Assembly (NCBI GenBank): GCA_041664365.1
Contig: JBAYKW010000002.1
Location: forward strand, 11,858 to 75,857
DNA: 64,000 nucleotides
DNA from: Patescibacteria group bacterium
GTDB lineage: Bacteria > Patescibacteriota > Patescibacteriia > UM-FILTER-42-10
Direction of reading: 5' to 3'
Shown here: positions 1-64,000 of the stretch, piece by piece
Layout: the number at the start of each line of letters is the position of its first letter
Numbering within the stretch: position 1 is the first letter of the stretch
Notes under the pieces: model-generated
Databases searched by the model: none
What the model saw: only the letters and a program-made list of their open reading frames with translations
Told to the model about the DNA's origin: nothing
Made by a program: the position numbers and the translations under genes

Positions 1-391
1 CAGCTCTCGCCATTCCGGCCTGAGCACGGACTCACCTTCGTCGGAGGCAAAGCAAATGCCGACTTCGCAGTGGCTCGAACAAGTGATCGACAGCGTCGCG
101 CATACTGTCGCGGCGCGAGTGTTCGATCCGCACGACGTCCCGCTTCTGGGACCGATTGCCGTACAGATCCACCATGTGGACGGCAATATCGTCACCGGGA
201 CGATCTGCTCCGCCGAGGAGCACGCGCCGGACATCGAGACGACCGGATCGCGTTTCACGACCGATGCGGAGCTCAAAGAGATCCGCATGGCTGTGTACTT
301 CCTGGTGGTCCAGGGTGAATCCTTCGTCACCAAGACTCGCGATGGGTCCATCCTATGGACCATCGGTCTCCCCGTTCCTTCGGAAGACTAG
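1..391 (+). CDS. C-terminal part of a GC-rich hypothetical protein; the gene begins upstream of the window
   Basis: The frame is open from position 2 with no upstream stop and runs in-frame into the listed 56..391 ORF. The segment is about 60% GC, unlike the backbone, and is followed by a hairpin plus T-run. No recognisable motif. Confidence 0.35.
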   Translation, partial: SSRHSGLSTDSPSSEAKQMPTSQWLEQVIDSVAHTVAARVFDPHDVPLLGPIAVQIHHVDGNIVTGTICSAEEHAPDIETTGSRFTTDAELKEIRMAVYFLVVQGESFVTKTRDGSILWTIGLPVPSED

Positions 392-394
392 TCC

Positions 395-440
395 CCGCCA
401 ATACATCTTTTATGGATTGAGGCGGTTTTTTTATTCCATT
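395..440 (+). terminator. rho-independent terminator
   Basis: CCGCC...GGCGG hairpin followed by TTTTTTTATT. The same GGCGGTTTTTTTATTC tail recurs after the next GC-rich gene at about 1760-1777. Confidence 0.5.
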
Positions 441-470
441 GACATTTATAAATATTCTGGTACAATCGTT
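439..470 (+). promoter_or_regulatory. sigma70-like promoter (TTGACA, 16-17 nt spacer, TACAAT) upstream of the glgC-like gene
   Basis: ccaTTGACAtttataaatattctggTACAATcg read directly. AT-rich, backbone-like signal driving a GC-rich gene. Confidence 0.4.
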
Positions 471-516
471 GCTCGCCCGTTCACACTCACTTTGTCCAAG
501 ACACGGAGGTAATTGT

Positions 517-1755
517 ATGTACCATATGGTCGACACCAGCAAAGTAATCGGCGTTATTCTTGCCGGTGGCGAAGGGGAGCGTGCCTATCCACTCACCCGT
601 TTCCGGGCGAAGCCAGCCATTCCGATCGGAGGTGTGTTCCGTCTCGCAGATGTGATGATCTCGAACTTCCTGAACAGCGACATCCGCAAGCTATACCTGA
701 TTGTGCAGAAGCGTCCGCACTCTCTGATGGTACACCTGGAGGGGTTCGTGGATGCCGTCGCTTCGATGCGTGGGCAGTTCATCCGGTGCCTGCCACCGCC
801 CAAGGAGCAGGATCGCTTCTACGCTTCGGACCTCGATTCCCTGCGTCATCATTCGCTGATCTGGCAGAATGATGATTCTGAGCTCGTGGTTCTGGCGATG
901 GGTGATCAGGTGGCGAAGATTGATCTGCGTCAAGCGATTATCCGTTTCAAAGAGACGGATGCTGATGTGGTGATGGTCTACAACCGGGTGACAACCCAGC
1001 AAGCAGCCGGGCGACTGGGCGTGATCACCTGTGATGGTGATCTGGTGACCGGTATGGAAGAGAAGCCGGAAGTTCCGGAAGAGATTCCGGGTGATCCGGG
1101 TTACTGCCGGGGCAACGTCGCGCTGTACGTCTTCAAGAAAGACCTTTTCACTGCAATGCTGACCAAGGCCAGTCGCCGGTGGGATCCCGCTCTGACGCTG
1201 AGCAAGATCGGTGTTCCCTGGTTGGTCCGGCATGCGCGAGTTGTGACCTACGATCTGGGTGACAACACCATCGCCGGGATGCATCCCTGCGAGCGCGCGA
1301 CGTTCTTCGAAGTCGGAACGCCGGACGACTACTTCGACACGCAGATGGCGTTTTGCATGCGCGAACCGCCGTTCAACTTTTACAACCCCGCGTGGCCGGT
1401 CTGGACCGCCCTGCGCTATCCGCTCATTCCGGCCAAAGTGGACCGGGTGAAGATGGAGGAAGTACTCCTCGCTCCGAACGTCGTCGTTCAGGATAACACG
1501 GAGATCACCCGCTCGGTTGTGAGCTACGGCGCGGTCGTCGGCAGTGGTAGTGTTCTGCAGAATGTCGTCATTCTGGACGGTGCGGTCGTCGGCAAGGGTT
1601 GTCAGATTACCAATACGGTAATCGAGAAGGGGATCGTCGTGCCGGATGGTACAATAATCGGTCCTGATCGGATCCCCGACGACAAGTCCATCGTTCTTTC
1701 ACAGAAGGGGAGGCTGTTCCTTCCCAAGTTCTTCGAGTTCAAGCGGCCGTCATAA
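517..1755 (+). CDS. glgC: glucose-1-phosphate adenylyltransferase-like sugar nucleotidyltransferase (GlgC family) with a C-terminal left-handed beta-helix
   Basis: N-terminus VIGVILAGGEGERAYPLTRFRAKPAIPIGGVFRLADVMISNFLNSDIRKLYLIVQKRPHSL matches the GlgC signature (ILAGGxGxRLxPLTxxRAKPAVPFGGxYRIIDFxLSNCxNSGI...VLTQYxSxSL). The C-terminal hexapeptide-repeat region (VVGSGSVLQNVVILDGAVVGKGCQI) fits the LbH domain. GGAGGT RBS 6 nt before the ATG at 517; the TTG at 439 is less likely as start. About 60% GC. Confidence 0.65.
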   Translation: MYHMVDTSKVIGVILAGGEGERAYPLTRFRAKPAIPIGGVFRLADVMISNFLNSDIRKLYLIVQKRPHSLMVHLEGFVDAVASMRGQFIRCLPPPKEQDRFYASDLDSLRHHSLIWQNDDSELVVLAMGDQVAKIDLRQAIIRFKETDADVVMVYNRVTTQQAAGRLGVITCDGDLVTGMEEKPEVPEEIPGDPGYCRGNVALYVFKKDLFTAMLTKASRRWDPALTLSKIGVPWLVRHARVVTYDLGDNTIAGMHPCERATFFEVGTPDDYFDTQMAFCMREPPFNFYNPAWPVWTALRYPLIPAKVDRVKMEEVLLAPNVVVQDNTEITRSVVSYGAVVGSGSVLQNVVILDGAVVGKGCQITNTVIEKGIVVPDGTIIGPDRIPDDKSIVLSQKGRLFLPKFFEFKRPS

Positions 1756-1851
1756 TCAAATGGCGGTTTTTTTATTCATAAAAAATTTTATTGTGGATAA
1801 CTGTAATATTTATTAATAATTGATGATAAAAAAACTGTAATCTTAGCAGGT

Positions 1852-1880
1852 TTGACCGGTTTTTTAAAATATGGTAATAT
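1852..1880 (+). promoter_or_regulatory. sigma70-like promoter (TTGACC, 17 nt spacer, TAATAT) reading into the C/T-rich tract
   Basis: tttgaccggttttttaaaatatggtaatat read directly, with consensus-like spacing. Confidence 0.4.
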
Positions 1881-2035
1881 TGAATCCAACAAGAGCTGAG
1901 TTAGTTATTTGAAAAGAGAATATCGGGAAAGGAAACCGTGGTCTTTGGGGAGCGATCTTTGCCTTCATTGATTTGAAGTCAAAGACTGCCCCCCAACCAC
2001 CCAACCTCCTTCATGAGTCGGAACATCACATGTTC

Positions 2036-2184
2036 CACACCCCCCGCCTTCCCCCCCCACCCCCCAACCCCGCCCTCCTCACCCCTCCTGCCTTCACTCT
2101 TCCTCTCTTCCTCCTACCCTCTCCTCGCTCCTTCTCTACTCATCCCACCATCCATTCTCTTTTCACCCATCTCATTTCAGATGA
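2036..2184 (+). repeat. C/T-rich, G-depleted low-complexity tract of about 150 nt (top strand is almost only C and T, with sparse A)
   Basis: ccccccccaccccccaaccccgccctcctcacccctcctgccttcactcttcctctcttcctcctaccctctcctcgctccttctctact... read directly. It contains many CCTCC/CCTCCT motifs. Confidence 0.85.
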
Positions 2185-2266
2185 AATAGCTATTTTTTTT
2201 CAGCTCTTTTGTCGTATATGGAGAAAACAATCATTTCAGTCAGTTTAAACCCTATTAGTGCAATGC

Positions 2267-2294
2267 TTGACATCTCCTATAAATATGATATATT
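2267..2294 (+). promoter_or_regulatory. sigma70-like promoter (TTGACA, 16 nt spacer, TATATT) for the trpR-like gene
   Basis: gcTTGACAtctcctataaatatgaTATATTgacc read directly. Confidence 0.4.
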
Positions 2295-2336
2295 GACCTG
2301 TGCGCTTTGCTTTAGCCTAATAAAGCATGAATTTAA

Positions 2337-2666
2337 ATGGAAATGAACAAAAAGAACAGCAAGAAAACTGAAGAATTATACCAGGCCATGCTTTCCTTAA
2401 AAAACACCAAGGAAGCCGTGGATTTTTTTCGTGATTTGCTGACGGAAAAAGAAATTATTGAATTAGGCAACCGCTGGCGTGCCGCTCGGATGCTCAATCA
2501 GAATATTCCATACAGCAAGATCATTGAAGATACCGGACTGAGCTCAACTACAATTGCCCGGACTTCAAAATGGTTGAAAAAAAGCAAAGGTGGTTTTAGA
2601 CTTATTCTCCAAAGAATTAATACCCATCGACACAACTCTTCCGTTCCTGAGAAAGGGTTGTTTTGA
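2337..2666 (+). CDS. TrpR-like / YerC-YecD family small DNA-binding protein
   Basis: 109 aa. ELGNRWRAARMLNQNIPYSKIIEDTGLSSTTIARTSKWLK matches the Trp-repressor-like HTH fold of the YerC/YecD family. Backbone GC. Confidence 0.6.
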   Translation: MEMNKKNSKKTEELYQAMLSLKNTKEAVDFFRDLLTEKEIIELGNRWRAARMLNQNIPYSKIIEDTGLSSTTIARTSKWLKKSKGGFRLILQRINTHRHNSSVPEKGLF

Positions 2667-2687
2667 TATAGCAGAAAATATATAAAG

Positions 2688-2724
2688 CCAGCCCCTTCTC
2701 ACGGAGAGAAGGGGCTTTTGATTT
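2688..2724 (+). terminator. rho-independent terminator
   Basis: AGCCCCTTCTC-acgg-AGAGAAGGGGCT followed by TTTTGATTT. Confidence 0.6.
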
Positions 2725-2811
2725 ATCGAAAGCCTTCAGCTTGAGAGACTTTTGATTTCCCAAAAGTTAAAGCTTAAGCTGAATTGTTCATTCACAGTTC
2801 GGAGGTTTGTC

Positions 2812-3888
2812 ATGAAGACGTACCGACCCTGCGCCGGCGCGATTCCCGAGTCGATTGATACCCGCTACCAGGAGGCGCTGCAGACCAAAGGACTTCGGTA
2901 TGGCATTATCGAAGTCACCACCCGTTGTCAGTGTGCCTGTCCGGGGTGCTATATGGTGCGCCGCAATTTCTTGAACAAAAAGGAGATGTCCCTGTCAGAT
3001 GCAATCCGGATTCTGGATTTGTGCCGTGATTACCGCGGCGCGGAACTGGAAACGATGGACCTCTTAGGCGGGGAGCCGCTGTTGTGGCCGCACCTGCAGG
3101 AGTTCATTGAGGAGCTGCTGCGCCGCGGGATTCTGCCTTGGGTTTTCACCAACATGCTGGCGATCACGCCCGAGCTCGCGCGGTGGTTGCATGAGCACAA
3201 GGTGCATGTTACCGGCAAGCTGAACATCGATCCTTCCGATCCCGCGCAGTATCCGCTGCAGGCGGAGATGCTGGGTCGGGGGATGAATGTGGTGCGGCAA
3301 CTGCTTTCCGCGATCCGGATTTTTCAGGCGGCCGGGTATGAGGACCCACTGTTCCGTTTGCAGAACCTGATCCGCAAACAGAACCTGGAATTTGTGCCGG
3401 GTTACTACAGTTGGTGCCTTGCACAGAAGATCGGCACGGATCTGGAACTGATGGGTTCCGGCGAGCCGATCGGTCCTGACTACTGGCGGATTGCCCCTAA
3501 CCCTAAACAGCTGGCGGGTATGATCCGCAAGATCCAGGCGGTCCGCAAGGAATTCGGCCTGGCGGAAGCCGAGGTACTGATGCCGCACGTGTTCGGCTCC
3601 TGTCCTTTCTACGACAAGGGTCTTTACTTCGCGGCGGACGGGCACATCCGCGCCTGCTCCAACTCTACGGTCCAGCTTTCACAAACCGCCGATCCGGATC
3701 CGATCCGGAAAGCCTATGAGTCACCGCTGATCTGTAGCCGTCTAATGCTTTCGCAGAGTGCGGTTGGGGAACCCTGTGGCAGCTGCAGTAAGTGGGACAA
3801 GTGCCGTGGCGGATGCCGGGCGACGGTGGAAGGTACCGGCGATCCTTTCGGCGGGTACCCGCTATGCCCGGTGCCTTTTCTGGACTGA
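2812..3888 (+). CDS. radical SAM enzyme with a C-terminal SPASM domain (peptide- or protein-modifying maturase family)
   Basis: CX3CX2C cluster motif TTRCQCACPGCY near the N-terminus. C-terminal CGSCSKWDKCRGGC is a Cx2Cx5Cx3C SPASM signature, and there are additional upstream Cys. GGAGG RBS 7 nt before the ATG at 2812. About 60% GC. Confidence 0.7.
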   Translation: MKTYRPCAGAIPESIDTRYQEALQTKGLRYGIIEVTTRCQCACPGCYMVRRNFLNKKEMSLSDAIRILDLCRDYRGAELETMDLLGGEPLLWPHLQEFIEELLRRGILPWVFTNMLAITPELARWLHEHKVHVTGKLNIDPSDPAQYPLQAEMLGRGMNVVRQLLSAIRIFQAAGYEDPLFRLQNLIRKQNLEFVPGYYSWCLAQKIGTDLELMGSGEPIGPDYWRIAPNPKQLAGMIRKIQAVRKEFGLAEAEVLMPHVFGSCPFYDKGLYFAADGHIRACSNSTVQLSQTADPDPIRKAYESPLICSRLMLSQSAVGEPCGSCSKWDKCRGGCRATVEGTGDPFGGYPLCPVPFLD

Positions 3889-3959
3889 CCTTGTGACAAA
3901 AGGTTGGGGCGGAGATTAATTTCTTCGCTCCAACCGCTTTATTTTTTAAATTTAAAGAT

Positions 3960-4415
3960 ATGAGAAAAGATATTCTAAAAATTGCCAATATTAAATTCAA
4001 AGAACTGTCAAAAAAGTACGACGGATTTATCAATGTGGTTATTGATGATTGGCGGGGTTTTCGTTTTGTTTTTGACACGGAAGATGTCCGCAAATGTAAA
4101 AACGACTGCCAGAATTGCCCGTTATTTAAATTACTAAAAGATGAAAAATCAGGATTATTCTCCACAGGATTATACCGGGCAACTAAAGAAGATAAATTAC
4201 TTTTCGGTCCGCAAAATTTTTTAAACTGTAAAACCATTATGCAATATCAAACATGCTATTTGAATTTTTTACAGCAATGCCGGTCGGAGGCTGAAATTAA
4301 GCAGGAATTAGCATTGGTTAAATCAATGAAATTAATTTATTCCAAAGGAAATATTAAAAAAACGGAAGATTTGTTTAAAAAAGAAATATTGTCCAAATAT
4401 CTTGATTTTTTATAG
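3960..4415 (+). CDS. hypothetical 151-aa protein carrying a CX3CX2C motif (CKNDCQNC); possible truncated radical-SAM-like remnant
   Basis: Backbone-type, Lys-rich composition. The motif VRKCKNDCQNCPLF is read directly. Too short for a full radical SAM core. Confidence 0.4.
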   Translation: MRKDILKIANIKFKELSKKYDGFINVVIDDWRGFRFVFDTEDVRKCKNDCQNCPLFKLLKDEKSGLFSTGLYRATKEDKLLFGPQNFLNCKTIMQYQTCYLNFLQQCRSEAEIKQELALVKSMKLIYSKGNIKKTEDLFKKEILSKYLDFL

Positions 4416-4477
4416 GGTATTTGTTAAGGTAAATGACCGTTTTAGCTGTTCACTTTAGGCACGAGGAGGTATACATC

Positions 4478-5836
4478 GTGATCATCAAGCGTTACGCACT
4501 GCTTCCGATGCGAGAACTTTGGCTCCGGGAAGAGAGCAAGTTCGAGCACTGGCTGGATGTTGAGCTAGCGGTTCTGCGCGCACGCGAACATTTGGGGATG
4601 GCACCTAAAGGTGCGTATATGAGCGTCCTCAAGCATGCTGCGTTCACTGTGGACAGGATCGCGGAGATCGAGGCGGAAGTGGATCACGACCTGATCGCTT
4701 TCGTCACCAACGTCCGCGAGTCGCTCGAAGCGGCCGGTATCGGCCATTTGTGTTCGGAAATCCATAAGGAGATTACGAGCTACGACGTGGAGGATCCGGC
4801 GCTGATTCTGATGCTCCGCAAGGCGGTCCATCTGGACATCAACGCGCTGAGATCGCTGGAACAGTCCTTACGGAGGAAGGCGCAGGAACACCAGTGGACC
4901 TGGATGATCATGCGCACGCACGGACAGTTCGCCGAACCTTCCACCTTCGGCCATCTTCTGCTGGTGTTTGCCGAAGAAATCCGGCGATGCATCGTCAAGC
5001 TCGAGACTCCGATGAACACTGATCTGTCCGAGGGGAAGATCTCCGGCGCGGTCGGCAGTTTCGCCGGCATTAGGCCAGCCGTGGAGCAGATTGCGCTGGA
5101 AGTGCTGGGTTTGATGCCTGCCAAGGCGGAAACCCAGATCCTACAGCGTGACCGTCACGCTGCGCTACTCTGCACGTTGGCAGTCTGCGGAGGAGTGATC
5201 GAGCAGATCGCAAAGACCTTCTGGGTGATGATGCGCAGCGAGGTGCGCGAACTCCGTGAACCGCGCAAGCCGAAGCAGAAGGGTTCCTCGGCGATGCCGG
5301 GCAAGCGCAATCCGATCCTGACGGAACGGCTCATGGGCATGTCCCGTCTGCTCCGTGCGGATGCAATGTGTGCGCTGGAGAACATCGCCACTTTCGAGGG
5401 ACGGGAAATCTCCCAGTCCAGTGTGGAACGCCACATCTTCGCGCGGTCAACGACGCTCGTTCACTACATGGCCATTAAGCTGGCCGGAATGGTGGACAGT
5501 CTCGAAGTTTTTCCGGAGCAGATGCTTCATAACCTGAAGGAGGAGTCACTCGGAGTGTGGGCCGGACAGCGGGTCCGTCATGCACTGGAGGAGGCGGGGA
5601 CTCACCACGAAGTGGCCTACCGCTACATTCAGGCGTGTTCGTTCCAGGCCGAGGCCGAACGGACGCATCTGCGAGACGTACTGCGCAGAACGTTGATTTG
5701 GGATGTTGTGGAAGACAGCGATGACGATCGTAGCGCCGAGGATCGGCTGGGTCGGAATGGTCTCAGGGCATGCTTCGACCACGAAGCCTATGCCACGGCC
5801 GGCATCGAACACATCTTCTCCCGCCAGACGGCGTAG
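4478..5836 (+). CDS. purB: adenylosuccinate lyase-like enzyme (fumarate-lyase superfamily, PurB-type)
   Basis: N-terminus VIIKRYALLPMRELWLREESKFEHWLDVELAVLRA parallels the PurB N-terminus (MIERYxxPEMxxIW..E.KFxxWL.VE). Fumarate-lyase signature GSSAMPGKRNP. GAGGAGG RBS before the GTG at 4478; the ATG at 4433 is an alternative start. About 60% GC. Confidence 0.65.
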   Translation: MIIKRYALLPMRELWLREESKFEHWLDVELAVLRAREHLGMAPKGAYMSVLKHAAFTVDRIAEIEAEVDHDLIAFVTNVRESLEAAGIGHLCSEIHKEITSYDVEDPALILMLRKAVHLDINALRSLEQSLRRKAQEHQWTWMIMRTHGQFAEPSTFGHLLLVFAEEIRRCIVKLETPMNTDLSEGKISGAVGSFAGIRPAVEQIALEVLGLMPAKAETQILQRDRHAALLCTLAVCGGVIEQIAKTFWVMMRSEVRELREPRKPKQKGSSAMPGKRNPILTERLMGMSRLLRADAMCALENIATFEGREISQSSVERHIFARSTTLVHYMAIKLAGMVDSLEVFPEQMLHNLKEESLGVWAGQRVRHALEEAGTHHEVAYRYIQACSFQAEAERTHLRDVLRRTLIWDVVEDSDDDRSAEDRLGRNGLRACFDHEAYATAGIEHIFSRQTA

Positions 5837-5904
5837 TTTGCACATTTCTTGGGTTCCGGGATCTGATCACAGATCTTAATGGGCCCTTTTTTATTTGGTT
5901 GAGT

Positions 5905-5990
5905 TGAGGGGATAGGGTTTTCCGCCTGAGGCGGATCAGCCTTGGGCTGAAGGGGATAGGGGTTAGGGGATAGGGTTTGGAAACTAGCAA
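5905..5990 (+). repeat. G-rich telomere-like repeat block (GGGGATAGGG / TTAGGGG units) with an internal CCGCC-tga-GGCGG hairpin
   Basis: tgaggggatagggttttccgcctgaggcggatcagccttgggctgaaggggataggggttaggggatagggtttgg read directly. A related block lies at 30273-30317. Confidence 0.8.
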
Positions 5991-6189
5991 TTGGTAATCT
6001 CTAATTCTAAACTCTTTATTCTTAAAATAGGCTAAAGCTTTTTTCTACAACCAAACGTGTAACGTCGCTTATTTTCAGCCGATAAATATAAACGAGTATT
6101 GTATCGTTCCGTGTTTTATTTTATTAGGATTTTTTGGCTAATTATAAGTAGACTTTTTAATCTTCAAGAAAGGTGTATAATATAAATCC

Positions 6190-7707
6190 ATGAAAAAAAT
6201 TGTTTTCATTATTCTAATTTTAAATTTTCTGATTACACCGCTCTTAGCCAGTGCGGCTGATCCCTGGGTGGCGACCAATGACCGGATCGGACTGAATGTC
6301 CACTGGGCATTGGGTGGTTTTGGCAAGGATGATTTATACCAACTGCGTTTGCATCAGAGCAGAACAACCTGGGTGCGAGAGCATTTTTATACTGAAGTGT
6401 TTATGGGGGAAAATCCTGAGGCTTGGTTTGAGCGTTACGACCTAATTCTGGAAAAATATCATCGGGAAGGGATAAAAGTTCTGGGCATGCTGGCATACAA
6501 TGTTAAACACGGGGATTTTTACCAGCCCGACCTTGCAGTGTGGGAAGAATTTGTCCGGACAGTTGTGAACCGCTACAAAGACAGGGTAGATGCGTGGGAA
6601 ATCTGGAATGAACCAGATTCGCCGACTTACCTTACCCCGCATAACCCGGAAACCTACGGACCAATTTTAGAAACTGCTTATCGAACCATCAAAAATATTG
6701 ACACCGAAGAGTTAGTCTTGACCGGCGGTTTGAGTTGGTTCAACTGGTATTTTGCCGAAAGACTTTTTAAAGATTATGGAGACTACTTTGATCGTTTAGC
6801 AGTTCATGGCTATTACTGCGAAAACCGGGATAATTCGAAAATGATGTCCGATCTGGCAGCGCTCAGAAGCGTGGTGGGTAAATACCGGCCGGGTGAGCAG
6901 ATTTGGATTACTGAGCTTGGCTGTTCCACCGGATCAATCGGAATCACTGAACAGGATCAGGTTGAATATTTGGATAATGCCACTAAAGAATTATTAGAAA
7001 CCACTTTTGTTGATAAAATTTTTCTTTATAATATCCGTAACCGGGAAATTGGTGATTTATATGAAGACAGCTTCGGACTTTTAGGTTTGGATATGCAGCC
7101 GAGGCTTGCCTGGTCGTGGTATCGCTCGCTTCCTTTCGGCCCGTATGATCAGAAAAGGATCTCTTTCAAACGGGAACAGAAGCGCGCTACCGAATTAAAA
7201 ACTGTTTTGGAAAAATTTTTTGGTAAAGATAAAATTCCGGTTACACAAGAAAACTGGAACAAGTTGGTTAATGCACATATTTATGGCGGTTATCCGGTGA
7301 TTGCCATAGTCCAGTCATTGCGTTTTGGTGGAAAAACGGTTCATCCGGAAATAAGTTATGACGATTGGAAAAAAAGTAAAACTTATAAAAAATATATCAA
7401 AAAGGATTTAGTGAACGGACGATTTGTCTTTGCATATGGTATGGCACGATTGCCAATCGAAACCGAACAGCAGAAGGCAACAGAATTGAAACAAAAACTT
7501 CAGACTCAATTTGGTTTGGAGAATTTAAGAATTAATGACGCGAACTGGGTAAAACTGTTTAACGCTTATGCTTACGGCGGGTATCCGGTGGAAGCAATCG
7601 CGCGTGCAGTGATTTATGGCGGTAAGACAGTGCACACAACTATTCCATGGAAATTCTGGAAAGAACGGTCTGAGTATTTGGAATATATGCAAAAACCGGT
7701 AAAATAA
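6190..7707 (+). CDS. secreted clan GH-A glycoside hydrolase-like protein with two tandem C-terminal repeats of about 100 aa
   Basis: Signal peptide MKKIVFIILILNFLITPLLASAA. WEIWNEPD (acid/base Glu) and WITELGCS (nucleophile Glu) motifs fit GH5/GH39-type enzymes. Repeated TELK..F.G..KIPVTQENWNKLVNAHIYGGYPV modules at the C-terminus. Confidence 0.55.
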   Translation: MKKIVFIILILNFLITPLLASAADPWVATNDRIGLNVHWALGGFGKDDLYQLRLHQSRTTWVREHFYTEVFMGENPEAWFERYDLILEKYHREGIKVLGMLAYNVKHGDFYQPDLAVWEEFVRTVVNRYKDRVDAWEIWNEPDSPTYLTPHNPETYGPILETAYRTIKNIDTEELVLTGGLSWFNWYFAERLFKDYGDYFDRLAVHGYYCENRDNSKMMSDLAALRSVVGKYRPGEQIWITELGCSTGSIGITEQDQVEYLDNATKELLETTFVDKIFLYNIRNREIGDLYEDSFGLLGLDMQPRLAWSWYRSLPFGPYDQKRISFKREQKRATELKTVLEKFFGKDKIPVTQENWNKLVNAHIYGGYPVIAIVQSLRFGGKTVHPEISYDDWKKSKTYKKYIKKDLVNGRFVFAYGMARLPIETEQQKATELKQKLQTQFGLENLRINDANWVKLFNAYAYGGYPVEAIARAVIYGGKTVHTTIPWKFWKERSEYLEYMQKPVK

Positions 7708-7720
7708 CGCAATAAAAAAA

Positions 7721-7741
7721 GGGGGTTTTTAAACTACCCCC
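7721..7741. terminator. hairpin terminator candidate (GGGGGT...ACCCCC), with a T-run on the minus-strand side
   Basis: aaaaaaagggggtttttaaactaccccc. On the minus strand the hairpin is followed by TTTTTTT, so it terminates the 7734..8060 minus gene and may act bidirectionally. Confidence 0.45.
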
Positions 7742-8060
7742 GTGTGCTTTTCCCGTTCCAGTCACGCTGCCATTCGTGGCGCTTGTCTTCCGGAATGTCA
7801 TCCGGCGGTGTGATGATTTCCAGCTGTTCCACCGGGTGGTGCAGGAAGGTGTCGTGGCCATCCGCAATGATGTGGCAGAGATGCTTGGTGGACCCGGCAC
7901 AGCCGAGGTCAAACAGCCTGCCGTCAAGCAGACGGACCATATGACGCGTCGAACCGCATCCTTCATGATCCCAAACACCGGGATTCCTCGGAACGATCGC
8001 ATTCAGCGGACTTCCGGGTTTGATCAGAATCCCGCAGACTTTGATTTTCAACTGAGACAT
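7734..8060 (-). CDS. GC-rich small hypothetical protein (about 108 aa) with an internal duplicated GCGSTRH / GCAGSTKH motif
   Basis: GGGAGGG RBS before the ATG (MSQLKIKV...). About 60% GC inside an AT-rich context. No family assigned. Confidence 0.45.
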   Translation of the reverse strand: MSQLKIKVCGILIKPGSPLNAIVPRNPGVWDHEGCGSTRHMVRLLDGRLFDLGCAGSTKHLCHIIADGHDTFLHHPVEQLEIITPPDDIPEDKRHEWQRDWNGKSTRG

Positions 8061-8127
8061 AATTTCCCTCCCCTCAGAGCCAAGGTACAAGGTTGCCAGT
8101 CTGTAGTATATTTATAATAGATATTTT

Positions 8128-8166
8128 GTCAACCCCGTTAGAGTCAATAACTCTAACGGGGTCAAT
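8128..8166. promoter_or_regulatory. palindromic intergenic element CCCCGTTAGAG-N7-CTCTAACGGGG (copy 1 of 3), upstream of the ispH promoter
   Basis: ttgtcaaccccgttagagtcaataactctaacggggtcaa. Near-identical copies at 36366-36403 and 49710-49745. A TTGTTT-17-TATAAT promoter follows at about 8178-8206. Confidence 0.6.
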
Positions 8167-8236
8167 ATGCGGAACCTTGTTTTTATAGGCATAATTGGTT
8201 ATAATACATAATGAAATAAAGGAATTTAGATACATT

Positions 8237-9172
8237 ATGAAAGTATTTATTGCCAGGCCAAGAGGATTTTGCGCGGGTGTAGCGCGGGCAGTGGAAGTAG
8301 TGGAATTAGCCCTAGAAACATTCGGCCCACCAATTTATGTCCGGCATGCTATTGTGCACAACCAGCATGTTGTGAATGACCTCGAAAAGAAAGGGGCCAT
8401 TTTTGTTGAAACGCTTTCAGAAATTCCAAGAGGCAGTAGGCTAGTATTCAGTGCGCATGGAGTATCCCCGCAGGTTCGGGCAGGGGCAAAAAAAAGAGAG
8501 CTTGATGTTATTGACGCAACCTGTCCCTTGGTAACGAAAGTTCATCTGGAGGCGATAAGGTTTGCCAAAGAAAACTACTCAATTGTTTTGATCGGTCATA
8601 AGGGGCATGTAGAATTAATCGGGACAGCCGGTGAAGCACCCGATAATATCTATATAGTTGAAACGGAAAAAGATATAAATGAATTAATAATTCCGGATGA
8701 ATCCAAAGTTGCTGTTTTAACCCAGACAACACTGAGTGTAAATGATACGAAAGGATTACTCGATATTTTAAAGAAAAAGTATCCAAGCTTGAAAGAACCG
8801 CCAAGGCAGGATATTTGTTATGCGACTACTAACCGACAAGCAGCAGTAAAAAATATTGCTAAGTATTGCGATGTAGTATACGTGATCGGCGATCCGGAAA
8901 GTTCAAATTCGAACCGACTGCGCGAGGCAGCAGAACAAACCAATATCCCGGCCTATTTAATCCAAAGCAGTTCTGATATAAAACCTGAACAGATAAGTGG
9001 TGTTAATGCGATTGGTGTTACTGCCGGTGCATCTGCTCCGGAACATCTGATTGAAGAAGTTATCGCATATCTGAAAAGTCACGGTGCTGATGATGTACAG
9101 GAAGTGGAAGCGGTCAAAGAAAATATGAAATTTCCGCTACCCCGCGAACTAAGTTCCAAGCTTAAAAATTAA
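8237..9172 (+). CDS. ispH: 4-hydroxy-3-methylbut-2-enyl diphosphate reductase
   Basis: MKVFIARPRGFCAGVARAVEVVELALE is the canonical IspH/LytB N-terminus with the conserved Cys. 311 aa. Confidence 0.8.
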   Translation: MKVFIARPRGFCAGVARAVEVVELALETFGPPIYVRHAIVHNQHVVNDLEKKGAIFVETLSEIPRGSRLVFSAHGVSPQVRAGAKKRELDVIDATCPLVTKVHLEAIRFAKENYSIVLIGHKGHVELIGTAGEAPDNIYIVETEKDINELIIPDESKVAVLTQTTLSVNDTKGLLDILKKKYPSLKEPPRQDICYATTNRQAAVKNIAKYCDVVYVIGDPESSNSNRLREAAEQTNIPAYLIQSSSDIKPEQISGVNAIGVTAGASAPEHLIEEVIAYLKSHGADDVQEVEAVKENMKFPLPRELSSKLKN

Positions 9173-9181
9173 TATACAACC

Positions 9182-10111
9182 ATGATTTATGATTTGATAA
9201 TAATTGGCGCATCAGCTGCTGGCATATCTGCCGGTATTTATTCCGCCAGAAGAAACCTGAATTTTTTGATAATTTCCAAGGATATTGGCGGAGAAGTGGC
9301 GAGGTCCGGTGAGGTTTGGAATTATCCAGGTTATCCGCAGACAGACGGAGTAGCTTTAAGCGAAAAATTTAAGGAGCATATCCTACTAAATAATATTACA
9401 CCGGAAACAGTGGTTACGGTTAAGGGTGTCAGAAAAGAGGATGGTAAATTTTATGTTGATGCGAGCAAGAACGGTTCAGATATTACATATGAAACAAAAA
9501 GCGTGATCGTGGCAACCGGCGTGGAACCACGGCATTTGGGAATCCCCGGTGAAGAAGATTTCAGAGGCAAGGGAGTAACCTATTGCACAACCTGTGACGG
9601 TCCGTTATTTCGCAATAAGGTTGTCGCGACAATTGGCGGTGGTAATTCCGCCCTGGAATCCGCGTTGATGCTTTCTGAAATCGCAACCAAAGTTTATCTG
9701 GTGAATCGTAATGAAGCAATGTCGGGTGAAGGCGTGTTGATTGATAAAGTAATGGCTGCCAAAAATATTGAACTGATTACCAACGCGGAAACAACAGAAA
9801 TAATCGGCGAGCAAATAGTTAAAACGTTGAAATATAAAGACAGAAAAACGGATGAGGAAAAAGAATTGGCTGTCCAGGGAATATTTGTTCACATTGGGAA
9901 CATCCCGAATTCCGGCATGATTGATATTGTAGAAAAAAATAAATTCGGGGAAATAATGGTTGACCGATTGGGCAAAACAAATGTTGCCGGAATATTTGCT
10001 GCGGGAGACGTCACAGATATACCATACAAACAAATTGCCATCGCGACCGGAATGGGCGTCGTTGCCTCCCTTTCGGTTGTTGATTATTTGAATAAATTAA
10101 AAAATGATTAA
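9182..10111 (+). CDS. trxB: thioredoxin reductase-like FAD/NAD(P)-dependent disulfide oxidoreductase
   Basis: GxGxxG FAD site (IIGASAAGISAGIY), redox-active CTTCDGPLF, and a second NAD(P) site (IGGGNSALESA). Confidence 0.75.
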   Translation: MIYDLIIIGASAAGISAGIYSARRNLNFLIISKDIGGEVARSGEVWNYPGYPQTDGVALSEKFKEHILLNNITPETVVTVKGVRKEDGKFYVDASKNGSDITYETKSVIVATGVEPRHLGIPGEEDFRGKGVTYCTTCDGPLFRNKVVATIGGGNSALESALMLSEIATKVYLVNRNEAMSGEGVLIDKVMAAKNIELITNAETTEIIGEQIVKTLKYKDRKTDEEKELAVQGIFVHIGNIPNSGMIDIVEKNKFGEIMVDRLGKTNVAGIFAAGDVTDIPYKQIAIATGMGVVASLSVVDYLNKLKND

Positions 10112-10128
10112 ACATTGATCACATATCT

Positions 10129-12354
10129 ATGATAAAAAAATACACAAATATAATAATAATCGCAGTTATTGCAGTAATTGCCGGCGTGGGAATATATTGG
10201 TATTCACAATACAGTACAGAGGAAATTTATGTTGATGCTTCATTGTCTAATGATAAGCAAACAGCGCTTGCAGCAACGCTTGCTTATCAGCAGGGTGATG
10301 TTATGGCGCAAATTGATGCTGCTGAATGGGGAATTGTGGAAACGGATACAGTCTTGCATGAAGGCGATGCCGTCAAGACCGGCCTTGATAGTAAAGCGAT
10401 TATTGAACTGGAGAACGGTGATGTATTACGGTTAGGCTATTCGACAGAAATATCGCTGACTAGCCTGAATGAATCCGGTGTGCTGATAAATCAGGTTTCC
10501 GGTGCCAGTTATAACCGGGTGACAAAGAATCTCGCCCGCACATATAAGGTCCAAACAGATGATGCAACAGTAGAGGCTTTGGGTACGGCATTTAATGTTG
10601 TTAAGACACCGGAACAAATGGATGTTACAGTAGTGGAAAGTAATGTAAACGTTATTACTGATGTTAATAAACAAGCATTGGCAGAAGGTAAACGGGGATC
10701 AATTAAGAATAAAGAAATTGAAATTTCGGACATCGATCCGGAAACCCTGAAAAATGATTGGTATACCTGGAACAAGGAAGAAGATTCCAAAAATGACGAT
10801 AGTCTTGGAGTACTGGAGCCGTTTGCCGGTCCGGATGTTATAATCACAAATCCTGTTGACGTTACGACAGTAACAAATCCCGGAGTAACCATTACCGGGA
10901 CAGTATCCGATGTCAGCGCCAAAATATCAGTTAACGGAACGGAAATAGCTAACAATGATGGAGCGTTCAGTCATGCAGTAATATTAGTTGCCGGTAAAAA
11001 CATGTTTACGGTAATTGCAGAAAACAGTAGCGGGTATAAGACAGTCAAAGAAATTAAGGTAATTTATCAGGCAGCATCATCGGCAACCCCGATTAAACTG
11101 GAAGCAGCAACCGAAGACGACGGTGTTCATCTTTCTTGGAGTAAGTCGACCGGATCCACATTCCAATATTACAAAGTAGTGCGTTCGGAGAATAATGCTA
11201 ACCTGAACTTTCCTGATGACGGATATATTGCAGCTTTAGTAATCGGCGAAGAATCTTATACGGATAAAGATGTGTCAGAAAATGGAACTTATTATTACCG
11301 TGTTTGTGAGGTAATGGCCGGCGATCAGGTTTTCTGTTCTAATGTCGCTCATATGAAGGGTAAAAAGGCACAAGAGCAAGAACAGGAACAGGAGCAGGAG
11401 CAAGAACAGGAACAGAACAATGAACGGGTTGGCATATTTCTTTCCGGTGAAGCTAAAACCGGCGGAATATTCTTGGAGTGGGAAGTTGAGAATATGACCA
11501 TCTCAAACGGTTTTAAGGTGGTTAAAGGTACTTCCGCCAATCCGGTCTACCCGGGTAGTGATTATAAACTGATTACTGATAATAATCTGACCAGCTACGC
11601 TTGGGATTTAACCGATGGAAAAACATACCATTTTCGAGTATGTGAGTATGATGGTTCCGGATCGTGTCTGGTTTACAGTAATGATATCAAAGTTACTGCC
11701 ACGGGCGGTTCCGATGACGAAGAAGATTCCGAAGGTTCAGCATCTGTAATATCTGTAACAGCAGAAGAAACCGGTGTGGGCATTTGGTGGACGGATACTT
11801 CCGCAAATCCCGGATTTAAGTATTATAAAATTGTGCGATCGGAGACCAATCCAAATTTGAGATATCCAGAGGATGGCTATATTGCAGTAAAACCGGAAGA
11901 TGATACAAGTTATCGGGATTTTTCCGCGGTAAATGGCACGAGTTATTACTACCGCATCTGTACGGTAGGTGACACTACTTTCTGCAGTAATGTTATCCAG
12001 GTTACAGCAATCAATAATAATGCCGTACCTTCAGCAGTTACCCTATCGGGCAGTATTGATGAAGGTAAATTGACTTTGAGTTGGACCAAATCGAACGAAG
12101 CGGACTTTAAGTATTACAAACTGGTATGGTCCAAAACCGATTCTACTCCGCAGTATCCAACTGACGGATATATAAAGGCAATTTCCAACATTGAATCATT
12201 AAGTTATGAGGATGAAGGTGATAAATCCGGATCGCGCACCGAAGACGAGAATTTAACAGAAGGTACTCATTATTATTCAATTTGTGTAGTTGATCAGGCA
12301 GATCAGGTAAAATGTAGTAACACGGTAACACTGACTGAAGGGGAAGTGCAGTAG
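10129..12354 (+). CDS. membrane-anchored surface protein with an N-terminal TM, a FecR-like domain, about 4 FN3/Ig-like repeats and a (QE)n linker
   Basis: N-terminal TM IIIIAVIAVIAGVGIY. FecR-like segment GDAVKTGLDSKAIIELENGDVLRLGYSTE...TAFNV. Repeated YYKxVRSExNxNLxxPxDGYI...YYYRxC modules. QEQEQEQEQEQEQEQN encoded by a hexanucleotide microsatellite at about 11360-11415. Confidence 0.55.
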   Translation: MIKKYTNIIIIAVIAVIAGVGIYWYSQYSTEEIYVDASLSNDKQTALAATLAYQQGDVMAQIDAAEWGIVETDTVLHEGDAVKTGLDSKAIIELENGDVLRLGYSTEISLTSLNESGVLINQVSGASYNRVTKNLARTYKVQTDDATVEALGTAFNVVKTPEQMDVTVVESNVNVITDVNKQALAEGKRGSIKNKEIEISDIDPETLKNDWYTWNKEEDSKNDDSLGVLEPFAGPDVIITNPVDVTTVTNPGVTITGTVSDVSAKISVNGTEIANNDGAFSHAVILVAGKNMFTVIAENSSGYKTVKEIKVIYQAASSATPIKLEAATEDDGVHLSWSKSTGSTFQYYKVVRSENNANLNFPDDGYIAALVIGEESYTDKDVSENGTYYYRVCEVMAGDQVFCSNVAHMKGKKAQEQEQEQEQEQEQEQNNERVGIFLSGEAKTGGIFLEWEVENMTISNGFKVVKGTSANPVYPGSDYKLITDNNLTSYAWDLTDGKTYHFRVCEYDGSGSCLVYSNDIKVTATGGSDDEEDSEGSASVISVTAEETGVGIWWTDTSANPGFKYYKIVRSETNPNLRYPEDGYIAVKPEDDTSYRDFSAVNGTSYYYRICTVGDTTFCSNVIQVTAINNNAVPSAVTLSGSIDEGKLTLSWTKSNEADFKYYKLVWSKTDSTPQYPTDGYIKAISNIESLSYEDEGDKSGSRTEDENLTEGTHYYSICVVDQADQVKCSNTVTLTEGEVQ

Positions 12355-12375
12355 AATTTGTATTTGGAATTAATA

Positions 12376-12405
12376 TAGGCGAGAATGCGCATTCTCGCCT
12401 ATTTA
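12376..12405 (+). terminator. rho-independent terminator
   Basis: TAGGCGAGAATGCGCATTCTCGCCTA followed by TTT. Confidence 0.55.
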
Positions 12406-12439
12406 GTATTGATTTGACATCGTCCTCTATCAGTAGTAT

Positions 12440-12472
12440 GTTAAATAGTAATCATTCCTAATAAGCATTATG
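12440..12472 (+). promoter_or_regulatory. Fur-box-like site overlapping the fur start codon (possible autoregulation)
   Basis: aatagtaatcattcctaataagcattatgg. TAATAAGCATTAT matches 11 of 13 positions of the Fur-box core TGATAATCATTAT. A TTGACA...TATGTT promoter lies just upstream at about 12411-12440. Confidence 0.35.
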
Positions 12473-12994
12473 GTAAACAGCAGCAAAATAACCAGATTAA
12501 CCGCCCAGAAAAAAGCGATTTTAGGTAGTATACGCGATTTTTGGCCGATTCATCCTTCTTCGCAAATGGTATATCAAAGGGTCAAAAAAACTGTACCCAG
12601 CATCTCATTAGGGACGGTCTATCGGAATCTCAATTCACTGCGCGAAGGCGGTTATATTGAAGAAATTGTCATCCACAACGAACCCAGTCGTTACGACAGC
12701 CACGTTGACGCGCATCTGCATTTCAAATGTGATGATTGCGGAGAGTTATATGATATTGATAACCCCAGCCTGTTAAAAAGCCATACTAAGCGATTAAAAG
12801 ACCAGGGGTTTATTGTACAGCGGTCCAGTATCATGTTCCAGGGATTATGCCAGAAATGTTATAAAAAGGCAGATCAAATCAGTCAGTCAGAATGCGTGGC
12901 GCACGGCAAAATAGAACCGCATGTGCATAAAAATAATTCATCCTGTAAAATTTGCGGTTTTCAGGAAGAGTGTTCTTACCATCCGAATAAATAA
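12470..12994 (+). CDS. fur: Fur-family metalloregulator with a Cys-rich C-terminal tail
   Basis: Winged-helix core ending in the HxH...CDDCG metal-site motifs (HVDAHLHFKCDDCGELYD). An extra C-terminal CQKCYKK...CKICGFQEEC segment of about 45 aa. Confidence 0.7.
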   Translation: MVNSSKITRLTAQKKAILGSIRDFWPIHPSSQMVYQRVKKTVPSISLGTVYRNLNSLREGGYIEEIVIHNEPSRYDSHVDAHLHFKCDDCGELYDIDNPSLLKSHTKRLKDQGFIVQRSSIMFQGLCQKCYKKADQISQSECVAHGKIEPHVHKNNSSCKICGFQEECSYHPNK

Positions 12995-13063
12995 AGCCTT
13001 TTGCGTTGACGGCAGTGGCAATTTGTTATAGAATTAAAGGGAAATAATCCTTAAATAAAGTAT

Positions 13064-13309
13064 ATGGCAGAAGAAAAAAAAGCCACGCCGAAAATTGCGA
13101 GAATTGAAGTCGACCGCGATGCGTGCATCAGCGTAGCCAGTTGCGTAGATATCGCACCGGAAGTATTCGAGCTTGATGACGAGGGAAAAGCAGTGGTCAA
13201 AAATGCAAAAGGCAATCCAGATGATGTTATCTTAGAATCAGCCCAGTCCTGCCCGGTAAACGCGATCATCCTTTATGATGAAGCAGGCAATAAAATCTGG
13301 CCCGTCTAG
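13064..13309 (+). CDS. small single-cluster ferredoxin
   Basis: 81 aa. ARIEVDRDACISVASCVDIAPEVFELDDEGKAVV...SCPVNAI matches Pyrococcus/Thermotoga-type [3Fe/4Fe-4S] ferredoxins. Confidence 0.65.
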   Translation: MAEEKKATPKIARIEVDRDACISVASCVDIAPEVFELDDEGKAVVKNAKGNPDDVILESAQSCPVNAIILYDEAGNKIWPV

Positions 13310-13403
13310 CCGACGAGGCTGGTCGGAATAATTAGGTATCATCCGATTAATCATCTGATTAGAGAAGGAATTTCCTTCTTTAATCTTTTTTATCAGAAAA
13401 AAC

Positions 13404-13973
13404 ATGAAAGAAATAGTATTAGACATTGAGACACAAACCGGATTCGGCGCCGGTGGCCGCAATAATAGAGATATGAAAATTTCTCTGGTCGGTATTTACC
13501 GCTATGAGACAGATACATATGAAGCGTTTCTGGAAAATGAATTGGTCAATCTCTGGCCGATCCTGGAACATTCCACGCGAATTATTGGTTACAATCTGGA
13601 TGGTTTCGACATGCCAATTTTAAACAACTATTATCCGGGTGATATTACCAAGATACCAACACTCGATATCATGGATGTGATTTACAAAGTACTGGGTTTC
13701 CGGGTGAAGCTTGATGACGTAGCTAAAGCTACACTCGATGTGGGAAAATCCGGAACCGGCTTGCAGGCAGTTACTTTGTTTAACGAAGGAAAGATTGAAG
13801 AGCTGAAAGATTATTGTCTGCAGGATGTGCGATTAACCCGTGATATTTATGAATATGGCAAACAAAACGGAAAAATATTTTATGAAAGCAAAATGAGTAA
13901 GGGAGAAGTGAAAATAAATTTTACTCCTCCGGAAAACCAGACTCATTCTATGAACTTAACCTTACCAATCTAA
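13404..13973 (+). CDS. RNase H-like 3'-5' exonuclease domain protein (DEDD/PolB-exo-like)
   Basis: LDIETQTGFG...YNLDGFDMPIL...DYCLQDVRLTRDIYEYG carry the Exo I/II/III-like acidic motifs. Stop overlaps the sufC start (TAATG). Confidence 0.5.
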   Translation: MKEIVLDIETQTGFGAGGRNNRDMKISLVGIYRYETDTYEAFLENELVNLWPILEHSTRIIGYNLDGFDMPILNNYYPGDITKIPTLDIMDVIYKVLGFRVKLDDVAKATLDVGKSGTGLQAVTLFNEGKIEELKDYCLQDVRLTRDIYEYGKQNGKIFYESKMSKGEVKINFTPPENQTHSMNLTLPI

Positions 13974-14725
13974 TGAAAAAAATGTTTTCAATCAAAAATC
14001 TAAAAATATCCGTTGATGATAAAAAGATTGTCAAAGGGATAACCTTGAATATTCCAAAGGGGGAGATCCACGCTTTGATGGGACCGAACGGTTCCGGCAA
14101 GAGCACACTCGCGCAGGCGGCAATGGGCCATCCGCGCTACCGGATTGATGCCGGTAATATTAAAATAAACGGCAAAGAGATTTCCAAATTATCACCGGAC
14201 AAAAGAGCGCGCGCGGGGTTGTTTTTATCCTTTCAGTATCCGAGTGAAATACCGGGCGTCAGTCTCCTGAATTTTTTACGCACAGCGTACAATCAGGTAA
14301 AGCGCACGCCAAAGAATCCGATCACCTTTGCGGATTTCAAAAAGCTGGCAAAGGAAAAACTGGAACTGCTGCAAATGGATCCGGATTTCCTGACCCGCTC
14401 CATTAATGAGGGATTTTCCGGTGGTGAAAAAAAACGCGCGGAAATACTGCAATTGGCCATATTAGAGCCGGAATACGCTATTTTAGATGAGACGGATTCC
14501 GGATTGGATGTGGATGCTTTAAGGATCGTGGCGGAAGGGATTAACGTCGTGCGTAAAAATTCCAAAACAGGGTTGCTGTTGATTACCCATTATCAACGAA
14601 TCTTAGAATATATTACACCGGATGTGGTGCATATCATGGTTGACGGAAAGATTGTAAAGACCGGCGATGCTAAATTGGCAAAACAGATTGAGAAAAACGG
14701 TTACCGGGGGATAATAAAAAAATAA
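13973..14725 (+). CDS. sufC: Fe-S cluster assembly ATPase SufC
   Basis: Walker A GPNGSGKSTL, ABC signature FSGGEKKR, Walker B/D-loop ILDETDSGLD, and suf operon context. Confidence 0.85.
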   Translation: MKKMFSIKNLKISVDDKKIVKGITLNIPKGEIHALMGPNGSGKSTLAQAAMGHPRYRIDAGNIKINGKEISKLSPDKRARAGLFLSFQYPSEIPGVSLLNFLRTAYNQVKRTPKNPITFADFKKLAKEKLELLQMDPDFLTRSINEGFSGGEKKRAEILQLAILEPEYAILDETDSGLDVDALRIVAEGINVVRKNSKTGLLLITHYQRILEYITPDVVHIMVDGKIVKTGDAKLAKQIEKNGYRGIIKK

Positions 14726-15244
14726 ATGTACTTACCGACTCAAAAGCAGTGTTTTGATCTTTGGGATAAATATCAAATGCCGGAACATATTAAACGGCAT
14801 TCAGCAACGGTAACTCAGGTTGCGGATACTGTTACTCTATATCTTGAAAGTCAGGGAGTTAAAATCGATAAAATTTTAGTTAATAGAGGTGCGCTGTTAC
14901 ATGATATTGCAAAAATAATAGCTGTGAATGAAAATCGTGAACGTGAACATGCAGAGATGGGTTCGGAAATTGCGGTCAGGGAAAATCTCGGTAAGGAGAT
15001 CTCGGAAATAATTCGCAAGCACTATATGAATACATTTAATGATCAATGCACTTTGGAAGAATTAATCGTCAATTATGCCGACAAAAGAGTTGCACAGAAT
15101 AAAATTGTTTCTTTGGCGGAAAGATTTGATTACATTTGTAAAAGATATCCTCGAGCTATTCCCGACATTATCAATAATCAGCAGAAATATTTTGAATTTG
15201 AAAAAGAATATCAGATTGACCAACTGGATTTGATGGAAAAATAA
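14726..15244 (+). CDS. HD-domain phosphohydrolase (YqeK-like) embedded in the suf operon
   Basis: HD motif ALLHDIAK and further His/Asp residues ([15 protein letters not shown]). Start abuts the sufC stop (TAAATG) and the stop overlaps the sufB start (TAATG). Confidence 0.55.
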
Positions 15245-16653
15245 TGAAGAAAAAAGTTCAAACAAAAAAAATCGTTTCAGATAAATACAAATTCGGGTTT
15301 GCCATGCCGGAAAATTTTGTGTTCAGGACACGCAAGGGTTTGGATGAGGAAGTGGTTAAAGAAATTTCCTGGCATAAAAAGGAGCCGGCTTGGATGACGG
15401 CACTTAGACTGAAAGGTTATGAATATTTTAAGGCGCGTCCCCTACCGAAATGGGGCGGTGATCTTTCGAAACTGAATTTTGACAATATTTATTATTACAT
15501 CAAGCCGACGGAAAAACAGGCTCGCACCTGGCAGGATCTGCCGAAAGATATTAAAACCACTTATGATCGGATTGGCGTTCCGGAAGCGGAAAAAAATTTC
15601 CTGGCCGGAGTCGGAGCACAGTATGATTCTGAAGTGGTCTATCATTCTTTGCAGAAAGAGCTGAGTAAACAGGGAATTATTTTTGTCAGCATGGATCATG
15701 CATTGCGTGATTATCCTGAATTGGTAAAGAAATATTTTGGTACTATTATTCCAGTCAATGATAATAAATTTGCCGCGCTCAATACGGCAACTTGGTCCGG
15801 TGGGTCATTTATTTACGTCCCTAAGGGTGTTAAGGTTAAACTGCCGCTTCAGGCATATTTCCGAATTAACGCGGCTAATATGGGCCAGTTTGAAAGAACT
15901 TTGATTATTGCTGATGAGGGAAGCTATGTGCATTATGTCGAGGGTTGTACGGCGCCGATTTACTCCACCGATTCACTGCATTCGGCTGTTGTCGAGATCG
16001 TGGTCAAAAAAGGAGCGCGGGTCCGGTATACCACCGTGCAGAACTGGAGTAATAATGTATATAACCTGGTGACCAAAAGAATGCGGGTGGAAGAAGAAGG
16101 AATCGGCGAATGGGTGGACTGCAATTTAGGCTCAAAACTGACTATGAAATACCCCAGCTGCATTTTGGTAGGTAAAAAAGCCCGGGGCGAAATTCTTTCC
16201 ATGGCGTATGCCGGAAAAGGACAGCATCAGGATGCGGGCGGGAAAATAATTCATGCGGCACCGGAAACCTCCGGCCGGGTAATCTCCAAATCAATCAGCC
16301 AACATGGTGGGCGGACGTCTTACCGCGGACTTTTGCAAATGACACCCAGAGCAGACCGGGCTAAAGCCAAGGTCGTTTGTGATGCCTTGATATTGGATCA
16401 TGATTCTCGTTCCGATACCTATCCCGATATGAAAATCAATAACCAGAACGTCCAGGTGGAACATGAAGCAACCGTTTCTAAAATCGGTGAAGACCAGCTT
16501 TTTTATCTGATGAGCCGTGGACTAGATCTGGCATCAGCTGAGGCATTAATTATCAACGGATTCATTGAACCGATTGTAAAAGAACTGCCTTTGGAATATG
16601 CGATTGAAATGAACCGCTTAATTCAAATGCAAATGGAAGGGAGTGTCGGATAA
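15244..16653 (+). CDS. sufB: Fe-S cluster assembly protein SufB
   Basis: 469 aa. Typical SufB blocks ([39 protein letters not shown]-terminal [16 protein letters not shown]). Confidence 0.85.
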
Positions 16654-16687
16654 TGGATAATGAAAAATGTATAAATTATAATTTATA

Positions 16688-17305
16688 ATGAAAAAAGAGC
16701 GAATTATAATTGATTATCTTGGGAAGAATAAGAACGTATCCGTTTTCGTAAAAAAGGGGGAATCTTTAATTTACATTTTACTGGGCTTTAAATCCGGAGA
16801 TAAAAATATTACGATCAATCTGGAAGGTGACGGTGCGGAAGCCAGAATCTTGGGAGCGATTTTGGGTTCTAAGGGAAAAACGAATATTAATACTTTCCAG
16901 CACCATCGCGCGCCGAACACAAAAAGTGATCTGCTGATTAAAGGTGTATTTCTGAATCAGACCAGTTATCAATATGAAGGCTTGATCAAGATTGATCCGA
17001 AAGCTCAAAAATCCAACGCGTATCAGAAGAATAATAATCTGCTACTGAGTGATCAGGCGCATGTTGACACCAGTCCTAAGCTCGAGATACTGGCGGATGA
17101 CGTCCGCTGTACGCACGGAGCGACTGTTGGTAGAATAGATGAAGAGGAACTGTTCTATCTGATGAGCCGCGGAATTTCGAGAAAAGAAGCGGAAAAATTG
17201 GTAATCAGCGGATTCCTAAAAAGCATCGCTAGGGATTTGAGTGATCAAAAGACCAGGCAGAAGATTGAGATTGTTTTAGATAAGGAAATAAGAAAACTGT
17301 TATAA
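16688..17305 (+). CDS. sufD: Fe-S cluster assembly protein SufD (short form)
   Basis: C-terminal [27 protein letters not shown] is the SufB/D signature. 205 aa, shorter than typical SufD. Confidence 0.7.
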   Translation: MKKERIIIDYLGKNKNVSVFVKKGESLIYILLGFKSGDKNITINLEGDGAEARILGAILGSKGKTNINTFQHHRAPNTKSDLLIKGVFLNQTSYQYEGLIKIDPKAQKSNAYQKNNNLLLSDQAHVDTSPKLEILADDVRCTHGATVGRIDEEELFYLMSRGISRKEAEKLVISGFLKSIARDLSDQKTRQKIEIVLDKEIRKLL

Positions 17306-17306
17306 A

Positions 17307-18530
17307 ATGCCGGATATCACAAAGGTAAAATTAGATTTTCCGATTTTAAGCCAAAAAATGAACGATCAGCGTTTGGTTTATCTTGATAATGCCGCAACAA
17401 CCCAAAAACCAAAAAAAGTTATTGATGCAATAACAGAATTTTATGAAAAGTATAATGCCAACACGCACCGGGGGATTTATCAGCTGAGCGAAAAGGCGAC
17501 TGCTATGTATGAAGATTCCCGGGAAAAGGTGAGAGCATTCATCGGCGCGGAAAAAACTGAAGAAATAATTTTTACGCGTGGAACAACCGAGTCAATCAAT
17601 CTGGTGGCTTATTCCTGGGGTAGGAAAAACATTGAAGCGGAAGACGAAATATTGCTGACGGAAACGGAACATCATTCCAATATTGTACCATGGCAATTGC
17701 TGGCAAAAGAAAAAGGGGCAGTAATAAAATATATTCCGGTAGATAAAAATGGCAAGCTGAATTTGGATAATATTGACCAATATTTCACGAAAAAAACCAA
17801 GCTTCTGGCGCTAATCCATGTTTCCAACGTGCTCGGTGTCGTTAATCCGATCAGGGAAATAATTACAAAGGCGCATACTAGTGGTGTGCCGGTTTTGCTA
17901 GATGGCGCGCAGTCAACTCCGCATATGCCGGTAAATGTCAGGGAGCTCGATTGTGATTTCTTTGCTTTTTCCGGGCACAAAATGCTAGGTCCGACGGGAG
18001 TTGGCGTATTGTATGTGAGAGAAGATATTCTGGAAGAAATGCCCCCGTTCTTATCCGGCGGCAATATGATCCGGGAAGTGACCATGGCGGAAACAAAATT
18101 TGAAGACCTGCCTTTAAGGTTTGAAGCGGGGACAATGCCGATCGCACAGGTGATCGGGCTCGGTGTGGCGATTGATTATCTGAAATCAATCGGTATGGAA
18201 AATATCTGGCAGCATGAACAGGAAATAGTAAACTATGCTTTAGCAAAGATCAGAGCGATCAGCGGAGTCACCGTATATGGGCCGGAAGAAACGGTTGAGC
18301 GTAGCGGTGTGGTATCTTTCGCGATTGACGGTATTCACCCGCATGATTTAGCATCTGTTTTAAACGAAGCCGGCGTAGCGATCCGGGCCGGGCATCATTG
18401 CGCCCAGCCACTACTCAGTGCTTTGGGAACGGAAGCAACAGCGCGCGCCAGTTTTTATATCTATAATGACCAGAAAGATGTGGATCAATTAGTGGATGCG
18501 ATTAATCAAGCGATTAAAATATTAAAATGA
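17307..18530 (+). CDS. sufS: cysteine desulfurase SufS (class V aminotransferase)
   Basis: PLP site FFAFSGHKMLGPTGVGVLY and the catalytic region RAGHHCAQPL. 407 aa. Confidence 0.85.
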   Translation: MPDITKVKLDFPILSQKMNDQRLVYLDNAATTQKPKKVIDAITEFYEKYNANTHRGIYQLSEKATAMYEDSREKVRAFIGAEKTEEIIFTRGTTESINLVAYSWGRKNIEAEDEILLTETEHHSNIVPWQLLAKEKGAVIKYIPVDKNGKLNLDNIDQYFTKKTKLLALIHVSNVLGVVNPIREIITKAHTSGVPVLLDGAQSTPHMPVNVRELDCDFFAFSGHKMLGPTGVGVLYVREDILEEMPPFLSGGNMIREVTMAETKFEDLPLRFEAGTMPIAQVIGLGVAIDYLKSIGMENIWQHEQEIVNYALAKIRAISGVTVYGPEETVERSGVVSFAIDGIHPHDLASVLNEAGVAIRAGHHCAQPLLSALGTEATARASFYIYNDQKDVDQLVDAINQAIKILK

Positions 18531-18901
18531 GCATCTCGGATATTTATCGCGAAGAAATTATCGATCACGCGAAAAATCCGCGTAATTACGGAAAACTTGC
18601 TGATTTTGATTTTGAACACAAGGAGAATAATCCGGTCTGCGGGGATACAATAACGTTTCAGCTGAAATTGGACGGACAAAAAAAGGTAAAAGATATTGCG
18701 TTTGAAGGCAATGGCTGTACAGTTAGTCAGGCCGCAACTTCCCTGCTTTTTGAATCGGTTAAGGGAAAGACGGTTAGAGAAATTAAAAAATTATCACAAG
18801 CTGATGTGCTGGATTTACTGGGCCTCGACAATATTACTCCTTCGCGGGTAAAATGTGCCCTGCTTTCCTTGGAAGCATTAAAGAATGGGATTAAACAATA
18901 A
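18527..18901 (+). CDS. sufU: SufU/IscU-like Fe-S scaffold or sulfur acceptor
   Basis: NPVCGD...GNGCTVSQAATSLL...KCALL give three conserved Cys in NifU-N-like spacing. Start overlaps the sufS stop. Confidence 0.7.
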   Translation: MSISDIYREEIIDHAKNPRNYGKLADFDFEHKENNPVCGDTITFQLKLDGQKKVKDIAFEGNGCTVSQAATSLLFESVKGKTVREIKKLSQADVLDLLGLDNITPSRVKCALLSLEALKNGIKQ

Positions 18902-18962
18902 ACCCTATCATAAGATTGATAGGTTAGAATATAGTAGCAACTCATAAATTAACCAAAAAAAT

Positions 18963-19544
18963 ATGAAATACGAATTACCAAAACTTAATTATTCATACGA
19001 TGCGCTAGAGCCTTACATCGACAAGGAAACGATGGAAATCCATCATTCTAAACATCACCAGGCTTATACGGACAACTTTAACAAAGTCCTGGAATTGCAT
19101 CCGGAATTATCGGAGATGTCGGTTGAAAAACTGCTGGCGGACGTTAATAATTTGGAAATTGAGGAGAAGGACAGAAATGTAATCCGCAACCACGGCGGTG
19201 GGTATTATAACCATAAATTGTTCTGGGAAATTATGGATCCGGCCAATACTAAAGATGCGGCATTAGTTGCAGATTTGGAAAGAGATTTCGGTTCTGTGGA
19301 TGCGTTCAAGGAAAAGTTTAATGAAGCGGCTAAATCCCAGTTCGGTAGCGGGTGGGCATGGCTCGCGCGAAATCCGGAAGGCAAACTGGAAGTTTATTCC
19401 ATGCCAAACCAGGACAGTCCGCTGCAGAAAGGGCATACGCCGATCCTGCTACTTGATGTCTGGGAGCATGCTTATTATCTCAAATACCAGAATAGAAGAC
19501 CGGAATACATTGAAAACTGGTGGAAAGTAATTAAATTAATCTAA
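18963..19544 (+). CDS. sodA: Fe/Mn superoxide dismutase
   Basis: LPKLNYSYDALEPYIDKETMEIHHSKHHQAYTDN and the C-terminal DVWEHAYYLKYQNRRPEYI are SodA/SodB hallmarks. Confidence 0.85.
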   Translation: MKYELPKLNYSYDALEPYIDKETMEIHHSKHHQAYTDNFNKVLELHPELSEMSVEKLLADVNNLEIEEKDRNVIRNHGGGYYNHKLFWEIMDPANTKDAALVADLERDFGSVDAFKEKFNEAAKSQFGSGWAWLARNPEGKLEVYSMPNQDSPLQKGHTPILLLDVWEHAYYLKYQNRRPEYIENWWKVIKLI

Positions 19545-19562
19545 ACTTGTAAAGGAAAAAAT

Positions 19563-20282
19563 ATGCATCATAATGAAAAAGAATGCGAATGCACGGGAGA
19601 CTGTGCAGAAAACGGCGAATGTAATTGCAAAGAAACTGGTGATGATTGCTGCAATGAAAACAATTCAGGCGTTTGTGATTGTGATTCAGACGATTGTTGC
19701 GAAGACAATGGCGCGTCAGGATGTGATTGCGATGAGGCAGATGACTGCTGTTGTGATGGGGGCAATATACAGGTCAACAAACCCGCTCCGGGATTTACGC
19801 TGGAGGGGATTGATAAAGAGGGTGTTAAGAAATATGGTCTAAGTGATTACAAGGGAAAATGGCTGGTGTTGTATTTCTATCCGCTCGATTTCACCTTCGT
19901 CTGCCCGACTGAAGTAACCGAGTTTTCCAAAAGGTTGAAAGAATTTGAGAAACTCGATACCAAGGTCCTGGGGTGCAGTACGGACAGCGTGCATTCACAC
20001 AAAGCATGGTTGAAGGAACTGGGTGACCTCGGCTACCCACTGCTTAGCGATATGACACACGAGGTAAGTAAAAGGTATCAGGTTCTACTTGAAGATGAAG
20101 GAGTCGCACAACGCGGATTATTCATCATTGACCCTGAAGGTGAACTGCGATACCAAGTAGTTCATGATTTCGATGTCGGACGCAATGTTGACGAAGTTTT
20201 GAGAGTATTAGAAGCTTTGCAAAACGGTGGTTTGTGCCAAGTCGGCTGGAAACCGGGCGATAAAACGTTGAAAGAGAAATAA
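19563..20282 (+). CDS. typical 2-Cys peroxiredoxin (AhpC/Prx1 type) fused to an N-terminal Cys/Asp/Glu-rich metallothionein-like extension of about 70 aa
   Basis: Peroxidatic FTFVCPTE and resolving C-terminal GGLCQVGWKPGDKTL. The N-terminus MHHNEKECECTGDCAENGECNCKETGDDCCNENNSGVCDCDSDDCCEDNGASGCDCDEADDCCCDGG contains 20 Cys. Confidence 0.75.
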   Translation: MHHNEKECECTGDCAENGECNCKETGDDCCNENNSGVCDCDSDDCCEDNGASGCDCDEADDCCCDGGNIQVNKPAPGFTLEGIDKEGVKKYGLSDYKGKWLVLYFYPLDFTFVCPTEVTEFSKRLKEFEKLDTKVLGCSTDSVHSHKAWLKELGDLGYPLLSDMTHEVSKRYQVLLEDEGVAQRGLFIIDPEGELRYQVVHDFDVGRNVDEVLRVLEALQNGGLCQVGWKPGDKTLKEK

Positions 20283-20295
20283 TTGCTGCAATTAA

Positions 20296-20326
20296 AAAAT
20301 CCCGCTCTGAAAGAGCGGGATTTTTG
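20296..20326. terminator. bidirectional rho-independent terminator
   Basis: AAAAAATCCCGCTCT-gaa-AGAGCGGGATTTTT lies between convergent genes. Confidence 0.65.
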
Positions 20327-20336
20327 ATATGTATGA

Positions 20337-20573
20337 TTATTCCTGGGCGGTATAACCGGCCTTTTTTATTTCAGCGGACATTTTCTCCGGAGTAACCTTT
20401 TGCGGATCGTAAATCACTTTGGTTATCTGTTTGGCGTAATTTGTGGTGCTTTCCAGTACTCCGTCAAGTTCTTCCAATGCGCCGTCAATATTCATAGCAC
20501 AACTGGGGCAATGCATGCCGGATATCTTGAATTCTATTTCGGTACCTTCTTTTTTTGGTTTCGAATTGAACAT
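20337..20573 (-). CDS. copZ: heavy-metal-associated (HMA) domain copper chaperone
   Basis: GMHCPSCAMNIDGALEEL is the MxCxxC ferredoxin-like metal-binding fold. 78 aa. Confidence 0.75.
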   Translation of the reverse strand: MFNSKPKKEGTEIEFKISGMHCPSCAMNIDGALEELDGVLESTTNYAKQITKVIYDPQKVTPEKMSAEIKKAGYTAQE

Positions 20574-20590
20574 ATATTTCGGTTACTTAA

Positions 20591-21655
20591 TTAAATAACT
20601 TCCATTACTCCGGTGTACATGCCCATCGAGCAGGCGAAGACGAATTTACCTTTTTTCTGCGGTGTGAATTTAAAGGTCTGGGAGTCGGTCGGGTCCAGCA
20701 GTTCATAAATTTCAAATTCTTTGAAAGTAAAAGCGCTGGCACAGGAATAAGTATCCTCAGTTTTTACCGTTAATTCTACCGGCACTCCCGCCTGCACCTT
20801 GAAACGATTGGGACTGTAGCCGTTATTTTCCACATCAATTGTAATTCTTTGCACATTTTCCGAATCCATCAGTGACGGATCTGATAACGTAGCAAAATCC
20901 ACCGGCTCTTTTGATTCATCAAATAATGCAAGTTTAATCCGCTGCCAGGAAATCGGCGCATCCATTGCCTGCAAAGCCCCATTAATTCCGTAAAGAGACA
21001 TGAATATCAGTAATACGGCGGCGAATTTCATAAATTTTATTTGCATAGAGCCGGAAAGTTTGGCGGTAACAATTCCGATTAAACCGAAGACCGGCGCGGT
21101 CCCCAGAACAAACATAAACATTATTAATGCACCCATAACTGGGCTACCACTGTTAATTGCTAATACTTCCATCGCTTGAGTAACACCGCAGGGGATAAAG
21201 ATCGTAAAGAATCCTAATGTAGCGGGTGCAAAAAAGTAATTAGCCCTGCTGGTTGAACGCACCCAGCGTTGCATAAATTTCGGCGGCTGGAACATGACAA
21301 ACCGGAACATCGGGTGGACATTTAATAGATTCAGCGCAGTTGCCAGCATAAACAGGGCGGCCAATATCTGGAAAGTAATTCGTACGCCAAAACTTAGTGT
21401 CAGTACGGAACCTAATGCGCCAAGTAAAAATCCTAAAATTGTATGGGAAATCAATTTAGCGGAAAGGAACATCACTACGGGCATGACATTGTCCCTATGT
21501 AAAATGTTTTGTGTTTTTTGCTTTAATTCTTGATTATCCTGATTTTCTTTTCTTTTTTGATTGGCGACCACTGAAGCAAGCAAGCCTCCTTGCATCGCGA
21601 CACAGGAGATTCCACCCGTTGTCAGTCCGGTCAAAAATACTAGCCAAAGGTCCAT
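20591..21655 (-). CDS. polytopic membrane protein (DsbD_2/TauE-like permease fold) with a C-terminal cupredoxin-like Cys/Met-rich domain; probable copper handling
   Basis: Multiple TM helices in the N-terminal two-thirds. The C-terminal beta-rich domain carries YSCASAF...FACSMGMYTGVMEV. Sits in the cop operon between copA and copZ. Confidence 0.5.
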   Translation of the reverse strand: MDLWLVFLTGLTTGGISCVAMQGGLLASVVANQKRKENQDNQELKQKTQNILHRDNVMPVVMFLSAKLISHTILGFLLGALGSVLTLSFGVRITFQILAALFMLATALNLLNVHPMFRFVMFQPPKFMQRWVRSTSRANYFFAPATLGFFTIFIPCGVTQAMEVLAINSGSPVMGALIMFMFVLGTAPVFGLIGIVTAKLSGSMQIKFMKFAAVLLIFMSLYGINGALQAMDAPISWQRIKLALFDESKEPVDFATLSDPSLMDSENVQRITIDVENNGYSPNRFKVQAGVPVELTVKTEDTYSCASAFTFKEFEIYELLDPTDSQTFKFTPQKKGKFVFACSMGMYTGVMEVI

Positions 21656-21659
21656 TTGT

Positions 21660-23897
21660 TTATTCCTTAGTTATCTGTTTAGTTAAAGATATTGTTTTTA
21701 AACGCAAGGCATTGGTCACAACCGAAATACTGGAAAAGGCCATTGCCATGCTGGCTAGCATTGGATTTAAACGAATGCCGAAGAATGGAAATAAAATTCC
21801 CATGGCAACCGGTATCAGCAAAATGTTATAGCCAAACGCCCAAAGCAGATTCTGACGGATATTATTCATGGTTACTCTGGCAAGTTTTAAAGCTTTTGGC
21901 ACTAATAGAAGATCCCCCCGCAATAGCGTAATGCCGGCGGATTCAATCGCTACACCTGTACCCTCATCCATTGCAATGCCGATGTCTGCTGTTGCCAGCG
22001 CCGGTGCATCATTTACGCCGTCACCAACCATAGCGACAACTGCGCCCTGACTTTTCCTCTTTTTCACTTCCTGCTCCTTATCTTCTGGAAGCACCTCCGC
22101 GCTGAATTCATCGATCTGGAGCGTTTTGGCAATTGTCTGTGCCGTATTATAATTATCACCTGTAATCATTACTGAATTGATTTTCATCGCTCTTAGTTGT
22201 CCGATTGCAGCTTTGGAGTTTTCTTTTGGAGCATCTGAAATATCAAATCTGATTTTTATTTCATTATCAATTGCTACAAAAACCAGCGTACCATAATCAA
22301 CCTGTGTCTCCATAATTTTTGACGGGTCAGATATATTTCTCTCCCGCATTAACTTGGCGGTTCCAATCAAGACTTGTGAACCGTCAACAGTAGCGGTTAC
22401 TCCGCGACCTGGCAGATCTTCAAAATTTTCCACTTGCTGTGCTTTTTTTATTCCCAATTCTGCCAGATAATCAACAATAGATTTGGCTAAAGGGTGCTGT
22501 GACAGTTCTTCTGCGGCCATTGCTTGCGACAAAGCGAAATTTTTTTGTTCGTGCTCTAATCCGGAGGCAGAAACCAGATTGTTTACCTCCGGCTTGCCGA
22601 CGGTTAGTGTCCCTGTTTTGTCAAAAATTACCACAGAAACTTTTTTAGCCGCTTCCAGTATTTCCGCGTTTTTAATTAAAATTCCGTCCCGAGCCCCTCG
22701 TCCGATGGCAACGGTCAGGGAGGTGGGGGTAGCTAAACCCAGTGCGCACGGACAGGCGATAATCAGAACAGAGATCATACTGACCAGTGCATTGGGTAGT
22801 TTGGGGTCCGGTCCGAAAATAATCCAGATAACAAAAGTAATTATGGAAAGCCCGATTACAATCGGTACAAAGTATGAGGAAATCTTATCCACCAATTTTT
22901 GAATCGGCGGTTTTGACCCCTGTGCCTGGCGCACCATGTTAATAATTTGCGACAACCTGGTTTTTTCACCGATCTGCTGAGCTTCCATCTCAAAAGCTCC
23001 GGAAGAGTTGATGGTGGCGGCAAACACCGAATCCCCGGATTTTTTTTCTACCGGCATGCTTTCCCCGGTCAACATGCTTTCATTAACTGCGCTGCTGCCG
23101 CTGATTATTGTGCCGTCAATGGGAATTTTTTCGCCCGGCTTAACCATTAATACATCTCCGATACTTATACTATTAACCGGCACGTCTTCCCATTTATTAT
23201 CTCTTTTTACGTGGGCAACCTGTGGTTGGAGCTGCAACAGTTTTTTTATCGCATCTGAAGCCCTGCCCTTAGCGCGTGATTCCAGATATTTTCCAAGTAG
23301 TACTAATGTCAGAATAGCAGCTGAGGTTTCAAAATAAACATGGTCATCAATACCTTTGTCCATTAAATAACTTGAAAATAGTAGAACAATCAGTGAATAG
23401 CCGTAAGCAACAGACGTTCCCAATGCAACCAAAGTATCCATATTGGTTGTTTTGTTCTTTAGCGCAGACCAGGCACTGCGATAAAACCCGGAGCCAAGCC
23501 AGATTTGAATCGGTGTGGCCAACGCAAGCATTACCCACCGGTTCATCAAAAATTCCGGCGCGCCGGGTAGCATCGCGCCAATAATTAATCCTAGTGAGAG
23601 AATACTGCCGAATATAATTTTCTGTTTCAGCGATTTTAATTTCTCTTCATGTTCGTGTTCTGTTATCTCTTCTTCTTTTTCTTTATCCAAAATGGCTTTA
23701 TAACCCAGTGAGCTGACGATTTCAGCGATCTTTGATTCATTAATCGTATTTGGATCATAATCTAGATAGGCCTGCTCGTTGGCATAATTAACTGATGCGT
23801 CTTGGACACCGTCAGCTTTTTTTAGTTTTCTCTGGATATTCATCGCACATGATGCGCAGTGCATTCCGGAGACATGAAAATCAATTGATTTAGACAT
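21660..23897 (-). CDS. copA: copper-translocating P1B-type ATPase
   Basis: N-terminal [17 protein letters not shown]6 CPC motif [13 protein letters not shown], phosphorylation site DKTGTLT, and hinge GDGVNDAP. Confidence 0.9.
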
Positions 23898-24366
23898 ATT
23901 TTTTGGGATTTTTTAAAAATTCTTTTTTACAACCCGAAGCGCAGAAATAATAAGCGGTTCTTTTATAATATCCGGAAAAAGCCGTGTGCCTTGGTAATAC
24001 TTTCATTTTGCAAACGGGGTCAATGAATTCCGGAACAGCCGGTAGGGCAGAGTGGTTAATTACCGTTTTTTCCTGTGTCCGGTCGGCAAGGATTCTTTGA
24101 ATGGAATCCAGCACCTTAATAAATTCGGGGTGGGAGATGCAATATTTTATTTCTTTGCCGTTCCGCTCAGTAACTACTACACCCTCGCGGCGCAGTACCT
24201 GCAGATGCTGACTGATGTTGGCCTGGCTGATTCCGGTCATTTTTTTCATTTCCGACACGGTCAGGCAGTGACTACGCAAAAGCTGCATTATTTCAATGCG
24301 TTTAGTGTTTTTTATCGCCTCGATTAATCGGGCGTATTGCGTGTAATTAATGTTAGACATATTCAT
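23890..24366 (-). CDS. ArsR-family HTH metalloregulator fused to a C-terminal YHS/TRASH copper-binding domain
   Basis: [33 protein letters not shown] followed by DPVCKMKV...YYFCASGC, which is YHS-like. First gene of the divergent cop operon. Confidence 0.65.
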
Positions 24367-24406
24367 AGTTTTGAATATATCATCACATTAAATCTCTGTC
24401 AAATGG

Positions 24407-24436
24407 GGTAGCTTGGGTGACGTCACCCAAGCTACC
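24407..24436. promoter_or_regulatory. perfect 30-bp palindrome (15-bp arms) in the divergent intergenic region between the cop regulator and the purA-like gene
   Basis: GGTAGCTTGGGTGAC|GTCACCCAAGCTACC read directly. A TTGACT-17-TAAGAT promoter for the purA-like gene follows at about 24445-24473. Confidence 0.6.
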
Positions 24437-24517
24437 CACTGCGTTTGACTCAATTCAGATGTTTTTGTAAGATGATAGACCGTTTTAGTGAGGATTTTCG
24501 GACCAGGGGAGGGTTAT

Positions 24518-25867
24518 ATGCCTATCGACACGATTTGTGGTCTCCAACGGGGAGACGAAGGCAAGGGCGCGATCGTTGATCGCAAACTGGCCTCAGGTAA
24601 GTACACCTGGAATGTCCGTTTCCAGGGAGGTGCCAACGCTGGCCACACTGTGAAGGCTGGTGGAAAGAAGTTGATTCTGCACCAAATCCCTTCTGGCGTC
24701 ATGCACGAGCGGGTCAGGCTGGGCCTCGGTCAGGGCATGATTATCGATCCGTTCGGTCTCCGCGATGAAGTCGAACAGCTTCGGGTTATGGACATCGATG
24801 CGACGGCGCGACTGTGTGTTTCTTCCGGTGCCAAGATCGTCTGTCCGTGGGACAAGCTCCTGGACGGCGCGATCGATCGCGTGCGAGCCAAGGCTATGGG
24901 CATGCAGGTCGCGGAGGGCGGCGGCGTCGGTACTACCAACCGCGGGATCGGTCCCGGCTATGCTAATGCGGTGTCACGGGACGGCATCACGGTGGCGCAG
25001 CTGGTCCGGCCGAACGTGCTCTTCAATCGGATCAAAGTCGTGGTCCCGGTGATCAACTGCATGATCCGCGGTGTGCGCCAGGAGCTGGATTTATCGGAAG
25101 AGCAGCTACCGGAGTACACTGTTTCCGGTGCGTTTGAACAGCTCGCTCCGATCGGCGAATGGATGTCGCTGATTGCGTATCCGCTGCATGAACTGCTGCG
25201 GGTTGCACTTATGGAAGGTGAATTCTTACTCGCAGAGGGCGGACAGGGTTATTTCCTGTCCAACGACTGCACTGTGAGCTATCCCAGCTGCACTTCCTCG
25301 ATCACGACGGCCAACGCCGTTTTCTCGGGGCTCGGACTCGAACTGCGAAGAAGCTGGATCGGTAGCACGATCGGCGTGGTCAAGGCGTACCAGACGGCAG
25401 TGGGTAATCATCCGATGCCCACCTACATCGGCAACGAGTACCAGGAGCGTATCCAGCGGATCGGTGGCGAAATCGGCGCGTCGACCGGCCGGATACGTGA
25501 CTGCTGCTGGCTGAACGGTTTGGAGCTTCGCGAGGCTGCTCAGTTTTGCGACGTGATCTACGTCACCAAGCTGGATGTGCTGTCCGGGATTCCGCTGATT
25601 CCGATCGCAACCGCCCTGCATCCTGACAACCATGCTCCGAATCATCCAGTGCTGACCGATCTCCCGCAAACCTGGGAGGAGTACATGCTCTGCCAGCCGA
25701 TCTACGGCATCAACGTGACCGGCTGGAACGAGGACATCTCCGGCATTCGCAGGATTGCCGACTTGCCGAGCAGTGCGCAGGAATACTTGGCTACGATTGC
25801 CAAGATTGCGTCCAGGATGGTCATCTGCGTCGGTGTCGGTCCTGAACGCGAGCAGTTCTGCGTTTAG
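24518..25867 (+). CDS. purA: adenylosuccinate synthetase family protein (PurA-like; substrate specificity not resolved)
   Basis: GLQRGDEGKGAIVD (P-loop, catalytic Asp), RFQGGANAGHTV (catalytic His retained, first His replaced by Ala), GTTNRGIGPGY, GASTGRIRDCCWLN, TKLDVL. GGGGAGGG RBS before the ATG at 24518. About 62% GC. Confidence 0.7.
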   Translation: MPIDTICGLQRGDEGKGAIVDRKLASGKYTWNVRFQGGANAGHTVKAGGKKLILHQIPSGVMHERVRLGLGQGMIIDPFGLRDEVEQLRVMDIDATARLCVSSGAKIVCPWDKLLDGAIDRVRAKAMGMQVAEGGGVGTTNRGIGPGYANAVSRDGITVAQLVRPNVLFNRIKVVVPVINCMIRGVRQELDLSEEQLPEYTVSGAFEQLAPIGEWMSLIAYPLHELLRVALMEGEFLLAEGGQGYFLSNDCTVSYPSCTSSITTANAVFSGLGLELRRSWIGSTIGVVKAYQTAVGNHPMPTYIGNEYQERIQRIGGEIGASTGRIRDCCWLNGLELREAAQFCDVIYVTKLDVLSGIPLIPIATALHPDNHAPNHPVLTDLPQTWEEYMLCQPIYGINVTGWNEDISGIRRIADLPSSAQEYLATIAKIASRMVICVGVGPEREQFCV

Positions 25868-26155
25868 CAGCTCTTTTGGGAGGTAGTGGGGAGTGTATGC
25901 ACAAGCATCCTTCCCATTTTTTTATTCAAAAGTATTCTTAACTGCCGAAAACTATAATTTATTTGGTTTCTGAAGATGCACTTTATGGGACTTTTTTAAA
26001 GCTATTTGACATTGAATTATGGATAGGAGTATTATAAATCCACGTAAACAAAAACCAAAAAAAATTAGAAACCTTCGCAGCTATGGGGTTATTTTTTTCC
26101 GCCCATTTTACAAAAATACGTTTAAAAATGTGAAAAGTGGGGAGTTTTGACAGAT

Positions 26156-26204
26156 ACTATATTTTGTGATACAATTACCATTAGAACCACAATATATAGT
26201 GTTG
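26156..26204 (+). promoter_or_regulatory. pair of NrdR boxes upstream of nrdR-nrdJ
   Basis: CACAATATATAGTGTT matches the NrdR-box palindrome acaCwAtATaTwGtgt. A weaker box ACTATATTTTGTGAT sits about 32 bp upstream. Confidence 0.5.
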
Positions 26205-26288
26205 TACATGTTTTGAAAGATACGGTGTGGGGTGAAAGACCCAAATTTACCGCTTATACATAAAAAAGCTATATTTTTTTGAAAAATT

Positions 26289-26765
26289 ATGCAGTGCCCT
26301 GTGTGCCACAATATGGATAGTAAAGTTATCGACTCCCGTTCAATAGAAGAAGGGATTGCTATTCGCCGGCGCAGAGAGTGTGAAAAATGTCAGTTCCGAT
26401 TTTCAACATATGAAGAGGTGGAAATTCTGGACCTCTCGGTGGTTAAACAGGACGGTCGCAGAGAGGTATACATTCGTGAGAAGATTGAAAACGGATTGAA
26501 GCGGGCGCTCGAAAAAAGGCCGGTTGACCGTGAAGCATTCCGAAGACTAATCAGTCATATTGAAAGGGATATTCAACTTCGTAGCAAACCGGCATCCGCA
26601 AAAAATAACGGAGCACGCCGGGAGATAGAAACTTCCAAAATCGGAGAGATTGCCATCAAGCATTTGAAGAAATTGGATCCCGTAGCCTATATCCGTTTCG
26701 CATCCGTTTATAAATCTTTTGAAGACATTGATTCATTTAAAAAAGAACTTAAAAAAATAAGCTAA
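26289..26765 (+). CDS. nrdR: transcriptional repressor NrdR
   Basis: MQCPVCHNMDSKVIDSR...RRRECEKCQFRFSTYE zinc ribbon followed by an ATP-cone. Confidence 0.85.
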   Translation: MQCPVCHNMDSKVIDSRSIEEGIAIRRRRECEKCQFRFSTYEEVEILDLSVVKQDGRREVYIREKIENGLKRALEKRPVDREAFRRLISHIERDIQLRSKPASAKNNGARREIETSKIGEIAIKHLKKLDPVAYIRFASVYKSFEDIDSFKKELKKIS

Positions 26766-26783
26766 TTAATTATAGGAGGCGCC

Positions 26784-29714
26784 ATGCCAGAAGAAACACA
26801 AACAATTACACAAACAAAGGTTCAGGGAAACGAAACAAGTATTAAAGATTCTTCTCTTGATGAGAGCGAAGAAATACAAATAGAAAAAAAGAAAGGTTTA
26901 ACTTTTGAACGTTTCTTCTCTCATTCAGGGAAGCATCCCTTTGACGATGTTAAATGGGAAAGGCGCGATGCTACAATTACTGATCCGAAAGGAAATATAA
27001 TCTTCGAACAGAAGAATGTAGAGTTTCCTGTTTTTTGGACTCAGAATGCAACCAATATTTGTGTTTCCAAATATTTCTATGGCGACGAAAAAAAAGGTGA
27101 AAGAGAAAACAGTGTAAAACAGCTTGTTGATCGTGTTTCACGAACCATGACCGATTGGGGAAAGAAAGACGGATATTTCGCCTCGGAAGAGGATGGAGAA
27201 AATTTTTATAACGAACTAACCTTCCTGTTAGTAAATCAGTATGCCGCCTTCAACAGCCCGGTGTGGTTTAACTGTGGTGTAAATCGTTATGATACAGGAT
27301 CCGGAGCCGGCAGATACTATTGGAATAAAGAACAGGGGAAAGTATTATTGGCCGAGGATGACTACACTTATCCGCAATGCTCCGCCTGTTTTATTAATTC
27401 CGTGGAAGATTCTATGGATTCTATTTTGAGTTTATCCAAAACAGAAGGAATGCTGTTCAAGTTCGGATCCGGCACCGGTACTAATCTTTCAACTATCAGA
27501 TCTTCAAGGGAAAGGTTGAGTGGCGGAGGGCAGTCGTCCGGTCCAGTATCATTTATGAAGGGTTTTGATGCGTTTGCGGGTGTTATTAAATCCGGTGGAA
27601 AAACCCGCCGGGCCGCTAAAATGGTGATTCTAAACGCTGATCATCCGGATATCGTTGATTTTATTGATTCCAAGGCCAATGAAGAAAAGAAAGCCTGGGC
27701 TTTGATTGACGCGGGATACAATGGTGCAATTGACGGCGAAGCATATACTTCTATTTTCTTCCAAAATGCCAATAACAGTGTCCGAGTAACCGATAAGTTT
27801 ATGGAAGCAGCGATGGAAAACAAGAAATGGAAAACGCACGCGGTGACAACCGGTGAAGAAATGGAAACGTATAATGCCCGGGATCTGATGCAAAAGATTG
27901 CCGATGCAACATATATTTGCGGTGATCCGGGTCTGCAGTTTGATACAACGATCAATGATTGGCACACTTGTCCGAATACCGACCGGATTAACGCATCCAA
28001 TCCTTGCAGTGAATACATGTTCCTGAACGATTCTGCCTGCAATCTGGCCTCCCTTAATTTAATGAAATTTACAAATGAACAGGGAGTATTTGACATTGAT
28101 TCTTATTTGCATGCCGTGGACGTAATGATTACTGCGCAAGAAATTGTAGTTGATCATGCCAGCTATCCAACGGCAGAGATTACAAAGAATAGTCATCTGT
28201 TCAGACCGCTAGGGCTTGGGTATGCTAATCTCGGAGCACTCTTAATGTCGCTAGGTCTTGCGTACGACAGCGACGAAGGAAGAGCCTGGGGCGGGTTAGT
28301 TACTTCAATCATGACCGGGCGCGCTTACCGGCAGTCAACTTTGATTGCTAATGTCGTGGGTACATTCGCGGAATATGAAACGAACCGCAGCCCGTTCCTG
28401 CGCGTTATGAGAAAACACAGAGACGCTGTTTATGATATCAGAGATTTTAATAAACAATCAGCGGAATTGAAAATAACGGCCGGGGAAATCTGGGATGAGG
28501 TAGTGGAAATGGGACAGCAATACGGATTCCGCAATGCTCAAACAACAGTACTTGCTCCGACCGGAACAATCGGGTTCCTAATGGACTGTGATACTACCGG
28601 AATTGAGCCCGACATTGCTTTGGTCAAATATAAGAAGTTGGTCGGTGGTGGCTATATGAAGATCGTAAATTCAACCGTGCCATTGGCGCTTAGACATTTG
28701 GGATACACTAATGAGCAGATCAATGCAATTATTGACTACATTGACAGTAACGACACGATTGAAGGCGCGCCTTCTTTGGATGAAGATCATCTGTCTGTAT
28801 TTGACTGCGCATTCAGACCAAGTAATGGCGTAAGATCGATTCATCATATGGGTCATATTAAAATGATGTCCGCGGCTCAACCTTTCCTGTCCGGTGCAAT
28901 TTCTAAAACAGTTAATATGCCGGAAGAATCCAAGGTGGAAGATATCATGGACGCATATATTCAAGCCTGGAAGCTGGGCCTGAAAGCAGTTGCGGTTTAT
29001 CGTGACGGTTCCAAGCGCACGCAGCCGCTAAATACTGGTAAGGAAGACGGCAATAAAAAGGAAAAGACAAACGGTGATCAGGTGATCCGTCTGAAACTGC
29101 CTGATGAAAGACAGTCAATTACCCATAAATTTGAAATAGCCGGACATGAAGGATATATCACCGCGGGACTCTACGAAACAGGTGAAGTTGGGGAAATCTT
29201 TATCACCATGTCCAAAGAGGGTAGTACACTCTCCGGAATTATGGACGCATTTGCTACTTCCATATCTCTTAACCTGCAATACGGCGTGCCTTTGAAAGTT
29301 CTGGTCAGTAAGTTCACCCATTCCCGTTTTGAACCGGCAGGATTTACCTCCAACAAACAGATCCCGATGGTTAAATCAATTATGGATTATATTTTCCGCT
29401 GGCTTGCGATCAAATTCCTGAGACCGGAAGAAGCGGCACTGGTTCATAATGCTTTGTTGATTGGCAATGACCAGAAGGAGATGGAAGTAAAAAATACTGA
29501 AGTTAGAAAAGAGAAGGAAAAAGAAACCGTTGCAAAACCCGGTGCAGGACAGGAACCACTACCTTCATTCAAAGAAAAGTCCGAACAACAGGAACTGTTA
29601 ACATTCCAGAATTCTGAGGATGCCCCATTCTGCGGGGAGTGTGGATCAATCATGGTGCGCAGCGGATCCTGCTATAAATGCATAGAATGCGGATCTACCA
29701 GCGGGTGCTCTTAA
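26784..29714 (+). CDS. nrdJ: class II (adenosylcobalamin-dependent) ribonucleotide reductase with a C-terminal zinc ribbon
   Basis: 976-aa RNR fold with an N-terminal ATP-cone-like region and the active-site Cys/Asn/Glu region (NPCSEYMFLNDSACNLASLNL). C-terminal CGECGS...CYKCIECGS. Context: nrdR upstream, cobalamin adenosyltransferase downstream. Confidence 0.75.
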   Translation: MPEETQTITQTKVQGNETSIKDSSLDESEEIQIEKKKGLTFERFFSHSGKHPFDDVKWERRDATITDPKGNIIFEQKNVEFPVFWTQNATNICVSKYFYGDEKKGERENSVKQLVDRVSRTMTDWGKKDGYFASEEDGENFYNELTFLLVNQYAAFNSPVWFNCGVNRYDTGSGAGRYYWNKEQGKVLLAEDDYTYPQCSACFINSVEDSMDSILSLSKTEGMLFKFGSGTGTNLSTIRSSRERLSGGGQSSGPVSFMKGFDAFAGVIKSGGKTRRAAKMVILNADHPDIVDFIDSKANEEKKAWALIDAGYNGAIDGEAYTSIFFQNANNSVRVTDKFMEAAMENKKWKTHAVTTGEEMETYNARDLMQKIADATYICGDPGLQFDTTINDWHTCPNTDRINASNPCSEYMFLNDSACNLASLNLMKFTNEQGVFDIDSYLHAVDVMITAQEIVVDHASYPTAEITKNSHLFRPLGLGYANLGALLMSLGLAYDSDEGRAWGGLVTSIMTGRAYRQSTLIANVVGTFAEYETNRSPFLRVMRKHRDAVYDIRDFNKQSAELKITAGEIWDEVVEMGQQYGFRNAQTTVLAPTGTIGFLMDCDTTGIEPDIALVKYKKLVGGGYMKIVNSTVPLALRHLGYTNEQINAIIDYIDSNDTIEGAPSLDEDHLSVFDCAFRPSNGVRSIHHMGHIKMMSAAQPFLSGAISKTVNMPEESKVEDIMDAYIQAWKLGLKAVAVYRDGSKRTQPLNTGKEDGNKKEKTNGDQVIRLKLPDERQSITHKFEIAGHEGYITAGLYETGEVGEIFITMSKEGSTLSGIMDAFATSISLNLQYGVPLKVLVSKFTHSRFEPAGFTSNKQIPMVKSIMDYIFRWLAIKFLRPEEAALVHNALLIGNDQKEMEVKNTEVRKEKEKETVAKPGAGQEPLPSFKEKSEQQELLTFQNSEDAPFCGECGSIMVRSGSCYKCIECGSTSGCS

Positions 29715-29720
29715 GAATCC

Positions 29721-30269
29721 ATGCCAAAAAAACCTCAGGGAACTAAGGGATTAGTCATCGTTTACACTGGTAGCGGTAAAGGTAAGACAACTGCTGCGCT
29801 GGGGATTGCCCTGAGAGCAGCTGGGTATAAGAAAAAGGTGTTGATTGTTCAGTTTATCAAAGGTTCCTGGGACACTGGGGAAATCAATAGCATTAGGCGA
29901 CTTTCGCCGGAGATTGAGTTGGTCAGGATGGGTGAGGGGTTTGTCGGCATTATTGATGATCAGAAGGAATTCAAAGAGCATGTGCTGGCGGCAAAGCGCG
30001 CGCTTGCCATTGCCCGGAAGGCAGTTATTTCAAAAAAATATAGTGTTGTCATTCTGGATGAGATCAATTACGCAGTCAAAGGCAAATTGATTAAACAACA
30101 GGATGTACTGGATTTAATAAAAATGAAGAATGAGAAACTGCATTTGGTGCTGACCGGGAATTTTGCCGGGCCGAAAGTTATCGCGAAAGCGGATTTGGTG
30201 ACGGAAATGAAAGCGGTCAAGCATCCTTATCAAAAAGGAATCAAAGCGCAGAGAGGAATTGATTATTGA
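29721..30269 (+). CDS. ATP:cob(I)alamin adenosyltransferase (CobA/CobO/BtuR family)
   Basis: GLVIVYTGSGKGKTTAALGIALRAAGYKKKVLIVQFIKG P-loop block and HLVLTGNFA. 182 aa. Confidence 0.7.
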   Translation: MPKKPQGTKGLVIVYTGSGKGKTTAALGIALRAAGYKKKVLIVQFIKGSWDTGEINSIRRLSPEIELVRMGEGFVGIIDDQKEFKEHVLAAKRALAIARKAVISKKYSVVILDEINYAVKGKLIKQQDVLDLIKMKNEKLHLVLTGNFAGPKVIAKADLVTEMKAVKHPYQKGIKAQRGIDY

Positions 30270-30272
30270 TGT

Positions 30273-30317
30273 GGTTAGGGATTAGGGGATAGGGATAAGG
30301 GTGTTAGGATTAGGGCA
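30273..30317 (+). repeat. G-rich telomere-like repeat block (TTAGGGATTAGGGGATAGGGATAAGGG...), related to 5905-5990
   Basis: ggttagggattaggggatagggataagggtgttaggattaggg read directly. Confidence 0.8.
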
Positions 30318-30329
30318 TTGAAAACATAA

Positions 30330-30527
30330 TATTAAACTGGAATAGTACCAGGGAACACCGGTGTAAATCCGGGGCAGTCCCGCTACTGTAATCTCAGGGC
30401 ATTTTTTTAGAAAATGTACTGGGAAAGTCAGAATACTGGTATATTCAAAATTAATTCTTTCTCCGCGGATAGGGAAAGAGGTAAAACTGCCGATTTTGCC
30501 TTCCTGTCCTAGGAAGGTTTTTTAATA
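30330..30527 (+). ncRNA. cobalamin (AdoCbl) riboswitch with a terminator-type expression platform
   Basis: cAGGGAAcaccGGTGtAAATCCggggcagtcccGCTACTGTAA matches the conserved core and B12-box of the cobalamin riboswitch consensus. Downstream hairpin GCCTTCCTGTCCTAGGAAGG plus TTTTTT lies 30 nt before the 30557 gene. Confidence 0.7.
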
Positions 30528-30556
30528 AAAGATTAACTAATTGTCATAATAAAATC

Positions 30557-31021
30557 ATGATCAAGAAGAGAATCGCATTTCTTTTTTCATTACTCCTGCT
30601 GACAACAATAATAGGAGCGGGGTGTACAAATAATCAAGATGCTAACAATCAAGATGTCAACAATCAAAATGTCGGCACAACAAATACTGCTACTGAAAAC
30701 AGCAATGAATCAAATGTTTCAGATGTTGATAGCGATCTGAGTCTTGTAATTACTATGGATGACCAAAGTACCACTTACCCGGTCACAATCCAGAAATATT
30801 CCACTGCGCTGGATGTCTTAAGAAAGGTTGCCGGTGATAATAATCTCGAACTGGATACGCAGGAATCTACCTATGGTGTATATGTTAATGGTCTGGCCGG
30901 GAAAACGGGTGGTGACAACAACAAGTATTGGCTGTATTATATTAACGGAGAGTCTGCCACAATGAGTGTGGTGGATTATATTATTAACGAAGGGGATTCA
31001 ATTGAATTTAAATTTGAATAA
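30557..31021 (+). CDS. secreted lipoprotein, putative cobalamin-binding (DUF4430 / transcobalamin-like) protein
   Basis: Lipobox LTTIIGAGC, a low-complexity NNQD linker, and a C-terminal YWLYYINGE...GDSI.F domain. Directly controlled by the B12 riboswitch. Confidence 0.45.
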   Translation: MIKKRIAFLFSLLLLTTIIGAGCTNNQDANNQDVNNQNVGTTNTATENSNESNVSDVDSDLSLVITMDDQSTTYPVTIQKYSTALDVLRKVAGDNNLELDTQESTYGVYVNGLAGKTGGDNNKYWLYYINGESATMSVVDYIINEGDSIEFKFE

Positions 31022-31022
31022 T

Positions 31023-31598
31023 ATGAAAAATATTTCTTGGAGAAAATTAGTATTCGCTTTACTGCTTATCGCGTTTGGCACACTTGGCAGATATTTGTTA
31101 CTGGATATGCCGAATATTGAAACTATGACGGCGATTTCGCTGTTGGCCGGAGCGCTCTTAGGCGGAGGGTATGCGCTGGCGGTTCCTTTGTTATCAGTTG
31201 CTCTATTTGATATTTTCTACGGTAACAGTTCGATTCTTTTCTTTACCTGGTCGGCCTGGGCAATGATCGGACTGATCGGGTTAGTTTTGAAAAAGAAAAA
31301 GATGTCTGCATGGAAGTTTACAGCCGGTATGACCGGACTGGGAGTTTTATCATCAGTATTATTTTATATATGGACAAATTTCGGTGTCTGGCTGATCGGC
31401 GATTGGTATCCGGAAACAGTAGGTGGTCTAATGACCTGCATGATTGCCGGATTGCCATTTCTTAAAGCGCAAATACTGGGAAACCTGATAGTCGTCCCGA
31501 TAATTTCCATTTCTCTAAGTTTCGTCTGGCAAAAATTTGAGGTTTTACAGCTAAGATTAACGAAAAATAAGCCAAAAAACTCCGATATTGTAATTTAA
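31023..31598 (+). CDS. ECF-transporter S-component-like membrane protein (putative cobalamin-specific, CbrT-like)
   Basis: About 190 aa with 5-6 TM helices. Immediately downstream of the riboswitch-controlled B12-binding protein. The ATG at 31023 is preferred over the overlapping TTG/ATG at 30966. Confidence 0.45.
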   Translation: MKNISWRKLVFALLLIAFGTLGRYLLLDMPNIETMTAISLLAGALLGGGYALAVPLLSVALFDIFYGNSSILFFTWSAWAMIGLIGLVLKKKKMSAWKFTAGMTGLGVLSSVLFYIWTNFGVWLIGDWYPETVGGLMTCMIAGLPFLKAQILGNLIVVPIISISLSFVWQKFEVLQLRLTKNKPKNSDIVI

Positions 31599-31621
31599 TA
31601 ACATTTACAAATCAGAAGATG

Positions 31622-31652
31622 AAGGGCGCTTCGACAAAAAGCGCTCTTTTAT
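31622..31652 (+). terminator. rho-independent terminator
   Basis: GGGCGCTT-cgacaaa-AAGCGCTC followed by TTTT. Confidence 0.55.
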
Positions 31653-31698
31653 CATGCTCACACCTTGACAAATCAAAAAAAGTATGACAAAGTAGTCT

Positions 31699-31716
31699 GT
31701 TACGAATATTCGTAAC
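31699..31716. promoter_or_regulatory. perfect 18-bp palindrome GTTACGAATATTCGTAAC upstream of the SPFH-like gene; candidate operator
   Basis: Read directly. About 140 bp upstream of the ATG at 31854. Confidence 0.55.
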
Positions 31717-31853
31717 TCAGTATAGAATGACCTTTGAAAAACAGGTTTTGTTACCTGTGTCATAACACAACTAGAAAACACTTGGCAGATAGACGAAGAA
31801 ACGGGGAAATCAATTCTGGTTTTCCCAACGGGACACGAGTGAAGGAGACAGTC

Positions 31854-33647
31854 ATGAATTCGTTCAACAAGTTCGGCCAAGCTCGGTGGTATGCGATGGT
31901 CTTCATCGGCGTGATTACCGCTGCGCAGGTGGTTAGGGGCAACTGGTTCGGTTTCGTGGAAGGTCTGTTGTCGATGGGAATCATGGCCGTCATGATGTGG
32001 GTGTGGCTGCCGATCTTCATCCGACAGCTGGCCGACCAGTACCTTTTCTTCTTGCGGGCGAAGGAAATGCGCGCCTACATGATTGAGAAGGACGGAAAGT
32101 TGGTCCGGCTCATCATCGCGGTACTGGCAAAGGACCGTCCGCGGTTCGAGGTGCTCAAGATGGAACAAGAAGCAAGGGGAATCCGGGTTGACCTGGTTGA
32201 CCCTTCGAGCTCCTTGTATTACATCGGAGTGCCTTGGAAGTTCAAGGCCAAGTTTTGGTTTGAGTATCCGGCGGACGAAACGTCTCCCGAATTGCATCCC
32301 CAGTACTCGATGATTCTTTCTGAAAGGACCATCGATTACCAAGCGCCCGAAGTGCCCACGGCGGACTTCATTGAGATCACTGCCAAGCTGGTGATCTCAT
32401 TGATTGTGGTGAATCCGCTCAAAGCAGTTTATGGCGTTAACCATTACATGGAGGCAGTGATCTTCCTGATCAACTCCAGGTGGCGTAGGGTTGCCACTAC
32501 TCTGCACTTCTTCTACTACGGAGAGGATGCAGAGGCGCCAAAGGATCTCAATACGGTGCTCTCCAGACTGGAGACACTAAAGAGAGATCCGGAAATCTAT
32601 CAGAAGGCTCACGGAGCACTGCTGGTGGATCTCTGGCTGGCCGGGCGCTGTCAGAAGTACAAGGTCGCTGTCGGGGAAGATGGCAATCCCAAAGCAATTG
32701 CTGACGGGAGGCCGGAACCTCGATACTGGAACGTCCAGGACTCCAAGGTAATGGATGGCACGGAGACTTTCGGAGGAAATGTCTACAACGTCTATGGAGA
32801 CTTTGAAGGCAGATTCTTCTATGTTCGCGAAGAAGCGGATGAAAGCCTCGTGCTGATGTGTGGTAAGGAAGGAGAATCCCCGATTTCATTCGTCGAAAGC
32901 GACCGTAGCAAGGTCGTGGTCAGACCGGAACAGCGCGTGCTGTTTCTGTTTACCAAGTCGGGAGATTCTTGGGATGGGGTCCGTGCCTACTTCAAGTACG
33001 GGATTCCCGCCGACAAGCCGGCTCGTCGGCTAGTCATACACTTCGGTGTCTTCCCGAAAGACGTCGAAATACAAGACATCGGCACCCAGCGCAATATCAA
33101 GGAGGCCCTGGAAAAGCCCGCTATTGCCATTGCCAATGCTCTTGCTGCCAGGCAAGAAGCAGAAGGAATGAAAGCGGTCAAGGTTCTTGAAGCAGAAGGG
33201 GAAAAGCAGGCCAAGATCCTTCAGGGTGAAGGTGAAGAGAAGCGTTTGTCCTCTGTGGGCGCAGGCGAGGGCACAGCGAAGCGCCTGGTTGGTGAAGGAG
33301 AAGGCGCGGCAGTGCTTGCGGTCCACAAGGGACACGCCGATGGTTTCGCCGCTCAAATGGCGGCGCTTGGAATCAAACCGGGCGAGGCGGCTGCCTTGTC
33401 TATGTTGAGTGCCGAAGCAGTGCGTCAAATGGCAATTTCTGCTAAGCAGCTCACTGTTATAGGGGCTGAAGGCATTAACAACCTATTTGGCGTTGTGCCG
33501 GCTCTTGCGCAGCTCTGGAACAGAGAAGGGAACACTCCCTCTGAAGCTGATGTGATCAAAGTATTGTCCGGCCTTAGCGTGGCTGAACGACAGTCCGTGT
33601 TCGATGCGTTGCCCAGAACCAATAGTGGTGAGGACAGCGTTTCCTAA
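31854..33647 (+). CDS. SPFH/band-7 domain protein with a flotillin-type C-terminal coiled/EA-repeat region and a central insertion of about 200 aa
   Basis: N-terminal TM helices. Band-7 block DFIEITAKLVISLIVVNPLKAVYGVNHYMEAVIFLINSRWRRVATT fits the SPFH pattern D..ka.y.v.ny..av..l..t.lR. The C-terminus (KEALEKPAIAIANALAARQEAEGMKAVKVLEAEGEKQAKIL...AAALSMLSAEAVRQMAISAKQLTVIGAEG) resembles flotillin/YqiK tails. AAGGAG RBS. About 60% GC. Confidence 0.6.
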   Translation: MNSFNKFGQARWYAMVFIGVITAAQVVRGNWFGFVEGLLSMGIMAVMMWVWLPIFIRQLADQYLFFLRAKEMRAYMIEKDGKLVRLIIAVLAKDRPRFEVLKMEQEARGIRVDLVDPSSSLYYIGVPWKFKAKFWFEYPADETSPELHPQYSMILSERTIDYQAPEVPTADFIEITAKLVISLIVVNPLKAVYGVNHYMEAVIFLINSRWRRVATTLHFFYYGEDAEAPKDLNTVLSRLETLKRDPEIYQKAHGALLVDLWLAGRCQKYKVAVGEDGNPKAIADGRPEPRYWNVQDSKVMDGTETFGGNVYNVYGDFEGRFFYVREEADESLVLMCGKEGESPISFVESDRSKVVVRPEQRVLFLFTKSGDSWDGVRAYFKYGIPADKPARRLVIHFGVFPKDVEIQDIGTQRNIKEALEKPAIAIANALAARQEAEGMKAVKVLEAEGEKQAKILQGEGEEKRLSSVGAGEGTAKRLVGEGEGAAVLAVHKGHADGFAAQMAALGIKPGEAAALSMLSAEAVRQMAISAKQLTVIGAEGINNLFGVVPALAQLWNREGNTPSEADVIKVLSGLSVAERQSVFDALPRTNSGEDSVS

Positions 33648-33664
33648 ATTCGTGGAGGTGTGTC

Positions 33665-34768
33665 GTGGACATTCTGCTTCTCATAGTTCTTCTGCTGGCA
33701 TTTGGTGCGTATTCCCTGAATTCCTGGTTCAGGAAACGCAACGGCACCAGCACTCAACGCAGAGTAACGAGTAGTTCGAGACTGCTCTTCCCAACCATCG
33801 CGCTCATCGTGATCGCGGTGATCGGACACTACGTCTTTCACTGGAAGGTGGGTAGCGCCATCTTCCTCATCATCCTGACTGCTGCGGTGGTCGGTGGTAT
33901 CTGGTGGTTCCGGCGCAAACCGGCCTACTCCCGTTTCGGTGGTAAGCCGTTCGGTACGTTCGTCGGTAACAATATCAAACTCATCGGATGGCTCGTGTTC
34001 CACGTGGCCTTCTGGTGCGTGGTCGCAAACATGGACGGCAACTGGGACTACGTCAAGGAGTGGTGGTGGGGTAAGTACAGCTTGTTTCTGTACCCCATGC
34101 ACTTGATCTACATCACGCGCGGCAGCTTTCCGGACGTGGTCACAGGGAAGTACACTTTCCCGAACAGGATCACGAAGTGGGCATTCACATTCCTGTTCAT
34201 TCTGATGCTGTATGCACCGTTCTGCCACGTTACTCAGCGCGAGTCGATCCTGAGCCGATACGCGGGCTTCAACGAGTCCGGTTCGGCGCACTACAACATT
34301 CCGGGTCGGCAGTCGCCTGACTCGGACGAACTTCAGCGCGGGCAGTTCAATATCAACGTCACGCCGGAAGGACGTGACGCGAACGGTCTCGTGAAGAAGA
34401 TGAGGGTTGGCACTTTGCCGGCCGGTACCACGTGGATCCAGACCTGGAATATCAGTGGTCGGGTCTACACCAAATATCTGATCTATCAGTGGATCGGCGA
34501 CCGGCTGAAAGTCTACGACAAGATCCTCGTTGACAACAATCAGTTGGCTTCGCCGGACACCGATGGCGATGGCTTCTTGACCGTCAGCCAGAGTCCGTTG
34601 ATGCTCATGCTGGGTGCCGACGGGAAGACGGGGTGGAAGATCGTCAATTCCGAGCGGTACGAATTCGCACCCCTGGCTCAGGATACCGAGGTATTTGTCC
34701 TGATCTACTCCGATCAGGAGAGACCCGGTACTGGAGGCGTCAGCTTCCATCTGCGGTCAGGAATCTGA
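33665..34768 (+). CDS. GC-rich polytopic membrane protein (about 6 TM) with a C-terminal soluble beta-rich domain; operon partner of the SPFH protein
   Basis: Hydrophobic helices (LLLIVLLLAFGAY, LLFPTIALIVIAVIGHYVF, AIFLIILTAAVVGGIWWF, IGWLVFHVAFWCVV...). Begins 17 bp after the upstream stop. A strong terminator follows. Confidence 0.5.
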   Translation: MDILLLIVLLLAFGAYSLNSWFRKRNGTSTQRRVTSSSRLLFPTIALIVIAVIGHYVFHWKVGSAIFLIILTAAVVGGIWWFRRKPAYSRFGGKPFGTFVGNNIKLIGWLVFHVAFWCVVANMDGNWDYVKEWWWGKYSLFLYPMHLIYITRGSFPDVVTGKYTFPNRITKWAFTFLFILMLYAPFCHVTQRESILSRYAGFNESGSAHYNIPGRQSPDSDELQRGQFNINVTPEGRDANGLVKKMRVGTLPAGTTWIQTWNISGRVYTKYLIYQWIGDRLKVYDKILVDNNQLASPDTDGDGFLTVSQSPLMLMLGADGKTGWKIVNSERYEFAPLAQDTEVFVLIYSDQERPGTGGVSFHLRSGI

Positions 34769-34805
34769 TATGTACATTTCCTGGGTGGCCCCATGCACAG
34801 TGTCT

Positions 34806-34862
34806 TACAAACGCTCGTGCATGGACCACCCTTTTTTCTTACAAAAAAAACTGTTTTCAGTG
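34806..34862 (+). terminator. rho-independent terminator
   Basis: GGTGGCCCCATGCAC...GTGCATGGACCACC long hairpin followed by CTTTTTTCTT. Confidence 0.6.
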
Positions 34863-34997
34863 CATTAATTGAATTTTGTTTGAATTAAATATTGGGGCCC
34901 CCGACGAGCGTAGCTCGGTGGGGAAAGGGGTATAGACTCGAAACTAAAATAATCGAGTTTATAACTCGATTATGACAGTGGAGAGTCTAATGACCCG

Positions 34998-35074
34998 TGG
35001 TAGCAGGGGAGAGGTTCGAACTCTCGACCTCGGGCTTATGAGTCCCGCGCTCTAACCAGCTGAGCTACCCTGCC
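34998..35074 (-). tRNA. tRNA-Met (CAT), elongator-type
   Basis: Minus-strand cloverleaf GGCAGGG-TA-GCTC.AGCTGGTTA.GAGC...CTCATAA...GAGAG.TTCGAAC.CTCTC-CCCTGCT-A-CCA. G1-U72 pairs, CCA encoded. Confidence 0.75.
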
Positions 35075-35377
35075 GCGTCCTTTTTATGCTTCAGGTTTCG
35101 TACTTCCCGCTTTGCGGGAACTACTTCACCTTTCGCATAAAAACTCCTTTCCTCGCAAAGGCGTGCTCGTCGAGCTTACGCTCTCCTGCGCTACTCCTTT
35201 GCTCGGGTTTTTATTCTTTATATTTTATGACTTGTGTGCTTCTATAACACTCGGTTGGTTTTGAGTTTAATTGGGGCCCCCGACGAGCAAAGCTCGGTGG
35301 GGAAAGGGGCATAATGCGTAGGGTGAAGTGAATGCAATAATTTGCAGACACGGAACCCGAAGCATTTAAATGACCCT

Positions 35378-35453
35378 TGGTTGCGGGGGGCGGACTCGAA
35401 CCGCCGACCTCCAGGTTATGAGCCTGACGAGCTGACCACTGCTCTACCCCGCG
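35378..35453 (-). tRNA. tRNA-Met (CAT), initiator-like (C1xA72 mismatch)
   Basis: CGCGGGG-TA-GAGC.AGTGGTCA.GCTC...CAGG.CTCATAA.CCTG...GGCGG.TTCGAGT.CCGCC-CCCCGCA-A-CCA. An unpaired C1/A72 and GG/CC pairs next to the anticodon loop suggest tRNA-fMet. Confidence 0.65.
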
Positions 35454-35818
35454 TCGAGTGATCGCGAACTGCGACCTACATTTGTCCGGAACTGATGTTC
35501 CGAACAAATTCCGATCTCCGTTCGCGTCCCTCTCTCCTCGCAAAGGCGTGCTCGTCGAGCTCACGCTCTCCTGCGCTACTCCTTTGCTCGGGTTTTATAT
35601 TCTATGCCTTATGCGCTTCCAATTTACTCGTTAGAATTTTTATTGTTAATATGCTACCGCAGTTTAGCCTAAATATATTATTTTGGCAAGTTTCATAGTG
35701 TATATCGTAAAATGGGGTCCCCGACGAGCAAAGCTCGGTGTGGAGAGGGACACAAATGTGAAAGGTGAAGTGAATGCAATAATTTGCAGACACGGAACCT
35801 AAAACATTTGATGACCCG

Positions 35819-35905
35819 TGGTACCGGGAGAGAGACTTGAACTCTCATGATGTTGCCATCACTGGATTTTGAGTCCAGCGCGTCTGCCAGTTCCGCCATC
35901 CCGGC
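35819..35905 (-). tRNA. tRNA-Leu (CAA) with a long variable arm
   Basis: GCCGGGA-TG-GCGG.AACTGGCAGA.CGC...CTGGA.CTCAAAA.TCCAG-TGATGGCAACATCATG-AGAG.TTCAAGT.CTCT-CTCCCGGT-A-CCA read from the minus strand. Confidence 0.75.
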
Positions 35906-35912
35906 TTGATTT
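35888..35912. repeat. 25-bp direct repeat DR1 (the tRNA-Leu 5' end plus 7 nt of upstream flank)
   Basis: cagttccgccatcccggcttgattt. Identical to 36280-36304 except that the preceding base differs. Confidence 0.8.
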
Positions 35913-35913
35913 A

Positions 35914-36168
35914 CTATATGTTCGATAATGTGTTTCTGAGCAATGCTCTTAATGATTTCTTTCCTTTACTGGTTTTAAAGTAGCGTTCTCTTTTTTCAGC
36001 ATCTTCTTTATTATTGAACATTTCATAGAAAATAATCTTAACAGGTAATCTATGTTTAGTAAAAGTGCTTTTACCCTGCCTATGTTCTTTTAAACGTCTT
36101 TCAAGGTTATTAGTAATACCTGCATAAAGTTGCTTATTGGATAAAAGCAAAATATAAACAGAAAACAT
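35914..36168 (-). CDS. small GIY-YIG nuclease-domain protein (UPF0213/YhbQ-like, 84 aa)
   Basis: MFSVYILLLSNKQLYAGITNNLERRLKEHRQGKSTFTKHRLPVKIIFYEMFNNKEDAEKRERYFK carries the GIY-YIG core (VYIL...YAGIT.NLERRL.EH...E). AT-rich. Lies between the two 25-bp direct repeats. Confidence 0.65.
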   Translation of the reverse strand: MFSVYILLLSNKQLYAGITNNLERRLKEHRQGKSTFTKHRLPVKIIFYEMFNNKEDAEKRERYFKTSKGKKSLRALLRNTLSNI

Positions 36169-36279
36169 GTTGATATTGTATTACGGATTATTAAATAACA
36201 ATGATTAGTAAATAGTAATTTCCGCCATCTCGTACCACACAGGGTACGTGATAGCCATGAACCCTTTAGTGGTTCATGG

Positions 36280-36304
36280 CAGTTCCGCCATCCCGGCTTG
36301 ATTT
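36280..36304. repeat. 25-bp direct repeat DR2 (an orphan copy of the tRNA-Leu 5' end), preceded by a perfect hairpin GCCATGAACC-ctttagt-GGTTCATGGC
   Basis: ggttcatggCAGTTCCGCCATCCCGGCTTGATTTgaaaca read directly. Confidence 0.8.
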
Positions 36305-36365
36305 GAAACAGATATTACAAATATCTTTATCTCATACACTAGTCTAAATGGAATACAGCTTTCCT

Positions 36366-36403
36366 GTCAACCTCGTTAGAGAAAAACTCTCTAACGGGGT
36401 CAA
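36366..36403. promoter_or_regulatory. palindromic intergenic element (copy 2) upstream of the parA promoter
   Basis: gtcaacctcgttagagaaaaactctctaacggggtcaa. A TATAAT sits at about 36451 before parA. Confidence 0.55.
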
Positions 36404-36481
36404 CTGGTTTAATTGGTAGTGGCAATATCTGTAAAAATTGGTATAATATAAAAGTTATATAACAATAAAGAGTATCTTTTA

Positions 36482-37246
36482 ATGGCTCGAATTATTTCGT
36501 TAGTAAATCAGAAAGGTGGTGTTGGTAAAACAACCACTGCGGTCAATCTCGGAGCATATCTGGCGCAAATGGGCCGTTTTGTTTTGTTGGTGGATATTGA
36601 TCCGCAGGGTAATGCATCTTCAGGTGTGGGAGTCGAAATGAGAAAGGTCCAAAAAGGTGTTTATGAAGCAATTATCAACCAAGCTTCTTTTCGGGATATC
36701 ACGCAACATACTCAAATTGATGGATACAAAGTAGCTCCGGCAACCATGTCACTAGCCGGTGCCAATATTGAACTGGTGCCTTTTGAGCAGAGAGAGTACC
36801 GGTTGCATAATAGTTTGATGGAGATAAAGCACGATTTTGATTACATAATAATTGATTGTCCACCAAGTCTGGGTCTTTTGACTATTAACGGGTTGGTGGC
36901 AGCCGATGAAATATTAATCCCGGTCCAAAGTGAATACTATGCGCTGGAAGGATTGGGCCATCTGCTTAATACCGTGAATTTGATTAAGGAGAATCTGAAA
37001 CCGGATTTAAAAATATTGGGTGCGGTCTTAACAATGTATGACCGGAGATATCAGTTGTCTCAGGAGGTAATGAACGAATTATACAAATTCTTCCCGGATA
37101 AAATATTCCGCTCGGTTATACCGCGTAATGTAAGACTGGCGGAAGCCCCGTCTTTTGGTGAGTCAATTCTAACCTACGATCCAAAATCAAAAGGCGCGAA
37201 AGCTTATGAGCGTTTGGCGCGTGAAATTATTGATACAGAAAATTAA
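36482..37246 (+). CDS. parA: chromosome partitioning ATPase ParA/Soj
   Basis: Deviant Walker A NQKGGVGKTTTAVNLGAYLA and ParA-family blocks (LLVDIDPQGNAS, IIIDCPPSLGLLT). Confidence 0.85.
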   Translation: MARIISLVNQKGGVGKTTTAVNLGAYLAQMGRFVLLVDIDPQGNASSGVGVEMRKVQKGVYEAIINQASFRDITQHTQIDGYKVAPATMSLAGANIELVPFEQREYRLHNSLMEIKHDFDYIIIDCPPSLGLLTINGLVAADEILIPVQSEYYALEGLGHLLNTVNLIKENLKPDLKILGAVLTMYDRRYQLSQEVMNELYKFFPDKIFRSVIPRNVRLAEAPSFGESILTYDPKSKGAKAYERLAREIIDTEN

Positions 37247-37258
37247 TAAATTTAAATA

Positions 37259-38116
37259 ATGAAACACAACCATAGTCTGGGCAAAGGGTTAGCCGCACTG
37301 ATTCCGATCAAGCAGGTGGCGGGTGTCACCACCGCGCAGTTGGCCGGTGCGAAAGAAGAATCAATCCATGAGTTGTCGATTGATGAGATTCAGGTTAATC
37401 CGATGCAACCGCGCACATACTTTGACGCACACGCGGAACAAGAGCTAGTTGAGTCAATTAGGGAACACGGAATAATCCAACCGTTAGTCGTCACTAAAGA
37501 TGGTGAGCAATATCAGCTGATTGCCGGTGAAAGAAGACTGCGGGCTGCTAAGGTCGTTGGCTTGAAAACAGTACCGACTGTTTTACGTAACGTTTCTCAG
37601 CAACAAAAGCTGGAGGTCTCTTTGATTGAGAATATTCAAAGGCAGGATTTGAATCCGATAGAGGAAGCGCTTGCCTATTTGAGATTAATGCATGAGTTCA
37701 GCTTGACCCAGGAGCAAATGGCAAAGCGGGTTGGCAAAAATCGTGCCACTGTGGCTAATCTTTTGAGAATTCTTGAACTGCCTGCGGAAGTGCAACAGGC
37801 ATTGATTGATCGGAAGATAACTTTAGGCCACGCAAAGGTGATATTATCTTTAGATTCCGAAAAAGACCAGATAAACACTTTTAAAAAAATATTAAGAGGG
37901 GGATTGAACGTGCAGGAAGCGACACGGGTTGTTCATGCTATCAAGCCTTCCAAGAAAAGCAAAACAATTGATTTTGATCTCCAGGAAAAAGAGGAAAAGC
38001 TCAGGTCGGCACTTTCGACGAAAGTAAGAATCGAACAGCATGGCAGGGGTGGGAAGATAGTTATAGAATACTATTCTTCCGACGAGCTAGATTCACTAAT
38101 TAATAAAATTGTATAA
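37259..38116 (+). CDS. parB: chromosome partitioning protein ParB/Spo0J
   Basis: ParB-box IQPLVVTKDGEQYQLIAGERRLRAAKVVGLKTVP and HTH LTQEQMAKRVGKNRATVANLLRIL. Confidence 0.85.
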   Translation: MKHNHSLGKGLAALIPIKQVAGVTTAQLAGAKEESIHELSIDEIQVNPMQPRTYFDAHAEQELVESIREHGIIQPLVVTKDGEQYQLIAGERRLRAAKVVGLKTVPTVLRNVSQQQKLEVSLIENIQRQDLNPIEEALAYLRLMHEFSLTQEQMAKRVGKNRATVANLLRILELPAEVQQALIDRKITLGHAKVILSLDSEKDQINTFKKILRGGLNVQEATRVVHAIKPSKKSKTIDFDLQEKEEKLRSALSTKVRIEQHGRGGKIVIEYYSSDELDSLINKIV

Positions 38117-38127
38117 AATAAAAATTT

Positions 38128-40404
38128 ATGTGGTTAAAAATCGTAAAAAATCCGATAACTAAGAAAAAGAATCTGGCAGAAAAAGTGATTCATAACTGCC
38201 TTTATGCGATTGTCTTTTTATTCCCATTAATATTTTTCCCAAATACTGATACCGTGCTGGAATTTCCGAAGCTATTTTTATTTGGAATTCTGGTTATTGT
38301 CGCGACTTCGGCATGGTTAGTTAGAATAATGTTAGAAAAAAAAGTTGTTTTACAACAAAGCCCACTTAATTTATTTGTGCTGATTTTTGGTCTGCTGTAT
38401 CTGCTTGCCACCCTGTTTTCCGTGGATCGATTTATTAGTTTCACCGGCGACGGCTTGTCCCACGGCAGTTTTATCAGTGTTTTATTCGGCATAATTTTCT
38501 ATTTTTTGATTGTAAATTCTGTTCGTGACGTAAAAGATGCTTGGGAGTTAATCCGCGCATTTTTATTCTCCGGACTTTTTGTATTAATTTTCAATTTGTC
38601 TCAGCTTTTTGGTGTGAATATATTCACCTATGATTTTGCCCAAAACAACGCATTTAACTTAGTTGCTAATTCCGTTTCAATATTTGTGATTTACCTGGTT
38701 GTATTATTCATGATTGCCTTCGGATTTTTGGTTAAAAGCGCAAAAAAAATCGACCGGATATTAAGTGAAGTAGTTTTGGTCCTGGCATTTGCGACATTAT
38801 TCTTTCTGGATAAACAACTGGGTTGGTATTTACTGATTGTCGGCATGTTCAGTTGGCTGGTCCTGTTATCCATGCAATCCAGGAAACTAAAGACAGCTAT
38901 AATTATCATTCCAACCGTTCTTTTAGTCATTGCAATCGGCTTTCTGTTTTTCAATACTTCGGCGATTACGGCAGTTGTCGCACCTCAGGACGTTAAGCTG
39001 GATTTCCAGACCGCCTGGCAAATTACGAAAACCGGCGGTATGCAAATGTTCCTGTTCGGTTCTGGTCCGGAGACTTTTTTGCATGATTTTACGAAATTCC
39101 GGCCGGATGATTTCAATAATTCATTGTTATGGCAACTTCGGTTTGATCGCTCTTATAATGAACTATTCCAGATTTTTGCTACCACGGGATTTTTTGTGAC
39201 AATTCTATTTATCGGATTGTTTATTTGGTCGTTGATTCAAATAGGTAAAAAGGTGTTTCAGGCAAAACAGCCGGATGAATCCTGGTTTTACATGGTGACA
39301 ATTATGACTGCGTTATTAGTGCTGTTTATTTCCACTTTTTTCCATCATTTCAGCAGTGCGACATATCTGTTATTTTGGATATTATTAGCTTTAAGTGCAA
39401 GCATTGTTTCTACAAAATCGAAAAAGATTGATTTCCAAAAATCTTCTTTGGGAAATTTCGCGCTTTCCTTCATCTTGGCGCTGCTATTGGTCGGTTCTGT
39501 CTCATTTCTTTATTTTGGCGTGAGGATCCTGGCTAGTGAAAACAATTTTGCTCGGGCAGAAATTGAAGCAAAAAATTCAAAAGATATCAGTACGGTTAAC
39601 AAGTATTTGGAAAATTCCGTGAAACAGACGCCATGGAATTCCCAGTATCATCTTACCCTGGCTGAACAATATGTCTTAACAAGCAGTTTGGATTCGAGTA
39701 GTGTCAGCGCGATGCAATATCTGGCTGATGCAAAATCCGAGGTTGATCTTGCAATAAAGCGGGCACCGAAGAATGTTTCGGTTATTGAGCAAAGCGCGGA
39801 GATCTACCGGATAATTAACAATCTGAACGGTCCGGTGTCAGTCACAGATGTTTTTGATACTTACAAAAAAGCAATTTTACTTGACCCGAACAATGCAAGT
39901 TTGATTTATAACGTTGCCAAGGTTTATCTCGCCAGCGCGGAAACTTTGGGTCAATCGGACAGCATTACTCCTGAAATTGAGGAGGAAATAAACACTTTAC
40001 TGTTAGCATCCGAGCAATATGCCCGTGAGTCAATTGGTTTGAGAAATGATTTTTGGGAAGCGGAATTGATACTGGCGAAAACATTAAAACTCCAGGATAA
40101 AACTCAGGATGCTGTTGATATTCTTACCGAGTCGGTCAATCGTAATCCTTACAATCTCTCATTACGCGAAGAATTTGCTGTTGATTTGATTGCTTTGAAT
40201 GAGTTAGATAAAGCTAAAGAGCAATTACAGATAATAATTTCCCTGCAACCAGACCATGCCAACGCCCATTTCTGGCTAGCGGTAGTATATGAACAACTAG
40301 GGGATAAAGAAAACGCCATTACTGAGTTAGAAATGGTGCTTAGTACAAATCCGGATAATGAAATTATAAAAGAAAAATTGTCTAAATTAAAGGAAGGGGA
40401 ATAG
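38128..40404 (+). CDS. large polytopic membrane protein (O-antigen ligase/Wzy_C-like) with C-terminal TPR repeats
   Basis: At least 10 predicted TM helices in the N-terminal roughly 450 aa. The C-terminal roughly 280 aa contain TPR-like repeats (e.g. NAHFWLAVVYEQLGDKENAITELEMVL). Confidence 0.45.
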   Translation: MWLKIVKNPITKKKNLAEKVIHNCLYAIVFLFPLIFFPNTDTVLEFPKLFLFGILVIVATSAWLVRIMLEKKVVLQQSPLNLFVLIFGLLYLLATLFSVDRFISFTGDGLSHGSFISVLFGIIFYFLIVNSVRDVKDAWELIRAFLFSGLFVLIFNLSQLFGVNIFTYDFAQNNAFNLVANSVSIFVIYLVVLFMIAFGFLVKSAKKIDRILSEVVLVLAFATLFFLDKQLGWYLLIVGMFSWLVLLSMQSRKLKTAIIIIPTVLLVIAIGFLFFNTSAITAVVAPQDVKLDFQTAWQITKTGGMQMFLFGSGPETFLHDFTKFRPDDFNNSLLWQLRFDRSYNELFQIFATTGFFVTILFIGLFIWSLIQIGKKVFQAKQPDESWFYMVTIMTALLVLFISTFFHHFSSATYLLFWILLALSASIVSTKSKKIDFQKSSLGNFALSFILALLLVGSVSFLYFGVRILASENNFARAEIEAKNSKDISTVNKYLENSVKQTPWNSQYHLTLAEQYVLTSSLDSSSVSAMQYLADAKSEVDLAIKRAPKNVSVIEQSAEIYRIINNLNGPVSVTDVFDTYKKAILLDPNNASLIYNVAKVYLASAETLGQSDSITPEIEEEINTLLLASEQYARESIGLRNDFWEAELILAKTLKLQDKTQDAVDILTESVNRNPYNLSLREEFAVDLIALNELDKAKEQLQIIISLQPDHANAHFWLAVVYEQLGDKENAITELEMVLSTNPDNEIIKEKLSKLKEGE

Positions 40405-40411
40405 CAGGCTG

Positions 40412-41851
40412 CTAATTTTGCCTGCTGTAGTACCTGATCTTTTCCCGCGCGATATTTGTTTTAACGAAGCTGAGCCAGTCGGTGCTCGGCTTTTTACGAT
40501 TTTTATCAATAATTATTTCTACCATATCGCCGCTTTTCAATGTCGTATCCAGACTCGCTATTTTTTCGTTTATTCTTGTGCCAATACATTTAATCCCGAC
40601 ATCTGTGTGGATAGTAAATGCAAAATCAACTGGCGTCGAATCTTCCGGTAAATCAATTACATCTCCTTTGGGTGTAAAAACAAAAATTCTGTTTTGAAAA
40701 ATATCTACTTTTATCGCTTCCAAGAAATGAGTTTTGTCTTTTGACTCTTTTTGTATAGTAACGAGATCTTTTATCCAGTTGGGGGAATCAATCGTAATTC
40801 CCCGGCCATTTTTTGTTTTTCCTGATTCAGAATAATGCCAATGGGCGGCAATTCCGTATTCAGCAAATTCATGCATTTCGGGAGTCCGAATCTGAAACTC
40901 CACCAGTTTGCCGTTTAAACAAAAAACTGTGGTGTGCAGTGATTGATAACCGTTCGGTTTTGGCGTGGCAATATAGTCTTTAATTCTGCCTGTTAGAGGC
41001 TTCCAGTATTTATGGATGATTCCAAGGGTGGCATAGCAGTCGCTGATTGTCGGTACGATTATACGCAACGCTACAAGATCGTATATTTTACTGAAATCCT
41101 TATCCTTCATCAGCAGTTTTTTATACAAGCTATACAGATATTTAGTACGGCCATGGATCGATAAGGATTCGATTCCCTCTTTTCTTAATATTACTTTAAT
41201 TTCTTTTATGACCTCTTCTAAATATTTCTCTTGTTTTACAATTCTTCCTTTTGTTTCTTTCATCAGCCAGGCATATTCCTCCGGTAGGACATGGGGAAAT
41301 GATAGATCCTCAAGCATACCTTTTATTTCGCCCATACCGAGTCTGTTGGCGATCGGGGAATAAATCTCCAGGGTTTCCATGGCAATTCTCCTCCGCTTTT
41401 CTTCCGGTAGGGCATCCAGTGTTTCTAAATTATGCATGCGGTCGGCAAATTTGATCAGAATTATTCTGACATCTTTGGCCATGGCCAGGAACATTTTTCT
41501 GAGATTCTCCACATATCTTTGCATACCGCGGTATTTTATTTTACCGAGTTTGGTGATCCCCGCAACCAAAGTTGCGATGTCTTTGCCGAATTCTTTTCTG
41601 ATATCTTCAATTGTTAAATCGGTATCTTCCGGAACGTCGTGCAATAATCCGGCAATAATAATTTTTTCGTCCAACCCCATATCTACTAAATTGCTGGCTG
41701 TATGGAGCGGATGTTGTATATAATCCTCTCCAGAGCGTCTTTTCTGCCCCTTGTGGGCCTCTTTGGCATAATCATAAGCCAAACGAATCATGTCCAGATC
41801 CATTTTGGGGTTTTTCTTCGCTATTTTATTCAGTAATTGTTGTATAGTCAT
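40412..41851 (-). CDS. rel: bifunctional (p)ppGpp synthetase/hydrolase, RelA/SpoT homologue (short form)
   Basis: HD hydrolase domain (HPLHTASNLVDMGLDEKIIIAGLLHDVPEDT), synthetase domain (DLVALRIIV...RIKDYIATPKPNGYQSLHTTV), and a C-terminal TGS domain. Confidence 0.8.
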   Translation of the reverse strand: MTIQQLLNKIAKKNPKMDLDMIRLAYDYAKEAHKGQKRRSGEDYIQHPLHTASNLVDMGLDEKIIIAGLLHDVPEDTDLTIEDIRKEFGKDIATLVAGITKLGKIKYRGMQRYVENLRKMFLAMAKDVRIILIKFADRMHNLETLDALPEEKRRRIAMETLEIYSPIANRLGMGEIKGMLEDLSFPHVLPEEYAWLMKETKGRIVKQEKYLEEVIKEIKVILRKEGIESLSIHGRTKYLYSLYKKLLMKDKDFSKIYDLVALRIIVPTISDCYATLGIIHKYWKPLTGRIKDYIATPKPNGYQSLHTTVFCLNGKLVEFQIRTPEMHEFAEYGIAAHWHYSESGKTKNGRGITIDSPNWIKDLVTIQKESKDKTHFLEAIKVDIFQNRIFVFTPKGDVIDLPEDSTPVDFAFTIHTDVGIKCIGTRINEKIASLDTTLKSGDMVEIIIDKNRKKPSTDWLSFVKTNIAREKIRYYSRQN

Positions 41852-41950
41852 TGGGGGGGGTCGAAATATATTTCCAGTTTAGAATACAATCACCCAACAA
41901 TCAAGCGTAAATCAAAAGAAGAGCATTTCGCTCTTCTTTAATAAGAATAT

Positions 41951-42667
41951 TTATTTGATTTTTTTAGCCTTTTTTTCAAGCATAGCAATCGCATCTTCCA
42001 GCGTGACGGAATCGCTGGTAATTGTTTTAGGAACGGATACATTTATTTTACCGTTCGTAATATATGGTCCGAATTTTCCTTCTTTGATAATAATGTCATT
42101 TCGCTCCTCATCCTGTCCCAGATTGATCACCGCAGATTTACCGCCCGGCCTGAGCTTGTCACCCTTCAGTAGGTCTCTTGCCTCATCCAGCGTGATTTTT
42201 AATGGTGACAGGTTTGACGGGAGACTGCGGGTTTCTTTTCCCGCTTTGATGTAAGGTCCGAATTTTCCGTTGGATACTGTAATAATTTCACCATCATCAG
42301 CTGTGCCCAGAGTTTTCGGTAAAGTCAAAAGTTCCAGGGCCGTATCAAGATTTAATTTTTTAGCATCCATTCCCCTAAGTAGTGATGCTGTTTTTGGTTT
42401 TCTGCCCTTTTCTGAATCTCCCAGCTGAATATATGTGCCATAACGTCCTTCTTTCAGGTAAACCGGTTTTTTTGTTTCCGGATCATCACCGATTAACCGG
42501 TCCTCATGCATTTCTTGCTTAACTCCTTCTCGGACAATATTAATCGTATTTTTGCAGTCAGGATAACCGGTACATGCCAGAAACTCACCGTATCTGCCGG
42601 ATCTTAAAACCATCGTTTTCCCGCATCGGTCGCAAATTTCTTCAATTTTAGGCTCTGTATTATCCAT
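41951..42667 (-). CDS. topA: DNA topoisomerase I C-terminal segment (zinc ribbon plus Topo_C repeats), encoded as a separate ORF
   Basis: CDRCGKTMVLRSGRYGEFLACTGYPDC zinc ribbon followed by repeated KFGPYIKAGK / KFGPYITNGK TopA C-terminal repeats. Its ATG lies 1 nt after the stop of the upstream topA ORF and in a different frame. Confidence 0.6.
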   Translation of the reverse strand: MDNTEPKIEEICDRCGKTMVLRSGRYGEFLACTGYPDCKNTINIVREGVKQEMHEDRLIGDDPETKKPVYLKEGRYGTYIQLGDSEKGRKPKTASLLRGMDAKKLNLDTALELLTLPKTLGTADDGEIITVSNGKFGPYIKAGKETRSLPSNLSPLKITLDEARDLLKGDKLRPGGKSAVINLGQDEERNDIIIKEGKFGPYITNGKINVSVPKTITSDSVTLEDAIAMLEKKAKKIK

Positions 42668-42668
42668 G

Positions 42669-44870
42669 TTATTTTGTCAGTTTATGTGGGTTATGGTTCG
42701 GGCAGGTTTTATCACTGCACCTTTCCGGGATCGTTTTTGTTCCCTCCATCATTAGAGCACCGCATACTCCCGTTTCTCTGGTATATTCACAAAATCTTCC
42801 GGTCGGTTTGGCCTTGATGGCGTGTTTGCATTTCGGATAATTAGAACAGCTGTAAAATTTTCCGAACCGCCCTCTTTTTTCCACCATTTCACCGTCTTTG
42901 CATACAGTACATTTAACTCCAGTGGAATTCTGGCCGTTTTCACTGTTCTTGATGTATTTGCATTTCGGATAATTAGAACAGGAGATAAATAATCCGTACT
43001 TTCCTTCGCGTTCCACCTGTTTACCGTCCTTACATTCCGGACACGGATCACCGGTTTCTTTCGGACCCTGCATTTCCTTGCCGTCGATTGTCCTGCTACC
43101 ACTGCAATCGGGAAACTTGGCACAGCTTAAAAATTTTCCGGAGCGTCCGAGTTTGATTATCATTTCAGACTGGCATTTCGGGCACTTGATATCTTTATCC
43201 GCTTTACCGAGGTTGGTTATTTTTGCTATTTTATCTTTTGCTTTCACGTCTTTGGAAAAAGGTCCATAAAAATCTTTGAGGGTTTTTACATAATCTCTTT
43301 TACCCTGGGCGATTTCATCCAATTCATCTTCCATTTCAGCGGTAAATGAATCGCTAATATAATTTGCAAAATTGTCCTCCAGGAATTTGCTGACCACTTC
43401 GCCGGTATCGGTCGGTTTTAAAGCACGGCCTTCTTTTTCAACATATCCTCGGGAAATTATCGTATTAATAATTGACGCGTAAGTGCTCGGTCGTCCGATT
43501 CCTCGTTTTTCCAGTTCTTTAACCAGGCCGGCTTCAGTGTATCTGGGTAGCGGTTGTGTTTGCTTTTCGAGCGAATTTATTTGATCTAAAGTCAGGGGAT
43601 CTGCAACTTTCAATTTCGGCAGATCCACCTCTTCATTACGCGCTGTCGGATCAGCCAGAAGCCATCCGGGATTAATAATATGTGTTCCGTTGACAGCAAA
43701 ATCAGGTATACTGCCATTTGTGATATTTGCAGTGATCTTTGTTTTCAATAGCAATGCGTCAATCATTTGGCTCGCCATGGTTCTTTGCCAAATCAGCTGG
43801 TAAAGTTTTTTCTGATCATCAGTGGCGCCGGCAGTTTTTTTGGAAAAATCTGACGGTCTGATCGCTTCGTGCGCTTCCTGCGCATTTTTACTTTTGGTTT
43901 TGAATACTCTGACCTGGACTAATTTATCACCATACTCTTTAGTTATGGTCCTCGTGATGTTGCCGAGTGATTCTTTACTCAGATTGGTACTGTCGGTACG
44001 CATGTAGGTGATGTATCCAGCTTCATAAAGCCTCTGAGCAGTACTCATCGTACGCGATGGAGTAAAACCAAAACGTGAACTGGCGGTTTGTTGCAGGGTA
44101 GAAGTTGTAAAAGGTGCGCGCGGACTCCGCTTTGCTTCATTTTCTTTCATTTCAATAACCTGCCAGGCGCCTTTTTTGCCTTGTTCAATAATACTGTCAA
44201 CTTCTTTGATGTCTTTTGGTTCGACAGAACAATTGAATTGTATTTTAATATTTTCTTTAGTTACCAAATCAGCAGTTATCTGCCAATAGGTCTCCGGCAC
44301 AAATTTCTGGATCAGTCTCTCTCGCTCAACCAAAATCCGCAAGGCGGGGGATTGAACTCTCCCTGCTGACAAACCATATCTAACCTTTTTCCAGATTAAT
44401 CCGCTCAGATCATAACCAACCAGCCTGTCTAGTACCCTGCGTGCTTCCTGTGCAATACGCAGATTCTGATCGATCTCCCTCGGATTAGCGATCGCTTCGT
44501 CTATTGCTGACTGGGTAATTTCGTGAAATACAATTCGTTTGATTTTTTTACTATTTCCGTCACTATTCAGTACCTCGGCTATATGCCAGGCAATAGCCTC
44601 TCCTTCACGGTCAGGGTCAGTTGCCAGCAAAATCTCATCCGACACTTTCGCAATCTTTCGCAATTCCGCCACAATTACTCTTTTATCTGCCGAAATCTCA
44701 TACCTTGGCACAAATCCCGCCTCAATATCGATTGCCTGCTTATTACTTTTCGGAATATCGCGAATATGACCGACACTGGCCTTAACGGTGTATTCTGAAT
44801 GATCACCTAAAAGTTTAGTAACTGTTTTTGATTTCGTAGGTGACTCAACGATGACTAGTTTTTTTGTCAT
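42669..44870 (-). CDS. topA: DNA topoisomerase I (Toprim plus catalytic core plus four zinc ribbons)
   Basis: Toprim block KLVIVESPTKSKT...ASVGHIRDIP, type IA core, and four CxxC...CxxC ribbons (CPKCQSE...CAKFPDC, CPECKDG...CSNYPKC, CTVCKDG...CSNYPKC, ...). Confidence 0.85.
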   Translation of the reverse strand: MTKKLVIVESPTKSKTVTKLLGDHSEYTVKASVGHIRDIPKSNKQAIDIEAGFVPRYEISADKRVIVAELRKIAKVSDEILLATDPDREGEAIAWHIAEVLNSDGNSKKIKRIVFHEITQSAIDEAIANPREIDQNLRIAQEARRVLDRLVGYDLSGLIWKKVRYGLSAGRVQSPALRILVERERLIQKFVPETYWQITADLVTKENIKIQFNCSVEPKDIKEVDSIIEQGKKGAWQVIEMKENEAKRSPRAPFTTSTLQQTASSRFGFTPSRTMSTAQRLYEAGYITYMRTDSTNLSKESLGNITRTITKEYGDKLVQVRVFKTKSKNAQEAHEAIRPSDFSKKTAGATDDQKKLYQLIWQRTMASQMIDALLLKTKITANITNGSIPDFAVNGTHIINPGWLLADPTARNEEVDLPKLKVADPLTLDQINSLEKQTQPLPRYTEAGLVKELEKRGIGRPSTYASIINTIISRGYVEKEGRALKPTDTGEVVSKFLEDNFANYISDSFTAEMEDELDEIAQGKRDYVKTLKDFYGPFSKDVKAKDKIAKITNLGKADKDIKCPKCQSEMIIKLGRSGKFLSCAKFPDCSGSRTIDGKEMQGPKETGDPCPECKDGKQVEREGKYGLFISCSNYPKCKYIKNSENGQNSTGVKCTVCKDGEMVEKRGRFGKFYSCSNYPKCKHAIKAKPTGRFCEYTRETGVCGALMMEGTKTIPERCSDKTCPNHNPHKLTK

Positions 44871-44965
44871 AAAAAATAAAGAATTTTTACAATACTTCTA
44901 TATATAACCGCAAATGAGATTACTGTCAAATATTCCCGCCATAATTCTGTTTTCGGTGGGAAGAT

Positions 44966-46048
44966 CTATTTAGCAATAACGTAATTCATTCCGCCGATAT
45001 TTCTTACCTTTCCCTTCATTTCCATTAATGTCAGGGTGGAGCTTGTTACTGTCGCGCTAAGTCCGCTTTGCGTAACGATATCGTCAATGTGAGTCGGTTC
45101 AGATGAAATAGCAGAGAATATTTTAGCCTCTTCCGGATTATCGGCTATTACATCGCTTTTCACCTGCCTGGTAATTTTTGCTGAAATATTTAATGTTTCC
45201 AAAATGTCGTCTGAACTGGTTACCACTCTTGCACCCATTTTAATCAGGTTATTCGGACCAACAGAACTTTTTTGATAGATACTGCCGGGTACGGCAAAAA
45301 CCTCCCGATTCTGTTCAAGGGCGAATCGTGCTGTAATTAATGCCCCGCTTTTTTGACCCGCCTCTATCACTACACAGCCCTTACTTAATCCGGAAATTAT
45401 TCTGTTTCTGATCGGGAAATGATATTTTAGCGGGGCAGTGCCAAGCGGAAATTCGGAAATGATCATGCCATTTTTTTCAATAATCTCATGCGCAAGGATT
45501 GTATGAGTCTGGGGGTGCAATATATCCAGTCCCGAGCCTAAAACAGCCACGGTTGTCCCGTCATTATCTAATACCGCCTGATGTACAATCCCATCAATGC
45601 CCAAAGCCATCCCGGAGGCAATACAAATTTTTTCCTGGGCAAGATTACCCGCAATGTCTTTTGCAACTTCCCGACCGTAAGCGGTAGGGTTGCGGGTACC
45701 GACAATGGCGATTGTTAATTTATTTAACGCGTCCCGGTTACCTTTCCAATACAACACAGCTGGTGGACTGGATATTTCTTTCAAAAGATTGGGATATGCT
45801 TGGCTTTCTAAGGTAATCATTTTCACGCCGTGCTTTTCCAGTTTTTCCCACTCCTTGGTCGGGTTAATCAGACATCTTTTTTCCACAATTATCTGCGCAA
45901 TTTTTGGCAGTACGCCACATGCACATAATTCAAGATATGTAGCTTTCCATGCATTTTCCATATTGCCAAAACCGGCAATCAGCTTTTTAAAAGTCCGTGG
46001 TCCGACCTGCGGGATGCAGTTAAAGCTATTCCAGAATATTTGATCCAT
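44966..46048 (-). CDS. dprA: DNA processing protein DprA/Smf
   Basis: Rossmann-like DprA core (IAIVGTRNPTAYGREVAKDIAGNLA, GMALGIDGIVHQAVL, ISEFPLGT) and a C-terminal winged-helix region. Confidence 0.8.
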   Translation of the reverse strand: MDQIFWNSFNCIPQVGPRTFKKLIAGFGNMENAWKATYLELCACGVLPKIAQIIVEKRCLINPTKEWEKLEKHGVKMITLESQAYPNLLKEISSPPAVLYWKGNRDALNKLTIAIVGTRNPTAYGREVAKDIAGNLAQEKICIASGMALGIDGIVHQAVLDNDGTTVAVLGSGLDILHPQTHTILAHEIIEKNGMIISEFPLGTAPLKYHFPIRNRIISGLSKGCVVIEAGQKSGALITARFALEQNREVFAVPGSIYQKSSVGPNNLIKMGARVVTSSDDILETLNISAKITRQVKSDVIADNPEEAKIFSAISSEPTHIDDIVTQSGLSATVTSSTLTLMEMKGKVRNIGGMNYVIAK

Positions 46049-46190
46049 TATGTTTGACAGGTTAATGCGTAGATGTTAAGTTTTTTCTGTTATCGGGTAC
46101 CCCGATAGCAGTGAAAGGTTGGTGAATGGTTTTGCTCATTGATTTTCCACCTTGACCGGGAGCTTTACTCCCACGTCGAAAGAGGGGAAC

Positions 46191-46460
46191 ATGCCTCATA
46201 CCAGTCATCCTGCGGACCAGCCGGAACTGTTTCCTGCCGTGTCCGAACCTCAGGAAAAGGAGATCTTCCGGTGGGAGATCAGGGTTCTTGGCGGAGAGAC
46301 GTTTACGGTAGACGGCACTACTCTGCGCGAAGCAATCACCGAAGTTGGTCGCGCAAAAGGGCTGACCGGTCAGCCCGAAACCGTTTACCGCAATGCTCAT
46401 CGGCTGTATCAGCCGGAATTTGTCTCCAAGACCGCAGTGCGGTTTCTGGAACAAAAATAA
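46191..46460 (+). CDS. GC-rich small hypothetical protein (about 89 aa)
   Basis: AGAGGGGAA RBS before the ATG (MPHTSHPADQ...). About 57% GC in an island between dprA and mfd. The opposite-strand ORF 46062..46514 is treated as a shadow. Confidence 0.35.
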   Translation: MPHTSHPADQPELFPAVSEPQEKEIFRWEIRVLGGETFTVDGTTLREAITEVGRAKGLTGQPETVYRNAHRLYQPEFVSKTAVRFLEQK

Positions 46461-46497
46461 CAGGGCCAATAGTGTTTGGACGCCCTGTTTTTCTTTC

Positions 46498-49400
46498 TTA
46501 GAGAATACTAACACACTTCTTAATATCTTTCAACCAGTCTTTTGCAAGTGCATCGAGATCAATCTTAACCGTAAACTCACCAAGTGACCATTGGTCACTG
46601 ACGGTAAATAACTGTTCAATTTGGGTCGGTACTAAACTTTTATTAAATTTAAAGACAATTCTTTTTCTGGCTACTTCTTCCGAGTCAGTTACAAAAGTGG
46701 TATCTATGCTTGTTACACTGCTTTTCTGGGCTAGTACTTTTATTTCTAATAGAGAGATGAGGTTCCTGTATTCTTCCGGTGCTTTTGTCATCAAGGAAAA
46801 CTGATTGGCCAATTTGTGTAATTCTTTTATATCGCGCGTGGCAGATAATTTTTGATACCAATGCAGCCTCTTTTCTTCGCGTGGTTCCATTGATGTGGGG
46901 ATTAATGCGGAAATCGGGAGATCAATACTGACATCTCTGACCGGTTCCGCGATCTTTCCTGTTTTGATTTCTTCTGCTGATTGCTGGATCAGATTCAAAT
47001 ATAAATTCAGGCCGATTGCATTTATTTTTCCGTGTTGTTGTTTTCCTAAAAGATTGCCGGTACCGCGGATTTCCAGGTCACGCAGAGCAAGTTGGAATCC
47101 ACTGCCGAGTTCTTTTGCCTCCATCAGTGCAATCAGTCTTTTTTTTGCGTCCGGGGTAAGTTGTTTACTTTTGTACAAGAAATAGGCAAAGGCCTGCCGG
47201 TCGGCACGGCCGATCCTTCCTCTTAATTGATATAGCTGTGACAAGCCGAAGTTAGTTGCATCCTCCACAATTAATGTATTGGCATTCGGCAGGTCTAACC
47301 CGTTTTCAATTATTGTAGTTGAAACTAAAACATCGATTTCTCCGTTATCAAAACTTTCCATGACATTCATCATCGCATGTTCTTCCATTTGCCCGTGTAC
47401 AATTCCGATTCTGGCTCCGGGCGCCAGTTTTTTAATTTGTTTTGCTTTGGCTTCGATTGTTTCTACTTGATTATGGAGAAAATAAACCTGGCCATTGCGC
47501 TTTAATTCCGATTGGATTGCGTCAATTATCAATTCATCCTGAGCCGGACGGATAATCGTTTCGATCGGCAGTCGCCCAGGGGGTGCGGTTTCAATGGTAC
47601 TAATATCTTTTAATCCCGACAGGGCAAAGTTTAGTGTGCGGGGTATGGGTGTGGCAGTCAGGGTTAAAATGTGAACATTACTTTTCAGTCTTTTTAATTT
47701 TTCTTTATGTTCAACACCGAAACGCTGTTCTTCATCCACAATAATCAACCCAAGATTTTTGAATCGAATATCTTTGGAAAGCAGCCGATGGGTTCCAATA
47801 ACAATATCAATTTGATTATTATTCAGCTGTTCTACGATTTCTTTCTGTTCTTTCGATGTTTTTAGCCGGCTGAGCAAAGCGATGTTGATGCCAAAATGCT
47901 CCAGCCGTTCTTTAAATGTATCATAATGCTGTTGAGTCAGAATGGTAGTGGGGGAAAGTAGCGCGACCTGCATGCCGTTCATCACTGTTTTAAATGCCGC
48001 TCTGATTGCGACTTCCGTTTTGCCAAATCCTACATCTCCGCAAACCAGACGGTCCATGGGAACATTTTTTGCCAGATCACTATTTATTTCATCAATTGAG
48101 CGTTTTTGATCAGCTGTCATTTCAAACTCAAAAGTATTAGCCAGTTTTCTTTCATCCGCAGTTTCTTTTTTTAACGGGATTGTTTCCGATTGTGTTCTTA
48201 GTGTTGATGTTTCTAAAAGTTGTCTTGCTAGTTTTAATGAATCACGTTTTATTCTTAAACACACTTCTTTCCAATTCCCGCTACCAAGCCGGTGTAAGGG
48301 GGGATTCTGCTTGCCGATATATTTATTCAGTTTTTCTGCCTGGTAGATGGGGACGAACAGCTTGTCACCGTGATCATATTCCAGATAGAAAAATTCCCGG
48401 AGCATCCCTTCTATTTCTTTTTTTACCATACCGCGAAACCGAGCGATGCCATGGTCCAGATGAACAACGATATCCCCGGCTTTCAATTCCGCCAAAAATT
48501 TATGATCAATGCTTGATGCCTTGATTTTTTGTTCCCCATTTGAATAACCGAAGATTTCCTGATCAGTAAAAAAAGCGATTCTGTGTAACGGCAGGGTAAA
48601 ACCTTCCAATAATGGAGGCGCGGCATTGATAAAATTAATACTTTTTCTTAACGGACCTAATTTCTTAATTACATTTTCCAGTTCCGGCTTTTTTGAAGTT
48701 GCAATAAATATTGAATATTTATTCCTTGCTAATTCAGTGACTTCTATAACAAATTTTTCCAGATTATGATGGAAGAGAGGGGCGCTTTTAAAATCAATAA
48801 TTATTTCCTTAGCATCTTTCGGAAAGGATTCAAAAACAATTCTGGGGTGGGGGTATAATTTTTTATCGATTCTTTTCCAATCGTATGAAAATTCCTCAAG
48901 CTCAACGGGATCCATATATACGATACTTAGAGAATTATGCATGGAAACGTATTCCAATATTGAATGTTCAAATCGGGAAACAGGAAAATTACCAAGGATT
49001 GATACAGAGTCAACACCCCCTTTACTTTTTTTATCAGCCGGGTCGTAGAAAGAAATATTTTCCACTATTTCTCCTTCAAAATCTATTTTTACCGGCAATG
49101 GATATTGAGGTGAAAAAATATTTAACGTGCCACCTTTTTGACTGAACATCAAAGGTGCAGACGCGAAATTTTCTTTTACATATCCTAATTCAACTAATTT
49201 TTTTGCCAGGTCGGTTGTCGGGATAGTGCTGTCTTTTAAGATATTAATCTGATGATTTTCAAAATCTTTCGGGTCAGCTACAATCTCTTCCAATCCGGAT
49301 ATCGAGCATAAAACAATCACCGGTTTTTGAGTAAGTAGTGACCAAAGTATTTTGGTCTTTTCTGTTTCATTTTGATTGTCCCAAACATAAACCTCGCGCG

Positions 49401-49647
49401 TATCAAATGCAAATGATTTCAACCAAAAATTCAGCATTACCCTAATTGTCTCCGATTGTCCTGAATCCTTGGTTAACCAAAAAAGCGCCCTGTGATCAAA
49501 TGAGGGGGAGGTGAGGATATTACTGATGATTAATGATTGCAGAGTTCCGTTACTCAGGGCTGAAAACGTGTTTTCAGTCAGCTCATTTCCGTGTTTTGGT
49601 AATGCTTCTGAGATGAGGTTGCGGAATCCGAGATTGATTTTTTCCAC
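46498..49647 (-). CDS. mfd: transcription-repair coupling factor
   Basis: 1049 aa. Superfamily-2 helicase core ([36 protein letters not shown]), UvrB-homology N-terminus and TRCF C-terminal domain. Confidence 0.85.
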
Positions 49648-49709
49648 TTTTGTTAAATTTCGAGGCTAAAATTAGCCAAATATTATACTGTTTGAGTTTA
49701 TAAATCTTG

Positions 49710-49745
49710 ATCCCGTTAGAGGATTTTCTCTAATGGGGTTGACAA
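49710..49745. promoter_or_regulatory. palindromic intergenic element (copy 3), followed by TTGACA
   Basis: tcccgttagaggattttctctaatggggTTGACAaaaaaacaaattatgcTAACAT. The palindrome abuts a possible promoter facing the ncRNA/tRNA region. Confidence 0.5.
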
Positions 49746-49939
49746 AAAAACAAATTATGCTAACATTATACTTCACATTTCAAGAAACAGCCAGCATATT
49801 TTACAAATAAATATCAAAGTTACTGTTTACCAAGCTGCTTGCAAGTGGCGAAAATTTAAACAACCCCTCCTTAGTTTTTATTAGTAGCTATAAAGATAGG
49901 AACTATTTCTACATGGAATATTTCTATCGCTTGTAAGTG

Positions 49940-50200
49940 GCCTAGTGAACAGTAGATGTAGTGCCCAGCGTGCTATTTATAAGTCGGTTAAGAGTATTGT
50001 ATCCTCCTTAACAATACCCTTTGCCATCAGACTTATAGATAGCACCCTGGGTATTATGACATATTGGGTCCGTTGGCATCTCCGATGCCAAACTGAAGAA
50101 GCGATGGGGCTCTCCGCAAGGAAGCCCGTTTCCGAAAGGAATCCCTTGGCGAGCATCGACCAATCAGTTTCTCGCTCACGCGAGACGGGCCCACCTAAGT
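49940..50200 (+). ncRNA. candidate structured RNA (GC-rich, [11 protein letters not shown] leader or ncRNA) upstream of the tRNA cluster; identity unresolved
   Basis: Perfect hairpin TTGGCATC-tccg-GATGCCAA, and an imperfect long hairpin with an apical GNRA loop (CGCAAGGAAGCCCG-TTCC-GAAA-GGAA-TCCCTTGGCG). The overlapping ORF 49945..50247 runs into a tRNA and is not credible as coding. Confidence 0.3.
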
Positions 50201-50206
50201 CTTGTT

Positions 50207-50282
50207 GGGGATGTAGCTCAGTTGATAGAGCATCCTGCTTTCAGTAGGAAGGTCGTAGGTTCAAGTCCTACCATCCCTGCCA
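50207..50282 (+). tRNA. tRNA-Glu (TTC)
   Basis: GGGGATG-TA-GCTC.AGTTGATA.GAGC-A-TCCTG.CTTTCAG.TAGGA-AGGTC-GTAGG.TTCAAGT.CCTAC-CATCCCT-G-CCA. Confidence 0.7.
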
Positions 50283-50292
50283 TTTATTTGGT

Positions 50293-50367
50293 GTCCCGTT
50301 AGCTTAATGGCAGAGCAGCTGACATCTCAATCAGCCGATCGGGGTTCGAGTCCTCGACGGGGCACCA
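50293..50367 (+). tRNA. tRNA-like gene with an 8-nt anticodon loop (CATCTCAA); anticodon unresolved (CTC or TCT possible)
   Basis: GTCCCGT-TA-GCTT.AATGGCA.GAGC-A-GCTGA.CATCTCAA.TCAGC-CGAT-CGGGG.TTCGAGT.CCTCG-ACGGGGC-A-CCA. The cloverleaf is otherwise good. Confidence 0.5.
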
Positions 50368-50385
50368 TTCTGCACATTGTAAGGT

Positions 50386-50460
50386 TGGCGCGTAGCTCAG
50401 CTGGATAGAGCGTCCCACTCTGTGGGAAGGTCTCGGGTTCGATTCCCGACGCGCCGACCA
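50386..50460 (+). tRNA. tRNA-like gene with a shortened anticodon arm (5-bp stem plus 5-nt loop TCCCA.CTCTG.TGGGA); possible pseudo-tRNA or unusual tRNA
   Basis: TGGCGCG-TA-GCTC.AGCTGGATA.GAGC-G-TCCCACTCTGTGGGA-AGGTC-TCGGG.TTCGATT.CCCGA-CGCGCCG-A-CCA. It is 75 nt, 2 nt short in the anticodon arm. Confidence 0.45.
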
Positions 50461-50476
50461 TTTGGTCTCACTGGTT

Positions 50477-50547
50477 GCCAGCGTAGTTCAGCTTGAAGAA
50501 CACTTGATCTGTTTTCAAGAGTTCGTCAAACTCCTCCGCTGGCACCA
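50477..50547 (+). other. tRNA-like fragment or pseudogene (71 nt, ends in CCA; no regular T-arm)
   Basis: GCCAGCG-TA-GTTC.AGCTTGAA.GAAC-A-CTTGA.TCTGTTT.TCAAG-...-CGCTGGC-A-CCA. The acceptor, D-arm and anticodon arm are tRNA-like, but the region between anticodon arm and acceptor is too short. Confidence 0.35.
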
Positions 50548-50554
50548 GAAAATC

Positions 50555-50627
50555 GCCCACGTGGCTCAAATGGTAGAGCATCACACCAGGAGTGTGAAGA
50601 TTACTAGTTCGAATCTAGTCGTGGGCT
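50555..50627 (+). tRNA. tRNA gene of standard length (no CCA encoded) with a non-canonical anticodon loop CCAGGAG (no U33); anticodon unresolved
   Basis: GCCCACG-TG-GCTC.AAATGGTA.GAGC-A-TCACA.CCAGGAG.TGTGA-AGATT-ACTAG.TTCGAAT.CTAGT-CGTGGGC-T, followed by a T-run. Confidence 0.5.
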
Positions 50628-50632
50628 CTTTT

Positions 50633-51166
50633 TTATTGCAAAAAATTTTTGATTCTTGCTACAAACTCCGGCAGTTGTGATTTTAACTGCTTCTTTTCCT
50701 GCAGGGTAAATTTCTGCAAAACAAAACTCGCCGGATCTATTTTGGCAAGCAGGTCATTTTTAATACCCACTTTAATTTGAATAAAACCTTTACTGCCGAT
50801 ATTTTCAATAATTGAATTAATGCCGTTGTGCCCGCCGGAACCGCTGTCTTGCTTTTCCCGGTACTTCCCGAATTCCAGATCCAAATCATCCCGCACAATT
50901 ACAATATCTTCCAGATCCACCTTGTAAAAGTTTTTTAAGAGTGATACTGCCTTTCCGGAATTATTCATGAAAGTCAGTGGTTTAGCCAAAATCAACTTTT
51001 GATCATTGATCTGCCCCTGAGTGAGGTCGGATTGAAACTTCTTCACAGTTTTAAAGGAAGAAATAGACAAAGCCTTGATCAGCTCATCCAACATTAACCA
51101 GCCGACATTATGCCTTGTGTTTTTGTATTTTATCCCCGGGTTTCCTAACCCTATGATTAGTTTCAT
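50633..51166 (-). CDS. pth: peptidyl-tRNA hydrolase
   Basis: MKLIIGLGNPGIKYKNTRHNVGWLMLDEL is the canonical Pth N-terminus with the catalytic His. Confidence 0.85.
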   Translation of the reverse strand: MKLIIGLGNPGIKYKNTRHNVGWLMLDELIKALSISSFKTVKKFQSDLTQGQINDQKLILAKPLTFMNNSGKAVSLLKNFYKVDLEDIVIVRDDLDLEFGKYREKQDSGSGGHNGINSIIENIGSKGFIQIKVGIKNDLLAKIDPASFVLQKFTLQEKKQLKSQLPEFVARIKNFLQ

Positions 51167-52505
51167 GTCTTTTAAGTTTAACCTTCAAAATAATTGGCGT
51201 ACCCCAAATATCAAACTTTTCCCGAATAGCCTTTTTTAAAGTATCAGTAACAGCATGGGGAGGCGGAATTTTTGCATTTACTCTCAAAAGAAAGGTGGGG
51301 GGGTTAATATCCTCCTGTTCAAGTGATGTCATTTTAAACGGCTTAGTGTCTTTTCTTTGCTTGCTGTTAATATCTATTGTAAATTCTTTGATAAATTCCA
51401 GAAGCTGTTCAGAATCAATCACTTTCTCCCTGTTTTCTTTCATTTTCAATGCGAAATCTATCGGATTCTTCAGACGGATTTTGTCTTTGGCAGAAATAAA
51501 CACATATGGTGCCCATAAAAGGAACGGAAAAAAGCTATGGACATACTTCAGGTAGTCTTTAATGGTTTTCACATTTTTATCCCGGATCAAATCCCATTTG
51601 TTTAAAACCACTACAATGCCTGTTTTGGCATCCACCACTTCACTGGCAATATGCTTGTCCTGGAACGAGATTTCTTCAGTAATATCCAGCATCAGTAATA
51701 CGACGTCCGCATGTTTTATCGCGAGCAGAGATTTTCTGGCGCTTTCTGCTTCGATCGCTCTTATCCCTGACTCTCCTTTTTTAATCTTATTTCTTCTTAA
51801 TCCGGCCGTATCCACAAGCAGCACTCTTTTTTTGTTATACTGGATTTCAATATCCTGAGGATCACGCGTGGTGTGGGGTTGCGAACTAACAATCACTCTG
51901 TTTTCTCCGAGCAGGGCGTTTACGTAGGAAGATTTTCCGACATTTGTTTTGCCTACAATTGCCAGTTTCAAATCCGGCTCTTTCAGCTCCGTCGATTTCT
52001 CCGGAACTTTTTTGATGATGGCGTCTAGCAGATCCCCGGTTCCACTCCCATTGATGGAAGAAACATAGATTGTATCTTTTATCCCCAGTTGATAAAACTC
52101 ACTGCCTGCTTCCGCTTTTCTTTTTGGGTTATCTATTTTATTGACGGCTAAAATTACCGGCACTTTGGATTTTTTTAACCAGCGAACGATGTCCTTATCC
52201 TGTCGCATCATACCTTGTGCGCCGTCAACAACAAAAACGATACAGTCTGCTTCCCCGGCGGCAATTTCAGCCTGCTTTTTGATACTTTCTTCAATCTCTT
52301 CACCTTTAATAATATTCACACCACCACTGTCGACTAAAGTAATTTTTTTCCCTTGCCAATTACATATGCCAAAATTGCGATCACGGGTGGTCGCAGGGAC
52401 AGAGGATGTTATGGCCTTTCGTCTTTCCAGTAAAGTATTAAAAAGCGTTGATTTACCAACATTCGTTCGGCCAATCAATGCAACTTGCGGTAACTTTTTT
52501 GACAT
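51108..52505 (-). CDS. der: ribosome-associated GTPase Der/EngA (tandem GTPase domains plus KH-like C-terminus)
   Basis: Two P-loops (GRTNVGKSTLFN and GKTNVGKSSYVN), each with DTAG/DSGG and NKxD motifs. The 3' end overlaps the pth start by 59 nt. Confidence 0.85.
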   Translation of the reverse strand: MSKKLPQVALIGRTNVGKSTLFNTLLERRKAITSSVPATTRDRNFGICNWQGKKITLVDSGGVNIIKGEEIEESIKKQAEIAAGEADCIVFVVDGAQGMMRQDKDIVRWLKKSKVPVILAVNKIDNPKRKAEAGSEFYQLGIKDTIYVSSINGSGTGDLLDAIIKKVPEKSTELKEPDLKLAIVGKTNVGKSSYVNALLGENRVIVSSQPHTTRDPQDIEIQYNKKRVLLVDTAGLRRNKIKKGESGIRAIEAESARKSLLAIKHADVVLLMLDITEEISFQDKHIASEVVDAKTGIVVVLNKWDLIRDKNVKTIKDYLKYVHSFFPFLLWAPYVFISAKDKIRLKNPIDFALKMKENREKVIDSEQLLEFIKEFTIDINSKQRKDTKPFKMTSLEQEDINPPTFLLRVNAKIPPPHAVTDTLKKAIREKFDIWGTPIILKVKLKRHETNHRVRKPGDKIQKHKA

Positions 52506-52509
52506 AATA

Positions 52510-54030
52510 TTATTGTGTATCGGAATTGGTTATAGAACTGTTTGTCTGATTGATTCCATCAGCACCTAGAAGAATCAGAAAATCAACTTCGCCACTTTGC
52601 GAAACAATATCTGAATTTAAAGGCGCGCTTAATCCCTGATAGGTAACTTCATTTTTATCAGGAGTATATAAATATGCAGGAACGGTCGATGCAATCTCTG
52701 ATCCGATTTCCTCTTTTAACGCGTTTAAAGTCTGCGGCTTTGTCCCGCCGGTTAAATCATAAATCGTCGTAATCTGGTTGTTTTGTTCCGCTGCGTTACC
52801 GACTGCGACAACATTGTAACCGGCGTTGCGCAGAGTTTCCGCTGTTTTAGCAGCGAGGCCGTTAATTTTTGTACCATTATGGATTTCGATGGTGGCATTT
52901 TCCCGGGTTACAGTTTTCGTCTCTTCAACTTGGAAAATGTTTTGAGCAATTTCCTGAATTTCGGAGAAATCATCCAGCCCGGCATTTGGACGTAATATGT
53001 ATGCTCCGTCAATTGTTGTTTCCGAATGCAGAGGACCGTCTGGGCTGTTATCAATCACCTCGTCAATAATCTGATCGGCGGAAACATCTTTAATCATGTT
53101 ATAAAGTTTGATCATTTCCCATGGTTCCATATTCATACGGACATGATCGGCAAGATCATCCACAATGTTTAAAATCAAACTGGGGTTGAGTAGCGTAGAT
53201 GTTGATAACAGTTTTTCTTTTGCCGCCAGTAGTATTTTCTGCTGTCTCTGTGACCGGGCAAAATCCGAACCTTCATTGTTATTGCCGTGTCTGGAACGGG
53301 CGAATTGTAGCGCTTTTTCCCCGTTGAAATGATTGTTTCCCTGTTGGAATGAAACCGGCTGATAGCCGTAGTTATAATCGGGGTATAGTGGATCATAAAA
53401 TGTCCGCTCTACTGTAACGTCGACTCCGCCGATATCGTCGATGACTTTTCGGAAACCCTCAAAATCAACTCTCCCGTAATAATGAATCTTTAAACCAGTG
53501 ATGTCTTCAATTACTTCGATCATCAACTCTTCACCGCCGCTTTCCGGATCTTCATTATAGCCGAATGCATAAGCGTTATTTATTTTTCTCCAGCCATTGT
53601 CCGGTATGGGCACGTAAAGGTCCCGCGGTATGGATATAAAAGCGACCTCCTTTGTCGATGGTTTAACACTGGCAATCATGATCGTATCGGCCAGATATCC
53701 ACCGCTGTGTCCCTGTCCGCCCATACCCAGCATCAGAACATTGATCCGATCCTCTTTTTCTCCGTCAATCATATCTTCCGGTGCTACAACAAAATATTTT
53801 AACTGGCTGATCAGTGAAGGTATGTCAGATGATGCAATTACACTATTGGCAGAAAGCAGTACCTTGTAAGAAAAAGTGAGACCGACCAGGACAACAACAA
53901 CGCAAAGATAAACAAAAAATTTACCGACAAAAAAACCGAAACCATGACGTTTTTTCTTTTTTTCGAGTGCCTGTCCTTTTTCTACTTTATCCAGGAGGTT
54001 AAATTCCTTTTCTGAATTAATTCTTTTCAT
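52510..54030 (-). CDS. LytR-CpsA-Psr (LCP) family cell-envelope phosphotransferase with an N-terminal TM and a C-terminal extra domain
   Basis: TM FFVGKFFVYLCVVVVLVGLTF. LCP core NVLMLGMGGQGHSGGYLADTIMIASVKPSTKEVAFISIPRDLYVPIP...NNAYAFG. Confidence 0.65.
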   Translation of the reverse strand: MKRINSEKEFNLLDKVEKGQALEKKKKRHGFGFFVGKFFVYLCVVVVLVGLTFSYKVLLSANSVIASSDIPSLISQLKYFVVAPEDMIDGEKEDRINVLMLGMGGQGHSGGYLADTIMIASVKPSTKEVAFISIPRDLYVPIPDNGWRKINNAYAFGYNEDPESGGEELMIEVIEDITGLKIHYYGRVDFEGFRKVIDDIGGVDVTVERTFYDPLYPDYNYGYQPVSFQQGNNHFNGEKALQFARSRHGNNNEGSDFARSQRQQKILLAAKEKLLSTSTLLNPSLILNIVDDLADHVRMNMEPWEMIKLYNMIKDVSADQIIDEVIDNSPDGPLHSETTIDGAYILRPNAGLDDFSEIQEIAQNIFQVEETKTVTRENATIEIHNGTKINGLAAKTAETLRNAGYNVVAVGNAAEQNNQITTIYDLTGGTKPQTLNALKEEIGSEIASTVPAYLYTPDKNEVTYQGLSAPLNSDIVSQSGEVDFLILLGADGINQTNSSITNSDTQ

Positions 54031-54325
54031 TTGACGGGTTAGAAATACAAAATTATTGATTCATATCGCTAATATTATATAATATTTTCAACAAAAAATC
54101 TACTACAATAATTAATACGTAATCGGCCTGATTAAGATTTCATCCGAGGGGCTTGAAATATTACTTTCTTTGTGTTACAATAAGGCTACTTCGTGTGCTA
54201 TCTCCTTTATTTACAGGGGTTCGTAGCTCTCGCCCGCTTACGTCTGTGCGCAAGCGATGGCGACGGGCGGCTGGTTATATGCCTTTCGGCAGGCAGTGAG
54301 CACTATCCACACATCTGTCCACCGC

Positions 54326-54402
54326 GCTCGTGTAGCTCAGTTGGTTAGAGCGTTCGATTCACATTCGAAAGGTCTCTGGTTCAAATCCAGACACGAGCAC
54401 CA
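54326..54402 (+). tRNA. tRNA-Val (CAC)
   Basis: GCTCGTG-TA-GCTC.AGTTGGTTA.GAGC-G-TTCGA.TTCACAT.TCGAA-AGGTC-TCTGG.TTCAAAT.CCAGA-CACGAGC-A-CCA. Canonical U33 and A37. Confidence 0.8.
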
Positions 54403-54469
54403 CTCGACTTATCCTGGTGAACACCGGATAAGACCTAATATAATTTGAGATTCAATATTAAAAAATCAA

Positions 54470-55117
54470 ATGGCAAAAAAAACAGAGCAGAAAGATGAAA
54501 AGGAAATTAATGATGCGCTGGATGAGTTAAATGAAAAAAGCATCACACCGGATCCGTTTTGGAAAGCAACGGGACTTTTTGTTTTAGAAGTTGCAAAGAT
54601 TATTATCATTTCGCTGGCGATAATAATTCCGATCAGATATTATCTGGTCCAACCTTTTTATGTTAAAGGCGCTTCCATGGAACCGACCTTTCATGATTAT
54701 GAATATCTAATTATCAATGAAATCAGTTATCGTTTTAATGCACCGGACCGGGGAGATATTATCGTATTGAAGGATCCAAGGAACACATCGCAGTTTTTTA
54801 TCAAAAGAATTATCGGTCTGCCGGGTGAAACAGTACAGGTAAAAAATGGCACAGTGATAATTCAGAATACCGCAAACCCGGAAGGAATCATTTTGGACGA
54901 AAGTGTTTATCTGGATGATACAGTTTATACCAGTGGAAATATTGATATTGTGCTAGATGCGGATAAATATTATGTAATGGGCGACAACAGGGGATCCAGT
55001 CTTGATTCCAGAATTATCGGACCCATAGGAAAAGAATTCATTGTAGGAAAAGCATGGGTCAGAGCGTGGCCTTTTAATAAATTAACTCATTTTAATTTAC
55101 CCGATTACAACATTTAA
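54470..55117 (+). CDS. lepB: signal peptidase I
   Basis: N-terminal TM. Catalytic Ser box GASMEPTF, Lys box (DRGDIIVLKDPR), and GDNRGSSLDSR. Confidence 0.85.
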   Translation: MAKKTEQKDEKEINDALDELNEKSITPDPFWKATGLFVLEVAKIIIISLAIIIPIRYYLVQPFYVKGASMEPTFHDYEYLIINEISYRFNAPDRGDIIVLKDPRNTSQFFIKRIIGLPGETVQVKNGTVIIQNTANPEGIILDESVYLDDTVYTSGNIDIVLDADKYYVMGDNRGSSLDSRIIGPIGKEFIVGKAWVRAWPFNKLTHFNLPDYNI

Positions 55118-55129
55118 CCGAAATTTATA

Positions 55130-56509
55130 ATGCCAAAAAGTAAAGTCACAAAAGCCCCTGTCAAAGATGAGAAAAATGCAGAACCGAAGAAAAGAAGTTC
55201 GAAGCATCCCCAACTTTTAAGAGGAATGAAAGATATCTTGCCGGAATCCCAGAAATACTGGAATTATGTCCGGAAATTGGTGGAAGAAGTAGCGGAGGAT
55301 TATACCTACGAAATGATCGATACACCAATTCTGGAAGAAACTAGCTTGTTTACCCACTCTGTCGGCGAGAATACTGACATAGTGGAAAAAGAAATGTTTT
55401 CTTTTGATGACCGAAGCGGTTTGAATGTTTCCATGCGACCGGAAAACACCGCCGGCATCGTCAGGGCATACATCGAACACGGGATGTTGGACAGACCACA
55501 GCCGGTAAGACTTTTCTATTGGGGACCATTTTTCCGTTACGACCGCCCGCAAGCGGGCAGATACCGACAGTTTCACCAGTTCGGATTTGAAGCGATCGGG
55601 GATAACAATCCGATTATTGACGCGCAAATAATTGTGATGTGCCAAAGTATTTATAAGACAATCGGAATACCGGTCGTAACTCAAATAAACAGCGTCGGCT
55701 GTAAAAAGTGCAGAAAAGATTATGAGCAGCTGTTCGCAGATTATTTAACTTCCAGAAAAAAGTTTCTCTGCGAAGACTGCAAAAGGCGTTTGACGAAAAA
55801 TCCTCTGCGTGTGCTCGATTGCAAAGTGAAAGAATGCAAGGAAATATTAGTTGATGCTCCGCACATTGTTGATCATTTGGATGAAGAGTGTAAAGAGCAT
55901 TTTGTAAAAGTTCTGGAATATCTGGATGAAGCGGATATTGCTTATCAGCTGAACCCGTTCCTGGTCCGGGGATTGGACTATTATACCAGGACGACTTTTG
56001 AAATCTGGCCGGAAAATGATGACGGTTCACAGTCGGCGCTGGGTGGCGGTGGTCGCTACGACGATCTGACAGAAATTCTGGGTGGCAGACCGACACCGGG
56101 CTGTGGCTATGCCGGTGGAGTTGAACGTTTGGTACTGGCTATGCGGGAAAAGGAAATTGTGATCCCTCTGCCGGAACCGCCAGATGTTTTTGTCGCTCAA
56201 CTCGGTGAAAGTGCGAAAAAGCAGGCACTGAAGCTGGTTGAGGACCTGCGGGCAAAAGGAATCCGGGCAGCAAGCAATTTTTCCAAAGAGGGTTTGAAAT
56301 ATCAGTTGTCGGTCGCGGCAAGGCTCCGAGTAAAGTTTTCACTGATTCTGGGACAAAAAGAAATGCTGGATAAAACGATACTCTTAAGAGATATGGAGGG
56401 CGGATCACAAGAGGTGGTCGATTATAACAAAGTGTATAACGAACTGAAAAAGCGTTTGGAAAAAGCCAAGGCGATTATCCAAAACACCAATAACCATTTT
56501 GAGGAATAA
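55130..56509 (+). CDS. hisS: histidyl-tRNA synthetase with a Cys-rich insertion
   Basis: Class II motifs (RYDRPQAGRYRQFHQFGFEAIG, GGGGRYDDL), HisRS N-terminal block LRGMKDILPESQKYWNYV, and an anticodon-binding C-terminus. Insertion CKKCRKDY...CEDCKRRL...CKVKEC. Confidence 0.8.
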   Translation: MPKSKVTKAPVKDEKNAEPKKRSSKHPQLLRGMKDILPESQKYWNYVRKLVEEVAEDYTYEMIDTPILEETSLFTHSVGENTDIVEKEMFSFDDRSGLNVSMRPENTAGIVRAYIEHGMLDRPQPVRLFYWGPFFRYDRPQAGRYRQFHQFGFEAIGDNNPIIDAQIIVMCQSIYKTIGIPVVTQINSVGCKKCRKDYEQLFADYLTSRKKFLCEDCKRRLTKNPLRVLDCKVKECKEILVDAPHIVDHLDEECKEHFVKVLEYLDEADIAYQLNPFLVRGLDYYTRTTFEIWPENDDGSQSALGGGGRYDDLTEILGGRPTPGCGYAGGVERLVLAMREKEIVIPLPEPPDVFVAQLGESAKKQALKLVEDLRAKGIRAASNFSKEGLKYQLSVAARLRVKFSLILGQKEMLDKTILLRDMEGGSQEVVDYNKVYNELKKRLEKAKAIIQNTNNHFEE

Positions 56510-56511
56510 AT

Positions 56512-56850
56512 ATGGACTGTGTATTCTGTTCAATTATCAAAAAAGAAGGCTACGCGGACATAGTATTTGAAGATGATGAAATGATCGCATTCAAAGACAT
56601 CGCCCCTCAGGCCCCGGTGCATATTTTAGTCGTCCCAAAAAAACATGTGGAAAAAATTTCTGACTTGTCAGAAAATGACGCAATAATGCTGGGAAGTCTG
56701 ATTGACCGGGCGAGGATTTTGGCAAAAAAATATGATATTTCCCAATCCGGCTACCGGCTGGTCTTTAACTGTGGTGACGAGGGTGGCCAGATTATTGATC
56801 ATATCCACCTGCATTTGATTGGCGGGAAAAAACTGGGGGCAATCGGATAG
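56512..56850 (+). CDS. HIT-family (histidine triad) nucleotide hydrolase
   Basis: HIHLHLIGG histidine triad. 112 aa. Confidence 0.8.
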   Translation: MDCVFCSIIKKEGYADIVFEDDEMIAFKDIAPQAPVHILVVPKKHVEKISDLSENDAIMLGSLIDRARILAKKYDISQSGYRLVFNCGDEGGQIIDHIHLHLIGGKKLGAIG

Positions 56851-56975
56851 AAAAATTAAATATCAGATAAAACAACCCTTCTACCTCTAGAAGGGTTGTT
56901 TATTATATTTGACGTTATTAAACAAGAGTGTTATATTAAAAAAGAACTAACTATTAAATATACACCTTAAGGGAG

Positions 56976-57236
56976 GTGAATAATTTGGTTGAAGTAAAAA
57001 AGAAAGACAGTGAAACATCCGAAAGCCTGATCAGACGATTTTCTAAGAAAGTCCAGCAGAGTGGCGTTTTAATTAGGGCTAAAAAAAGCCGTTTTCATGA
57101 GCCGGAAAAGAACAAAAGGAAAACAAAAGATGACGCTTTAAGGCGCAAAGATATTAAGTCTAAAAAGGAATATCTGAGGAAAATCGGCAAACTGGAAGAG
57201 GTTGATCGATCGAAAAAAAGAGGCGGCAGAAGATAA
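56976..57236 (+). CDS. rpsU: 30S ribosomal protein S21-like
   Basis: MNNLVEVKKKDSETSESLIRRFSKKVQQSGVLIRAKKSRFHEPEKNKRK parallels bS21 ([26 protein letters not shown]...RRREFYEKPT). Confidence 0.6.
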   Translation: MNNLVEVKKKDSETSESLIRRFSKKVQQSGVLIRAKKSRFHEPEKNKRKTKDDALRRKDIKSKKEYLRKIGKLEEVDRSKKRGGRR

Positions 57237-57290
57237 ATACACTAAAATTGGTGTTTTAACGTTTGTTATTAGATTAATTTTCGAATATTT

Positions 57291-57734
57291 ATGGGTCTGA
57301 AGGAAAAGTTAGAACAAGATGTTGTCACAGCCTTGAAAGCGAAAGAACCGGAAAAAGTCAGTACGCTTAGGATGGTGCTTTCGGCTGTAAAAAATGAATC
57401 AATCGCCAAAAGAAAAGAGCTGTCGGAAGAAGAGACGATGATTGTTGTGCAGAGAGAGATAAAAAAAAGAAAAGAGTCCGCAGAAGCGTTTGAAAAGGGG
57501 GGTAGAACAGAATTATCTGAAGCAGAATCCGCAGAAGCTAATCTTTTACAGCAATATCTGCCCGAACCACTTTCTGAAACAGAATTGGAGCAGATAATCA
57601 AAGAGGCGATCGAATCAACCGGAGCAGAGTCTATGAAGGACATGGGTAAAGTGATCAGTCAGGTAATGGCGAAAGCACAGGGAAAAGCGGAAGGCAAGGT
57701 AGTCAGTGAGAAAGTGCGCCAGATTCTTTCGTAA
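57291..57734 (+). CDS. GatB/YqeY-domain protein
   Basis: LKEKLEQDVVTALKAKEPEKVSTLRMVLSAVKNESIAKRKELSEEETMIVVQREIKKRKESAEAFEKGGR and the C-terminal GKVISQVMAKAQGKAEGKVVSEKVRQIL are YqeY hallmarks. Confidence 0.7.
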   Translation: MGLKEKLEQDVVTALKAKEPEKVSTLRMVLSAVKNESIAKRKELSEEETMIVVQREIKKRKESAEAFEKGGRTELSEAESAEANLLQQYLPEPLSETELEQIIKEAIESTGAESMKDMGKVISQVMAKAQGKAEGKVVSEKVRQILS

Positions 57735-57772
57735 AAAAATAGTAATCAAAAATAAATAACCACCTTTCAACT

Positions 57773-60700
57773 ATGTTGACCAAAGGGAGGAAAAACTCAA
57801 AACAAAAAAGTTTTTTTGGACTAGGTATGCTGACTAGCGCTTTACTGGGGGTTTTTGTGACCGGCGCGGTCAGTTTTTTTGTTACACCGATTGCAAATGC
57901 AATATCATTTGATTCTACTTTGGGTGCCACTTTTGGTCTGGGTACCAGAGACCTTCTGGAGACGGTAATCAACATTGTCCAATGGGCATTGGGCCTTTTG
58001 GGTCTGGTGGCGGTAATTATCATAATGTACGGCGGGTTTGTTTGGATGACTGCCAAAGGCAATCAGGATAAAATTGCCAAGGCAAAAAAGATTATATTTA
58101 ACGGTTTGATCGGTCTCGCGATTGTCCTATTATCGTGGGCGATTGTATTTTTTGTCATGCGGACGATTGATGACGCGACGAGCGGTGGGTCGGTAATGTG
58201 TGGTGCAGCTGTTTGCAGTGAGACTTGTTGTCCCGGCAATATTTGTGCAACCAGTTGCGGTAGCGGATCATTCCCAACAGCTGATCTTGAGATTACAGGA
58301 TTTGAAGCTTCGCGTGAAACGCAACCATCTGGCCCCGTTACTCAGTGTTCATCAATAAAAGCGGTGTTTAACGTTCCAATTAATCCTGCAACTGTAGAAG
58401 CGGCAGAACTGCCGGACAATCTGAGAACTGAAGATATTGCAGTCGGTGGACCATTTGCAAGTACAACGGATGACTTTTTAACTTCGGCAAGAACCGTAAC
58501 ATATTATCATGATAGTCTTTTTAACGCCGGAGATTATGAAGAATGGTACCCGACAACAGGTACTCCAATCCAGGATCTGGATTTTAGAAATATTTCAGTT
58601 TGCGACGACTGTACGGACGGACCTGATCCTTGGAAATGGGATTTTACTGTGGGTAATGAAACCGACATCACTCCGCCGGAGATTGATTCTACTTACCCGA
58701 TCTTTTCCGGGGCGGGGTATCCGGACCGGAATGTGTCTCGGGCACCTATTTTCACACTACATTTCGATGAACCGATTGATGATAATTCCATAATGGATGC
58801 AAGTGGGCACCCAAAAAATAATTTTGAACTTTGGGAATGTACGGACGACTCTTGTGGTTCGTTTGTGAGTCAATATAGCAATAACAATCTATTAGTGCAG
58901 TCAATTTCCCAAGGAGTAAATATCTACATTGAGAATCCGGCCGTAAATCCATTAAACTCATTTACTTGGTATCAGATCAGGGTCCAGGGTGTTGAAGATT
59001 TGTGTACTAACCCGATGGTAGGACAGATAGTTTGGGAGTTTGAAACGAACGATGCCGTTCCGGGAGTAGTGAGCTGGTATCCGACCGGACTGAATGAATG
59101 TCCGAGTACGGATATTTACATCACCTTCGGCACTTCCATGTATAACCAAACTTTGCAGATTACGATTGATAATGGCACTGACTTTAGACAATCCCCACCG
59201 CTTTCTCCATCAACAATACCATCTCCAGGACCTTACTATGTCCAATTTGGTAATAATTTTTTTGAAGCAGTGGATACTGCTACCCCTAATGATTTCAAAG
59301 TATTCAGGCTTAGGCCGGACCCGGATCTTGTTGCGAATTCTGCATACATCGTTAATGTCGCAACAAATATGGTGATAGATATTAATGGTAACTATTTAAG
59401 CAAGCAGTGGGGATTTTCCGTTACAGATCCTGCCAGTTGTACCTGTTCACCGTATGTTGCCTATTTCAGTCCCACACAAGGTCCACGTGAGTCGTGTGTA
59501 ACAATTCAGGGCGCTTGTTTCAAAGGAACGCCCGCAAACCCTGCTGTCCCAACTCATATAATTTTTGATGATAATGTGCGTCCTCAGCAATCCGTTGTAC
59601 CTGCACTTGGGACATATGATGATAATTATATTACGACAAAAATCCCGGCAGTATATGATAATAATGACCGTCCACAGGTTCAGGTAGAACTTGATTATGA
59701 TAATCCCAGTTATGGTGTTCTATATTCCGCCGCCTATTATCTTGGCGGGCCGAACTTCTTTGTAAACAGTACGGAAGTATCTGATGGGCCGTGTTTGTGG
59801 TCGATTAGTCCGACTTCGGGCTATGTAGGAACGGGAATGAATGCAACCGGCGAAAGATTTGGTGCAACTCAAGGGTCGGGTCATATCGACTATGGCGGGG
59901 GAGTATCCGGAGTTGTCGGTGGCTGGTCTGATACCGCGATTTCAACATCAGTGCCGGCGGGTGCCGTGAGTGGGGATGTAACTGTAACTAGTGACGTAGC
60001 AGGACCGAGTAACGGGATTAATTTTACAGTTCTGACCGTTCCACCAGGAACACCATATGTTGTGATAAACAATTTTTGTGATCAATATACACTATCATCA
60101 CCTTCCCCATGGCCTGATTATCAGGAAGTATGCCGTAATGTTAAATTTTCTGCTCGGTTTAGCGAAAACATGAATCCTTCAACGATCAATGGTGCAAATG
60201 TTTTTTTTCAACCATGTAATGATGCATCTTGTTTAGTCGTTGGCGCAGCATTAACAGGGGCATTAACCATGCCAACTGGTGATACATTCGAATTTGATCC
60301 CTCAGCATTTTTAAATCCTAACACATGGTATCGCGGTACAATTACCACCGGTGTTCGAAGTCTTTCATCAAACACATCTATGGCAACAGATTATGTTTGG
60401 AAATTTAGGACCAAATTAGATACTACGGAATGCGGTATTGAAGCTTATAATTTAATCGCAGATACGTATTTTCTTTATACTGTTAATTCCGCTCCAAATG
60501 CAATGTTTACTTCTTCTGCGATTGGACCCGCATGTCAGATTTTATCTGGTACTTATGATTGGAATTGGAATGCTAATGTCGGAACTGTACCACCCTATGT
60601 AGCCGAAAGAGTCTTATCATCCGGACCTACGGTATCTCATTATCAAGGTCGTAATGAAGGCTCTGGCATGGTAAGAGCGTGGATATCTGGATCATCAATT

Positions 60701-63613
60701 CCTCCGGTAGAACGTTTACTTACAGTTGATCCTACATTTTGTGAAGATTCAATTCATTGTAATTCATTATGCTCCGGCAGTACTTGCGTGAATAATCACT
60801 GCACGCCGATTATCCAAAGTATTGTGCCAAACCCTTCACCAATTGGCACTGGGGTTACTATCAATGGTTGTATGTTTGGCAGTTATACTGGACTTGCAGG
60901 AGTTGATTTTTCTGGAAGCCCTGGTCCGTGGGTTCCGACATCATGGCCGGCATGTGGTCCGGCGGGAACAACCTGGACGGACACATCTATCGTCGTGGAA
61001 GTGCCGAATGAAGATACTCCGGCAACTTTTGATGATGCGGTAGATGGTCCGATAAGAATAAGAAATAGTTATGGTGAAAGAGATTACACCAATACTCCAC
61101 CAGGTCCAATTATATCTTTTGATGTCGATGGGCCTTTCCATCCAACCCTTTGCTATTTTAATCCGAGCAGCGGAACTCAGGGGCAATTGAATGCTACTGA
61201 AGCGGTGGGAGAAGATTTTGGCACGGATGGCACGATTGATTTTACCAGTAGTGCCGGCAGATCAGATTCTCCGGGATTTACCTCATGGGATGAAACTTCA
61301 ATACAGGAAATAGATCTTCCGGCCGATGCACTGACCGGAACTGGGATTGTACATTCTACGGTTCCTACAGTAGGCGACAGTAATCCTGTTCCATTTGGTA
61401 TTACATGCAATGTTAATTCGGACTGTACCAGCGGATGCTGTTTTACCGGAATGTGTTCCGACCTGGCAATGTGCAGTACCGGCGAACCGGGAGCGCTTTG
61501 TCAAATCCCTGACAATACTTCTTGTCTTTCGGGCCCGCTGTCTTTTCCGGCCGGATATCGCTGTATCAGTGATACCGGTGATATTTATCCTGAAACTCCA
61601 CCACCACCAGGACCACAGGGAGCTGACTGCAGATCGTGTTGTATGCCTGGCACTGAATATAATGGTCTGACTTGTTTATCAAACCAGGATGGCTGTACCG
61701 GACCTGCAAGAGGGCTTTATTGCGGGTGTGCTACTGATGATCAATGCGGAGCCCCGAATACCATCGGTTGCGGTGATATGGGCGGAACTATGTGCTGTAC
61801 CGGCAGGCCGGCTGTATTAAACGTGGATCCGTTTGATGGAGAGCCGAATGTATGTACAAACCGGTCAATCGTGGTTGAATTTAACCAGATTATGGATGCA
61901 TCAACATTTAATTCTTCCACATTTATTGTGGAGGACGCATCCGGTACACCATATACTGGGACGATAGATAGCTACAACGATGGAATCCATACTTTTCTGG
62001 TGTTTTATTCGGATACTGAATGGAATCCGAGTGAATCGCATACCATAACCATTAACGGTGAATCAGATATTAATGACGGTGTTCATGATGGTGTTTTAAA
62101 TCAGTATCAAGTGGGTATGGATGGCATTTTTACATCAACTTTTGATACCGATGCAGACAGGTGTTTATTGGATCACGTCGAAATAAGTATTCAATACGGT
62201 GCTCCATATCCAGCTCAACCAGTTGCTTTTCATGACATGTATACATGTATTCAAAGCAATTGTACCGGTGATGTAGATCCTGTTGCTGGCAACCAGCATA
62301 GATATTTGGCTTGGGCAAAAAATGAATTTAACGCTAATATTTCTGGCGGTACTTGGAACTGGAATAATTCGGTAACCAACGGTGTACTAAATATTTCTTT
62401 ACCAAATTCTCCTTCAACATTAATAGGCACGGATCAAGGTCTGGATGGAACCGCGATGATTCGTGCGGATGTTACTATGCCGTCTGGGGGAGGGTCAGGA
62501 TTTGCGGTGGTACAGGCCACGGTACAGGCGTGCCAGGATCCATGGCCGACTATACCACCATTCTTCTTCAGTGATCCTGCACCGTCCACAAATTTCACGG
62601 ATTTCTATTGTCGTGAGGGCGGTTTACCTGGTACTGCTGATCCTATGATTATTTCCCGTTCACCTGTCGATCCTCTGAAGGATGAACTGCTTAAAGAAAT
62701 GTTTTTCTCAATATGTAAAGACGACGATGCTACATGTATTAGTAGTAATACTTCCGGAGATGTGATTGGAATTCGTGTTATGGAAAACGGCAGTTTTCTT
62801 TCGCCAACCGCCTGGTTCAACCAAATTTTCCCGGAGGATACCGGATCGTGCGTACCAATCGGCACGGTTGATGGATATCAGGCTTGTCGGGCGGGCAGAA
62901 CTATTTATGTCGCGGCATCCAATCATGACGGCACGACACTGTGGCCGAATATCTACCTTATTTCCTATAACGAAGGGGCAAGCGGTCAGACAATCAATAT
63001 CTATAATCAATTAGTTCAGAATTGGTATTTCAACTCCGGACCGAGTTTAATGAATTCTCCTTGCGCCGGAGGAACAAATAAAGATTGTATTGTTCGTGAT
63101 ACGAAGCGTGTTACCGATATCGGTGAAATTGGCTATCTCCTCTTAAACTATGGGTATCATAACAGTGGTTTTCCGGAGCTTTCCGCCGGGACATTCTTGT
63201 CGGGATTTACTTCCAGTAAATGGCCGTCTTGGATGGCTGAATTCGGTAATGCTATTGGCATGAATCCGCCTCTGGATCCGATCAATGAATTTTCCGGAAC
63301 ACCGGCCTGTAGCGTTCCGCCCTACGATCCATCCGGCACCTGCTGGAATGATGCTGAGCATACATTCAATTGTCCCAACACTTCCAAAACCTACGCATAC
63401 CAGTATGATAGTTCAAACCCAAAATTGTTTACCAGACTGGAGTATTCAGGCTTGGGAGCGTATAACAGCGGTATAAGGTCGGATAGACTTTATAGCGGGA
63501 ATCCTTGTGCCGGCTACGCTGGATCTAATTGTTCTGCTTGTTTCAACTATTCTGCTGAAGCTGCGGACGGTACTAACGGATTTTGGATTAACAATTGGCA
63601 ACAACCAAATTAG
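57773..63613 (+). CDS. giant (1946 aa) Cys-rich cell-surface protein with an N-terminal membrane anchor (about 3 TM, pilin/VirB2-like appearance) and many Ig-like/IPT-like beta domains
   Basis: N-terminal hydrophobic helices (LGMLTSALLGVFVTGAVSFFV, ALGLLGLVAVIIIMYGGFVWMTAKG, LIGLAIVLLSWAIVFFV). The remainder is Thr/Ser/Gly/Pro/Cys-rich with repeated beta-domain-like modules and several CxxC/CC clusters. No enzymatic motif recognised. Confidence 0.5.
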   Translation: MLTKGRKNSKQKSFFGLGMLTSALLGVFVTGAVSFFVTPIANAISFDSTLGATFGLGTRDLLETVINIVQWALGLLGLVAVIIIMYGGFVWMTAKGNQDKIAKAKKIIFNGLIGLAIVLLSWAIVFFVMRTIDDATSGGSVMCGAAVCSETCCPGNICATSCGSGSFPTADLEITGFEASRETQPSGPVTQCSSIKAVFNVPINPATVEAAELPDNLRTEDIAVGGPFASTTDDFLTSARTVTYYHDSLFNAGDYEEWYPTTGTPIQDLDFRNISVCDDCTDGPDPWKWDFTVGNETDITPPEIDSTYPIFSGAGYPDRNVSRAPIFTLHFDEPIDDNSIMDASGHPKNNFELWECTDDSCGSFVSQYSNNNLLVQSISQGVNIYIENPAVNPLNSFTWYQIRVQGVEDLCTNPMVGQIVWEFETNDAVPGVVSWYPTGLNECPSTDIYITFGTSMYNQTLQITIDNGTDFRQSPPLSPSTIPSPGPYYVQFGNNFFEAVDTATPNDFKVFRLRPDPDLVANSAYIVNVATNMVIDINGNYLSKQWGFSVTDPASCTCSPYVAYFSPTQGPRESCVTIQGACFKGTPANPAVPTHIIFDDNVRPQQSVVPALGTYDDNYITTKIPAVYDNNDRPQVQVELDYDNPSYGVLYSAAYYLGGPNFFVNSTEVSDGPCLWSISPTSGYVGTGMNATGERFGATQGSGHIDYGGGVSGVVGGWSDTAISTSVPAGAVSGDVTVTSDVAGPSNGINFTVLTVPPGTPYVVINNFCDQYTLSSPSPWPDYQEVCRNVKFSARFSENMNPSTINGANVFFQPCNDASCLVVGAALTGALTMPTGDTFEFDPSAFLNPNTWYRGTITTGVRSLSSNTSMATDYVWKFRTKLDTTECGIEAYNLIADTYFLYTVNSAPNAMFTSSAIGPACQILSGTYDWNWNANVGTVPPYVAERVLSSGPTVSHYQGRNEGSGMVRAWISGSSIPPVERLLTVDPTFCEDSIHCNSLCSGSTCVNNHCTPIIQSIVPNPSPIGTGVTINGCMFGSYTGLAGVDFSGSPGPWVPTSWPACGPAGTTWTDTSIVVEVPNEDTPATFDDAVDGPIRIRNSYGERDYTNTPPGPIISFDVDGPFHPTLCYFNPSSGTQGQLNATEAVGEDFGTDGTIDFTSSAGRSDSPGFTSWDETSIQEIDLPADALTGTGIVHSTVPTVGDSNPVPFGITCNVNSDCTSGCCFTGMCSDLAMCSTGEPGALCQIPDNTSCLSGPLSFPAGYRCISDTGDIYPETPPPPGPQGADCRSCCMPGTEYNGLTCLSNQDGCTGPARGLYCGCATDDQCGAPNTIGCGDMGGTMCCTGRPAVLNVDPFDGEPNVCTNRSIVVEFNQIMDASTFNSSTFIVEDASGTPYTGTIDSYNDGIHTFLVFYSDTEWNPSESHTITINGESDINDGVHDGVLNQYQVGMDGIFTSTFDTDADRCLLDHVEISIQYGAPYPAQPVAFHDMYTCIQSNCTGDVDPVAGNQHRYLAWAKNEFNANISGGTWNWNNSVTNGVLNISLPNSPSTLIGTDQGLDGTAMIRADVTMPSGGGSGFAVVQATVQACQDPWPTIPPFFFSDPAPSTNFTDFYCREGGLPGTADPMIISRSPVDPLKDELLKEMFFSICKDDDATCISSNTSGDVIGIRVMENGSFLSPTAWFNQIFPEDTGSCVPIGTVDGYQACRAGRTIYVAASNHDGTTLWPNIYLISYNEGASGQTINIYNQLVQNWYFNSGPSLMNSPCAGGTNKDCIVRDTKRVTDIGEIGYLLLNYGYHNSGFPELSAGTFLSGFTSSKWPSWMAEFGNAIGMNPPLDPINEFSGTPACSVPPYDPSGTCWNDAEHTFNCPNTSKTYAYQYDSSNPKLFTRLEYSGLGAYNSGIRSDRLYSGNPCAGYAGSNCSACFNYSAEAADGTNGFWINNWQQPN

Positions 63614-63636
63614 TAATTTATCATTAGGAATATAAT

Positions 63637-64000
63637 ATGCCAGAACCAACAACACCCCTATCAAACTTTCCAATGGGCGATCCAGCCGAAGATATTTTTG
63701 AAGAAACGGATGTCACGACGGAAACTCCTTCTACATTTCCGTCGTCAGCGCCTGTGGGTGATGGAGCAATGCCTCCTGCTGCCCCGCGTCCGACTGCTAA
63801 TCCGACGATGGTTCCTCCGCCAAATCCGCTGGCAGAAGTGCCGGGAGCGGAAGTACCTAAGCCAAAAGGAGGGAAGAAAATGCTGTTTCTTTTTGTACTG
63901 CTGCTTCTGGTTGTTTTTGGCGCTGGCGCTGCATATTATTTTTTGGTGCTCAATAAAGATAACGCAAATACCAACGTCAACAACAATACAAATGTTCCGG
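63637..64000 (+). CDS. start of a further secreted or membrane protein (Pro-rich N-terminus, then a TM); continues beyond the window
   Basis: ATG at 63637. MPEPTTPLSNFPMGDPAEDIFEETDV...KKMLFLFVLLLLVVFGAGAAYYFLVL. No stop within the window. Confidence 0.4.
   Translation, partial: MPEPTTPLSNFPMGDPAEDIFEETDVTTETPSTFPSSAPVGDGAMPPAAPRPTANPTMVPPPNPLAEVPGAEVPKPKGGKKMLFLFVLLLLVVFGAGAAYYFLVLNKDNANTNVNNNTNVP

Follow-up and report, generated by a model that had tools for sequence, protein, structure and literature searches.

The closest precedent for a peroxiredoxin with a cysteine-rich N-terminus is the enzyme of Entamoeba histolytica, in which the extension is flexible and may account for density at the center of the decamer in a cryo-EM map (PMC13532219); the function of this extension is still unresolved (PMC13532219, PMC4009108). 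Bacterial thioredoxin-2, a thioredoxin-fold protein induced by oxidative stress, carries a cysteine-based metal-binding extension, also at the N-terminus (PMC8615215). In Helicobacter pylori, acidic and histidine-containing stretches with vicinal cysteines (EEGCC, GSCCH) in Hpn and in the tail of HspA (GroES) bind Ni(II) and Zn(II), and for peptides with an acidic CC motif, EEGCC among them, the affinity for both ions is higher than that of CH/HC motifs (PMC10221980). Metallothioneins, which include the bacterial SmtA/BmtA and MymT as well as the eukaryotic families, contain 15-30% cysteine in CxC and CC motifs, lack aromatic residues, are disordered without metal, and change rapidly in length and copy number. 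The protein that bears the HspA tail is a housekeeping oligomer in the shape of a ring, and ZntA/CadA contain a cysteine-rich N-terminal motif, CCCDGAC, that precedes the heavy-metal domain. A "thioredoxin-metallothionein chimera" reported in 2026 (PMC13578184) was considered as a precedent for a natural fusion and is not relied on here because its halves match enterobacterial TrxA at 96% and Synechococcus SmtA at 98%.

We analyzed a peroxiredoxin gene, prx, in a 64,000-nucleotide stretch of DNA (the window) from a tiny, uncultured bacterium of the Patescibacteria (CPR). The gene and its parts are as follows.

19551..19556, + strand: AAAGGA, the ribosome-binding site (7 nt past the stop codon of sod, 6 nt ahead of the prx ATG)
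19563..20282, + strand: prx open reading frame, 239 aa
19563..19766, + strand: N-terminal tail rich in Cys, Asp and Glu (aa 1-68; predicted disordered, with 16 Cys and 22 acidic residues and without aromatics)
19590..19628, + strand: conserved N-block C10-TGD-C14-x5-C20-x-C22, its four Cys invariant in the four relatives aligned
19746..19754, + strand: CCC triad, C62-C64, invariant in the subfamily
19767..20282, + strand: typical 2-Cys peroxiredoxin domain (aa 69-239; Pfam AhpC-TSA, E 9e-41) and stop codon
19902..19904, + strand: codon of the peroxidatic Cys114, in P107-LDF-T111-FV-C114-PTE
20235..20237, + strand: codon of the resolving Cys225, in GGLCQVGWKPG

The catalytic part, described in the earlier note as a standard AhpC/Prx1 domain, is just that. 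The AhpC-TSA (PF00578) match spans aa 71-197, and P107, T111, C114, R184 and C225 are all invariant in an alignment of 142 sequences; Cys225 aligns with the VCP resolving cysteine of solved 2-Cys peroxiredoxins in a comparison with PDB sequences. The sequence matches in PDB are Prx1/2/4 and tryparedoxin peroxidases (E 1e-52), and Foldseek matches the monomer model from AlphaFold2, in which this domain has a pLDDT above 90, to Prx1/2/4 with target-normalized TM-scores of 0.80-0.88 and 47-52% identity, so that the fold resembles that of decameric 2-Cys peroxiredoxins. The fold, the PxxxTxxC motif with the arginine, and the resolving cysteine in the C-terminal arm together place the protein among the typical 2-Cys peroxiredoxins (AhpC/Prx1); as judged from the sequence, it is predicted to be an active enzyme of this type, with head-to-tail dimers or decamers and a reductant-dependent peroxidase activity to be expected. 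The identical 239-aa protein is recorded on two contigs of a public collection, one of them from the Logan assemblies of SRR6484324; with this independent support, an assembly artefact is unlikely.

The tail that precedes this domain is compositionally extreme. The extension of about 70 residues and its acidity stand as first described, whereas the cysteine count of 20 given there does not: the tail contains 16 cysteines (positions 8, 10, 14, 20, 22, 29, 30, 38, 40, 45, 46, 54, 56, 62, 63 and 64; 23.5% of 68 residues) out of 19 in the whole protein. The remaining residues include 13 Asp, 9 Glu, 8 Asn, 8 Gly, 2 Lys and 2 His, with no Phe, Trp, Tyr, Leu, Pro or Arg, and the 22 acidic and 2 basic residues give a net charge of about -20. 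The cysteines form three CxC motifs (plus CEC), one CxxxC, two CC and one CCC, with no CxxC. Across the 38 other open reading frames of the window (17,130 residues), cysteine is the rarest residue, at 1.4%; against the window frames, the binomial chance of at least 16 Cys in 68 residues is 2e-15, and that of at least 22 Asp/Glu is 1.5e-5. AlphaFold2 assigns the tail no secondary structure and a pLDDT of 45-51, and it is predicted to be intrinsically disordered. Open reading frames in alternative frames overlap the tail at 19573-19842 on the plus strand and 19568-19780 on the minus strand, as expected of low-complexity DNA. In the codon alignment of close relatives, seven tail cysteine columns are invariant despite TGT/TGC swaps; synonymous sites are saturated in the tail (pS ~0.8, range 0.38-1.0) and pN is 0.21-0.27, a pattern which indicates that the tail is under purifying selection.

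The comparison with the described systems shows a metallothionein-like composition, as had been proposed, with the high cysteine content, the CxC, CC and CCC motifs and the absence of aromatics all in place. The tail differs from metallothioneins in that it is one continuous reading frame with an enzyme domain of 171 aa rather than a small free-standing protein, and is far more acidic than most of them; it is not a recognizable member of their families, with no Pfam match at E<=10 and no phmmer match. The claim that no peroxiredoxin with this kind of fusion had been described overlooks the E. histolytica enzyme. That enzyme is eukaryotic, however, and its extension has 9 Cys in about 25 residues, is rich in Lys and Glu (KECCKKEC...) and is followed by a helix, according to a sequence checked against the fragment positions in PMC5493030 and PMC13532219. 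BLASTP aligns only the peroxiredoxin domains of the two proteins, at 38% identity, which is below the 47-52% to other eukaryotic peroxiredoxins, and yields no tail-to-tail alignment; the resemblance is therefore convergent rather than homologous. The thioredoxin-2 extension is a folded zinc finger of two CxxC motifs, in contrast to the tail, which is predicted to be disordered; a Zn(Cys)4 finger of this type was not found, CxxC being absent from the tail and rare across the leaders of related peroxiredoxins. Hpn and the C-terminal tail of HspA share with the window protein acidic, histidine-containing stretches with vicinal CC, and Hpn begins M-A-H-H where the window protein begins M-H-H, but these proteins are dominated by His with few Cys, whereas our tail is dominated by Cys with few His, the carrier protein is a different one, and there is no sequence homology. 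The tail also contains CCCDGG (aa 62-67), and Pfam detects no HMA domain in the window peroxiredoxin.

Searches with the tail alone, as had been suggested, detected no homologues. The first 70 residues of the protein belong to no Pfam family, and three tails searched at E<=10 likewise gave none; tail-only phmmer against 1.84 billion (1.84e9) representatives gave no match at E<=1e-3, a result that signifies no detectable homology rather than an absence of similar tails, as the HMMER composition correction may suppress matches. A tail-only word-index search produced zero candidates, probably as a result of low-complexity handling, and a whole-protein scan of genome contigs retrieved only distant peroxiredoxins of unrelated phyla (31-45% identity). 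The DNA pattern of the N-block occurs at only 3 loci in the 241 million records of a metagenome collection, all of them sod-prx; in that collection, by this pattern, the module is found only at peroxiredoxin N-termini, never free-standing nor on other carriers.

The survey of related enzymes, which was based on 220 cluster representatives and 12 gene contexts, places the tail in a broader setting. Few antioxidant enzymes have been studied as thoroughly as peroxiredoxins, yet an unannotated cysteine leader occurs on roughly one in two of the closest relatives: shorter cysteine leaders are present in 106 of the 220 nearest sequences. Whether such an extension is common in annotated peroxiredoxin families, a question raised in the earlier note, thus has a divided answer, since short leaders are common but no annotated or described family that includes them was found, nor any model or paper describing the shorter cysteine-rich leaders of Patescibacteria peroxiredoxins. 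Nearly all leaders contain a vicinal CC (85 of 96 leader-bearing relatives), with motif totals in these 96 of 152 CC, 54 CxC and only 10 CxxC. The last leader cysteine lies 8-10 residues before the Ala of the xAPxF motif in 63 of 97 leaders (a count that ignores shared ancestry); the window protein has a distance of 11 and its close relatives have one of 10. The CCC triad is the local form of a vicinal-cysteine dyad set at a preferred distance before the peroxiredoxin fold in the wider family; judging by this register, the last CC may be coupled to the peroxiredoxin body. Histidine occurs at positions 2-4 in 35 of 96 proteins with a leader compared to 3 of 113 without one (Fisher 6e-11, uncorrected for relatedness). 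The window protein (example N-terminal peptide HHNEKECECTGDCAENGECNCK), P0002 and L026 start with M-H-H, unlike P0001 and P0003; we considered this start as an ATCUN-type Cu/Ni site, dropped the idea because M-H-H is missing in the latter two, and retained it only as part of the histidine enrichment.

Leader size varies widely. Most relatives' leaders hold only 2-5 Cys, but the count ranges from 2 to 19 between close relatives, and there were about 10 gains or losses of leaders with at least 7 Cys, for which the closest neighbors often have 0-5 Cys. The richest leader is that of P0097, with 19 Cys, and the window protein is second with 16; in P0097, Lys replaces Asp while the cysteines are retained, as in classical metallothioneins. 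The leaders of other Patescibacteria (P0090, P0099, P0189 and P0097) sit at the same position in the same enzyme clade (56-85% identity) and share the vicinal CC at a similar register and the acidic, Gly and Asn filler, but mostly have 2-6 Cys; the N-block CTGDC-x5-CxC combined with CCC is particular to the window protein and to the four or five relatives nearest to it. The tail is a lineage-specific enlargement of a short CC leader that about half of the related Patescibacteria peroxiredoxins have, set at a preferred distance from the first beta-strand; the window protein is close to the extreme of this series, and the habit of carrying such a leader is apparently widespread in this family and so far undescribed. 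Nature thus supplies a ready set of constructs, enzymes that are nearly identical apart from leaders of 0 to 19 Cys.

In the genome, prx is the last gene of a perR-ferredoxin-suf-sod-prx cluster for oxidative stress and Fe-S assembly, which is followed by convergent copper genes.

12470-12994, + strand: PerR-like Fur regulator
13064-13309, + strand: ferredoxin
13404-13973, + strand: RNase H-like gene
13973-14725, + strand: sufC
14726-15244, + strand: HD-domain gene
15244-16653, + strand: sufB
16688-17305, + strand: sufD
17307-18530, + strand: sufS
18527-18901, + strand: sufU
18963-19544, + strand: Fe/Mn superoxide dismutase, sod (Pfam Sod_Fe_N, Sod_Fe_C), 18 nt upstream of prx
20295..20325, no strand assigned: GC-rich hairpin with an A-run on one side and a T-run on the other, in the gap that separates prx from copZ
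20337-20573, - strand: copZ-like HMA protein
20591-21655, - strand: DsbD_2 plus cupredoxin membrane protein
21660-23897, - strand: CopA P1B-ATPase
23890-24366, - strand: ArsR/SmtB-YHS regulator
20337..24366, - strand: whole convergent copper cassette, listed as a neighbor with no membership in the feature implied

The sod-prx pair, which is probably co-transcribed, is kept in every close relative and also in P0090 and P0095, and the upstream genes from perR to sufU are identical in order and length in L013 and L014; the conserved partners of prx are perR, the suf genes and sod. The position between sod and a copper-efflux operon was correctly described, with sod directly upstream and the copper cassette following on the minus strand, but the link to that operon is not conserved. 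The cassette is convergent and lies behind a strong hairpin (-23.4 kcal/mol by direct folding, z -6.4, with 0 of 200 shuffles equally stable), which a simple terminator scan did not list and which is likely a bidirectional terminator; moreover, the cassette is present in L013, L020 and L026 and absent at the same site in L014, which carries P0003. A connection of the tail to the cassette is further weakened by tailed peroxiredoxins of other clades, none of which is flanked by metal-efflux genes, the only metal-related neighbors there being a ZIP transporter and an ArsP permease, both in L018. In another clade, the context consists of glutaredoxin, gshA and ferredoxin, with a [2Fe-2S] ferredoxin gene 7-36 nt after prx. 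A tie between the tail and this downstream ferredoxin was rejected as tail-specific, given that the tail-less P0131 has the same arrangement of grx with prx-fer2. A tail-less peroxiredoxin (L033) and tailed ones (L018, L028 and L029) share the same gene context, which implies that the tail is accessory.

The best explanation of these observations, which we favor tentatively, is that the tail is a disordered, metallothionein-like metal-thiolate segment in redox contact with the peroxidatic site. It would bind thiophilic ions such as Zn(II), Cu(I), Ni(II), Cd(II) or Fe(II). Peroxiredoxin N-termini are expected to emerge side by side at the dimer and to point into the ring, so that the tails of neighboring subunits could share metal ions, and one CC dyad per chain could suffice for a tetrathiolate site across the dimer. 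The tail thiolates would adjoin the peroxidatic and resolving cysteines, which would make disulfide exchange with that pair possible; peroxide would oxidize the tail and release the metal, whereas in its reduced state, the tail would keep metals that are Fenton-active or Fe-S-poisoning close to a sink for peroxide. This explanation is suggested by the cysteine-rich, strongly acidic composition with its CxC, CC and CCC motifs and without CxxC or aromatics; by the histidine enrichment, because histidine has no role in a disulfide relay; by the repeated gain or loss of leaders with at least 7 Cys, which we count as selection for capacity; and by the predicted disorder, given that apo-metallothioneins are disordered too. 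The affinity of acidic CC peptides for Zn(II) and Ni(II), the density at the center of the E. histolytica decamer and the share of Prx4 N-termini in the dimer interface are in line with it as well. In the subfamily, tail size tracks the copper cassette (7 Cys without an adjacent cassette; 9, 12, 13 and 16 with it; n=5, the loci not being independent), which weakly supports metal binding. Counting against it, the adjacency to the cassette is unconserved, and a likely terminator separates prx from these genes, which are encoded on the other strand; the typical 2-5 Cys of most leaders are too few for a one-chain metallothionein cluster; the restriction of the module to peroxiredoxin N-termini points to a role tied to peroxiredoxin thiol chemistry rather than to general sequestration; and homology lends no support, as the tail matches neither metallothioneins nor any other family in Pfam and phmmer searches. 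If the tail does bind metal, it would represent a natural enzyme-metallothionein fusion that ties peroxide removal to metal buffering, would be relevant to minimal-genome bacteria with few alternatives, and would hint at the role of the long-unexplained cysteine-rich N-terminus of the Entamoeba enzyme.

The main rival to metal binding, possible although somewhat unlikely in our estimate, is a metal-free tail in which the extra thiols serve as an on-board electron reservoir or relay. Tail dithiols would exchange with the peroxidatic-resolving disulfide and regenerate the active site, so that each subunit could turn over as many as about 8 additional peroxide molecules until it required an outside reductant, or the disulfide would be handed to a reductant such as glutaredoxin or thioredoxin; such a reservoir would be a new way for a thiol peroxidase to gain burst capacity when reductant is scarce. 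The occurrence of the module on peroxiredoxins only, always at the N-terminus and with its final CC in the favored register, fits this scheme, as does the invariably redox-related context (sod and perR, or the glutaredoxin, gshA and ferredoxin of the other clade). Flexible terminal vicinal Cys or Cys-Sec pairs shuttle redox equivalents in high-molecular-weight thioredoxin reductases (PMC6155587), and of the Entamoeba tail, reviews say that it "probably contributes to enzymatic activity" (PMC4009108). However, CxxC, the favored dithiol motif, is depleted (10 versus 152 CC), vicinal disulfides are strained, and dense acidic flanks should, from general chemistry, raise thiol pKa and slow the exchange; furthermore, a relay leaves the N-terminal histidine enrichment unexplained, and tail-less relatives in identical contexts function without one.

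A rather improbable reading is that the vicinal-cysteine leader is an unrecognized functional module of Patescibacteria peroxiredoxins. In its expanded forms, with 7-19 Cys per chain and up to about 160 thiolates per decamer, the tails of neighboring subunits would build a common core, of metal-thiolate or iron-sulfur type, inside the ring or close to it and thereby confer a second activity. Such a core could provide a ferredoxin-driven, thioredoxin-independent route of reduction or, as another option, could store metal under redox control and so shield the Suf-dependent assembly of Fe-S clusters.

It is also improbable that the tail acts in assembly or as a scaffold, by cross-linking or stabilizing dimers, decamers or higher assemblies or by anchoring the enzyme on a surface or a partner. 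Charge or disulfides between chains would mediate this, a role that has been proposed for the N-terminal extensions of other peroxiredoxins. The N-terminal region of Prx4 adds to the dimer interface, and in the E. histolytica enzyme, the N-terminal helix bridges the A-type interface and the cysteine-rich part may occupy the center of the ring (PMC13532219); the latter enzyme makes disulfide-linked dimers and high-mass surface oligomers (PMC4009108). Yet a fixed structural contact would not be expected to vary from 2 to 19 Cys among close relatives, the AlphaFold2 prediction leaves the tail without structure, and the strong negative charge of each tail should repel its neighbors unless cations neutralize it, which leads back to metal binding.

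Neutral, slippage-type growth of a functionless low-complexity segment that is tolerated at a disordered terminus is quite improbable. The rapid change in length, the gain and loss of tails within conserved contexts, the predicted disorder, and the lack of phmmer homologues among the 1.84e9 representatives would be expected of such growth, and the motif pattern, with two CDCD..DDCC modules, by itself suggests internal duplication of the tail. Slippage is nevertheless not evident because the search for tandem repeats in the tail DNA found none that are significant and the DNA self-similarity of the two modules is not significant in local self-alignment against codon shuffles. In addition, seven cysteines are invariant at saturated synonymous divergence with pN < pS, the enrichment is specific to the rarest residue, and the vicinal CC at its preferred register recurs in about 100 sequences.

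Ligation of an Fe-S cluster by the seven invariant cysteines is highly doubtful. In ferredoxin:thioredoxin reductase, an Fe-S cluster lies next to a redox-active pair, and a similar arrangement in the tail could permit direct reduction by ferredoxin or sensing of Fe-S status or oxidants within the suf operon; the presence of one CxC among the invariant cysteines, the location of prx in a suf cluster with a ferredoxin gene of its own, and the [2Fe-2S] ferredoxin gene that follows prx in the other clade are compatible with this. Against it, the prx-fer2 pair occurs just as well where the peroxiredoxin has no tail (L033), most leaders have only 2-5 cysteines, and Pfam shows no similarity to any Fe-S family.

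Finally, it is barely conceivable that the tail is an untranslated annotation artefact with the real start inside the gene, as the earlier note had cautioned: support for this was sought and none was found, the next in-frame ATG, GTG or TTG is codon 102, within the fold and 12 residues before the peroxidatic cysteine, so that the tail must be translated, the Pfam domain begins at aa 71 with profile position 1, and the indels between relatives' tails are all in frame with the Cys codons conserved at the amino-acid level, which effectively refutes such a reading of the sequence. The start is conserved as well: the ATG, the ribosome-binding site and the spacing are kept in 4 loci, with AAAGGA or AAGGA and a gap of 17-19 nt between the sod stop codon and the ATG in L013, L014 and L020.

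The peroxiredoxin (Prx) gene of the window encodes an ordinary enzyme preceded by a cysteine-rich tail (aa 1-68). This tail is real, under selection and close to the extreme of a widespread Prx feature; a literature search for Cys-rich leaders, the equivalent N-terminal stretches of other Prx, found no description in bacteria or Patescibacteria.

19563-20282 (+): prx, 239 aa (read from the window sequence); AhpC/TSA domain at aa 71-197 (Pfam, E 9e-41)

The tail contains 16 of the 19 Cys of the protein, rather than the 20 that an earlier note had counted in the extension. Against a Cys background of 1.4% (17,130 residues from 38 other window ORFs), 16 in 68 corresponds to a binomial P of 2e-15. 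The other residues include 13 Asp, 9 Glu, 8 Asn, 8 Gly, 2 Lys and 2 His; Phe, Trp, Tyr, Leu, Pro and Arg are absent. The Cys motifs are, in order, CEC, CxxxC, CNC, CC, CDC, CC, CDC and CCC, with no CxxC, and Pfam detected no family in aa 1-70 even at E<=10. The identical protein is recorded on two contigs of a public collection, one of them the Logan assembly of SRR6484324. The catalytic domain is standard, as the same note had maintained: P107, T111, the peroxidatic C114, R184 and the resolving C225 are invariant in a 142-sequence alignment, and the closest solved structures are decameric typical 2-Cys Prx (Prx1, Prx2, Prx4, tryparedoxin peroxidases and plant 2-Cys Prx; sequence E ~1e-52), with target-normalised Foldseek TM-scores of 0.80-0.88 at 47-52% identity. 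In the AlphaFold2 model, pLDDT exceeds 90 for aa 70-239; aa 1-66 have values of 45-51 and no secondary structure.

The tail is translated. The first in-frame ATG, GTG or TTG past codon 1 is codon 102, 12 residues N-terminal of the peroxidatic Cys; because this codon lies within the fold and aa 71 already aligns with the first position of the Pfam profile, any internal start would disrupt the enzyme. Between the sod stop and the ATG are 18 nt, with AAAGGA 6 nt ahead of the ATG, and both the ribosome-binding site and a sod-prx gap of 17-19 nt recur in three related loci. Among the four relatives all tail indels are in frame, and seven Cys columns are invariant (C10, C14, C20, C22, C62, C63 and C64), encoded by a mix of TGT and TGC. 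Synonymous positions have reached saturation (pS ~0.8 across the Prx part); at non-synonymous ones, the tail has diverged by 0.21-0.27 and the enzyme part by 0.05-0.12. Taken together, the start, spacing, in-frame indels, invariant Cys and codon divergence indicate that the tail is coding and under purifying selection, which is weaker than that on the Prx domain. A mis-called start with an untranslated tail, the refutation that the earlier note had envisaged, is hardly credible given the conserved ATG and the lack of a usable start before codon 102.

Searched alone, the tail gave no match, whether by word index or with phmmer on 1.84 billion representatives, a result to which the composition correction of HMMER may contribute. 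The full-length query retrieved three close relatives with alignable tails (BLASTP, 67-78% identity):

P0001: 216 aa, 9 Cys, labelled Patescibacteria
P0002: 221 aa, 13 Cys, no source name
P0003: 202 aa, 7 Cys, labelled Patescibacteria

In a metagenome collection, the N-block DNA pattern C-T-G-[DE]-C-x5-C-x-C matches only three loci, each directly 3' of sod and 5' of prx, and yielded a further tail variant with 12 Cys (locus L026). This distribution, together with the three alignable relatives, shows that this particular tail is restricted to a narrow lineage and is not a mobile module.

Shorter leaders are far more common. At least two Cys occur in a short leader in ~27 of the best 120 matches to the window protein. 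A second search, seeded with P0097, which has the most Cys-rich leader among those matches (19 Cys, with Lys replacing Asp), found such leaders in 76 of 98 new sequences of a sister clade labelled Peregrinibacteria and Gracilibacteria, including long ones:

P0189: 14 Cys in 68 aa
P0136: 12 Cys
P0154: 11 Cys
P0219: 11 Cys

Over both searches, which cover top-scoring cluster representatives rather than the whole Prx family, leaders contain at least 2 Cys in 106 of 220 sequences, at least 4 in 52 and at least 7 in 16. The earlier note knew of no described Prx with such a fusion; this particular tail is unmatched outside its close relatives, but shorter Cys leaders are common among related Prx. 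Vicinal CC is present in 85 of 96 leaders (motif totals: CC 152, CxC 54, CxxC 10), and the last leader Cys lies 8-10 residues ahead of the Ala in xAPxF in 63 of 97, across leader lengths of ~9 to 77 aa. In 35 of 96 proteins with a leader, a His is found at positions 2-4, versus 3 of 113 without one (Fisher 6e-11, uncorrected for relatedness). In a neighbour-joining tree built from the Prx domains, at least 10 changes are required to account for the state of 7 or more Cys, and the nearest neighbours of long-tailed Prx often have 0-5 Cys; leaders therefore expanded repeatedly.

The window and the related loci L013, L020 and L026 share a gene order on one strand: PerR-like Fur regulator, ferredoxin, RNase H-like gene, sufC, HD-domain gene, sufB, sufD, sufS, sufU, sod and prx. 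A strong hairpin follows prx (-23.4 kcal/mol, z -6.4), and beyond it lie a convergent cassette (copZ, a DsbD_2/cupredoxin protein, copA and an ArsR-YHS regulator) and purA. In L014, which carries P0003 with the shortest tail, the order is otherwise unchanged, but the copper cassette is missing and purA directly follows prx. Individual features of these loci are:

13404-13973 (+): RNase H-like/exonuclease-like gene, an unusual suf operon member, kept in L013 and L014
14726-15244 (+): HD-domain gene between sufC and sufB, likewise unusual and kept in L013 and L014
20337-24366, versus 8609-8764 in L014: cassette region between prx and purA, a clean presence/absence polymorphism
20591-21655 (-): membrane protein gene between copZ and copA, kept in L013 and L026; DsbD_2 (cytochrome c biogenesis-type) transmembrane domain fused to a C-terminal cupredoxin-like domain

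Other tailed Prx have other contexts: perR-prx-sod-dps-nitroreductase for P0090, sod-prx near a suf operon for P0095 and, for P0099, P0189 and P0219, a glutaredoxin gene, divergently oriented, on one side of prx and a [2Fe-2S] ferredoxin gene directly downstream on the other, an arrangement that also occurs with the tail-less P0131. From these comparisons, the conserved partners of prx are peroxide, superoxide and Fe-S genes, and the copper operon adjoins it only locally; the placement of prx between sod and the copper operon stands as noted earlier, but the link to that operon is not conserved. The tail has been gained and lost within fixed gene contexts. In the sister clade, the glutaredoxin and ferredoxin genes flank prx with or without a leader (L018 7626-8899, L028 6670-8008, L029 6622-7964 and L033 2198-3456), and a glutamate-cysteine ligase gene is often nearby. 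The gene neighbourhoods hint that Prx reduction in these Patescibacteria is linked to glutaredoxin/glutathione or to ferredoxin.

The nearest precedent for the tail is a convergent eukaryotic case, the Prx of Entamoeba histolytica, whose Cys-rich N-terminal region "probably contributes to enzymatic activity" (PMC4009108); the likeness is considered convergent because the tails do not align and domain identity is just 38%. Another analogue, the N-terminal Zn finger of bacterial Trx2, differs from the window tail in its two CxxC motifs (PMC8615215). The reported "thioredoxin-metallothionein chimera" of Runella aurantiaca (PMC13578184), with halves 96% identical to enterobacterial TrxA and 98% to Synechococcus SmtA, has the appearance of a cloning-vector fusion within the source record rather than of a native gene.

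From coordination chemistry, a peptide of this size, with 16 thiolates and 22 carboxylates over 68 residues, would almost certainly carry bound metal in the reducing environment of the cytoplasm. Among analogues, Hpn and HspA have acidic CC motifs that are tight binders of Zn(II) and Ni(II) (PMC10221980). We consider metal-thiolate binding likelier than a relay by disulfides alone because CC and CxC are enriched and CxxC depleted, aromatic residues are lacking, P0097 keeps its Cys while filler residues switch charge, N-terminal His is enriched in leaders, and the tail is predicted to be disordered. Attachment to Prx alone and the favoured spacing of the last CC from the fold tie the function of the tail to the Prx body. 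We propose that the tails of neighbouring subunits share metal ions close to either the dimer interface or the centre of the ring, and that their thiols exchange disulfides with the peroxidatic/resolving Cys pair, whereby peroxide would be coupled to metal release or retention; this tentative mechanism falls a little short of being probable. A metal-free electron reservoir or relay, for which the Cys-Cys or Cys-Sec redox shuttle at the terminus of large thioredoxin reductases (PMC6155587) is an analogue, appears rather unlikely given the same motif spectrum. An assembly or cross-linking element is improbable; in its favour, the N-termini of Prx4 form part of the dimer interface, and in a 2026 cryo-EM study of the E. 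histolytica Prx the flexible residues 1-23 may explain density at the decamer centre (PMC13532219). Neutral low-complexity growth is quite improbable under the purifying selection observed, and an Fe-S or ferredoxin-linked tail, despite the suf and ferredoxin neighbours, is very improbable, ferredoxin also accompanying a tail-less Prx. The tail is surprising enough to interest Prx and metal-homeostasis specialists.

Elsewhere in the window, several further features were observed:

26289-31598 (+): B12-related block with NrdR, class II ribonucleotide reductase and corrinoid adenosyltransferase (29721-30269)
30324-30487, within this block: AdoCbl riboswitch (57 bits) preceding DUF4430 and DUF6580 genes, these two possibly a corrinoid uptake pair
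33644-34750 (-) and 33665-34768 (+): antiparallel, almost completely overlapping ORFs of 367 aa each, neither with a Pfam match
50293-50367 (+): tRNA-like gene (Rfam tRNA, 52.6 bits) adjoining tRNA-Arg(tct); ARAGORN assigns it the four-base anticodon 'tctc' without an amino acid, which could reflect an expanded anticodon loop or a mis-call
57773-63613 (+): 1946-aa ORF with a T4SS-pilin-like N-terminal domain, TIG and Big_5 Ig-like domains and several stretches dense in Cys, probably encoding a large surface protein

Follow-up and report, generated by a model that had tools for sequence, protein, structure and literature searches.

The stretch of Patescibacteria DNA analysed here (64,000 nucleotides, hereafter the window) carries a purA-like and a purB-like gene that differ strongly in base composition from the genes around them, raising the question of whether the pair forms the usual route from IMP to AMP or has another specificity. 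The initial annotation left both a plain IMP-to-AMP module and an altered specificity open. The plain module is supported by the functional residues, by the profile scores (68 bits for PurZ versus 313–325 bits for PurA) and by the lack of Z-type partner genes in the window, and we put the probability that the sequences encode an ordinary IMP-to-AMP module in a Kerfeldbacteria-like patescibacterium with a small genome at about 80%. PurA would convert IMP, L-aspartate and GTP to adenylosuccinate, GDP and Pi, and PurB would then cleave adenylosuccinate to AMP and fumarate; these are the substrates that we infer for the two enzymes, and the IMP would come from salvage or from a partial de novo pathway. 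This reading is based on the observed family membership, functional residues, fold, synteny, co-divergence and composition. Counted against it are PurA scores below the equivalog cutoffs, about a dozen changed near-invariant positions, a GGG insertion, the replacement of Ser414 by Gly, nonsense codons in relatives and an IMP source that is not visible within the 64 kb of the window.

The purA-like reading frame is intact, begins with ATG and has an N-terminus that agrees with those of its homologs; the features of this gene and of purB are collected in Table 1. The PF00709 match covers profile positions 2–415 of 416. The NCBIfam PurA equivalogs (NF002223/TIGR00184) are not reached, with scores of 313.2 against a cutoff of 402 and 259.1 against 395.55, which reflects divergence and not a missing feature. 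The best solved-structure matches are the adenylosuccinate synthetases (AdSS) of E. coli and Yersinia (E 1e-61 to 5e-63), the AlphaFold model has a pLDDT of 92.5, and the predicted fold superimposes on the AdSS structures 4M9D, 1CG3 and 1IWE with TM scores of 0.89–0.94. A protein 78% identical to it (P0001) is named adenylosuccinate synthetase by both NCBI and JGI. The bacterial long-type enzymes (E. coli 1ADE and 1CG0, B. anthracis 4M9D) have the same full-length domain and fold, the same GDEGKG with Asp13, G-x-NAGHT with His41 and TKLD, the same IMP contacts and the same T301, R303 and R305. The window protein differs from them in its identity of at most 40% to anything outside its clade, in a set of fixed replacements and in an insertion of about five residues containing GGG before the GTT motif.

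Table 1. Coordinates of the purA-like and purB-like genes and their associated features in the window
Feature	Position	Strand	Evidence or remark
purA-like CDS, divergent long-type adenylosuccinate synthetase, 449 aa	24518..25867	+	PF00709, 325 bits, full length
Ribosome-binding site of purA-like, GGGGAGGG	24506-24513	+	
P-loop GDEGKG, residues 12-17, with catalytic Asp13 and Lys16	24551..24568	+	Invariant in clade and in ordinary PurA
GGANAGHT, residues 37-44; Ala at E. coli His37	24626..24649	+	Equivalents of Asn38 and catalytic His41 kept
Aspartate loop GASTGRIR, residues 320-327 (E. coli T300, T301, R303, R305)	25475..25498	+	T301, R303 and R305 invariant in clade
TKLD guanine-specificity motif, residues 350-353 (E. 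coli K331, D333)	25565..25576	+	Conserved
AT-rich promoter-like site TTGACT-17-TAAGAT upstream of purA-like	24445..24473	+	Consensus scan
purB CDS, adenylosuccinate lyase, 452 aa	4478..5836	+	TIGR00928, motifs, dN/dS
purB upstream element TAAGGTAAATGACCGTTTTA	4425..4444	+	Resembles purA -10 region and leader TAAGATGATAGACCGTTTTA (24468-24487)

The alanine of GGANAGHT had been singled out as a deviation from an otherwise invariant GGHNAGHT. The motif is present as described, but histidine at the E. coli His37 position is a minority state. An exhaustive, word-index-free search of 1.84 billion representatives gave A 46, N 43, P 18, H 12, D 8, S 7 and G 6 at this position across PurA, and within the clade of the window protein it is A, R or N. 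An earlier word-index search had found Ala in 99 of 109 sequences; it was biased to 'GGANA' words, and the count was therefore redone on the exhaustive search. The invariant catalytic histidine is the second one of the motif (His41), which is conserved here. The exchange at His37 is thus ruled out as a functional deviation because the position is variable and Ala is its most frequent residue, removing a false lead from the annotation of an enzyme that is not PurZ-like.

No variation is seen in the catalytic residues of the two N-terminal motifs (D13, K16 and H41), either among the 13 members of the clade or among the ordinary PurAs of two alignments, with 109 and 42 sequences. The window protein and nearly all clade members also keep E. 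coli Q34, N38, G40, T42, T128, T129, R131, R143, Q224, T239, V273, T300, T301, R303, R305, K331, D333 and R419, the exceptions being R131 and Q224, each different in one clade member, and T300, which is Ser in the window. By alignment with E. coli PurA the predicted IMP contacts N38, T128, T129, R143', Q224, T239 and V273 are all conserved. When the protein is scored against E. coli PurA and PurZ, as the initial annotation had proposed, the known catalytic residues and the contacts to IMP, aspartate and GTP are retained except for Ser414, and the discriminating positions are PurA-like. The Gly that replaces Ser414 is also the residue of all Saccharibacteria-type PurAs and of 5 of the 109 ordinary ones.

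A PurZ-like function, in which the PurA homolog joins dGMP (or GMP) to aspartate and PurB then yields 2-aminoadenine nucleotides, draws on the general precedent of PurA homologs changing their substrate (PMC8342488). PurZ (phiVC8 6FM1, S-2L 7ODX) belongs to the same superfamily and shares its general chemistry, the joining of aspartate to a phosphoryl-activated 6-oxopurine, and it too leaves the second step to a PurB. The roles of the residues that discriminate PurZ, and of R303 as a contact of the 2'-OH and of aspartate, have been described (PMC8342488), and in the residue alignment the PurZ states S13, K303, F331 and N333 do not occur in the purA-like protein. Asp13 is kept where PurZ has a Ser beside the 2-amino group, TKLD is kept where the ATP-using PurZ carries F and N, and R303 is kept where PurZ has K or a displaced R. 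The phiVC8 enzyme has S, F and N at positions 13, 331 and 333 and 343 residues, whereas the window protein has D13, K331 and D333 and, with 449 residues, the long architecture and not the short archaeal-like one of about 345. The NCBIfam PurZ model NF038379 gives 68.5 bits against a cutoff of 300, the predicted structure reaches TM scores of 0.49–0.62 with those of PurZ and PurZ0, and a tblastn search of 50,697 phage records returned ordinary PurAs only, at no more than 35% identity, and no close phage homolog. PurZ genes lie in a datZ/mazZ/dpoZ neighbourhood; a search of the window for the suggested datZ- or mazZ-like partners found no datZ, mazZ or dpoZ, and the genes there are housekeeping genes only. 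An HD-domain protein at 14726-15244 could speak for a DatZ, but this identity was rejected: the protein is of a generic HDIG type, is encoded within the suf operon and is conserved in relatives. PurZ-like specificity, which we regard as extremely improbable, is ruled out by the residue states, the profile scores, the architecture and fold of the protein and its genomic neighbourhood taken together.

What sets the window protein apart is its clade. It forms one 50%-identity cluster among 1.84 billion proteins, with the next match 40% identical, and has been found only in Kerfeldbacteria-like Patescibacteria. All 100 bootstrap replicates of a neighbour-joining tree recover the clade as monophyletic, with Doudnabacteria as sister group in only 17 of them. 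Twelve changes are fixed in it (W11R, H110D, D139N, K140A, R147T, D229S, V238C, R272A, G276H, G308C, D311N and Y347L) at positions that are invariant or near-invariant (91–100%) in the ordinary PurAs sampled, and an insertion of about five residues with an invariant GGG lies immediately on the N-terminal side of the IMP-binding GTT motif. Some of the changed residues we take to be part of the dimer interface; D139, K140 and R147 presumably lie on the helix carrying R143, which in E. coli reaches into the IMP site of the partner subunit. Other Patescibacteria PurAs, of the Saccharibacteria type and from Doudnabacteria, share the exchange of W11 for R, the loss of Arg272, partly S414G, and an N-terminal MP(L/I)D..(G)LQRGDEGKG signature. 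They are only 30–36% identical to the clade and keep H110, D139/K140/R147, D229, G276, G308, D311 and Y347, and a common clade with them is poorly supported in the neighbour-joining tree. The dN/dS of purA against its ortholog is 0.18, which is 3–6 times the value of neighbouring housekeeping genes, and among the four GTDB species representatives of the clade there are two (L016 and L018) whose gene has one apparent nonsense codon, which hints at dispensability. In L013 the clade member adjoins PRPP synthetase. The PurA is a very rare, fast-evolving, lineage-restricted form of the ordinary enzyme. Since this subfamily scores under the thresholds of automated equivalog annotation, the IMP-to-AMP branch of these Patescibacteria may be under-called by pipelines.

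The clade changes and the GGG insertion could alter kinetics, regulation or substrate range. A reading with canonical PurA chemistry and a shifted range or regulation, for example acceptance of dIMP or of a further 6-oxopurine nucleotide, a changed oligomeric state or a loss of feedback control, would draw on the twelve changed positions, each fixed in the clade, on the insertion beside the IMP loop, on the three changes on the presumed R143 helix, on the score under the equivalog cutoffs and on the raised dN/dS. Yet every direct ligand contact of E. coli AdSS is conserved save Ser414; W11R, the loss of R272 and S414G are partly common to other Patescibacteria PurAs that are presumably ordinary; the co-conserved partner PurB has no unusual features; and extra pathway genes accompany neither gene. 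We consider a shift of this kind quite unlikely. In the ordinary module PurA would keep its canonical active site, with changes in second-shell residues, in the presumed dimer interface and in the loop before the IMP-binding Thr-Thr.

The partner gene is more conventional. The purB reading frame begins with GTG, as it does in a 100%-identical database protein (P0121), and its product passes TIGR00928 (332.5 bits, cutoff 326.2). The pcaB models give 113–115 bits, far under their cutoffs, so that on the question of whether it belongs with PurB or with 3-carboxymuconate cycloisomerases the protein groups with PurB. It matches the T. maritima adenylosuccinate lyase 1C3U with 266 bits and retains the aligned motifs HDL, H..ITS.D, RTHGQFAEP and GSSAMPGKRNP, including the catalytic His and SSxMPxKxN. 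It differs from the T. maritima type in a weakly conserved ADSL_C region (20 bits) and in a GC content above that of its flanking genes. Its nearest relatives are hundreds of Patescibacteria PurBs at 50–57% identity, and its dN/dS is 0.18. The description of both enzymes as divergent therefore holds for PurA, with its isolated clade, at most 40% identity elsewhere and sub-cutoff scores, but not for PurB, which passes its cutoff and has abundant relatives.

Both genes do occupy separate islands of about 60% GC, as had been noted (59.0% for purA and 59.2% for purB, with GC3 of 0.72 and 0.73), and the edges of the islands are sharp and coincide with the gene bounds. The background of about 38% GC given in the initial annotation is too low: the window has 43.9%, native genes range from 38 to 45% (about 42%, GC3 0.43), and the background lies at about 42–44%. 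GC1, GC2 and GC3 are all elevated in both genes and their amino-acid composition is GARP-rich. An assembly chimera as the source of the islands is ruled out by several other assemblies with the same mosaic, and an ENA-deposited contig (L097) matches window positions 1478-8836 at 100%.

Composition thus lends a foreign look to the two genes, which had been called evidently acquired. A recent import of both from a GC-rich organism outside Patescibacteria would account for the 59% versus about 42% GC, the raised GC at all codon positions, the GARP-rich composition and the sharp, gene-bounded edges; that these genomes take up GC-rich genes is clear from L003, where a purM-like gene and genes of the benzoyl-CoA pathway (Oah, 527 bits) form an island directly beside purA. 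Gene order and divergence argue against it. The purA gene has been kept just upstream of NrdR, class II RNR and CobO in the window, L001, L012 and L015, with a Suf/Sod/AhpC block flanking it on the opposite side in the window, L001 and L003; in L003 an inserted island stands between purA and NrdR. At least five related genomes have its orthologs in syntenic position, with PurA identity as low as 57%. For purB the order TrpR, rSAM, orf151, purB, GH and LytB is found in L009, L011 and L097 and partly in Kerfeldbacteria L095, and one contig (k141_469602) bears both genes. Synonymous and amino-acid divergence of both genes are in step with those of the flanking genes; at 4-fold degenerate sites purA has an identity of 0.57 and its neighbours 0.49–0.56. 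PurB nests among the Patescibacteria PurBs, and R11 and the loss of R272 are common to the clade PurA, Doudnabacteria and Saccharibacteria. No outside donor clade is identifiable for either gene, the closest relatives or the shared residues being Patescibacterial, and the sister position of Doudnabacteria is itself poorly supported. No mobile-element traces or flanking direct repeats are found around purA, and about 9 kb separates it from the closest tRNA genes. A recent import is very unlikely; since synteny is conserved and divergence matches that of the flanks, any acquisition must be old, predating the sampled lineages, and both genes would have been in their present places in the chromosome before the sampled relatives split.

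The orthologs of purA and purB in related genomes are GC-rich as well, and purB exceeds its flanking genes in GC even in a relative with 55% GC. In a sister genome GC at 4-fold sites of native genes fell to about 0.20, whereas it stayed at 0.56–0.67 in purA and purB, with synonymous divergence near saturation. Two further readings, that the clade PurA is functionally shifted, for instance in its oligomeric state, its regulation or the breadth of its nucleotide range, through its remodelled second-shell residues, presumed interface residues and IMP loop, and that the GC-richness of both genes is actively maintained and not a decaying relic, are, taken together, unlikely. Maintenance would imply that the two genes are under selection or biased gene conversion, or that alleles of GC-rich relatives have replaced them in place time and again, and would be an unusual evolutionary regime for streamlined episymbiont genomes. 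The same single genes are GC-rich at the same loci while background composition drifted widely, which bears on transfer and on base-composition evolution in reduced genomes, and this persistence may merit a dedicated comparative study.

Each gene has its own AT-rich, native-looking putative promoter, and both are under purifying selection. The promoter-like site of purA has been conserved in front of its orthologs in L001, L003, L015, L016 and L017. Exact GACCGTTTTA sites occur only twice in the window, beginning 40–43 nt upstream of the purA and purB start codons; this exact 10-mer is only partly conserved in relatives, and a shared purA/purB regulatory box is therefore not claimed. A 32-bp palindrome upstream of purA was likewise set aside as a purA element and is assigned to the adjacent ArsR/Cu-ATPase operon, since wherever that operon is missing the palindrome is missing too.

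The purA-like and purB genes are predicted to form an ordinary IMP-to-AMP module of their Kerfeldbacteria-like Patescibacterium host, the plainer of the two options offered by the initial annotation: canonical residues are retained in PurA and PurB lies above the cutoff of its family model. The purA-like ORF matches PF00709 over its full length (325 bits). Its N-terminus (MPIDT..) agrees with homologs and GGGGAGGG precedes the ATG at 24518, so a longer GTG start at 24488 is not needed. An AT-rich, promoter-like TTGACT-17-TAAGAT is kept 5' of the gene in relatives. The protein was aligned with E. coli PurA (from contig L008), 109 ordinary PurAs, phiVC8 PurZ (L007) and 8-12 members of its clade, a small PurA group of Kerfeldbacteria-like Patescibacteria. 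The residues D13, K16, Q34, N38, G40, H41 and T42 in the N-terminal part, T128, T129, R131, R143, Q224, T239 and V273 in the middle, and T300 (Ser in the window), T301, R303, R305, K331, D333 and R419 in the C-terminal part (E. coli numbering) are kept in the window protein and the clade.

The other option was an altered, PurZ-like specificity. In PurZ, Asp13 is replaced by Ser, beside the 2-amino group, and Asp333 by Gln or Asn, which serves adenine nucleotides; position 303 carries a displaced Arg or Lys, so that the 2'-OH contact is lost, and the architecture is of a short, archaeal type (PMC8342488). By alignment, none of these four features is present in the window PurA. phiVC8 PurZ carries S13, K303, F331 and N333, whereas the window protein has D, R, K and D there, all in the PurA state, and the NCBIfam PurZ model, whose cutoff is 300 bits, scores it at 68. 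Its AlphaFold model (pLDDT 92.5, pTM 0.91) has TM scores of 0.89-0.94 to long-type AdSS structures and of 0.49-0.62 to PurZ and PurZ0 structures. A tblastn search of 50,697 phage records returned ordinary PurAs only, at ≤35% identity, and datZ, mazZ and dpoZ are not encoded within the 64-kb window. The sequence thus refutes a PurZ-like function. An HD protein considered as a Z-cluster partner was rejected as a generic HDIG protein.

The motif GGANAGHT had been described as departing from an otherwise invariant GGHNAGHT, which proves wrong. It spans residues 37-44, with Ala opposite E. coli His37 rather than the catalytic His41, which is retained. Position 37 is Ala in 99 of 109 matches of a word-indexed search; because that search is biased toward 'GGANA' words, the position was recounted on an exhaustive HMMER search of 1.84 billion representatives, giving A 46, N 43, P 18, H 12, D 8, S 7 and G 6. 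Clade members have A, R or N there. The position is thus variable, and the motif is no deviation.

The family of the purB product, a class II lyase, had been left between PurB and 3-carboxymuconate cycloisomerase. It falls on the PurB side, with 332.5 bits to the TIGR00928 purB equivalog (cutoff 326.2) and only 113-115 bits to the cycloisomerase models; alignment to T. maritima ASL (1C3U) shows the catalytic histidine motifs and the GSSAMPGKRNP signature loop retained. The GTG start is identical in P0121, a 100%-identical database protein, and hundreds of Patescibacteria relatives exist at 50-57% identity.

With its canonical active site, the window PurA belongs to a known family, of which it is a rare, divergent and lineage-specific member. 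It lies under all NCBIfam PurA equivalog cutoffs (313 vs 402). Among 5.8 billion clustered proteins only ~12 relatives have 52-78% identity, followed by an abrupt fall to ≤39%; in the exhaustive search all of the clade falls into a single 50%-identity cluster (P0003, 693 bits), beyond which the first match has 242 bits and 40% identity. Clade PurAs occur in 4 of 185,579 GTDB species genomes, three 'Patescibacteria group bacterium' MAGs and Candidatus Kerfeldbacteria CG08. In neighbour-joining trees the clade is monophyletic in 100/100 bootstraps, with Doudnabacteria as its sister in only 17/100. Changes fixed in the clade at (near-)invariant positions of ordinary PurAs are W11R, H110D, D139N, K140A, R147T, D229S, V238C, R272A, G276H, G308C, D311N and Y347L, and an insertion of ~5 residues with an invariant GGG lies immediately N-terminal to the IMP-binding (V/I)GTT motif. 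In E. coli, D139, K140 and R147 presumably lie on the helix bearing R143, which completes the IMP site of the partner subunit; in that case the clade probably has a remodelled dimer interface. The clade shares W11R, the absence of R272 and, in part, S414G with the Doudnabacteria and Saccharibacteria-type PurAs, which speaks for Patescibacterial ancestry of its gene.

The Saccharibacteria-type PurAs (matches on genome contigs L019-L094) are a separate divergent group (95/100 bootstraps) with R11, H272, N34, S128 and G414, and R131 mostly replaced by S or A. Several are on contigs with a Dormibacterota, Verrucomicrobia or Chitinophagaceae label, probably through mis-binning. Of the clade's four GTDB species representatives, two (L016 and L018) carry a single in-frame nonsense codon (TAA at L016 10028-10030, CAA in the window; TAG at L018 codon 194) where relatives have Gln. 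Both ORFs are otherwise intact and conserved, and dN/dS of L016 against L001 is 0.10; the codons could reflect recent inactivation, strain polymorphism or sequencing error.

The GC-rich islands noted earlier at purA and purB stand (59% GC each, GC3 0.72-0.73), although the 38% background given for them is too low: the entire window has 43.9% GC and native neighbours 38-45%, with GC3 ~0.35-0.50. Each island is confined to its gene, and GC falls to 0.30-0.42 within 100-200 nt on both sides. The compositional mosaic is also present in related genomes (L001, L009, L011), and an assembly artefact is unlikely, since the ENA-deposited contig L097 matches window 1478-8836 at 100%.

Locations of features (window coordinates unless a contig is named)
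Feature	Position	Remarks
GlgC-like nucleotidyltransferase	439-1755	single-gene GC island, 53-58% GC
C/T-nearly-pure tract, ~180 nt	~1990-2170	intergenic, GlgC-like to Trp-repressor-like gene
Radical-SAM protein	2752-3888	single-gene GC island, 53-58% GC
ORF of unknown function	3960-4415	30.5% GC; between radical-SAM gene and purB
GACCGTTTTA, copy 1	within 4425-4444	5' of purB
purB	4478-5836 (+)	452 aa
HD protein	14726-15244	inside suf operon
Perfect palindrome, 32 bp	24406-24437	GGGTAGCTTGGGTGAC and GTCACCCAAGCTACCC halves
GACCGTTTTA, copy 2	within 24468-24487	5' of purA
GGGGAGGG	24506-24513	5' of purA start
purA-like	24518-25867 (+)	449 aa; uninterrupted
AdoCbl riboswitch	30324-30487	57 bits; 5' of DUF4430/DUF6580 genes
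Band7-like protein	31734-33647	single-gene GC island, 53-58% GC
ORF of unknown function	33665-34768	single-gene GC island, 53-58% GC
tRNA	50293-50367	Rfam tRNA score 52.6 bits
GC-rich island, 3 genes	L003 11971-15392	directly 3' of purA-like
L003 island gene		purM-like; 229 bits, cutoff 236
L003 island gene		3-hydroxyacyl-CoA dehydrogenase
L003 island gene		6-oxocyclohex-1-ene-1-carbonyl-CoA hydratase (Oah); 527 bits

The genes had been called evidently acquired. What is left of this is a foreign composition in two old residents that lack an identifiable outside donor. NrdR, class II RNR and CobO lie directly downstream of purA-like in contigs L001/L015 (78% identity) and L012 (57%), and in both the window and L001 its opposite flank is a Suf/Sod/AhpC block. 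On L003 (70%) the gene follows Suf/Sod/AhpC, with an island inserted before NrdR, and on L013 (52%) it adjoins PRPP synthetase. The purB slot (TrpR, rSAM, orf151, purB, GH, LytB, thioredoxin-reductase-like) is the same in L009, L011 and L097; in the Kerfeldbacteria contig L095 purB is immediately 5' of LytB and the reductase. The two genes are also found on one contig, ~15 kb apart. At the protein level, PurA and PurB match their orthologs at identities inside or slightly under the flanking-gene range. At conserved 4-fold codons the third base agrees as often as in neighbouring genes, with identities for PurA of 0.57 between the window and L001 (neighbours 0.49-0.56) and of 0.39 between the window and L003 (neighbours 0.22-0.37), implying that both genes co-diverged with their surroundings. 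They are under purifying selection (dN/dS 0.18 for each), 3-6 times more relaxed than RNR or SufS.

This GC-richness is hard to square with a simple relic undergoing slow amelioration. In the L003/L011 genome, where synonymous divergence is near-saturated and native 4-fold GC is ~0.20 (~0.5 in the window), purA has 0.56 and purB 0.67. In remoter clade members the purA offset is smaller (+0.15, L012) or absent (L013), and on a Kerfeldbacteria contig of 55% GC purB is ~0.10 above its neighbours. Alternatively, selection or biased gene conversion acting on the two genes may sustain their composition, or they may be repeatedly replaced in place from GC-rich relatives. There are GC-rich Patescibacteria (L095, L096), and GC-rich genes are taken up by these genomes, as in the benzoyl-CoA-pathway/purM-like island adjoining purA on L003. 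Only this lasting, gene-specific GC-richness and the remodelling of PurA in the clade might be worth further work.

Oah, an enzyme of the anaerobic benzoyl-CoA pathway, is surprising in a Patescibacterium. NrdR, the class II (B12-dependent) ribonucleotide reductase, CobO and the AdoCbl riboswitch form a cobalamin-centred nucleotide-reduction locus beside purA. The palindrome is located between purA and the divergently oriented gene for an ArsR/YHS regulator. L001 retains part of it, and it is missing from L003, which does not have the ArsR/Cu-ATPase operon next to purA; an ArsR-family operator of the copper-ATPase operon is its probable identity. The two GACCGTTTTA copies, the only exact ones in the window, start 40-43 nt 5' of the purB and purA start codons within a 20/27 similar stretch (TAAG.T.A..GACCGTTTTAG), only partly conserved in relatives, and may represent a common promoter/leader architecture or a site for one regulator. 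The C/T tract (CCCCCCAACCACCCAACCTCC...) reaches a GC skew of -0.78, its minus strand being G-rich. The tRNA, flanked by tRNA-Glu and tRNA-Arg(tct), received no identity call from ARAGORN and has a four-base anticodon, 'tctc'.

Follow-up and report, generated by a model that had tools for sequence, protein, structure and literature searches.

Judged from its sequence and from the gene order around it, the pair of plus-strand genes at 31854-33647 and 33665-34768 of the window (the whole 64,000-nucleotide stretch of DNA that was analysed) is a chromosomally fixed locus of one Patescibacteria clade and not a recently acquired mobile module, because all related genomes found carry the pair at the same chromosomal position. 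Separated by a gap of 17 bp, the genes are, on the signals read in the DNA, a real two-gene operon running from a conserved sigma-70-like promoter to one terminator. Gene 1 encodes a very divergent protein of the SPFH superfamily, as profile matches indicate, and gene 2 a protein of an undescribed family, predicted to carry six transmembrane (TM) helices and a C-terminal beta-sandwich of lectin/CBM type. On balance, we lean towards a clade-specific, chromosomally fixed operon having the SPFH-plus-partner pairs QmcA-YbbJ, FloT-NfeD2 and HflK/C-FtsH as closest analogues, in which an SPFH assembly would organise an outward-facing partner. The features are the following.

31624-31651, plus strand: terminator-like hairpin GGGCGCTTC...GCGCTCTTTT, which ends the DUF4430/DUF6580 unit and separates the pair from it
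31665-31693, plus strand: sigma-70-like promoter, read from the sequence, with -35 TTGACA at 31665-31670 and a 17-nt spacer
31699-31716, plus strand: perfect 18-bp palindrome GTTACGAATATTCGTAAC, with 7-nt arms GTTACGA/TCGTAAC and a 4-nt spacer
31803-31826, plus strand: second leader hairpin GGGGAAATCAATTCTGGTTTTCCC, from RNAalifold, before the Shine-Dalgarno sequence AAGGAG (31842-31847)
31854-33647, plus strand: gene 1, 597 aa, ATG start after AAGGAG
31887-32021, plus strand: gene 1 residues 12-56, N-terminal hydrophobic hairpin, predicted membrane anchor, from the sequence
32319-32501, plus strand: gene 1 residues 156-216, first SPFH block, from Band_7 profile positions 41-105 and PH1511 stomatin (2rpb)
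32502-33053, plus strand: gene 1 residues ~217-400, insertion in the SPFH domain, helical then beta-rich
33054-33644, plus strand: gene 1 residues 401-597, second SPFH block, AEGE-type repeat helix and C-terminal region, from profile alignment
33665-34768, plus strand: gene 2, 367 aa, GTG start
33665-34234, plus strand: gene 2 residues 1-190, six predicted TM helices, from model and alignments
34307-34765, plus strand: gene 2 residues 215-367, beta-sandwich domain with a PDTDGDG (DxDxDG-like) loop
34783-34840, plus strand: intrinsic terminator of the operon, from folding; stem 34783-34831, then UUUUUUCUU (U-run) to 34840

Where the flanks were visible, the gene order was NrdR, RNR, CobA, DUF4430, DUF6580, the pair, three tRNAs, ParA and ParB, and it was identical in L001-L011 and L015-L017. 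Synteny was judged only in loci with enough flanking sequence; L012 has none. The promoter and the inverted-repeat arms were common to all seven lineages with an upstream region. Directly downstream of the pair, tRNA-Met, tRNA-Met and tRNA-Leu lie on the minus strand, and the same three tRNAs follow it in the relatives. A first-pass annotation of this DNA had placed the operon beside repeated tRNA units; it does adjoin the three tRNAs, but the array is conserved in relatives and is not an integration scar. No relative of the pair was found in IMG/VR, GenBank phages or PLSDB, the locus showed neither an integrase nor flanking direct repeats, and no mobility gene lies inside 31599-34990. Variable presence, a mobility gene, repeats and occurrence in phages or plasmids, by which a mobile genomic island is recognised, were all lacking in the loci and collections covered. 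Together with the syntenic slot, promoter and leader shared by the relatives, this led us to abandon the earlier proposal of a horizontally acquired mobile module. The opposite picture, an ordinary FloT/FloA-NfeD pair in a conserved neighbourhood, holds for the context, which is conserved, yet not for the pair itself.

The start of gene 1 is supported because the upstream regions of seven lineages align, and that of gene 2 because its N-terminus aligns with homologue P0006. Upstream of the operon, the hairpin at 31624-31651 was flagged by the scan on the minus strand (31644-31626); it is read as a plus-strand terminator because of the T-run after the hairpin and its conservation in four lineages. 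An AdoCbl riboswitch at 30324-30487 is part of the upstream unit. The promoter, which was not called by a strict consensus scan, has TG at 31685-31686 and a -10 CAAAGT at 31688-31693 (TAGAGT or TAGGGT in relatives). Its -35 is identical in all six lineages whose alignment reaches that far, and all seven keep the extended -10. The transcript would start just after the -10, at the palindrome, which begins ~6 nt past it. At the other end, the shared terminator proposed at 34806-34862 exists and is strong (dG -31.7 kcal/mol, z -6.2, equal folding in none of 200 shuffles) but lies slightly upstream, at 34783-34840.

The perfect 18-bp palindrome reported before the operon is real and belongs to it, its arms GTTACGA/TCGTAAC being invariant in seven lineages around a spacer of 4, 5 or 16 nt. 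The search for further copies, also suggested at first pass, returned none in the 64-kb window nor in the 17-kb loci; 0.04 matches are expected for an 18-mer at up to three mismatches, and the gapped form was matched by none of 100 shuffles. A hairpin is predicted for the palindrome (dG -7.5), with a stem that is longer in L001 owing to the 16-nt spacer (dG -10.6, z -4.5). The second leader hairpin, kept in six of the seven lineages and absent in the outgroup L015, shows one compensatory pair and several G-U changes in RNAalifold. In an Rfam search of 31500-36500 at E ≤ 1, only tRNAs were found and the leader matched no family. At the predicted transcript start, the invariant inverted repeat may form a stem-loop at the 5' end of the transcript or be recognised by a sequence-specific binder, and would in this way control operon expression or mRNA stability. 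That the palindrome serves a dimeric repressor as DNA operator, rather than forming an RNA 5' hairpin, seems to us somewhat less than an even prospect. Indeed, all 14 arm positions are invariant in seven lineages while neighbouring bases vary, the arms display no covariation, which suggests that the sequence itself is read, and the overlap with +1 directly past the -10 is typical of repressor operators. However, a spacer of 4, 5 or 16 nt is difficult for a dimer needing fixed half-site spacing, the 16-nt spacer of L001 is self-complementary and lengthens the hairpin, no second copy occurs in the window or the 17-kb loci, and no regulator gene adjoins the operon.

Scored alone, gene 1 reached 23.3 bits against Pfam Band_7, just below the cutoff of 23.6, and the same-slot genes of relatives scored 31.9-62.6 bits. 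The SPFH core proposed at first pass was confirmed by a profile built from the window protein and its L010 homologue, which matched QmcA (8e-9), HflC (2e-3) and PH1511 stomatin (3e-3) in PDB and, more weakly, prohibitin and major vault protein (MVP). Full-length homologues occur in L010 and L012 with 39-40% identity. Residues 12-56 contain two hydrophobic stretches with K/R at both outer sides, and a low-confidence model (pLDDT 38.9) has helices at 4-27 and 31-63 and a long helix at 413-460. The SPFH-like blocks are residues 156-216 and ~401-500, and in the profile alignment the C-terminal part corresponds to QmcA 170-300 and HflC 202-283. The tail had been described as flotillin-type; its best matches are QmcA and HflC and are not flotillin-specific, and no flotillin family or structure was among the Pfam, NCBIfam and PDB matches of gene 1.

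Between the two blocks, an insertion of ~185 aa splits the SPFH domain. A stretch of some 200 aa without recognisable domain had been noted at residues 230-430; it is present, without a PDB match by profile or a Pfam match, but spans residues ~217-400. It is kept in L010 (38% identity) and also in L012, and it is absent in the outgroup L015, where the Band_7 domain is contiguous (84-281). The SPFH genes of this slot fall into types A, B and C, mutually unalignable, the window gene being type A. At this one locus, the insertion series runs through none, roughly 140 aa (an estimate from Band_7 coordinates) and ~185 aa. The insertion is not a common flotillin feature, as it is missing from L015 and differs in length and sequence between the two other forms.

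The first-pass view of a two-gene operon of atypical composition holds, with co-oriented genes 17 bp apart and a GC of 0.54-0.56, where the flanks have ~0.40-0.44. GC was 0.540 in gene 1 and 0.557 in gene 2, compared with 0.38-0.44 in six neighbouring genes and 0.439 in the whole window, and the excess sits at third codon positions (GC3 0.63 and 0.75 versus 0.36-0.48). The high GC3 is found in every lineage despite saturated synonymous sites. Because it is kept where these sites are saturated, the GC excess does not represent foreign DNA awaiting drift to host composition. Besides, the codon usage of the pair is also that of five other genes in the window. Measured by dN, divergence of the pair is 4-20 times as fast as that of the adjoining genes (0.51-0.57 versus 0.03-0.14 in the flanks). 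This is illustrated by the identity between the window and its sister L010, which is 95% for RNR, 94% for ParA and 91% for ParB versus 40% for the SPFH protein and 45% for the partner. Nucleotide similarity collapses between 31825 and 34990, with sharp breakpoints at the coding-block ends. Only 3 SNPs separate the close strains L016 and L008/L009 across 4.3 kb that take in the island, and no RT gene indicative of DGR-like hypermutation was seen at the locus; there is no ongoing hypermutation at the island. The best explanation does not account for the GC3-rich codon usage of the pair, nor for the three unalignable SPFH forms.

In a rival reading, the slot holds anciently diverged, interchangeable SPFH and partner alleles, swapped by homologous recombination in the leader and tRNA flank as at O-antigen or capsule loci, with high GC3 arising from repeated import out of a GC-richer pool or from GC-biased gene conversion. 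We consider this rather unlikely. The unalignable types do lie behind a conserved leader, type A is paired with a group I partner in the window and L010 and with a group II partner in L012, the L010 partner is nearer those of L001, L005 and L009 (51-54%) than that of its sister, the window (44-47%), and the breakpoints are sharp; patchy SNP clusters in flanking genes of close strains show that recombination occurs in these populations. However, no outside gene pool appeared among 1.84e9 representatives, IMG/VR, phages or plasmids, and the SPFH types otherwise track flank phylogeny (window and L010; L001, L005 and L009; L015 as outgroup). In addition, the island is the least variable stretch between close strains, L012 comes without flanking sequence that would place its species, and unequal rates alone could yield the discordances. 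More speculatively, and with a lower probability still, the pair could belong to a discrete gene class keeping its own GC3-rich codon usage, ~0.2-0.35 above host level, through a locus-specific force. It would then serve an episymbiont as a quickly diversifying module of the envelope or host interface, and its outward lectin-like domain and variable scaffold insertion would track changing hosts or phages. Such a force may be GC-biased gene conversion where loci are prone to recombination, the repeated import of alleles from a pool not yet sampled, or synonymous-site selection.

Returning to the fixed operon of an SPFH protein and its membrane partner, gene 2 was modelled as the polytopic six-TM protein with a C-terminal soluble beta domain that had been proposed. 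Its TM part has a conserved core, WLVFHVAFW...EWWWGKYSLFLYPMHLIY. Loops 1, 3 and 5 are positively charged, loops 3 and 5 so in most family members, and the beta-sandwich is probably outside the cytoplasm; TM5 is short (13 residues), and the reverse topology is thus possible. According to the model, the beta-sandwich is closest to the PA-IL/PllA lectins, at 8-16% identity, and partner group II has lost the DxDxDG loop by deletion. Searches of the Pfam, NCBIfam, PHROG and PADLOC families gave no match to gene 2. Its NCBI name, RseC/MucC, was rejected as a likely over-annotation, the match to PF04246 (15.6 bits) being below the cutoff of 24.4 and confined to one TM stretch (residues 41-85). The partner family is represented by 4 matches among 5.8e9 proteins and by 7 representatives among 1.84e9 clusters.

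NfeD-type genes lie upstream of the SPFH gene in ybbJ-qmcA and yuaF-floT. Here the partner gene lies downstream, which is one of several points making it very unlikely that the locus is an ordinary SPFH-NfeD pair with a very divergent NfeD. The general layout is alike, with TM helices ahead of a soluble all-beta domain and an SPFH gene alongside, and NfeD sequences are poorly conserved, YuaF and PH0471 sharing 21% identity (PMC2636767). However, most NfeD proteins have ~140-150 aa and three N-terminal hydrophobic stretches (PMC2636767), compared with 367 aa and six predicted TM helices in gene 2. Even at E ≤ 1, neither Pfam nor NCBIfam gave an NfeD match, the C-terminal OB-fold beta-barrel that defines NfeD (PF01957; PH0471, YuaF) was not found in gene 2, and the predicted topology places its beta domain outside the cell. 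The first-pass statement that the partner is not an obvious NfeD is therefore upheld, as is the impression that an SPFH protein with an insertion beside a non-NfeD polytopic partner is not a described architecture.

Least probable of all is a recently acquired mobile module, such as a stress or defence island inserted beside tRNA genes, a reading to which the atypical GC and codon usage, the adjoining tRNA genes and the rarity of the gene family lend some appeal, but which is at odds with a slot, promoter and tRNA array unchanged wherever flanks were available, even in the outgroup (CobA only 64% identical), with the lack of an integrase or flanking direct repeats, of PADLOC and PHROGs matches and of viral or plasmid relatives in the collections searched, and with an island GC3 that exceeds the flank values by ~0.2-0.35 where lineages have a dS of at least 1. 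Neither protein matched known anti-phage defence in PADLOC-DB at E ≤ 1, and a literature search returned no description of an SPFH-based defence system.

In the favoured reading of an SPFH assembly with its membrane partner, oligomerisation of the SPFH protein through the C-terminal helix would build a ring or cage at the cytoplasmic side of the membrane, which would enclose or organise the partner as HflK/C does FtsH and QmcA does YbbJ. The outward-facing beta-sandwich would bind a ligand of the envelope or the host surface; this may be a glycan, and binding may depend on Ca2+ through the DxDxDG loop. Weak constraint may explain the rapid divergence, or else diversifying selection acting on a module related to the surface. 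We infer the cage, its orientation and the role of the insertion, because the gene 1 model is unusable (pLDDT 38.9), and the contact between SPFH protein and partner is likewise presumed. If the beta domain is outward and the SPFH protein cytoplasmic, the contact would be unlike that of NfeD pairs, where both soluble domains are cytoplasmic.

SPFH scaffolds are universal and their functions poorly understood, what is known coming mostly from NfeD or FtsH partners; the locus offers a previously undescribed SPFH partner family. Its insertion series at one fixed position can help to find out what an SPFH surface will accommodate, and the fast-evolving pair, with its presumably exposed lectin-like domain, can reasonably be regarded as a candidate for interaction with the host or the envelope. 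Besides, atypical composition here plainly does not indicate recent horizontal transfer; the case is a clear one and should in practice make for caution when islands are called in the small, AT-rich genomes of the candidate phyla radiation. The presence of two codon-usage classes in one such genome is an evolutionary question.

Among known systems, HflK/C is a hetero-oligomer facing the periplasm whose client is a protease. With FtsH, it is the model for an SPFH cage enclosing a polytopic membrane client, and HflC aligns to gene 1 residues ~415-498 (E 0.002); here, in contrast, there is a single SPFH gene, its product is probably cytoplasmic, and the partner has no catalytic motif. The flotillins FloT/YqiK (SPFH2), encoded with NfeD2 (YuaF/YqiJ), resemble gene 1 in their large size (~500-600 aa) and in combining an anchor at the N-terminus, the SPFH domain and an extended helical part rich in repeats; they too have an operon partner. 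However, gene 1 has no flotillin-specific match in Pfam, NCBIfam or PDB, the partner is not NfeD2, and the extra length is an insertion inside the SPFH domain, unlike the expanded coiled coil of giant SPFH2 proteins (PMC2636767). Unlike the galactophilic lectins PA-IL (LecA), PllA and EclA, which are soluble, the gene 2 domain is fused to a six-TM anchor; identity to them is 8-16% and gene 2 has no Pfam match. The available parts of two sources provide precedents: flotillin-associated rhodopsin loci for SPFH with a non-NfeD membrane protein (PMC10308929), and the PaFlo SPFH genes of Pseudomonas for very divergent genes of few lineages (PMC13086221), although the partner families differ. Those parts make no mention of a fixed locus with persistent atypical codon usage; the parts of the latter source do describe SPFH paralogues as often highly divergent and narrowly distributed (PMC13086221). 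More generally, SPFH proteins are commonly in an operon with a co-evolving membrane partner made of TM helices and a soluble beta domain (PMC2636767). The closest likeness is to QmcA (YbbK)-YbbJ of E. coli, a p-stomatin/SPFH1a-type pair (PDB 8z5g) that gives the best match to the gene 1 tail (8e-9) and shares the N-terminal membrane anchor, the AEGE-repeat helix with its C-terminal region and a two-gene operon with a membrane partner. In contrast to that pair, the SPFH domain is here split by the ~185-aa insertion, with a core barely at the Pfam cutoff, and the partner gene, downstream of the SPFH gene, encodes six TM helices and a lectin-like, probably extracytoplasmic beta-sandwich that is not NfeD-like.

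The locus consists of two co-oriented ORFs separated by 17 bp, which are GC-rich (0.540 for gene 1 and 0.557 for gene 2 vs 0.38-0.44 in six neighbouring genes) and adjoin tRNA genes, as had been described in the first-pass annotation and as was seen again in the window. The perfect palindrome reported ahead of the operon was likewise confirmed, and a search for further copies found none elsewhere in the window. The elements of the locus are the following:

31699-31716: palindrome GTTACGAATATTCGTAAC, single occurrence in the window
31803-31826, plus strand: second leader hairpin
31842-31847, plus strand: Shine-Dalgarno AAGGAG, preceding the ATG at 31854
31854-33647, plus strand: gene 1, SPFH protein of 597 aa
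33665-34768, plus strand: gene 2, partner of 367 aa
34783-34831, plus strand: stem of the operon terminator, followed by a U-run (dG -31.7, z -6.2) and closing the unit
After the operon terminator, minus strand: tRNA-Met, tRNA-Met and tRNA-Leu

The sequence observations made initially are correct and the feature is real, with small coordinate corrections to the terminator and to the insertion in the SPFH gene. The shared terminator is indeed a strong hairpin with a U-run, its stem now being placed as listed. Besides, the gene 1 ATG lines up with the start codons of the counterpart genes in six other lineages.

The pair had been proposed to be a horizontally acquired mobile module, for which a survey of the neighbourhood of homologues had been suggested as a check. 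Partner homologues are scarce: three were found among 5.8e9 proteins, an exhaustive HMMER search of 1.84e9 cluster representatives gave seven, and in a GTDB-based collection one species-representative genome, likewise a Patescibacteria MAG, contained the pair. At every locus with enough flanking sequence, the gene order was identical, i.e., NrdR, class II RNR, CobA, DUF4430, DUF6580, the SPFH gene and the partner, followed by tRNA-Met, tRNA-Met, tRNA-Leu, ParA, ParB, a TPR protein, RelA/SpoT and TopA. No relatives of the pair were found in IMG/VR, GenBank phages or PLSDB. This constant gene order, together with the lack of relatives in viral, phage and plasmid collections, leads to the conclusion that the pair is a fixed chromosomal feature of one Patescibacteria clade and not a mobile module; its proposed horizontal acquisition as such a module is not supported. 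A role as a defence system was rejected on the basis of PADLOC, PHROGs and a literature search.

Taken alone, the gene 1 protein scored 23.3 bits against Pfam Band_7 (cutoff 23.6) and gave weak PDB matches to QmcA and to the PH1511 stomatin core. Word-indexed searches, run with the full length or with residues 1-425, returned the query alone, which reflects their limit of sensitivity; homologues with 39-40% identity emerged later, via the neighbours of the partner, and the status of true orphan was rejected. The homologue in the sister genome L010 (606 aa) is 40% identical across its full length, and a two-sequence profile of both proteins matched QmcA at 8e-9, as well as HflC, prohibitin, major vault protein and PH1511. 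SPFH-like sequence occurs in two blocks, at residues 156-216 (Band_7 profile positions 41-105) and at about residues 401-500. Hence, about 185 residues are inserted within the SPFH domain; the insertion noticed initially is thus present, its extent being corrected to about residues 217-400, and it gave no match in Pfam or, searched alone, in the PDB. Residues 12-56 are a hydrophobic hairpin bordered on both outer sides by positive charges, which suggests that the SPFH domain would be cytoplasmic. A single-sequence AlphaFold2 model of this protein was unusable (pLDDT 38.9).

The evolution of the pair was then compared with that of its flanks. Flank proteins group the window with L010 (RNR 95%, ParA 94% and ParB 91% identity), place the lineages L001, L005 and L009 together, and leave L015 outside (CobA 64%). 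Between the window and L010, identity is 40% for the SPFH proteins and 45% for the partners, and nucleotide similarity collapses across 31825-34990. The dN values are 0.57 (SPFH) and 0.51 (partner) vs 0.03-0.14 in the flanks, dS being saturated or nearly so throughout. Three forms of the SPFH gene occur: type A (597-606 aa; window, L010 and L012), type B (458-488 aa, its Band_7 domain likewise split; L001, L005, L009 and L016) and type C (365 aa, Band_7 domain uninterrupted; the outgroup L015). No significant alignment was obtained between types A and B or A and C, even profile-profile, and types B and C matched at 77% probability across 80 residues. Partners fall into two groups, with identities of 37-66% within group I, 34-45% within group II and 22-31% between groups. 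SPFH type A is found alongside both partner groups, and the L010 partner is nearer to those of type B lineages than to that of the window, its sister. In this small sample, where L012 comes without flanks, such discordances suggest some reassortment or very unequal rates.

Such fast divergence is compatible with a role at the surface or at the host interface in an episymbiotic lineage, and would also be accounted for by relaxed constraint alone. Ongoing hypermutation was rejected, as two close strains differ by three substitutions only, all non-synonymous, in 4.3 kb including the island. A recent sweep was also dropped as the cause of the low SNP density of the island, because flank SNPs are clustered in patches, in line with recombination imports into the flanks rather than a sweep at the island. 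Among close strains, L016 is 98.7-99.5% identical to L008/L009 and shows dense SNP patches (L016 3597-3897 and 8168-10955), e.g., 16 SNPs within a 300-bp part of DUF6580 as well as clusters in ParA, ParB and the TPR gene, separated by long, nearly SNP-free stretches. Such a patchy distribution points to recombination imports in these Patescibacteria populations.

The composition of the pair is also distinct in every lineage, GC3 being 0.51-0.78 vs 0.19-0.48 in flanks and fourfold-site GC 0.52-0.73 vs 0.17-0.59. Fourfold-site identity is merely 0.33-0.58, so that these sites have turned over. Island GC3 roughly follows host GC3 with an offset, L015, L016 and L005 having the lowest values and L010 the highest. 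Under a two-state mutation model, we infer that a single ancient transfer followed by drift toward host composition would have erased the GC3 difference. Its persistence therefore implies either that alleles were repeatedly replaced from a GC-richer pool, or that a locus-specific force keeps GC3 high. The relative synonymous codon usage (RSCU) of the pair correlates with that of four other GC-rich window genes (r = 0.84), which encode an NTP-transferase with hexapeptide repeats, a radical SAM protein, a PurB-like lyase and a PurA-like synthetase, vs about 0.07-0.08 with fifteen ordinary genes. The second codon-usage class, of which a 111-aa ORF is a member alongside these four genes, comprises 56-391, 439-1755, 2752-3888, 4433-5836, 24488-25867 and 31854-34768. 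Its GC3 is 0.68-0.76 vs about 0.30-0.50 in most other window ORFs, and its genes are interleaved with AT-rich ones. The PurA-like gene of the sister lineage L017 is GC-rich too (about 0.6) and 75% identical. The window contains no ribosomal-protein genes. The genome carries two discrete codon-usage classes.

Regulatory elements were sought in the upstream regions, which are alignable across seven lineages. A four-lineage alignment revealed a common terminator of the upstream unit. The regions share a -35 TTGACA, a 17-nt spacer and an extended -10 TGnTAGAGT, which reads TGACAAAGT in the window, and the inverted repeat begins about 6 nt downstream of the -10. The palindrome arms GTTACGA/TCGTAAC are invariant in all seven lineages, outgroup L015 included, with a spacer of 4, 5 or 16 nt depending on lineage; the 16-nt one, in L001, can pair with itself, extending the stem. 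From sequence comparison, the variability of the spacer speaks for a 5'-terminal hairpin in the transcript, and the complete absence of covariation in the arms speaks for sequence-specific recognition by a factor. In six lineages, the second leader hairpin lies ahead of the ribosome-binding site, and it shows one compensatory pair. The leader RNA had no match in Rfam. In an informal comparison, we know of no resemblance of the palindrome to LexA/Cheo, CIRCE or CtsR boxes.

Several features were observed in the vicinity. DUF4430 and DUF6580, which directly follow class II RNR and CobA, are preceded by an AdoCbl (B12) riboswitch at 30324-30487, whose 57.3 bits exceed the gathering score; these neighbours look like a B12-related cluster, and the conserved terminator and the pair's own promoter stand between it and the pair. 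In one strain (L004, 1-2853), the prediction of the class II RNR gene (window counterpart 26784-29714) is fragmented, an HNH_3 endonuclease ORF lying between the fragments, which suggests an intein- or intron-type insertion missing in the other strains. Around each of the three tRNA genes (34891-35809), a stretch of about 380-440 bp is repeated as a unit. Blocks common to these units are a GC-rich, hairpin-like element of 44 nt present in three copies (80-100%) and two elements present in two copies each, of 65 nt (97%) and 55 nt (89%); in relatives the tRNA order is constant and the spacing varies from 905 to 1467 bp. An 84-aa GIY-YIG gene (35914-36168, minus strand, Pfam 2e-16) is flanked by two copies of a 28-nt repeat (35885-35912, overlapping the tRNA-Leu gene, and 36277-36304), and a segment of roughly 365 bp containing it is missing in L010. 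The arrangement at 35885-36304 resembles a small, mobile GIY-YIG insertion next to tRNA-Leu. Farther away, between tRNA-Glu and tRNA-Arg(tct), ARAGORN called at 50293-50367 a tRNA whose anticodon has four bases (tctc) and to which no amino acid is assigned; Rfam scored it as a normal tRNA (52.6 bits), and it could be a tRNA with an 8-nt anticodon loop or a scoring artefact.

The gene 2 protein had no match in Pfam, NCBIfam, PHROG or PADLOC families. Its NCBI name, "SoxR reducing system RseC family protein", is probably wrong, its sole support being a sub-threshold PF04246 match (15.6 vs 24.4 bits) over one TM stretch. An AlphaFold2 model from a 10-sequence alignment (pLDDT 70.9 on average and 80-94 in most of the C-terminal domain) predicts six TM helices and, at about residues 215-367, a beta-sandwich, in agreement with the 6-TM protein with a C-terminal soluble beta domain initially described. 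Positive charge is found in loop 3 of nearly every family member covering it, in loop 5 of most members and in loop 1 of about half the members possessing this loop, and loop 4 is neutral to acidic. According to the positive-inside rule, the beta-sandwich would face outwards, an orientation that we regard as likely with some reserve, the shortness of TM5 making the topology uncertain. A loop with the sequence PDTDGDG is similar to calcium sites of the DxDxDG type; distant members have it deleted.

The best-supported reading draws on analogy to other SPFH operons (PMC2636767) and to the cages of QmcA and HflK/C, structures matched by sequence: the SPFH protein may form a membrane-attached oligomer that would organise or enclose the co-expressed polytopic partner, which in turn would probably present a lectin-like domain outside the cell. 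The SPFH-partner interaction and the cage are putative, as are the ligand and the role of the insertion. What makes the locus interesting is its fast, modular evolution at a fixed position, along with the persistence of a second codon-usage class; this interest is moderate, since the function is one that we infer and divergent SPFH genes occur commonly (PMC13086221). In L018 (2036-4470), an AT-rich, Patescibacteria-like contig, we observed a gene distantly related to the N-terminal region of SPFH type A (230 aa at 32% identity); it is of ordinary AT-rich composition and located after lgt, in a context unlike that of the pair. The downstream gene, encoding a 236-aa, single-TM, beta-rich protein, was rejected as a partner homologue because it has no detectable relation to the partner. 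L018 repeats the general layout, i.e., an SPFH gene then a small membrane-anchored beta protein, with a different partner. As for known systems, the gene 1 tail had been read as flotillin-type; no flotillin-specific match was found, and its AEGE-type repeats are those shared with QmcA and HflC. The partner family is undescribed, and the architecture is a variant on the SPFH-plus-partner theme.
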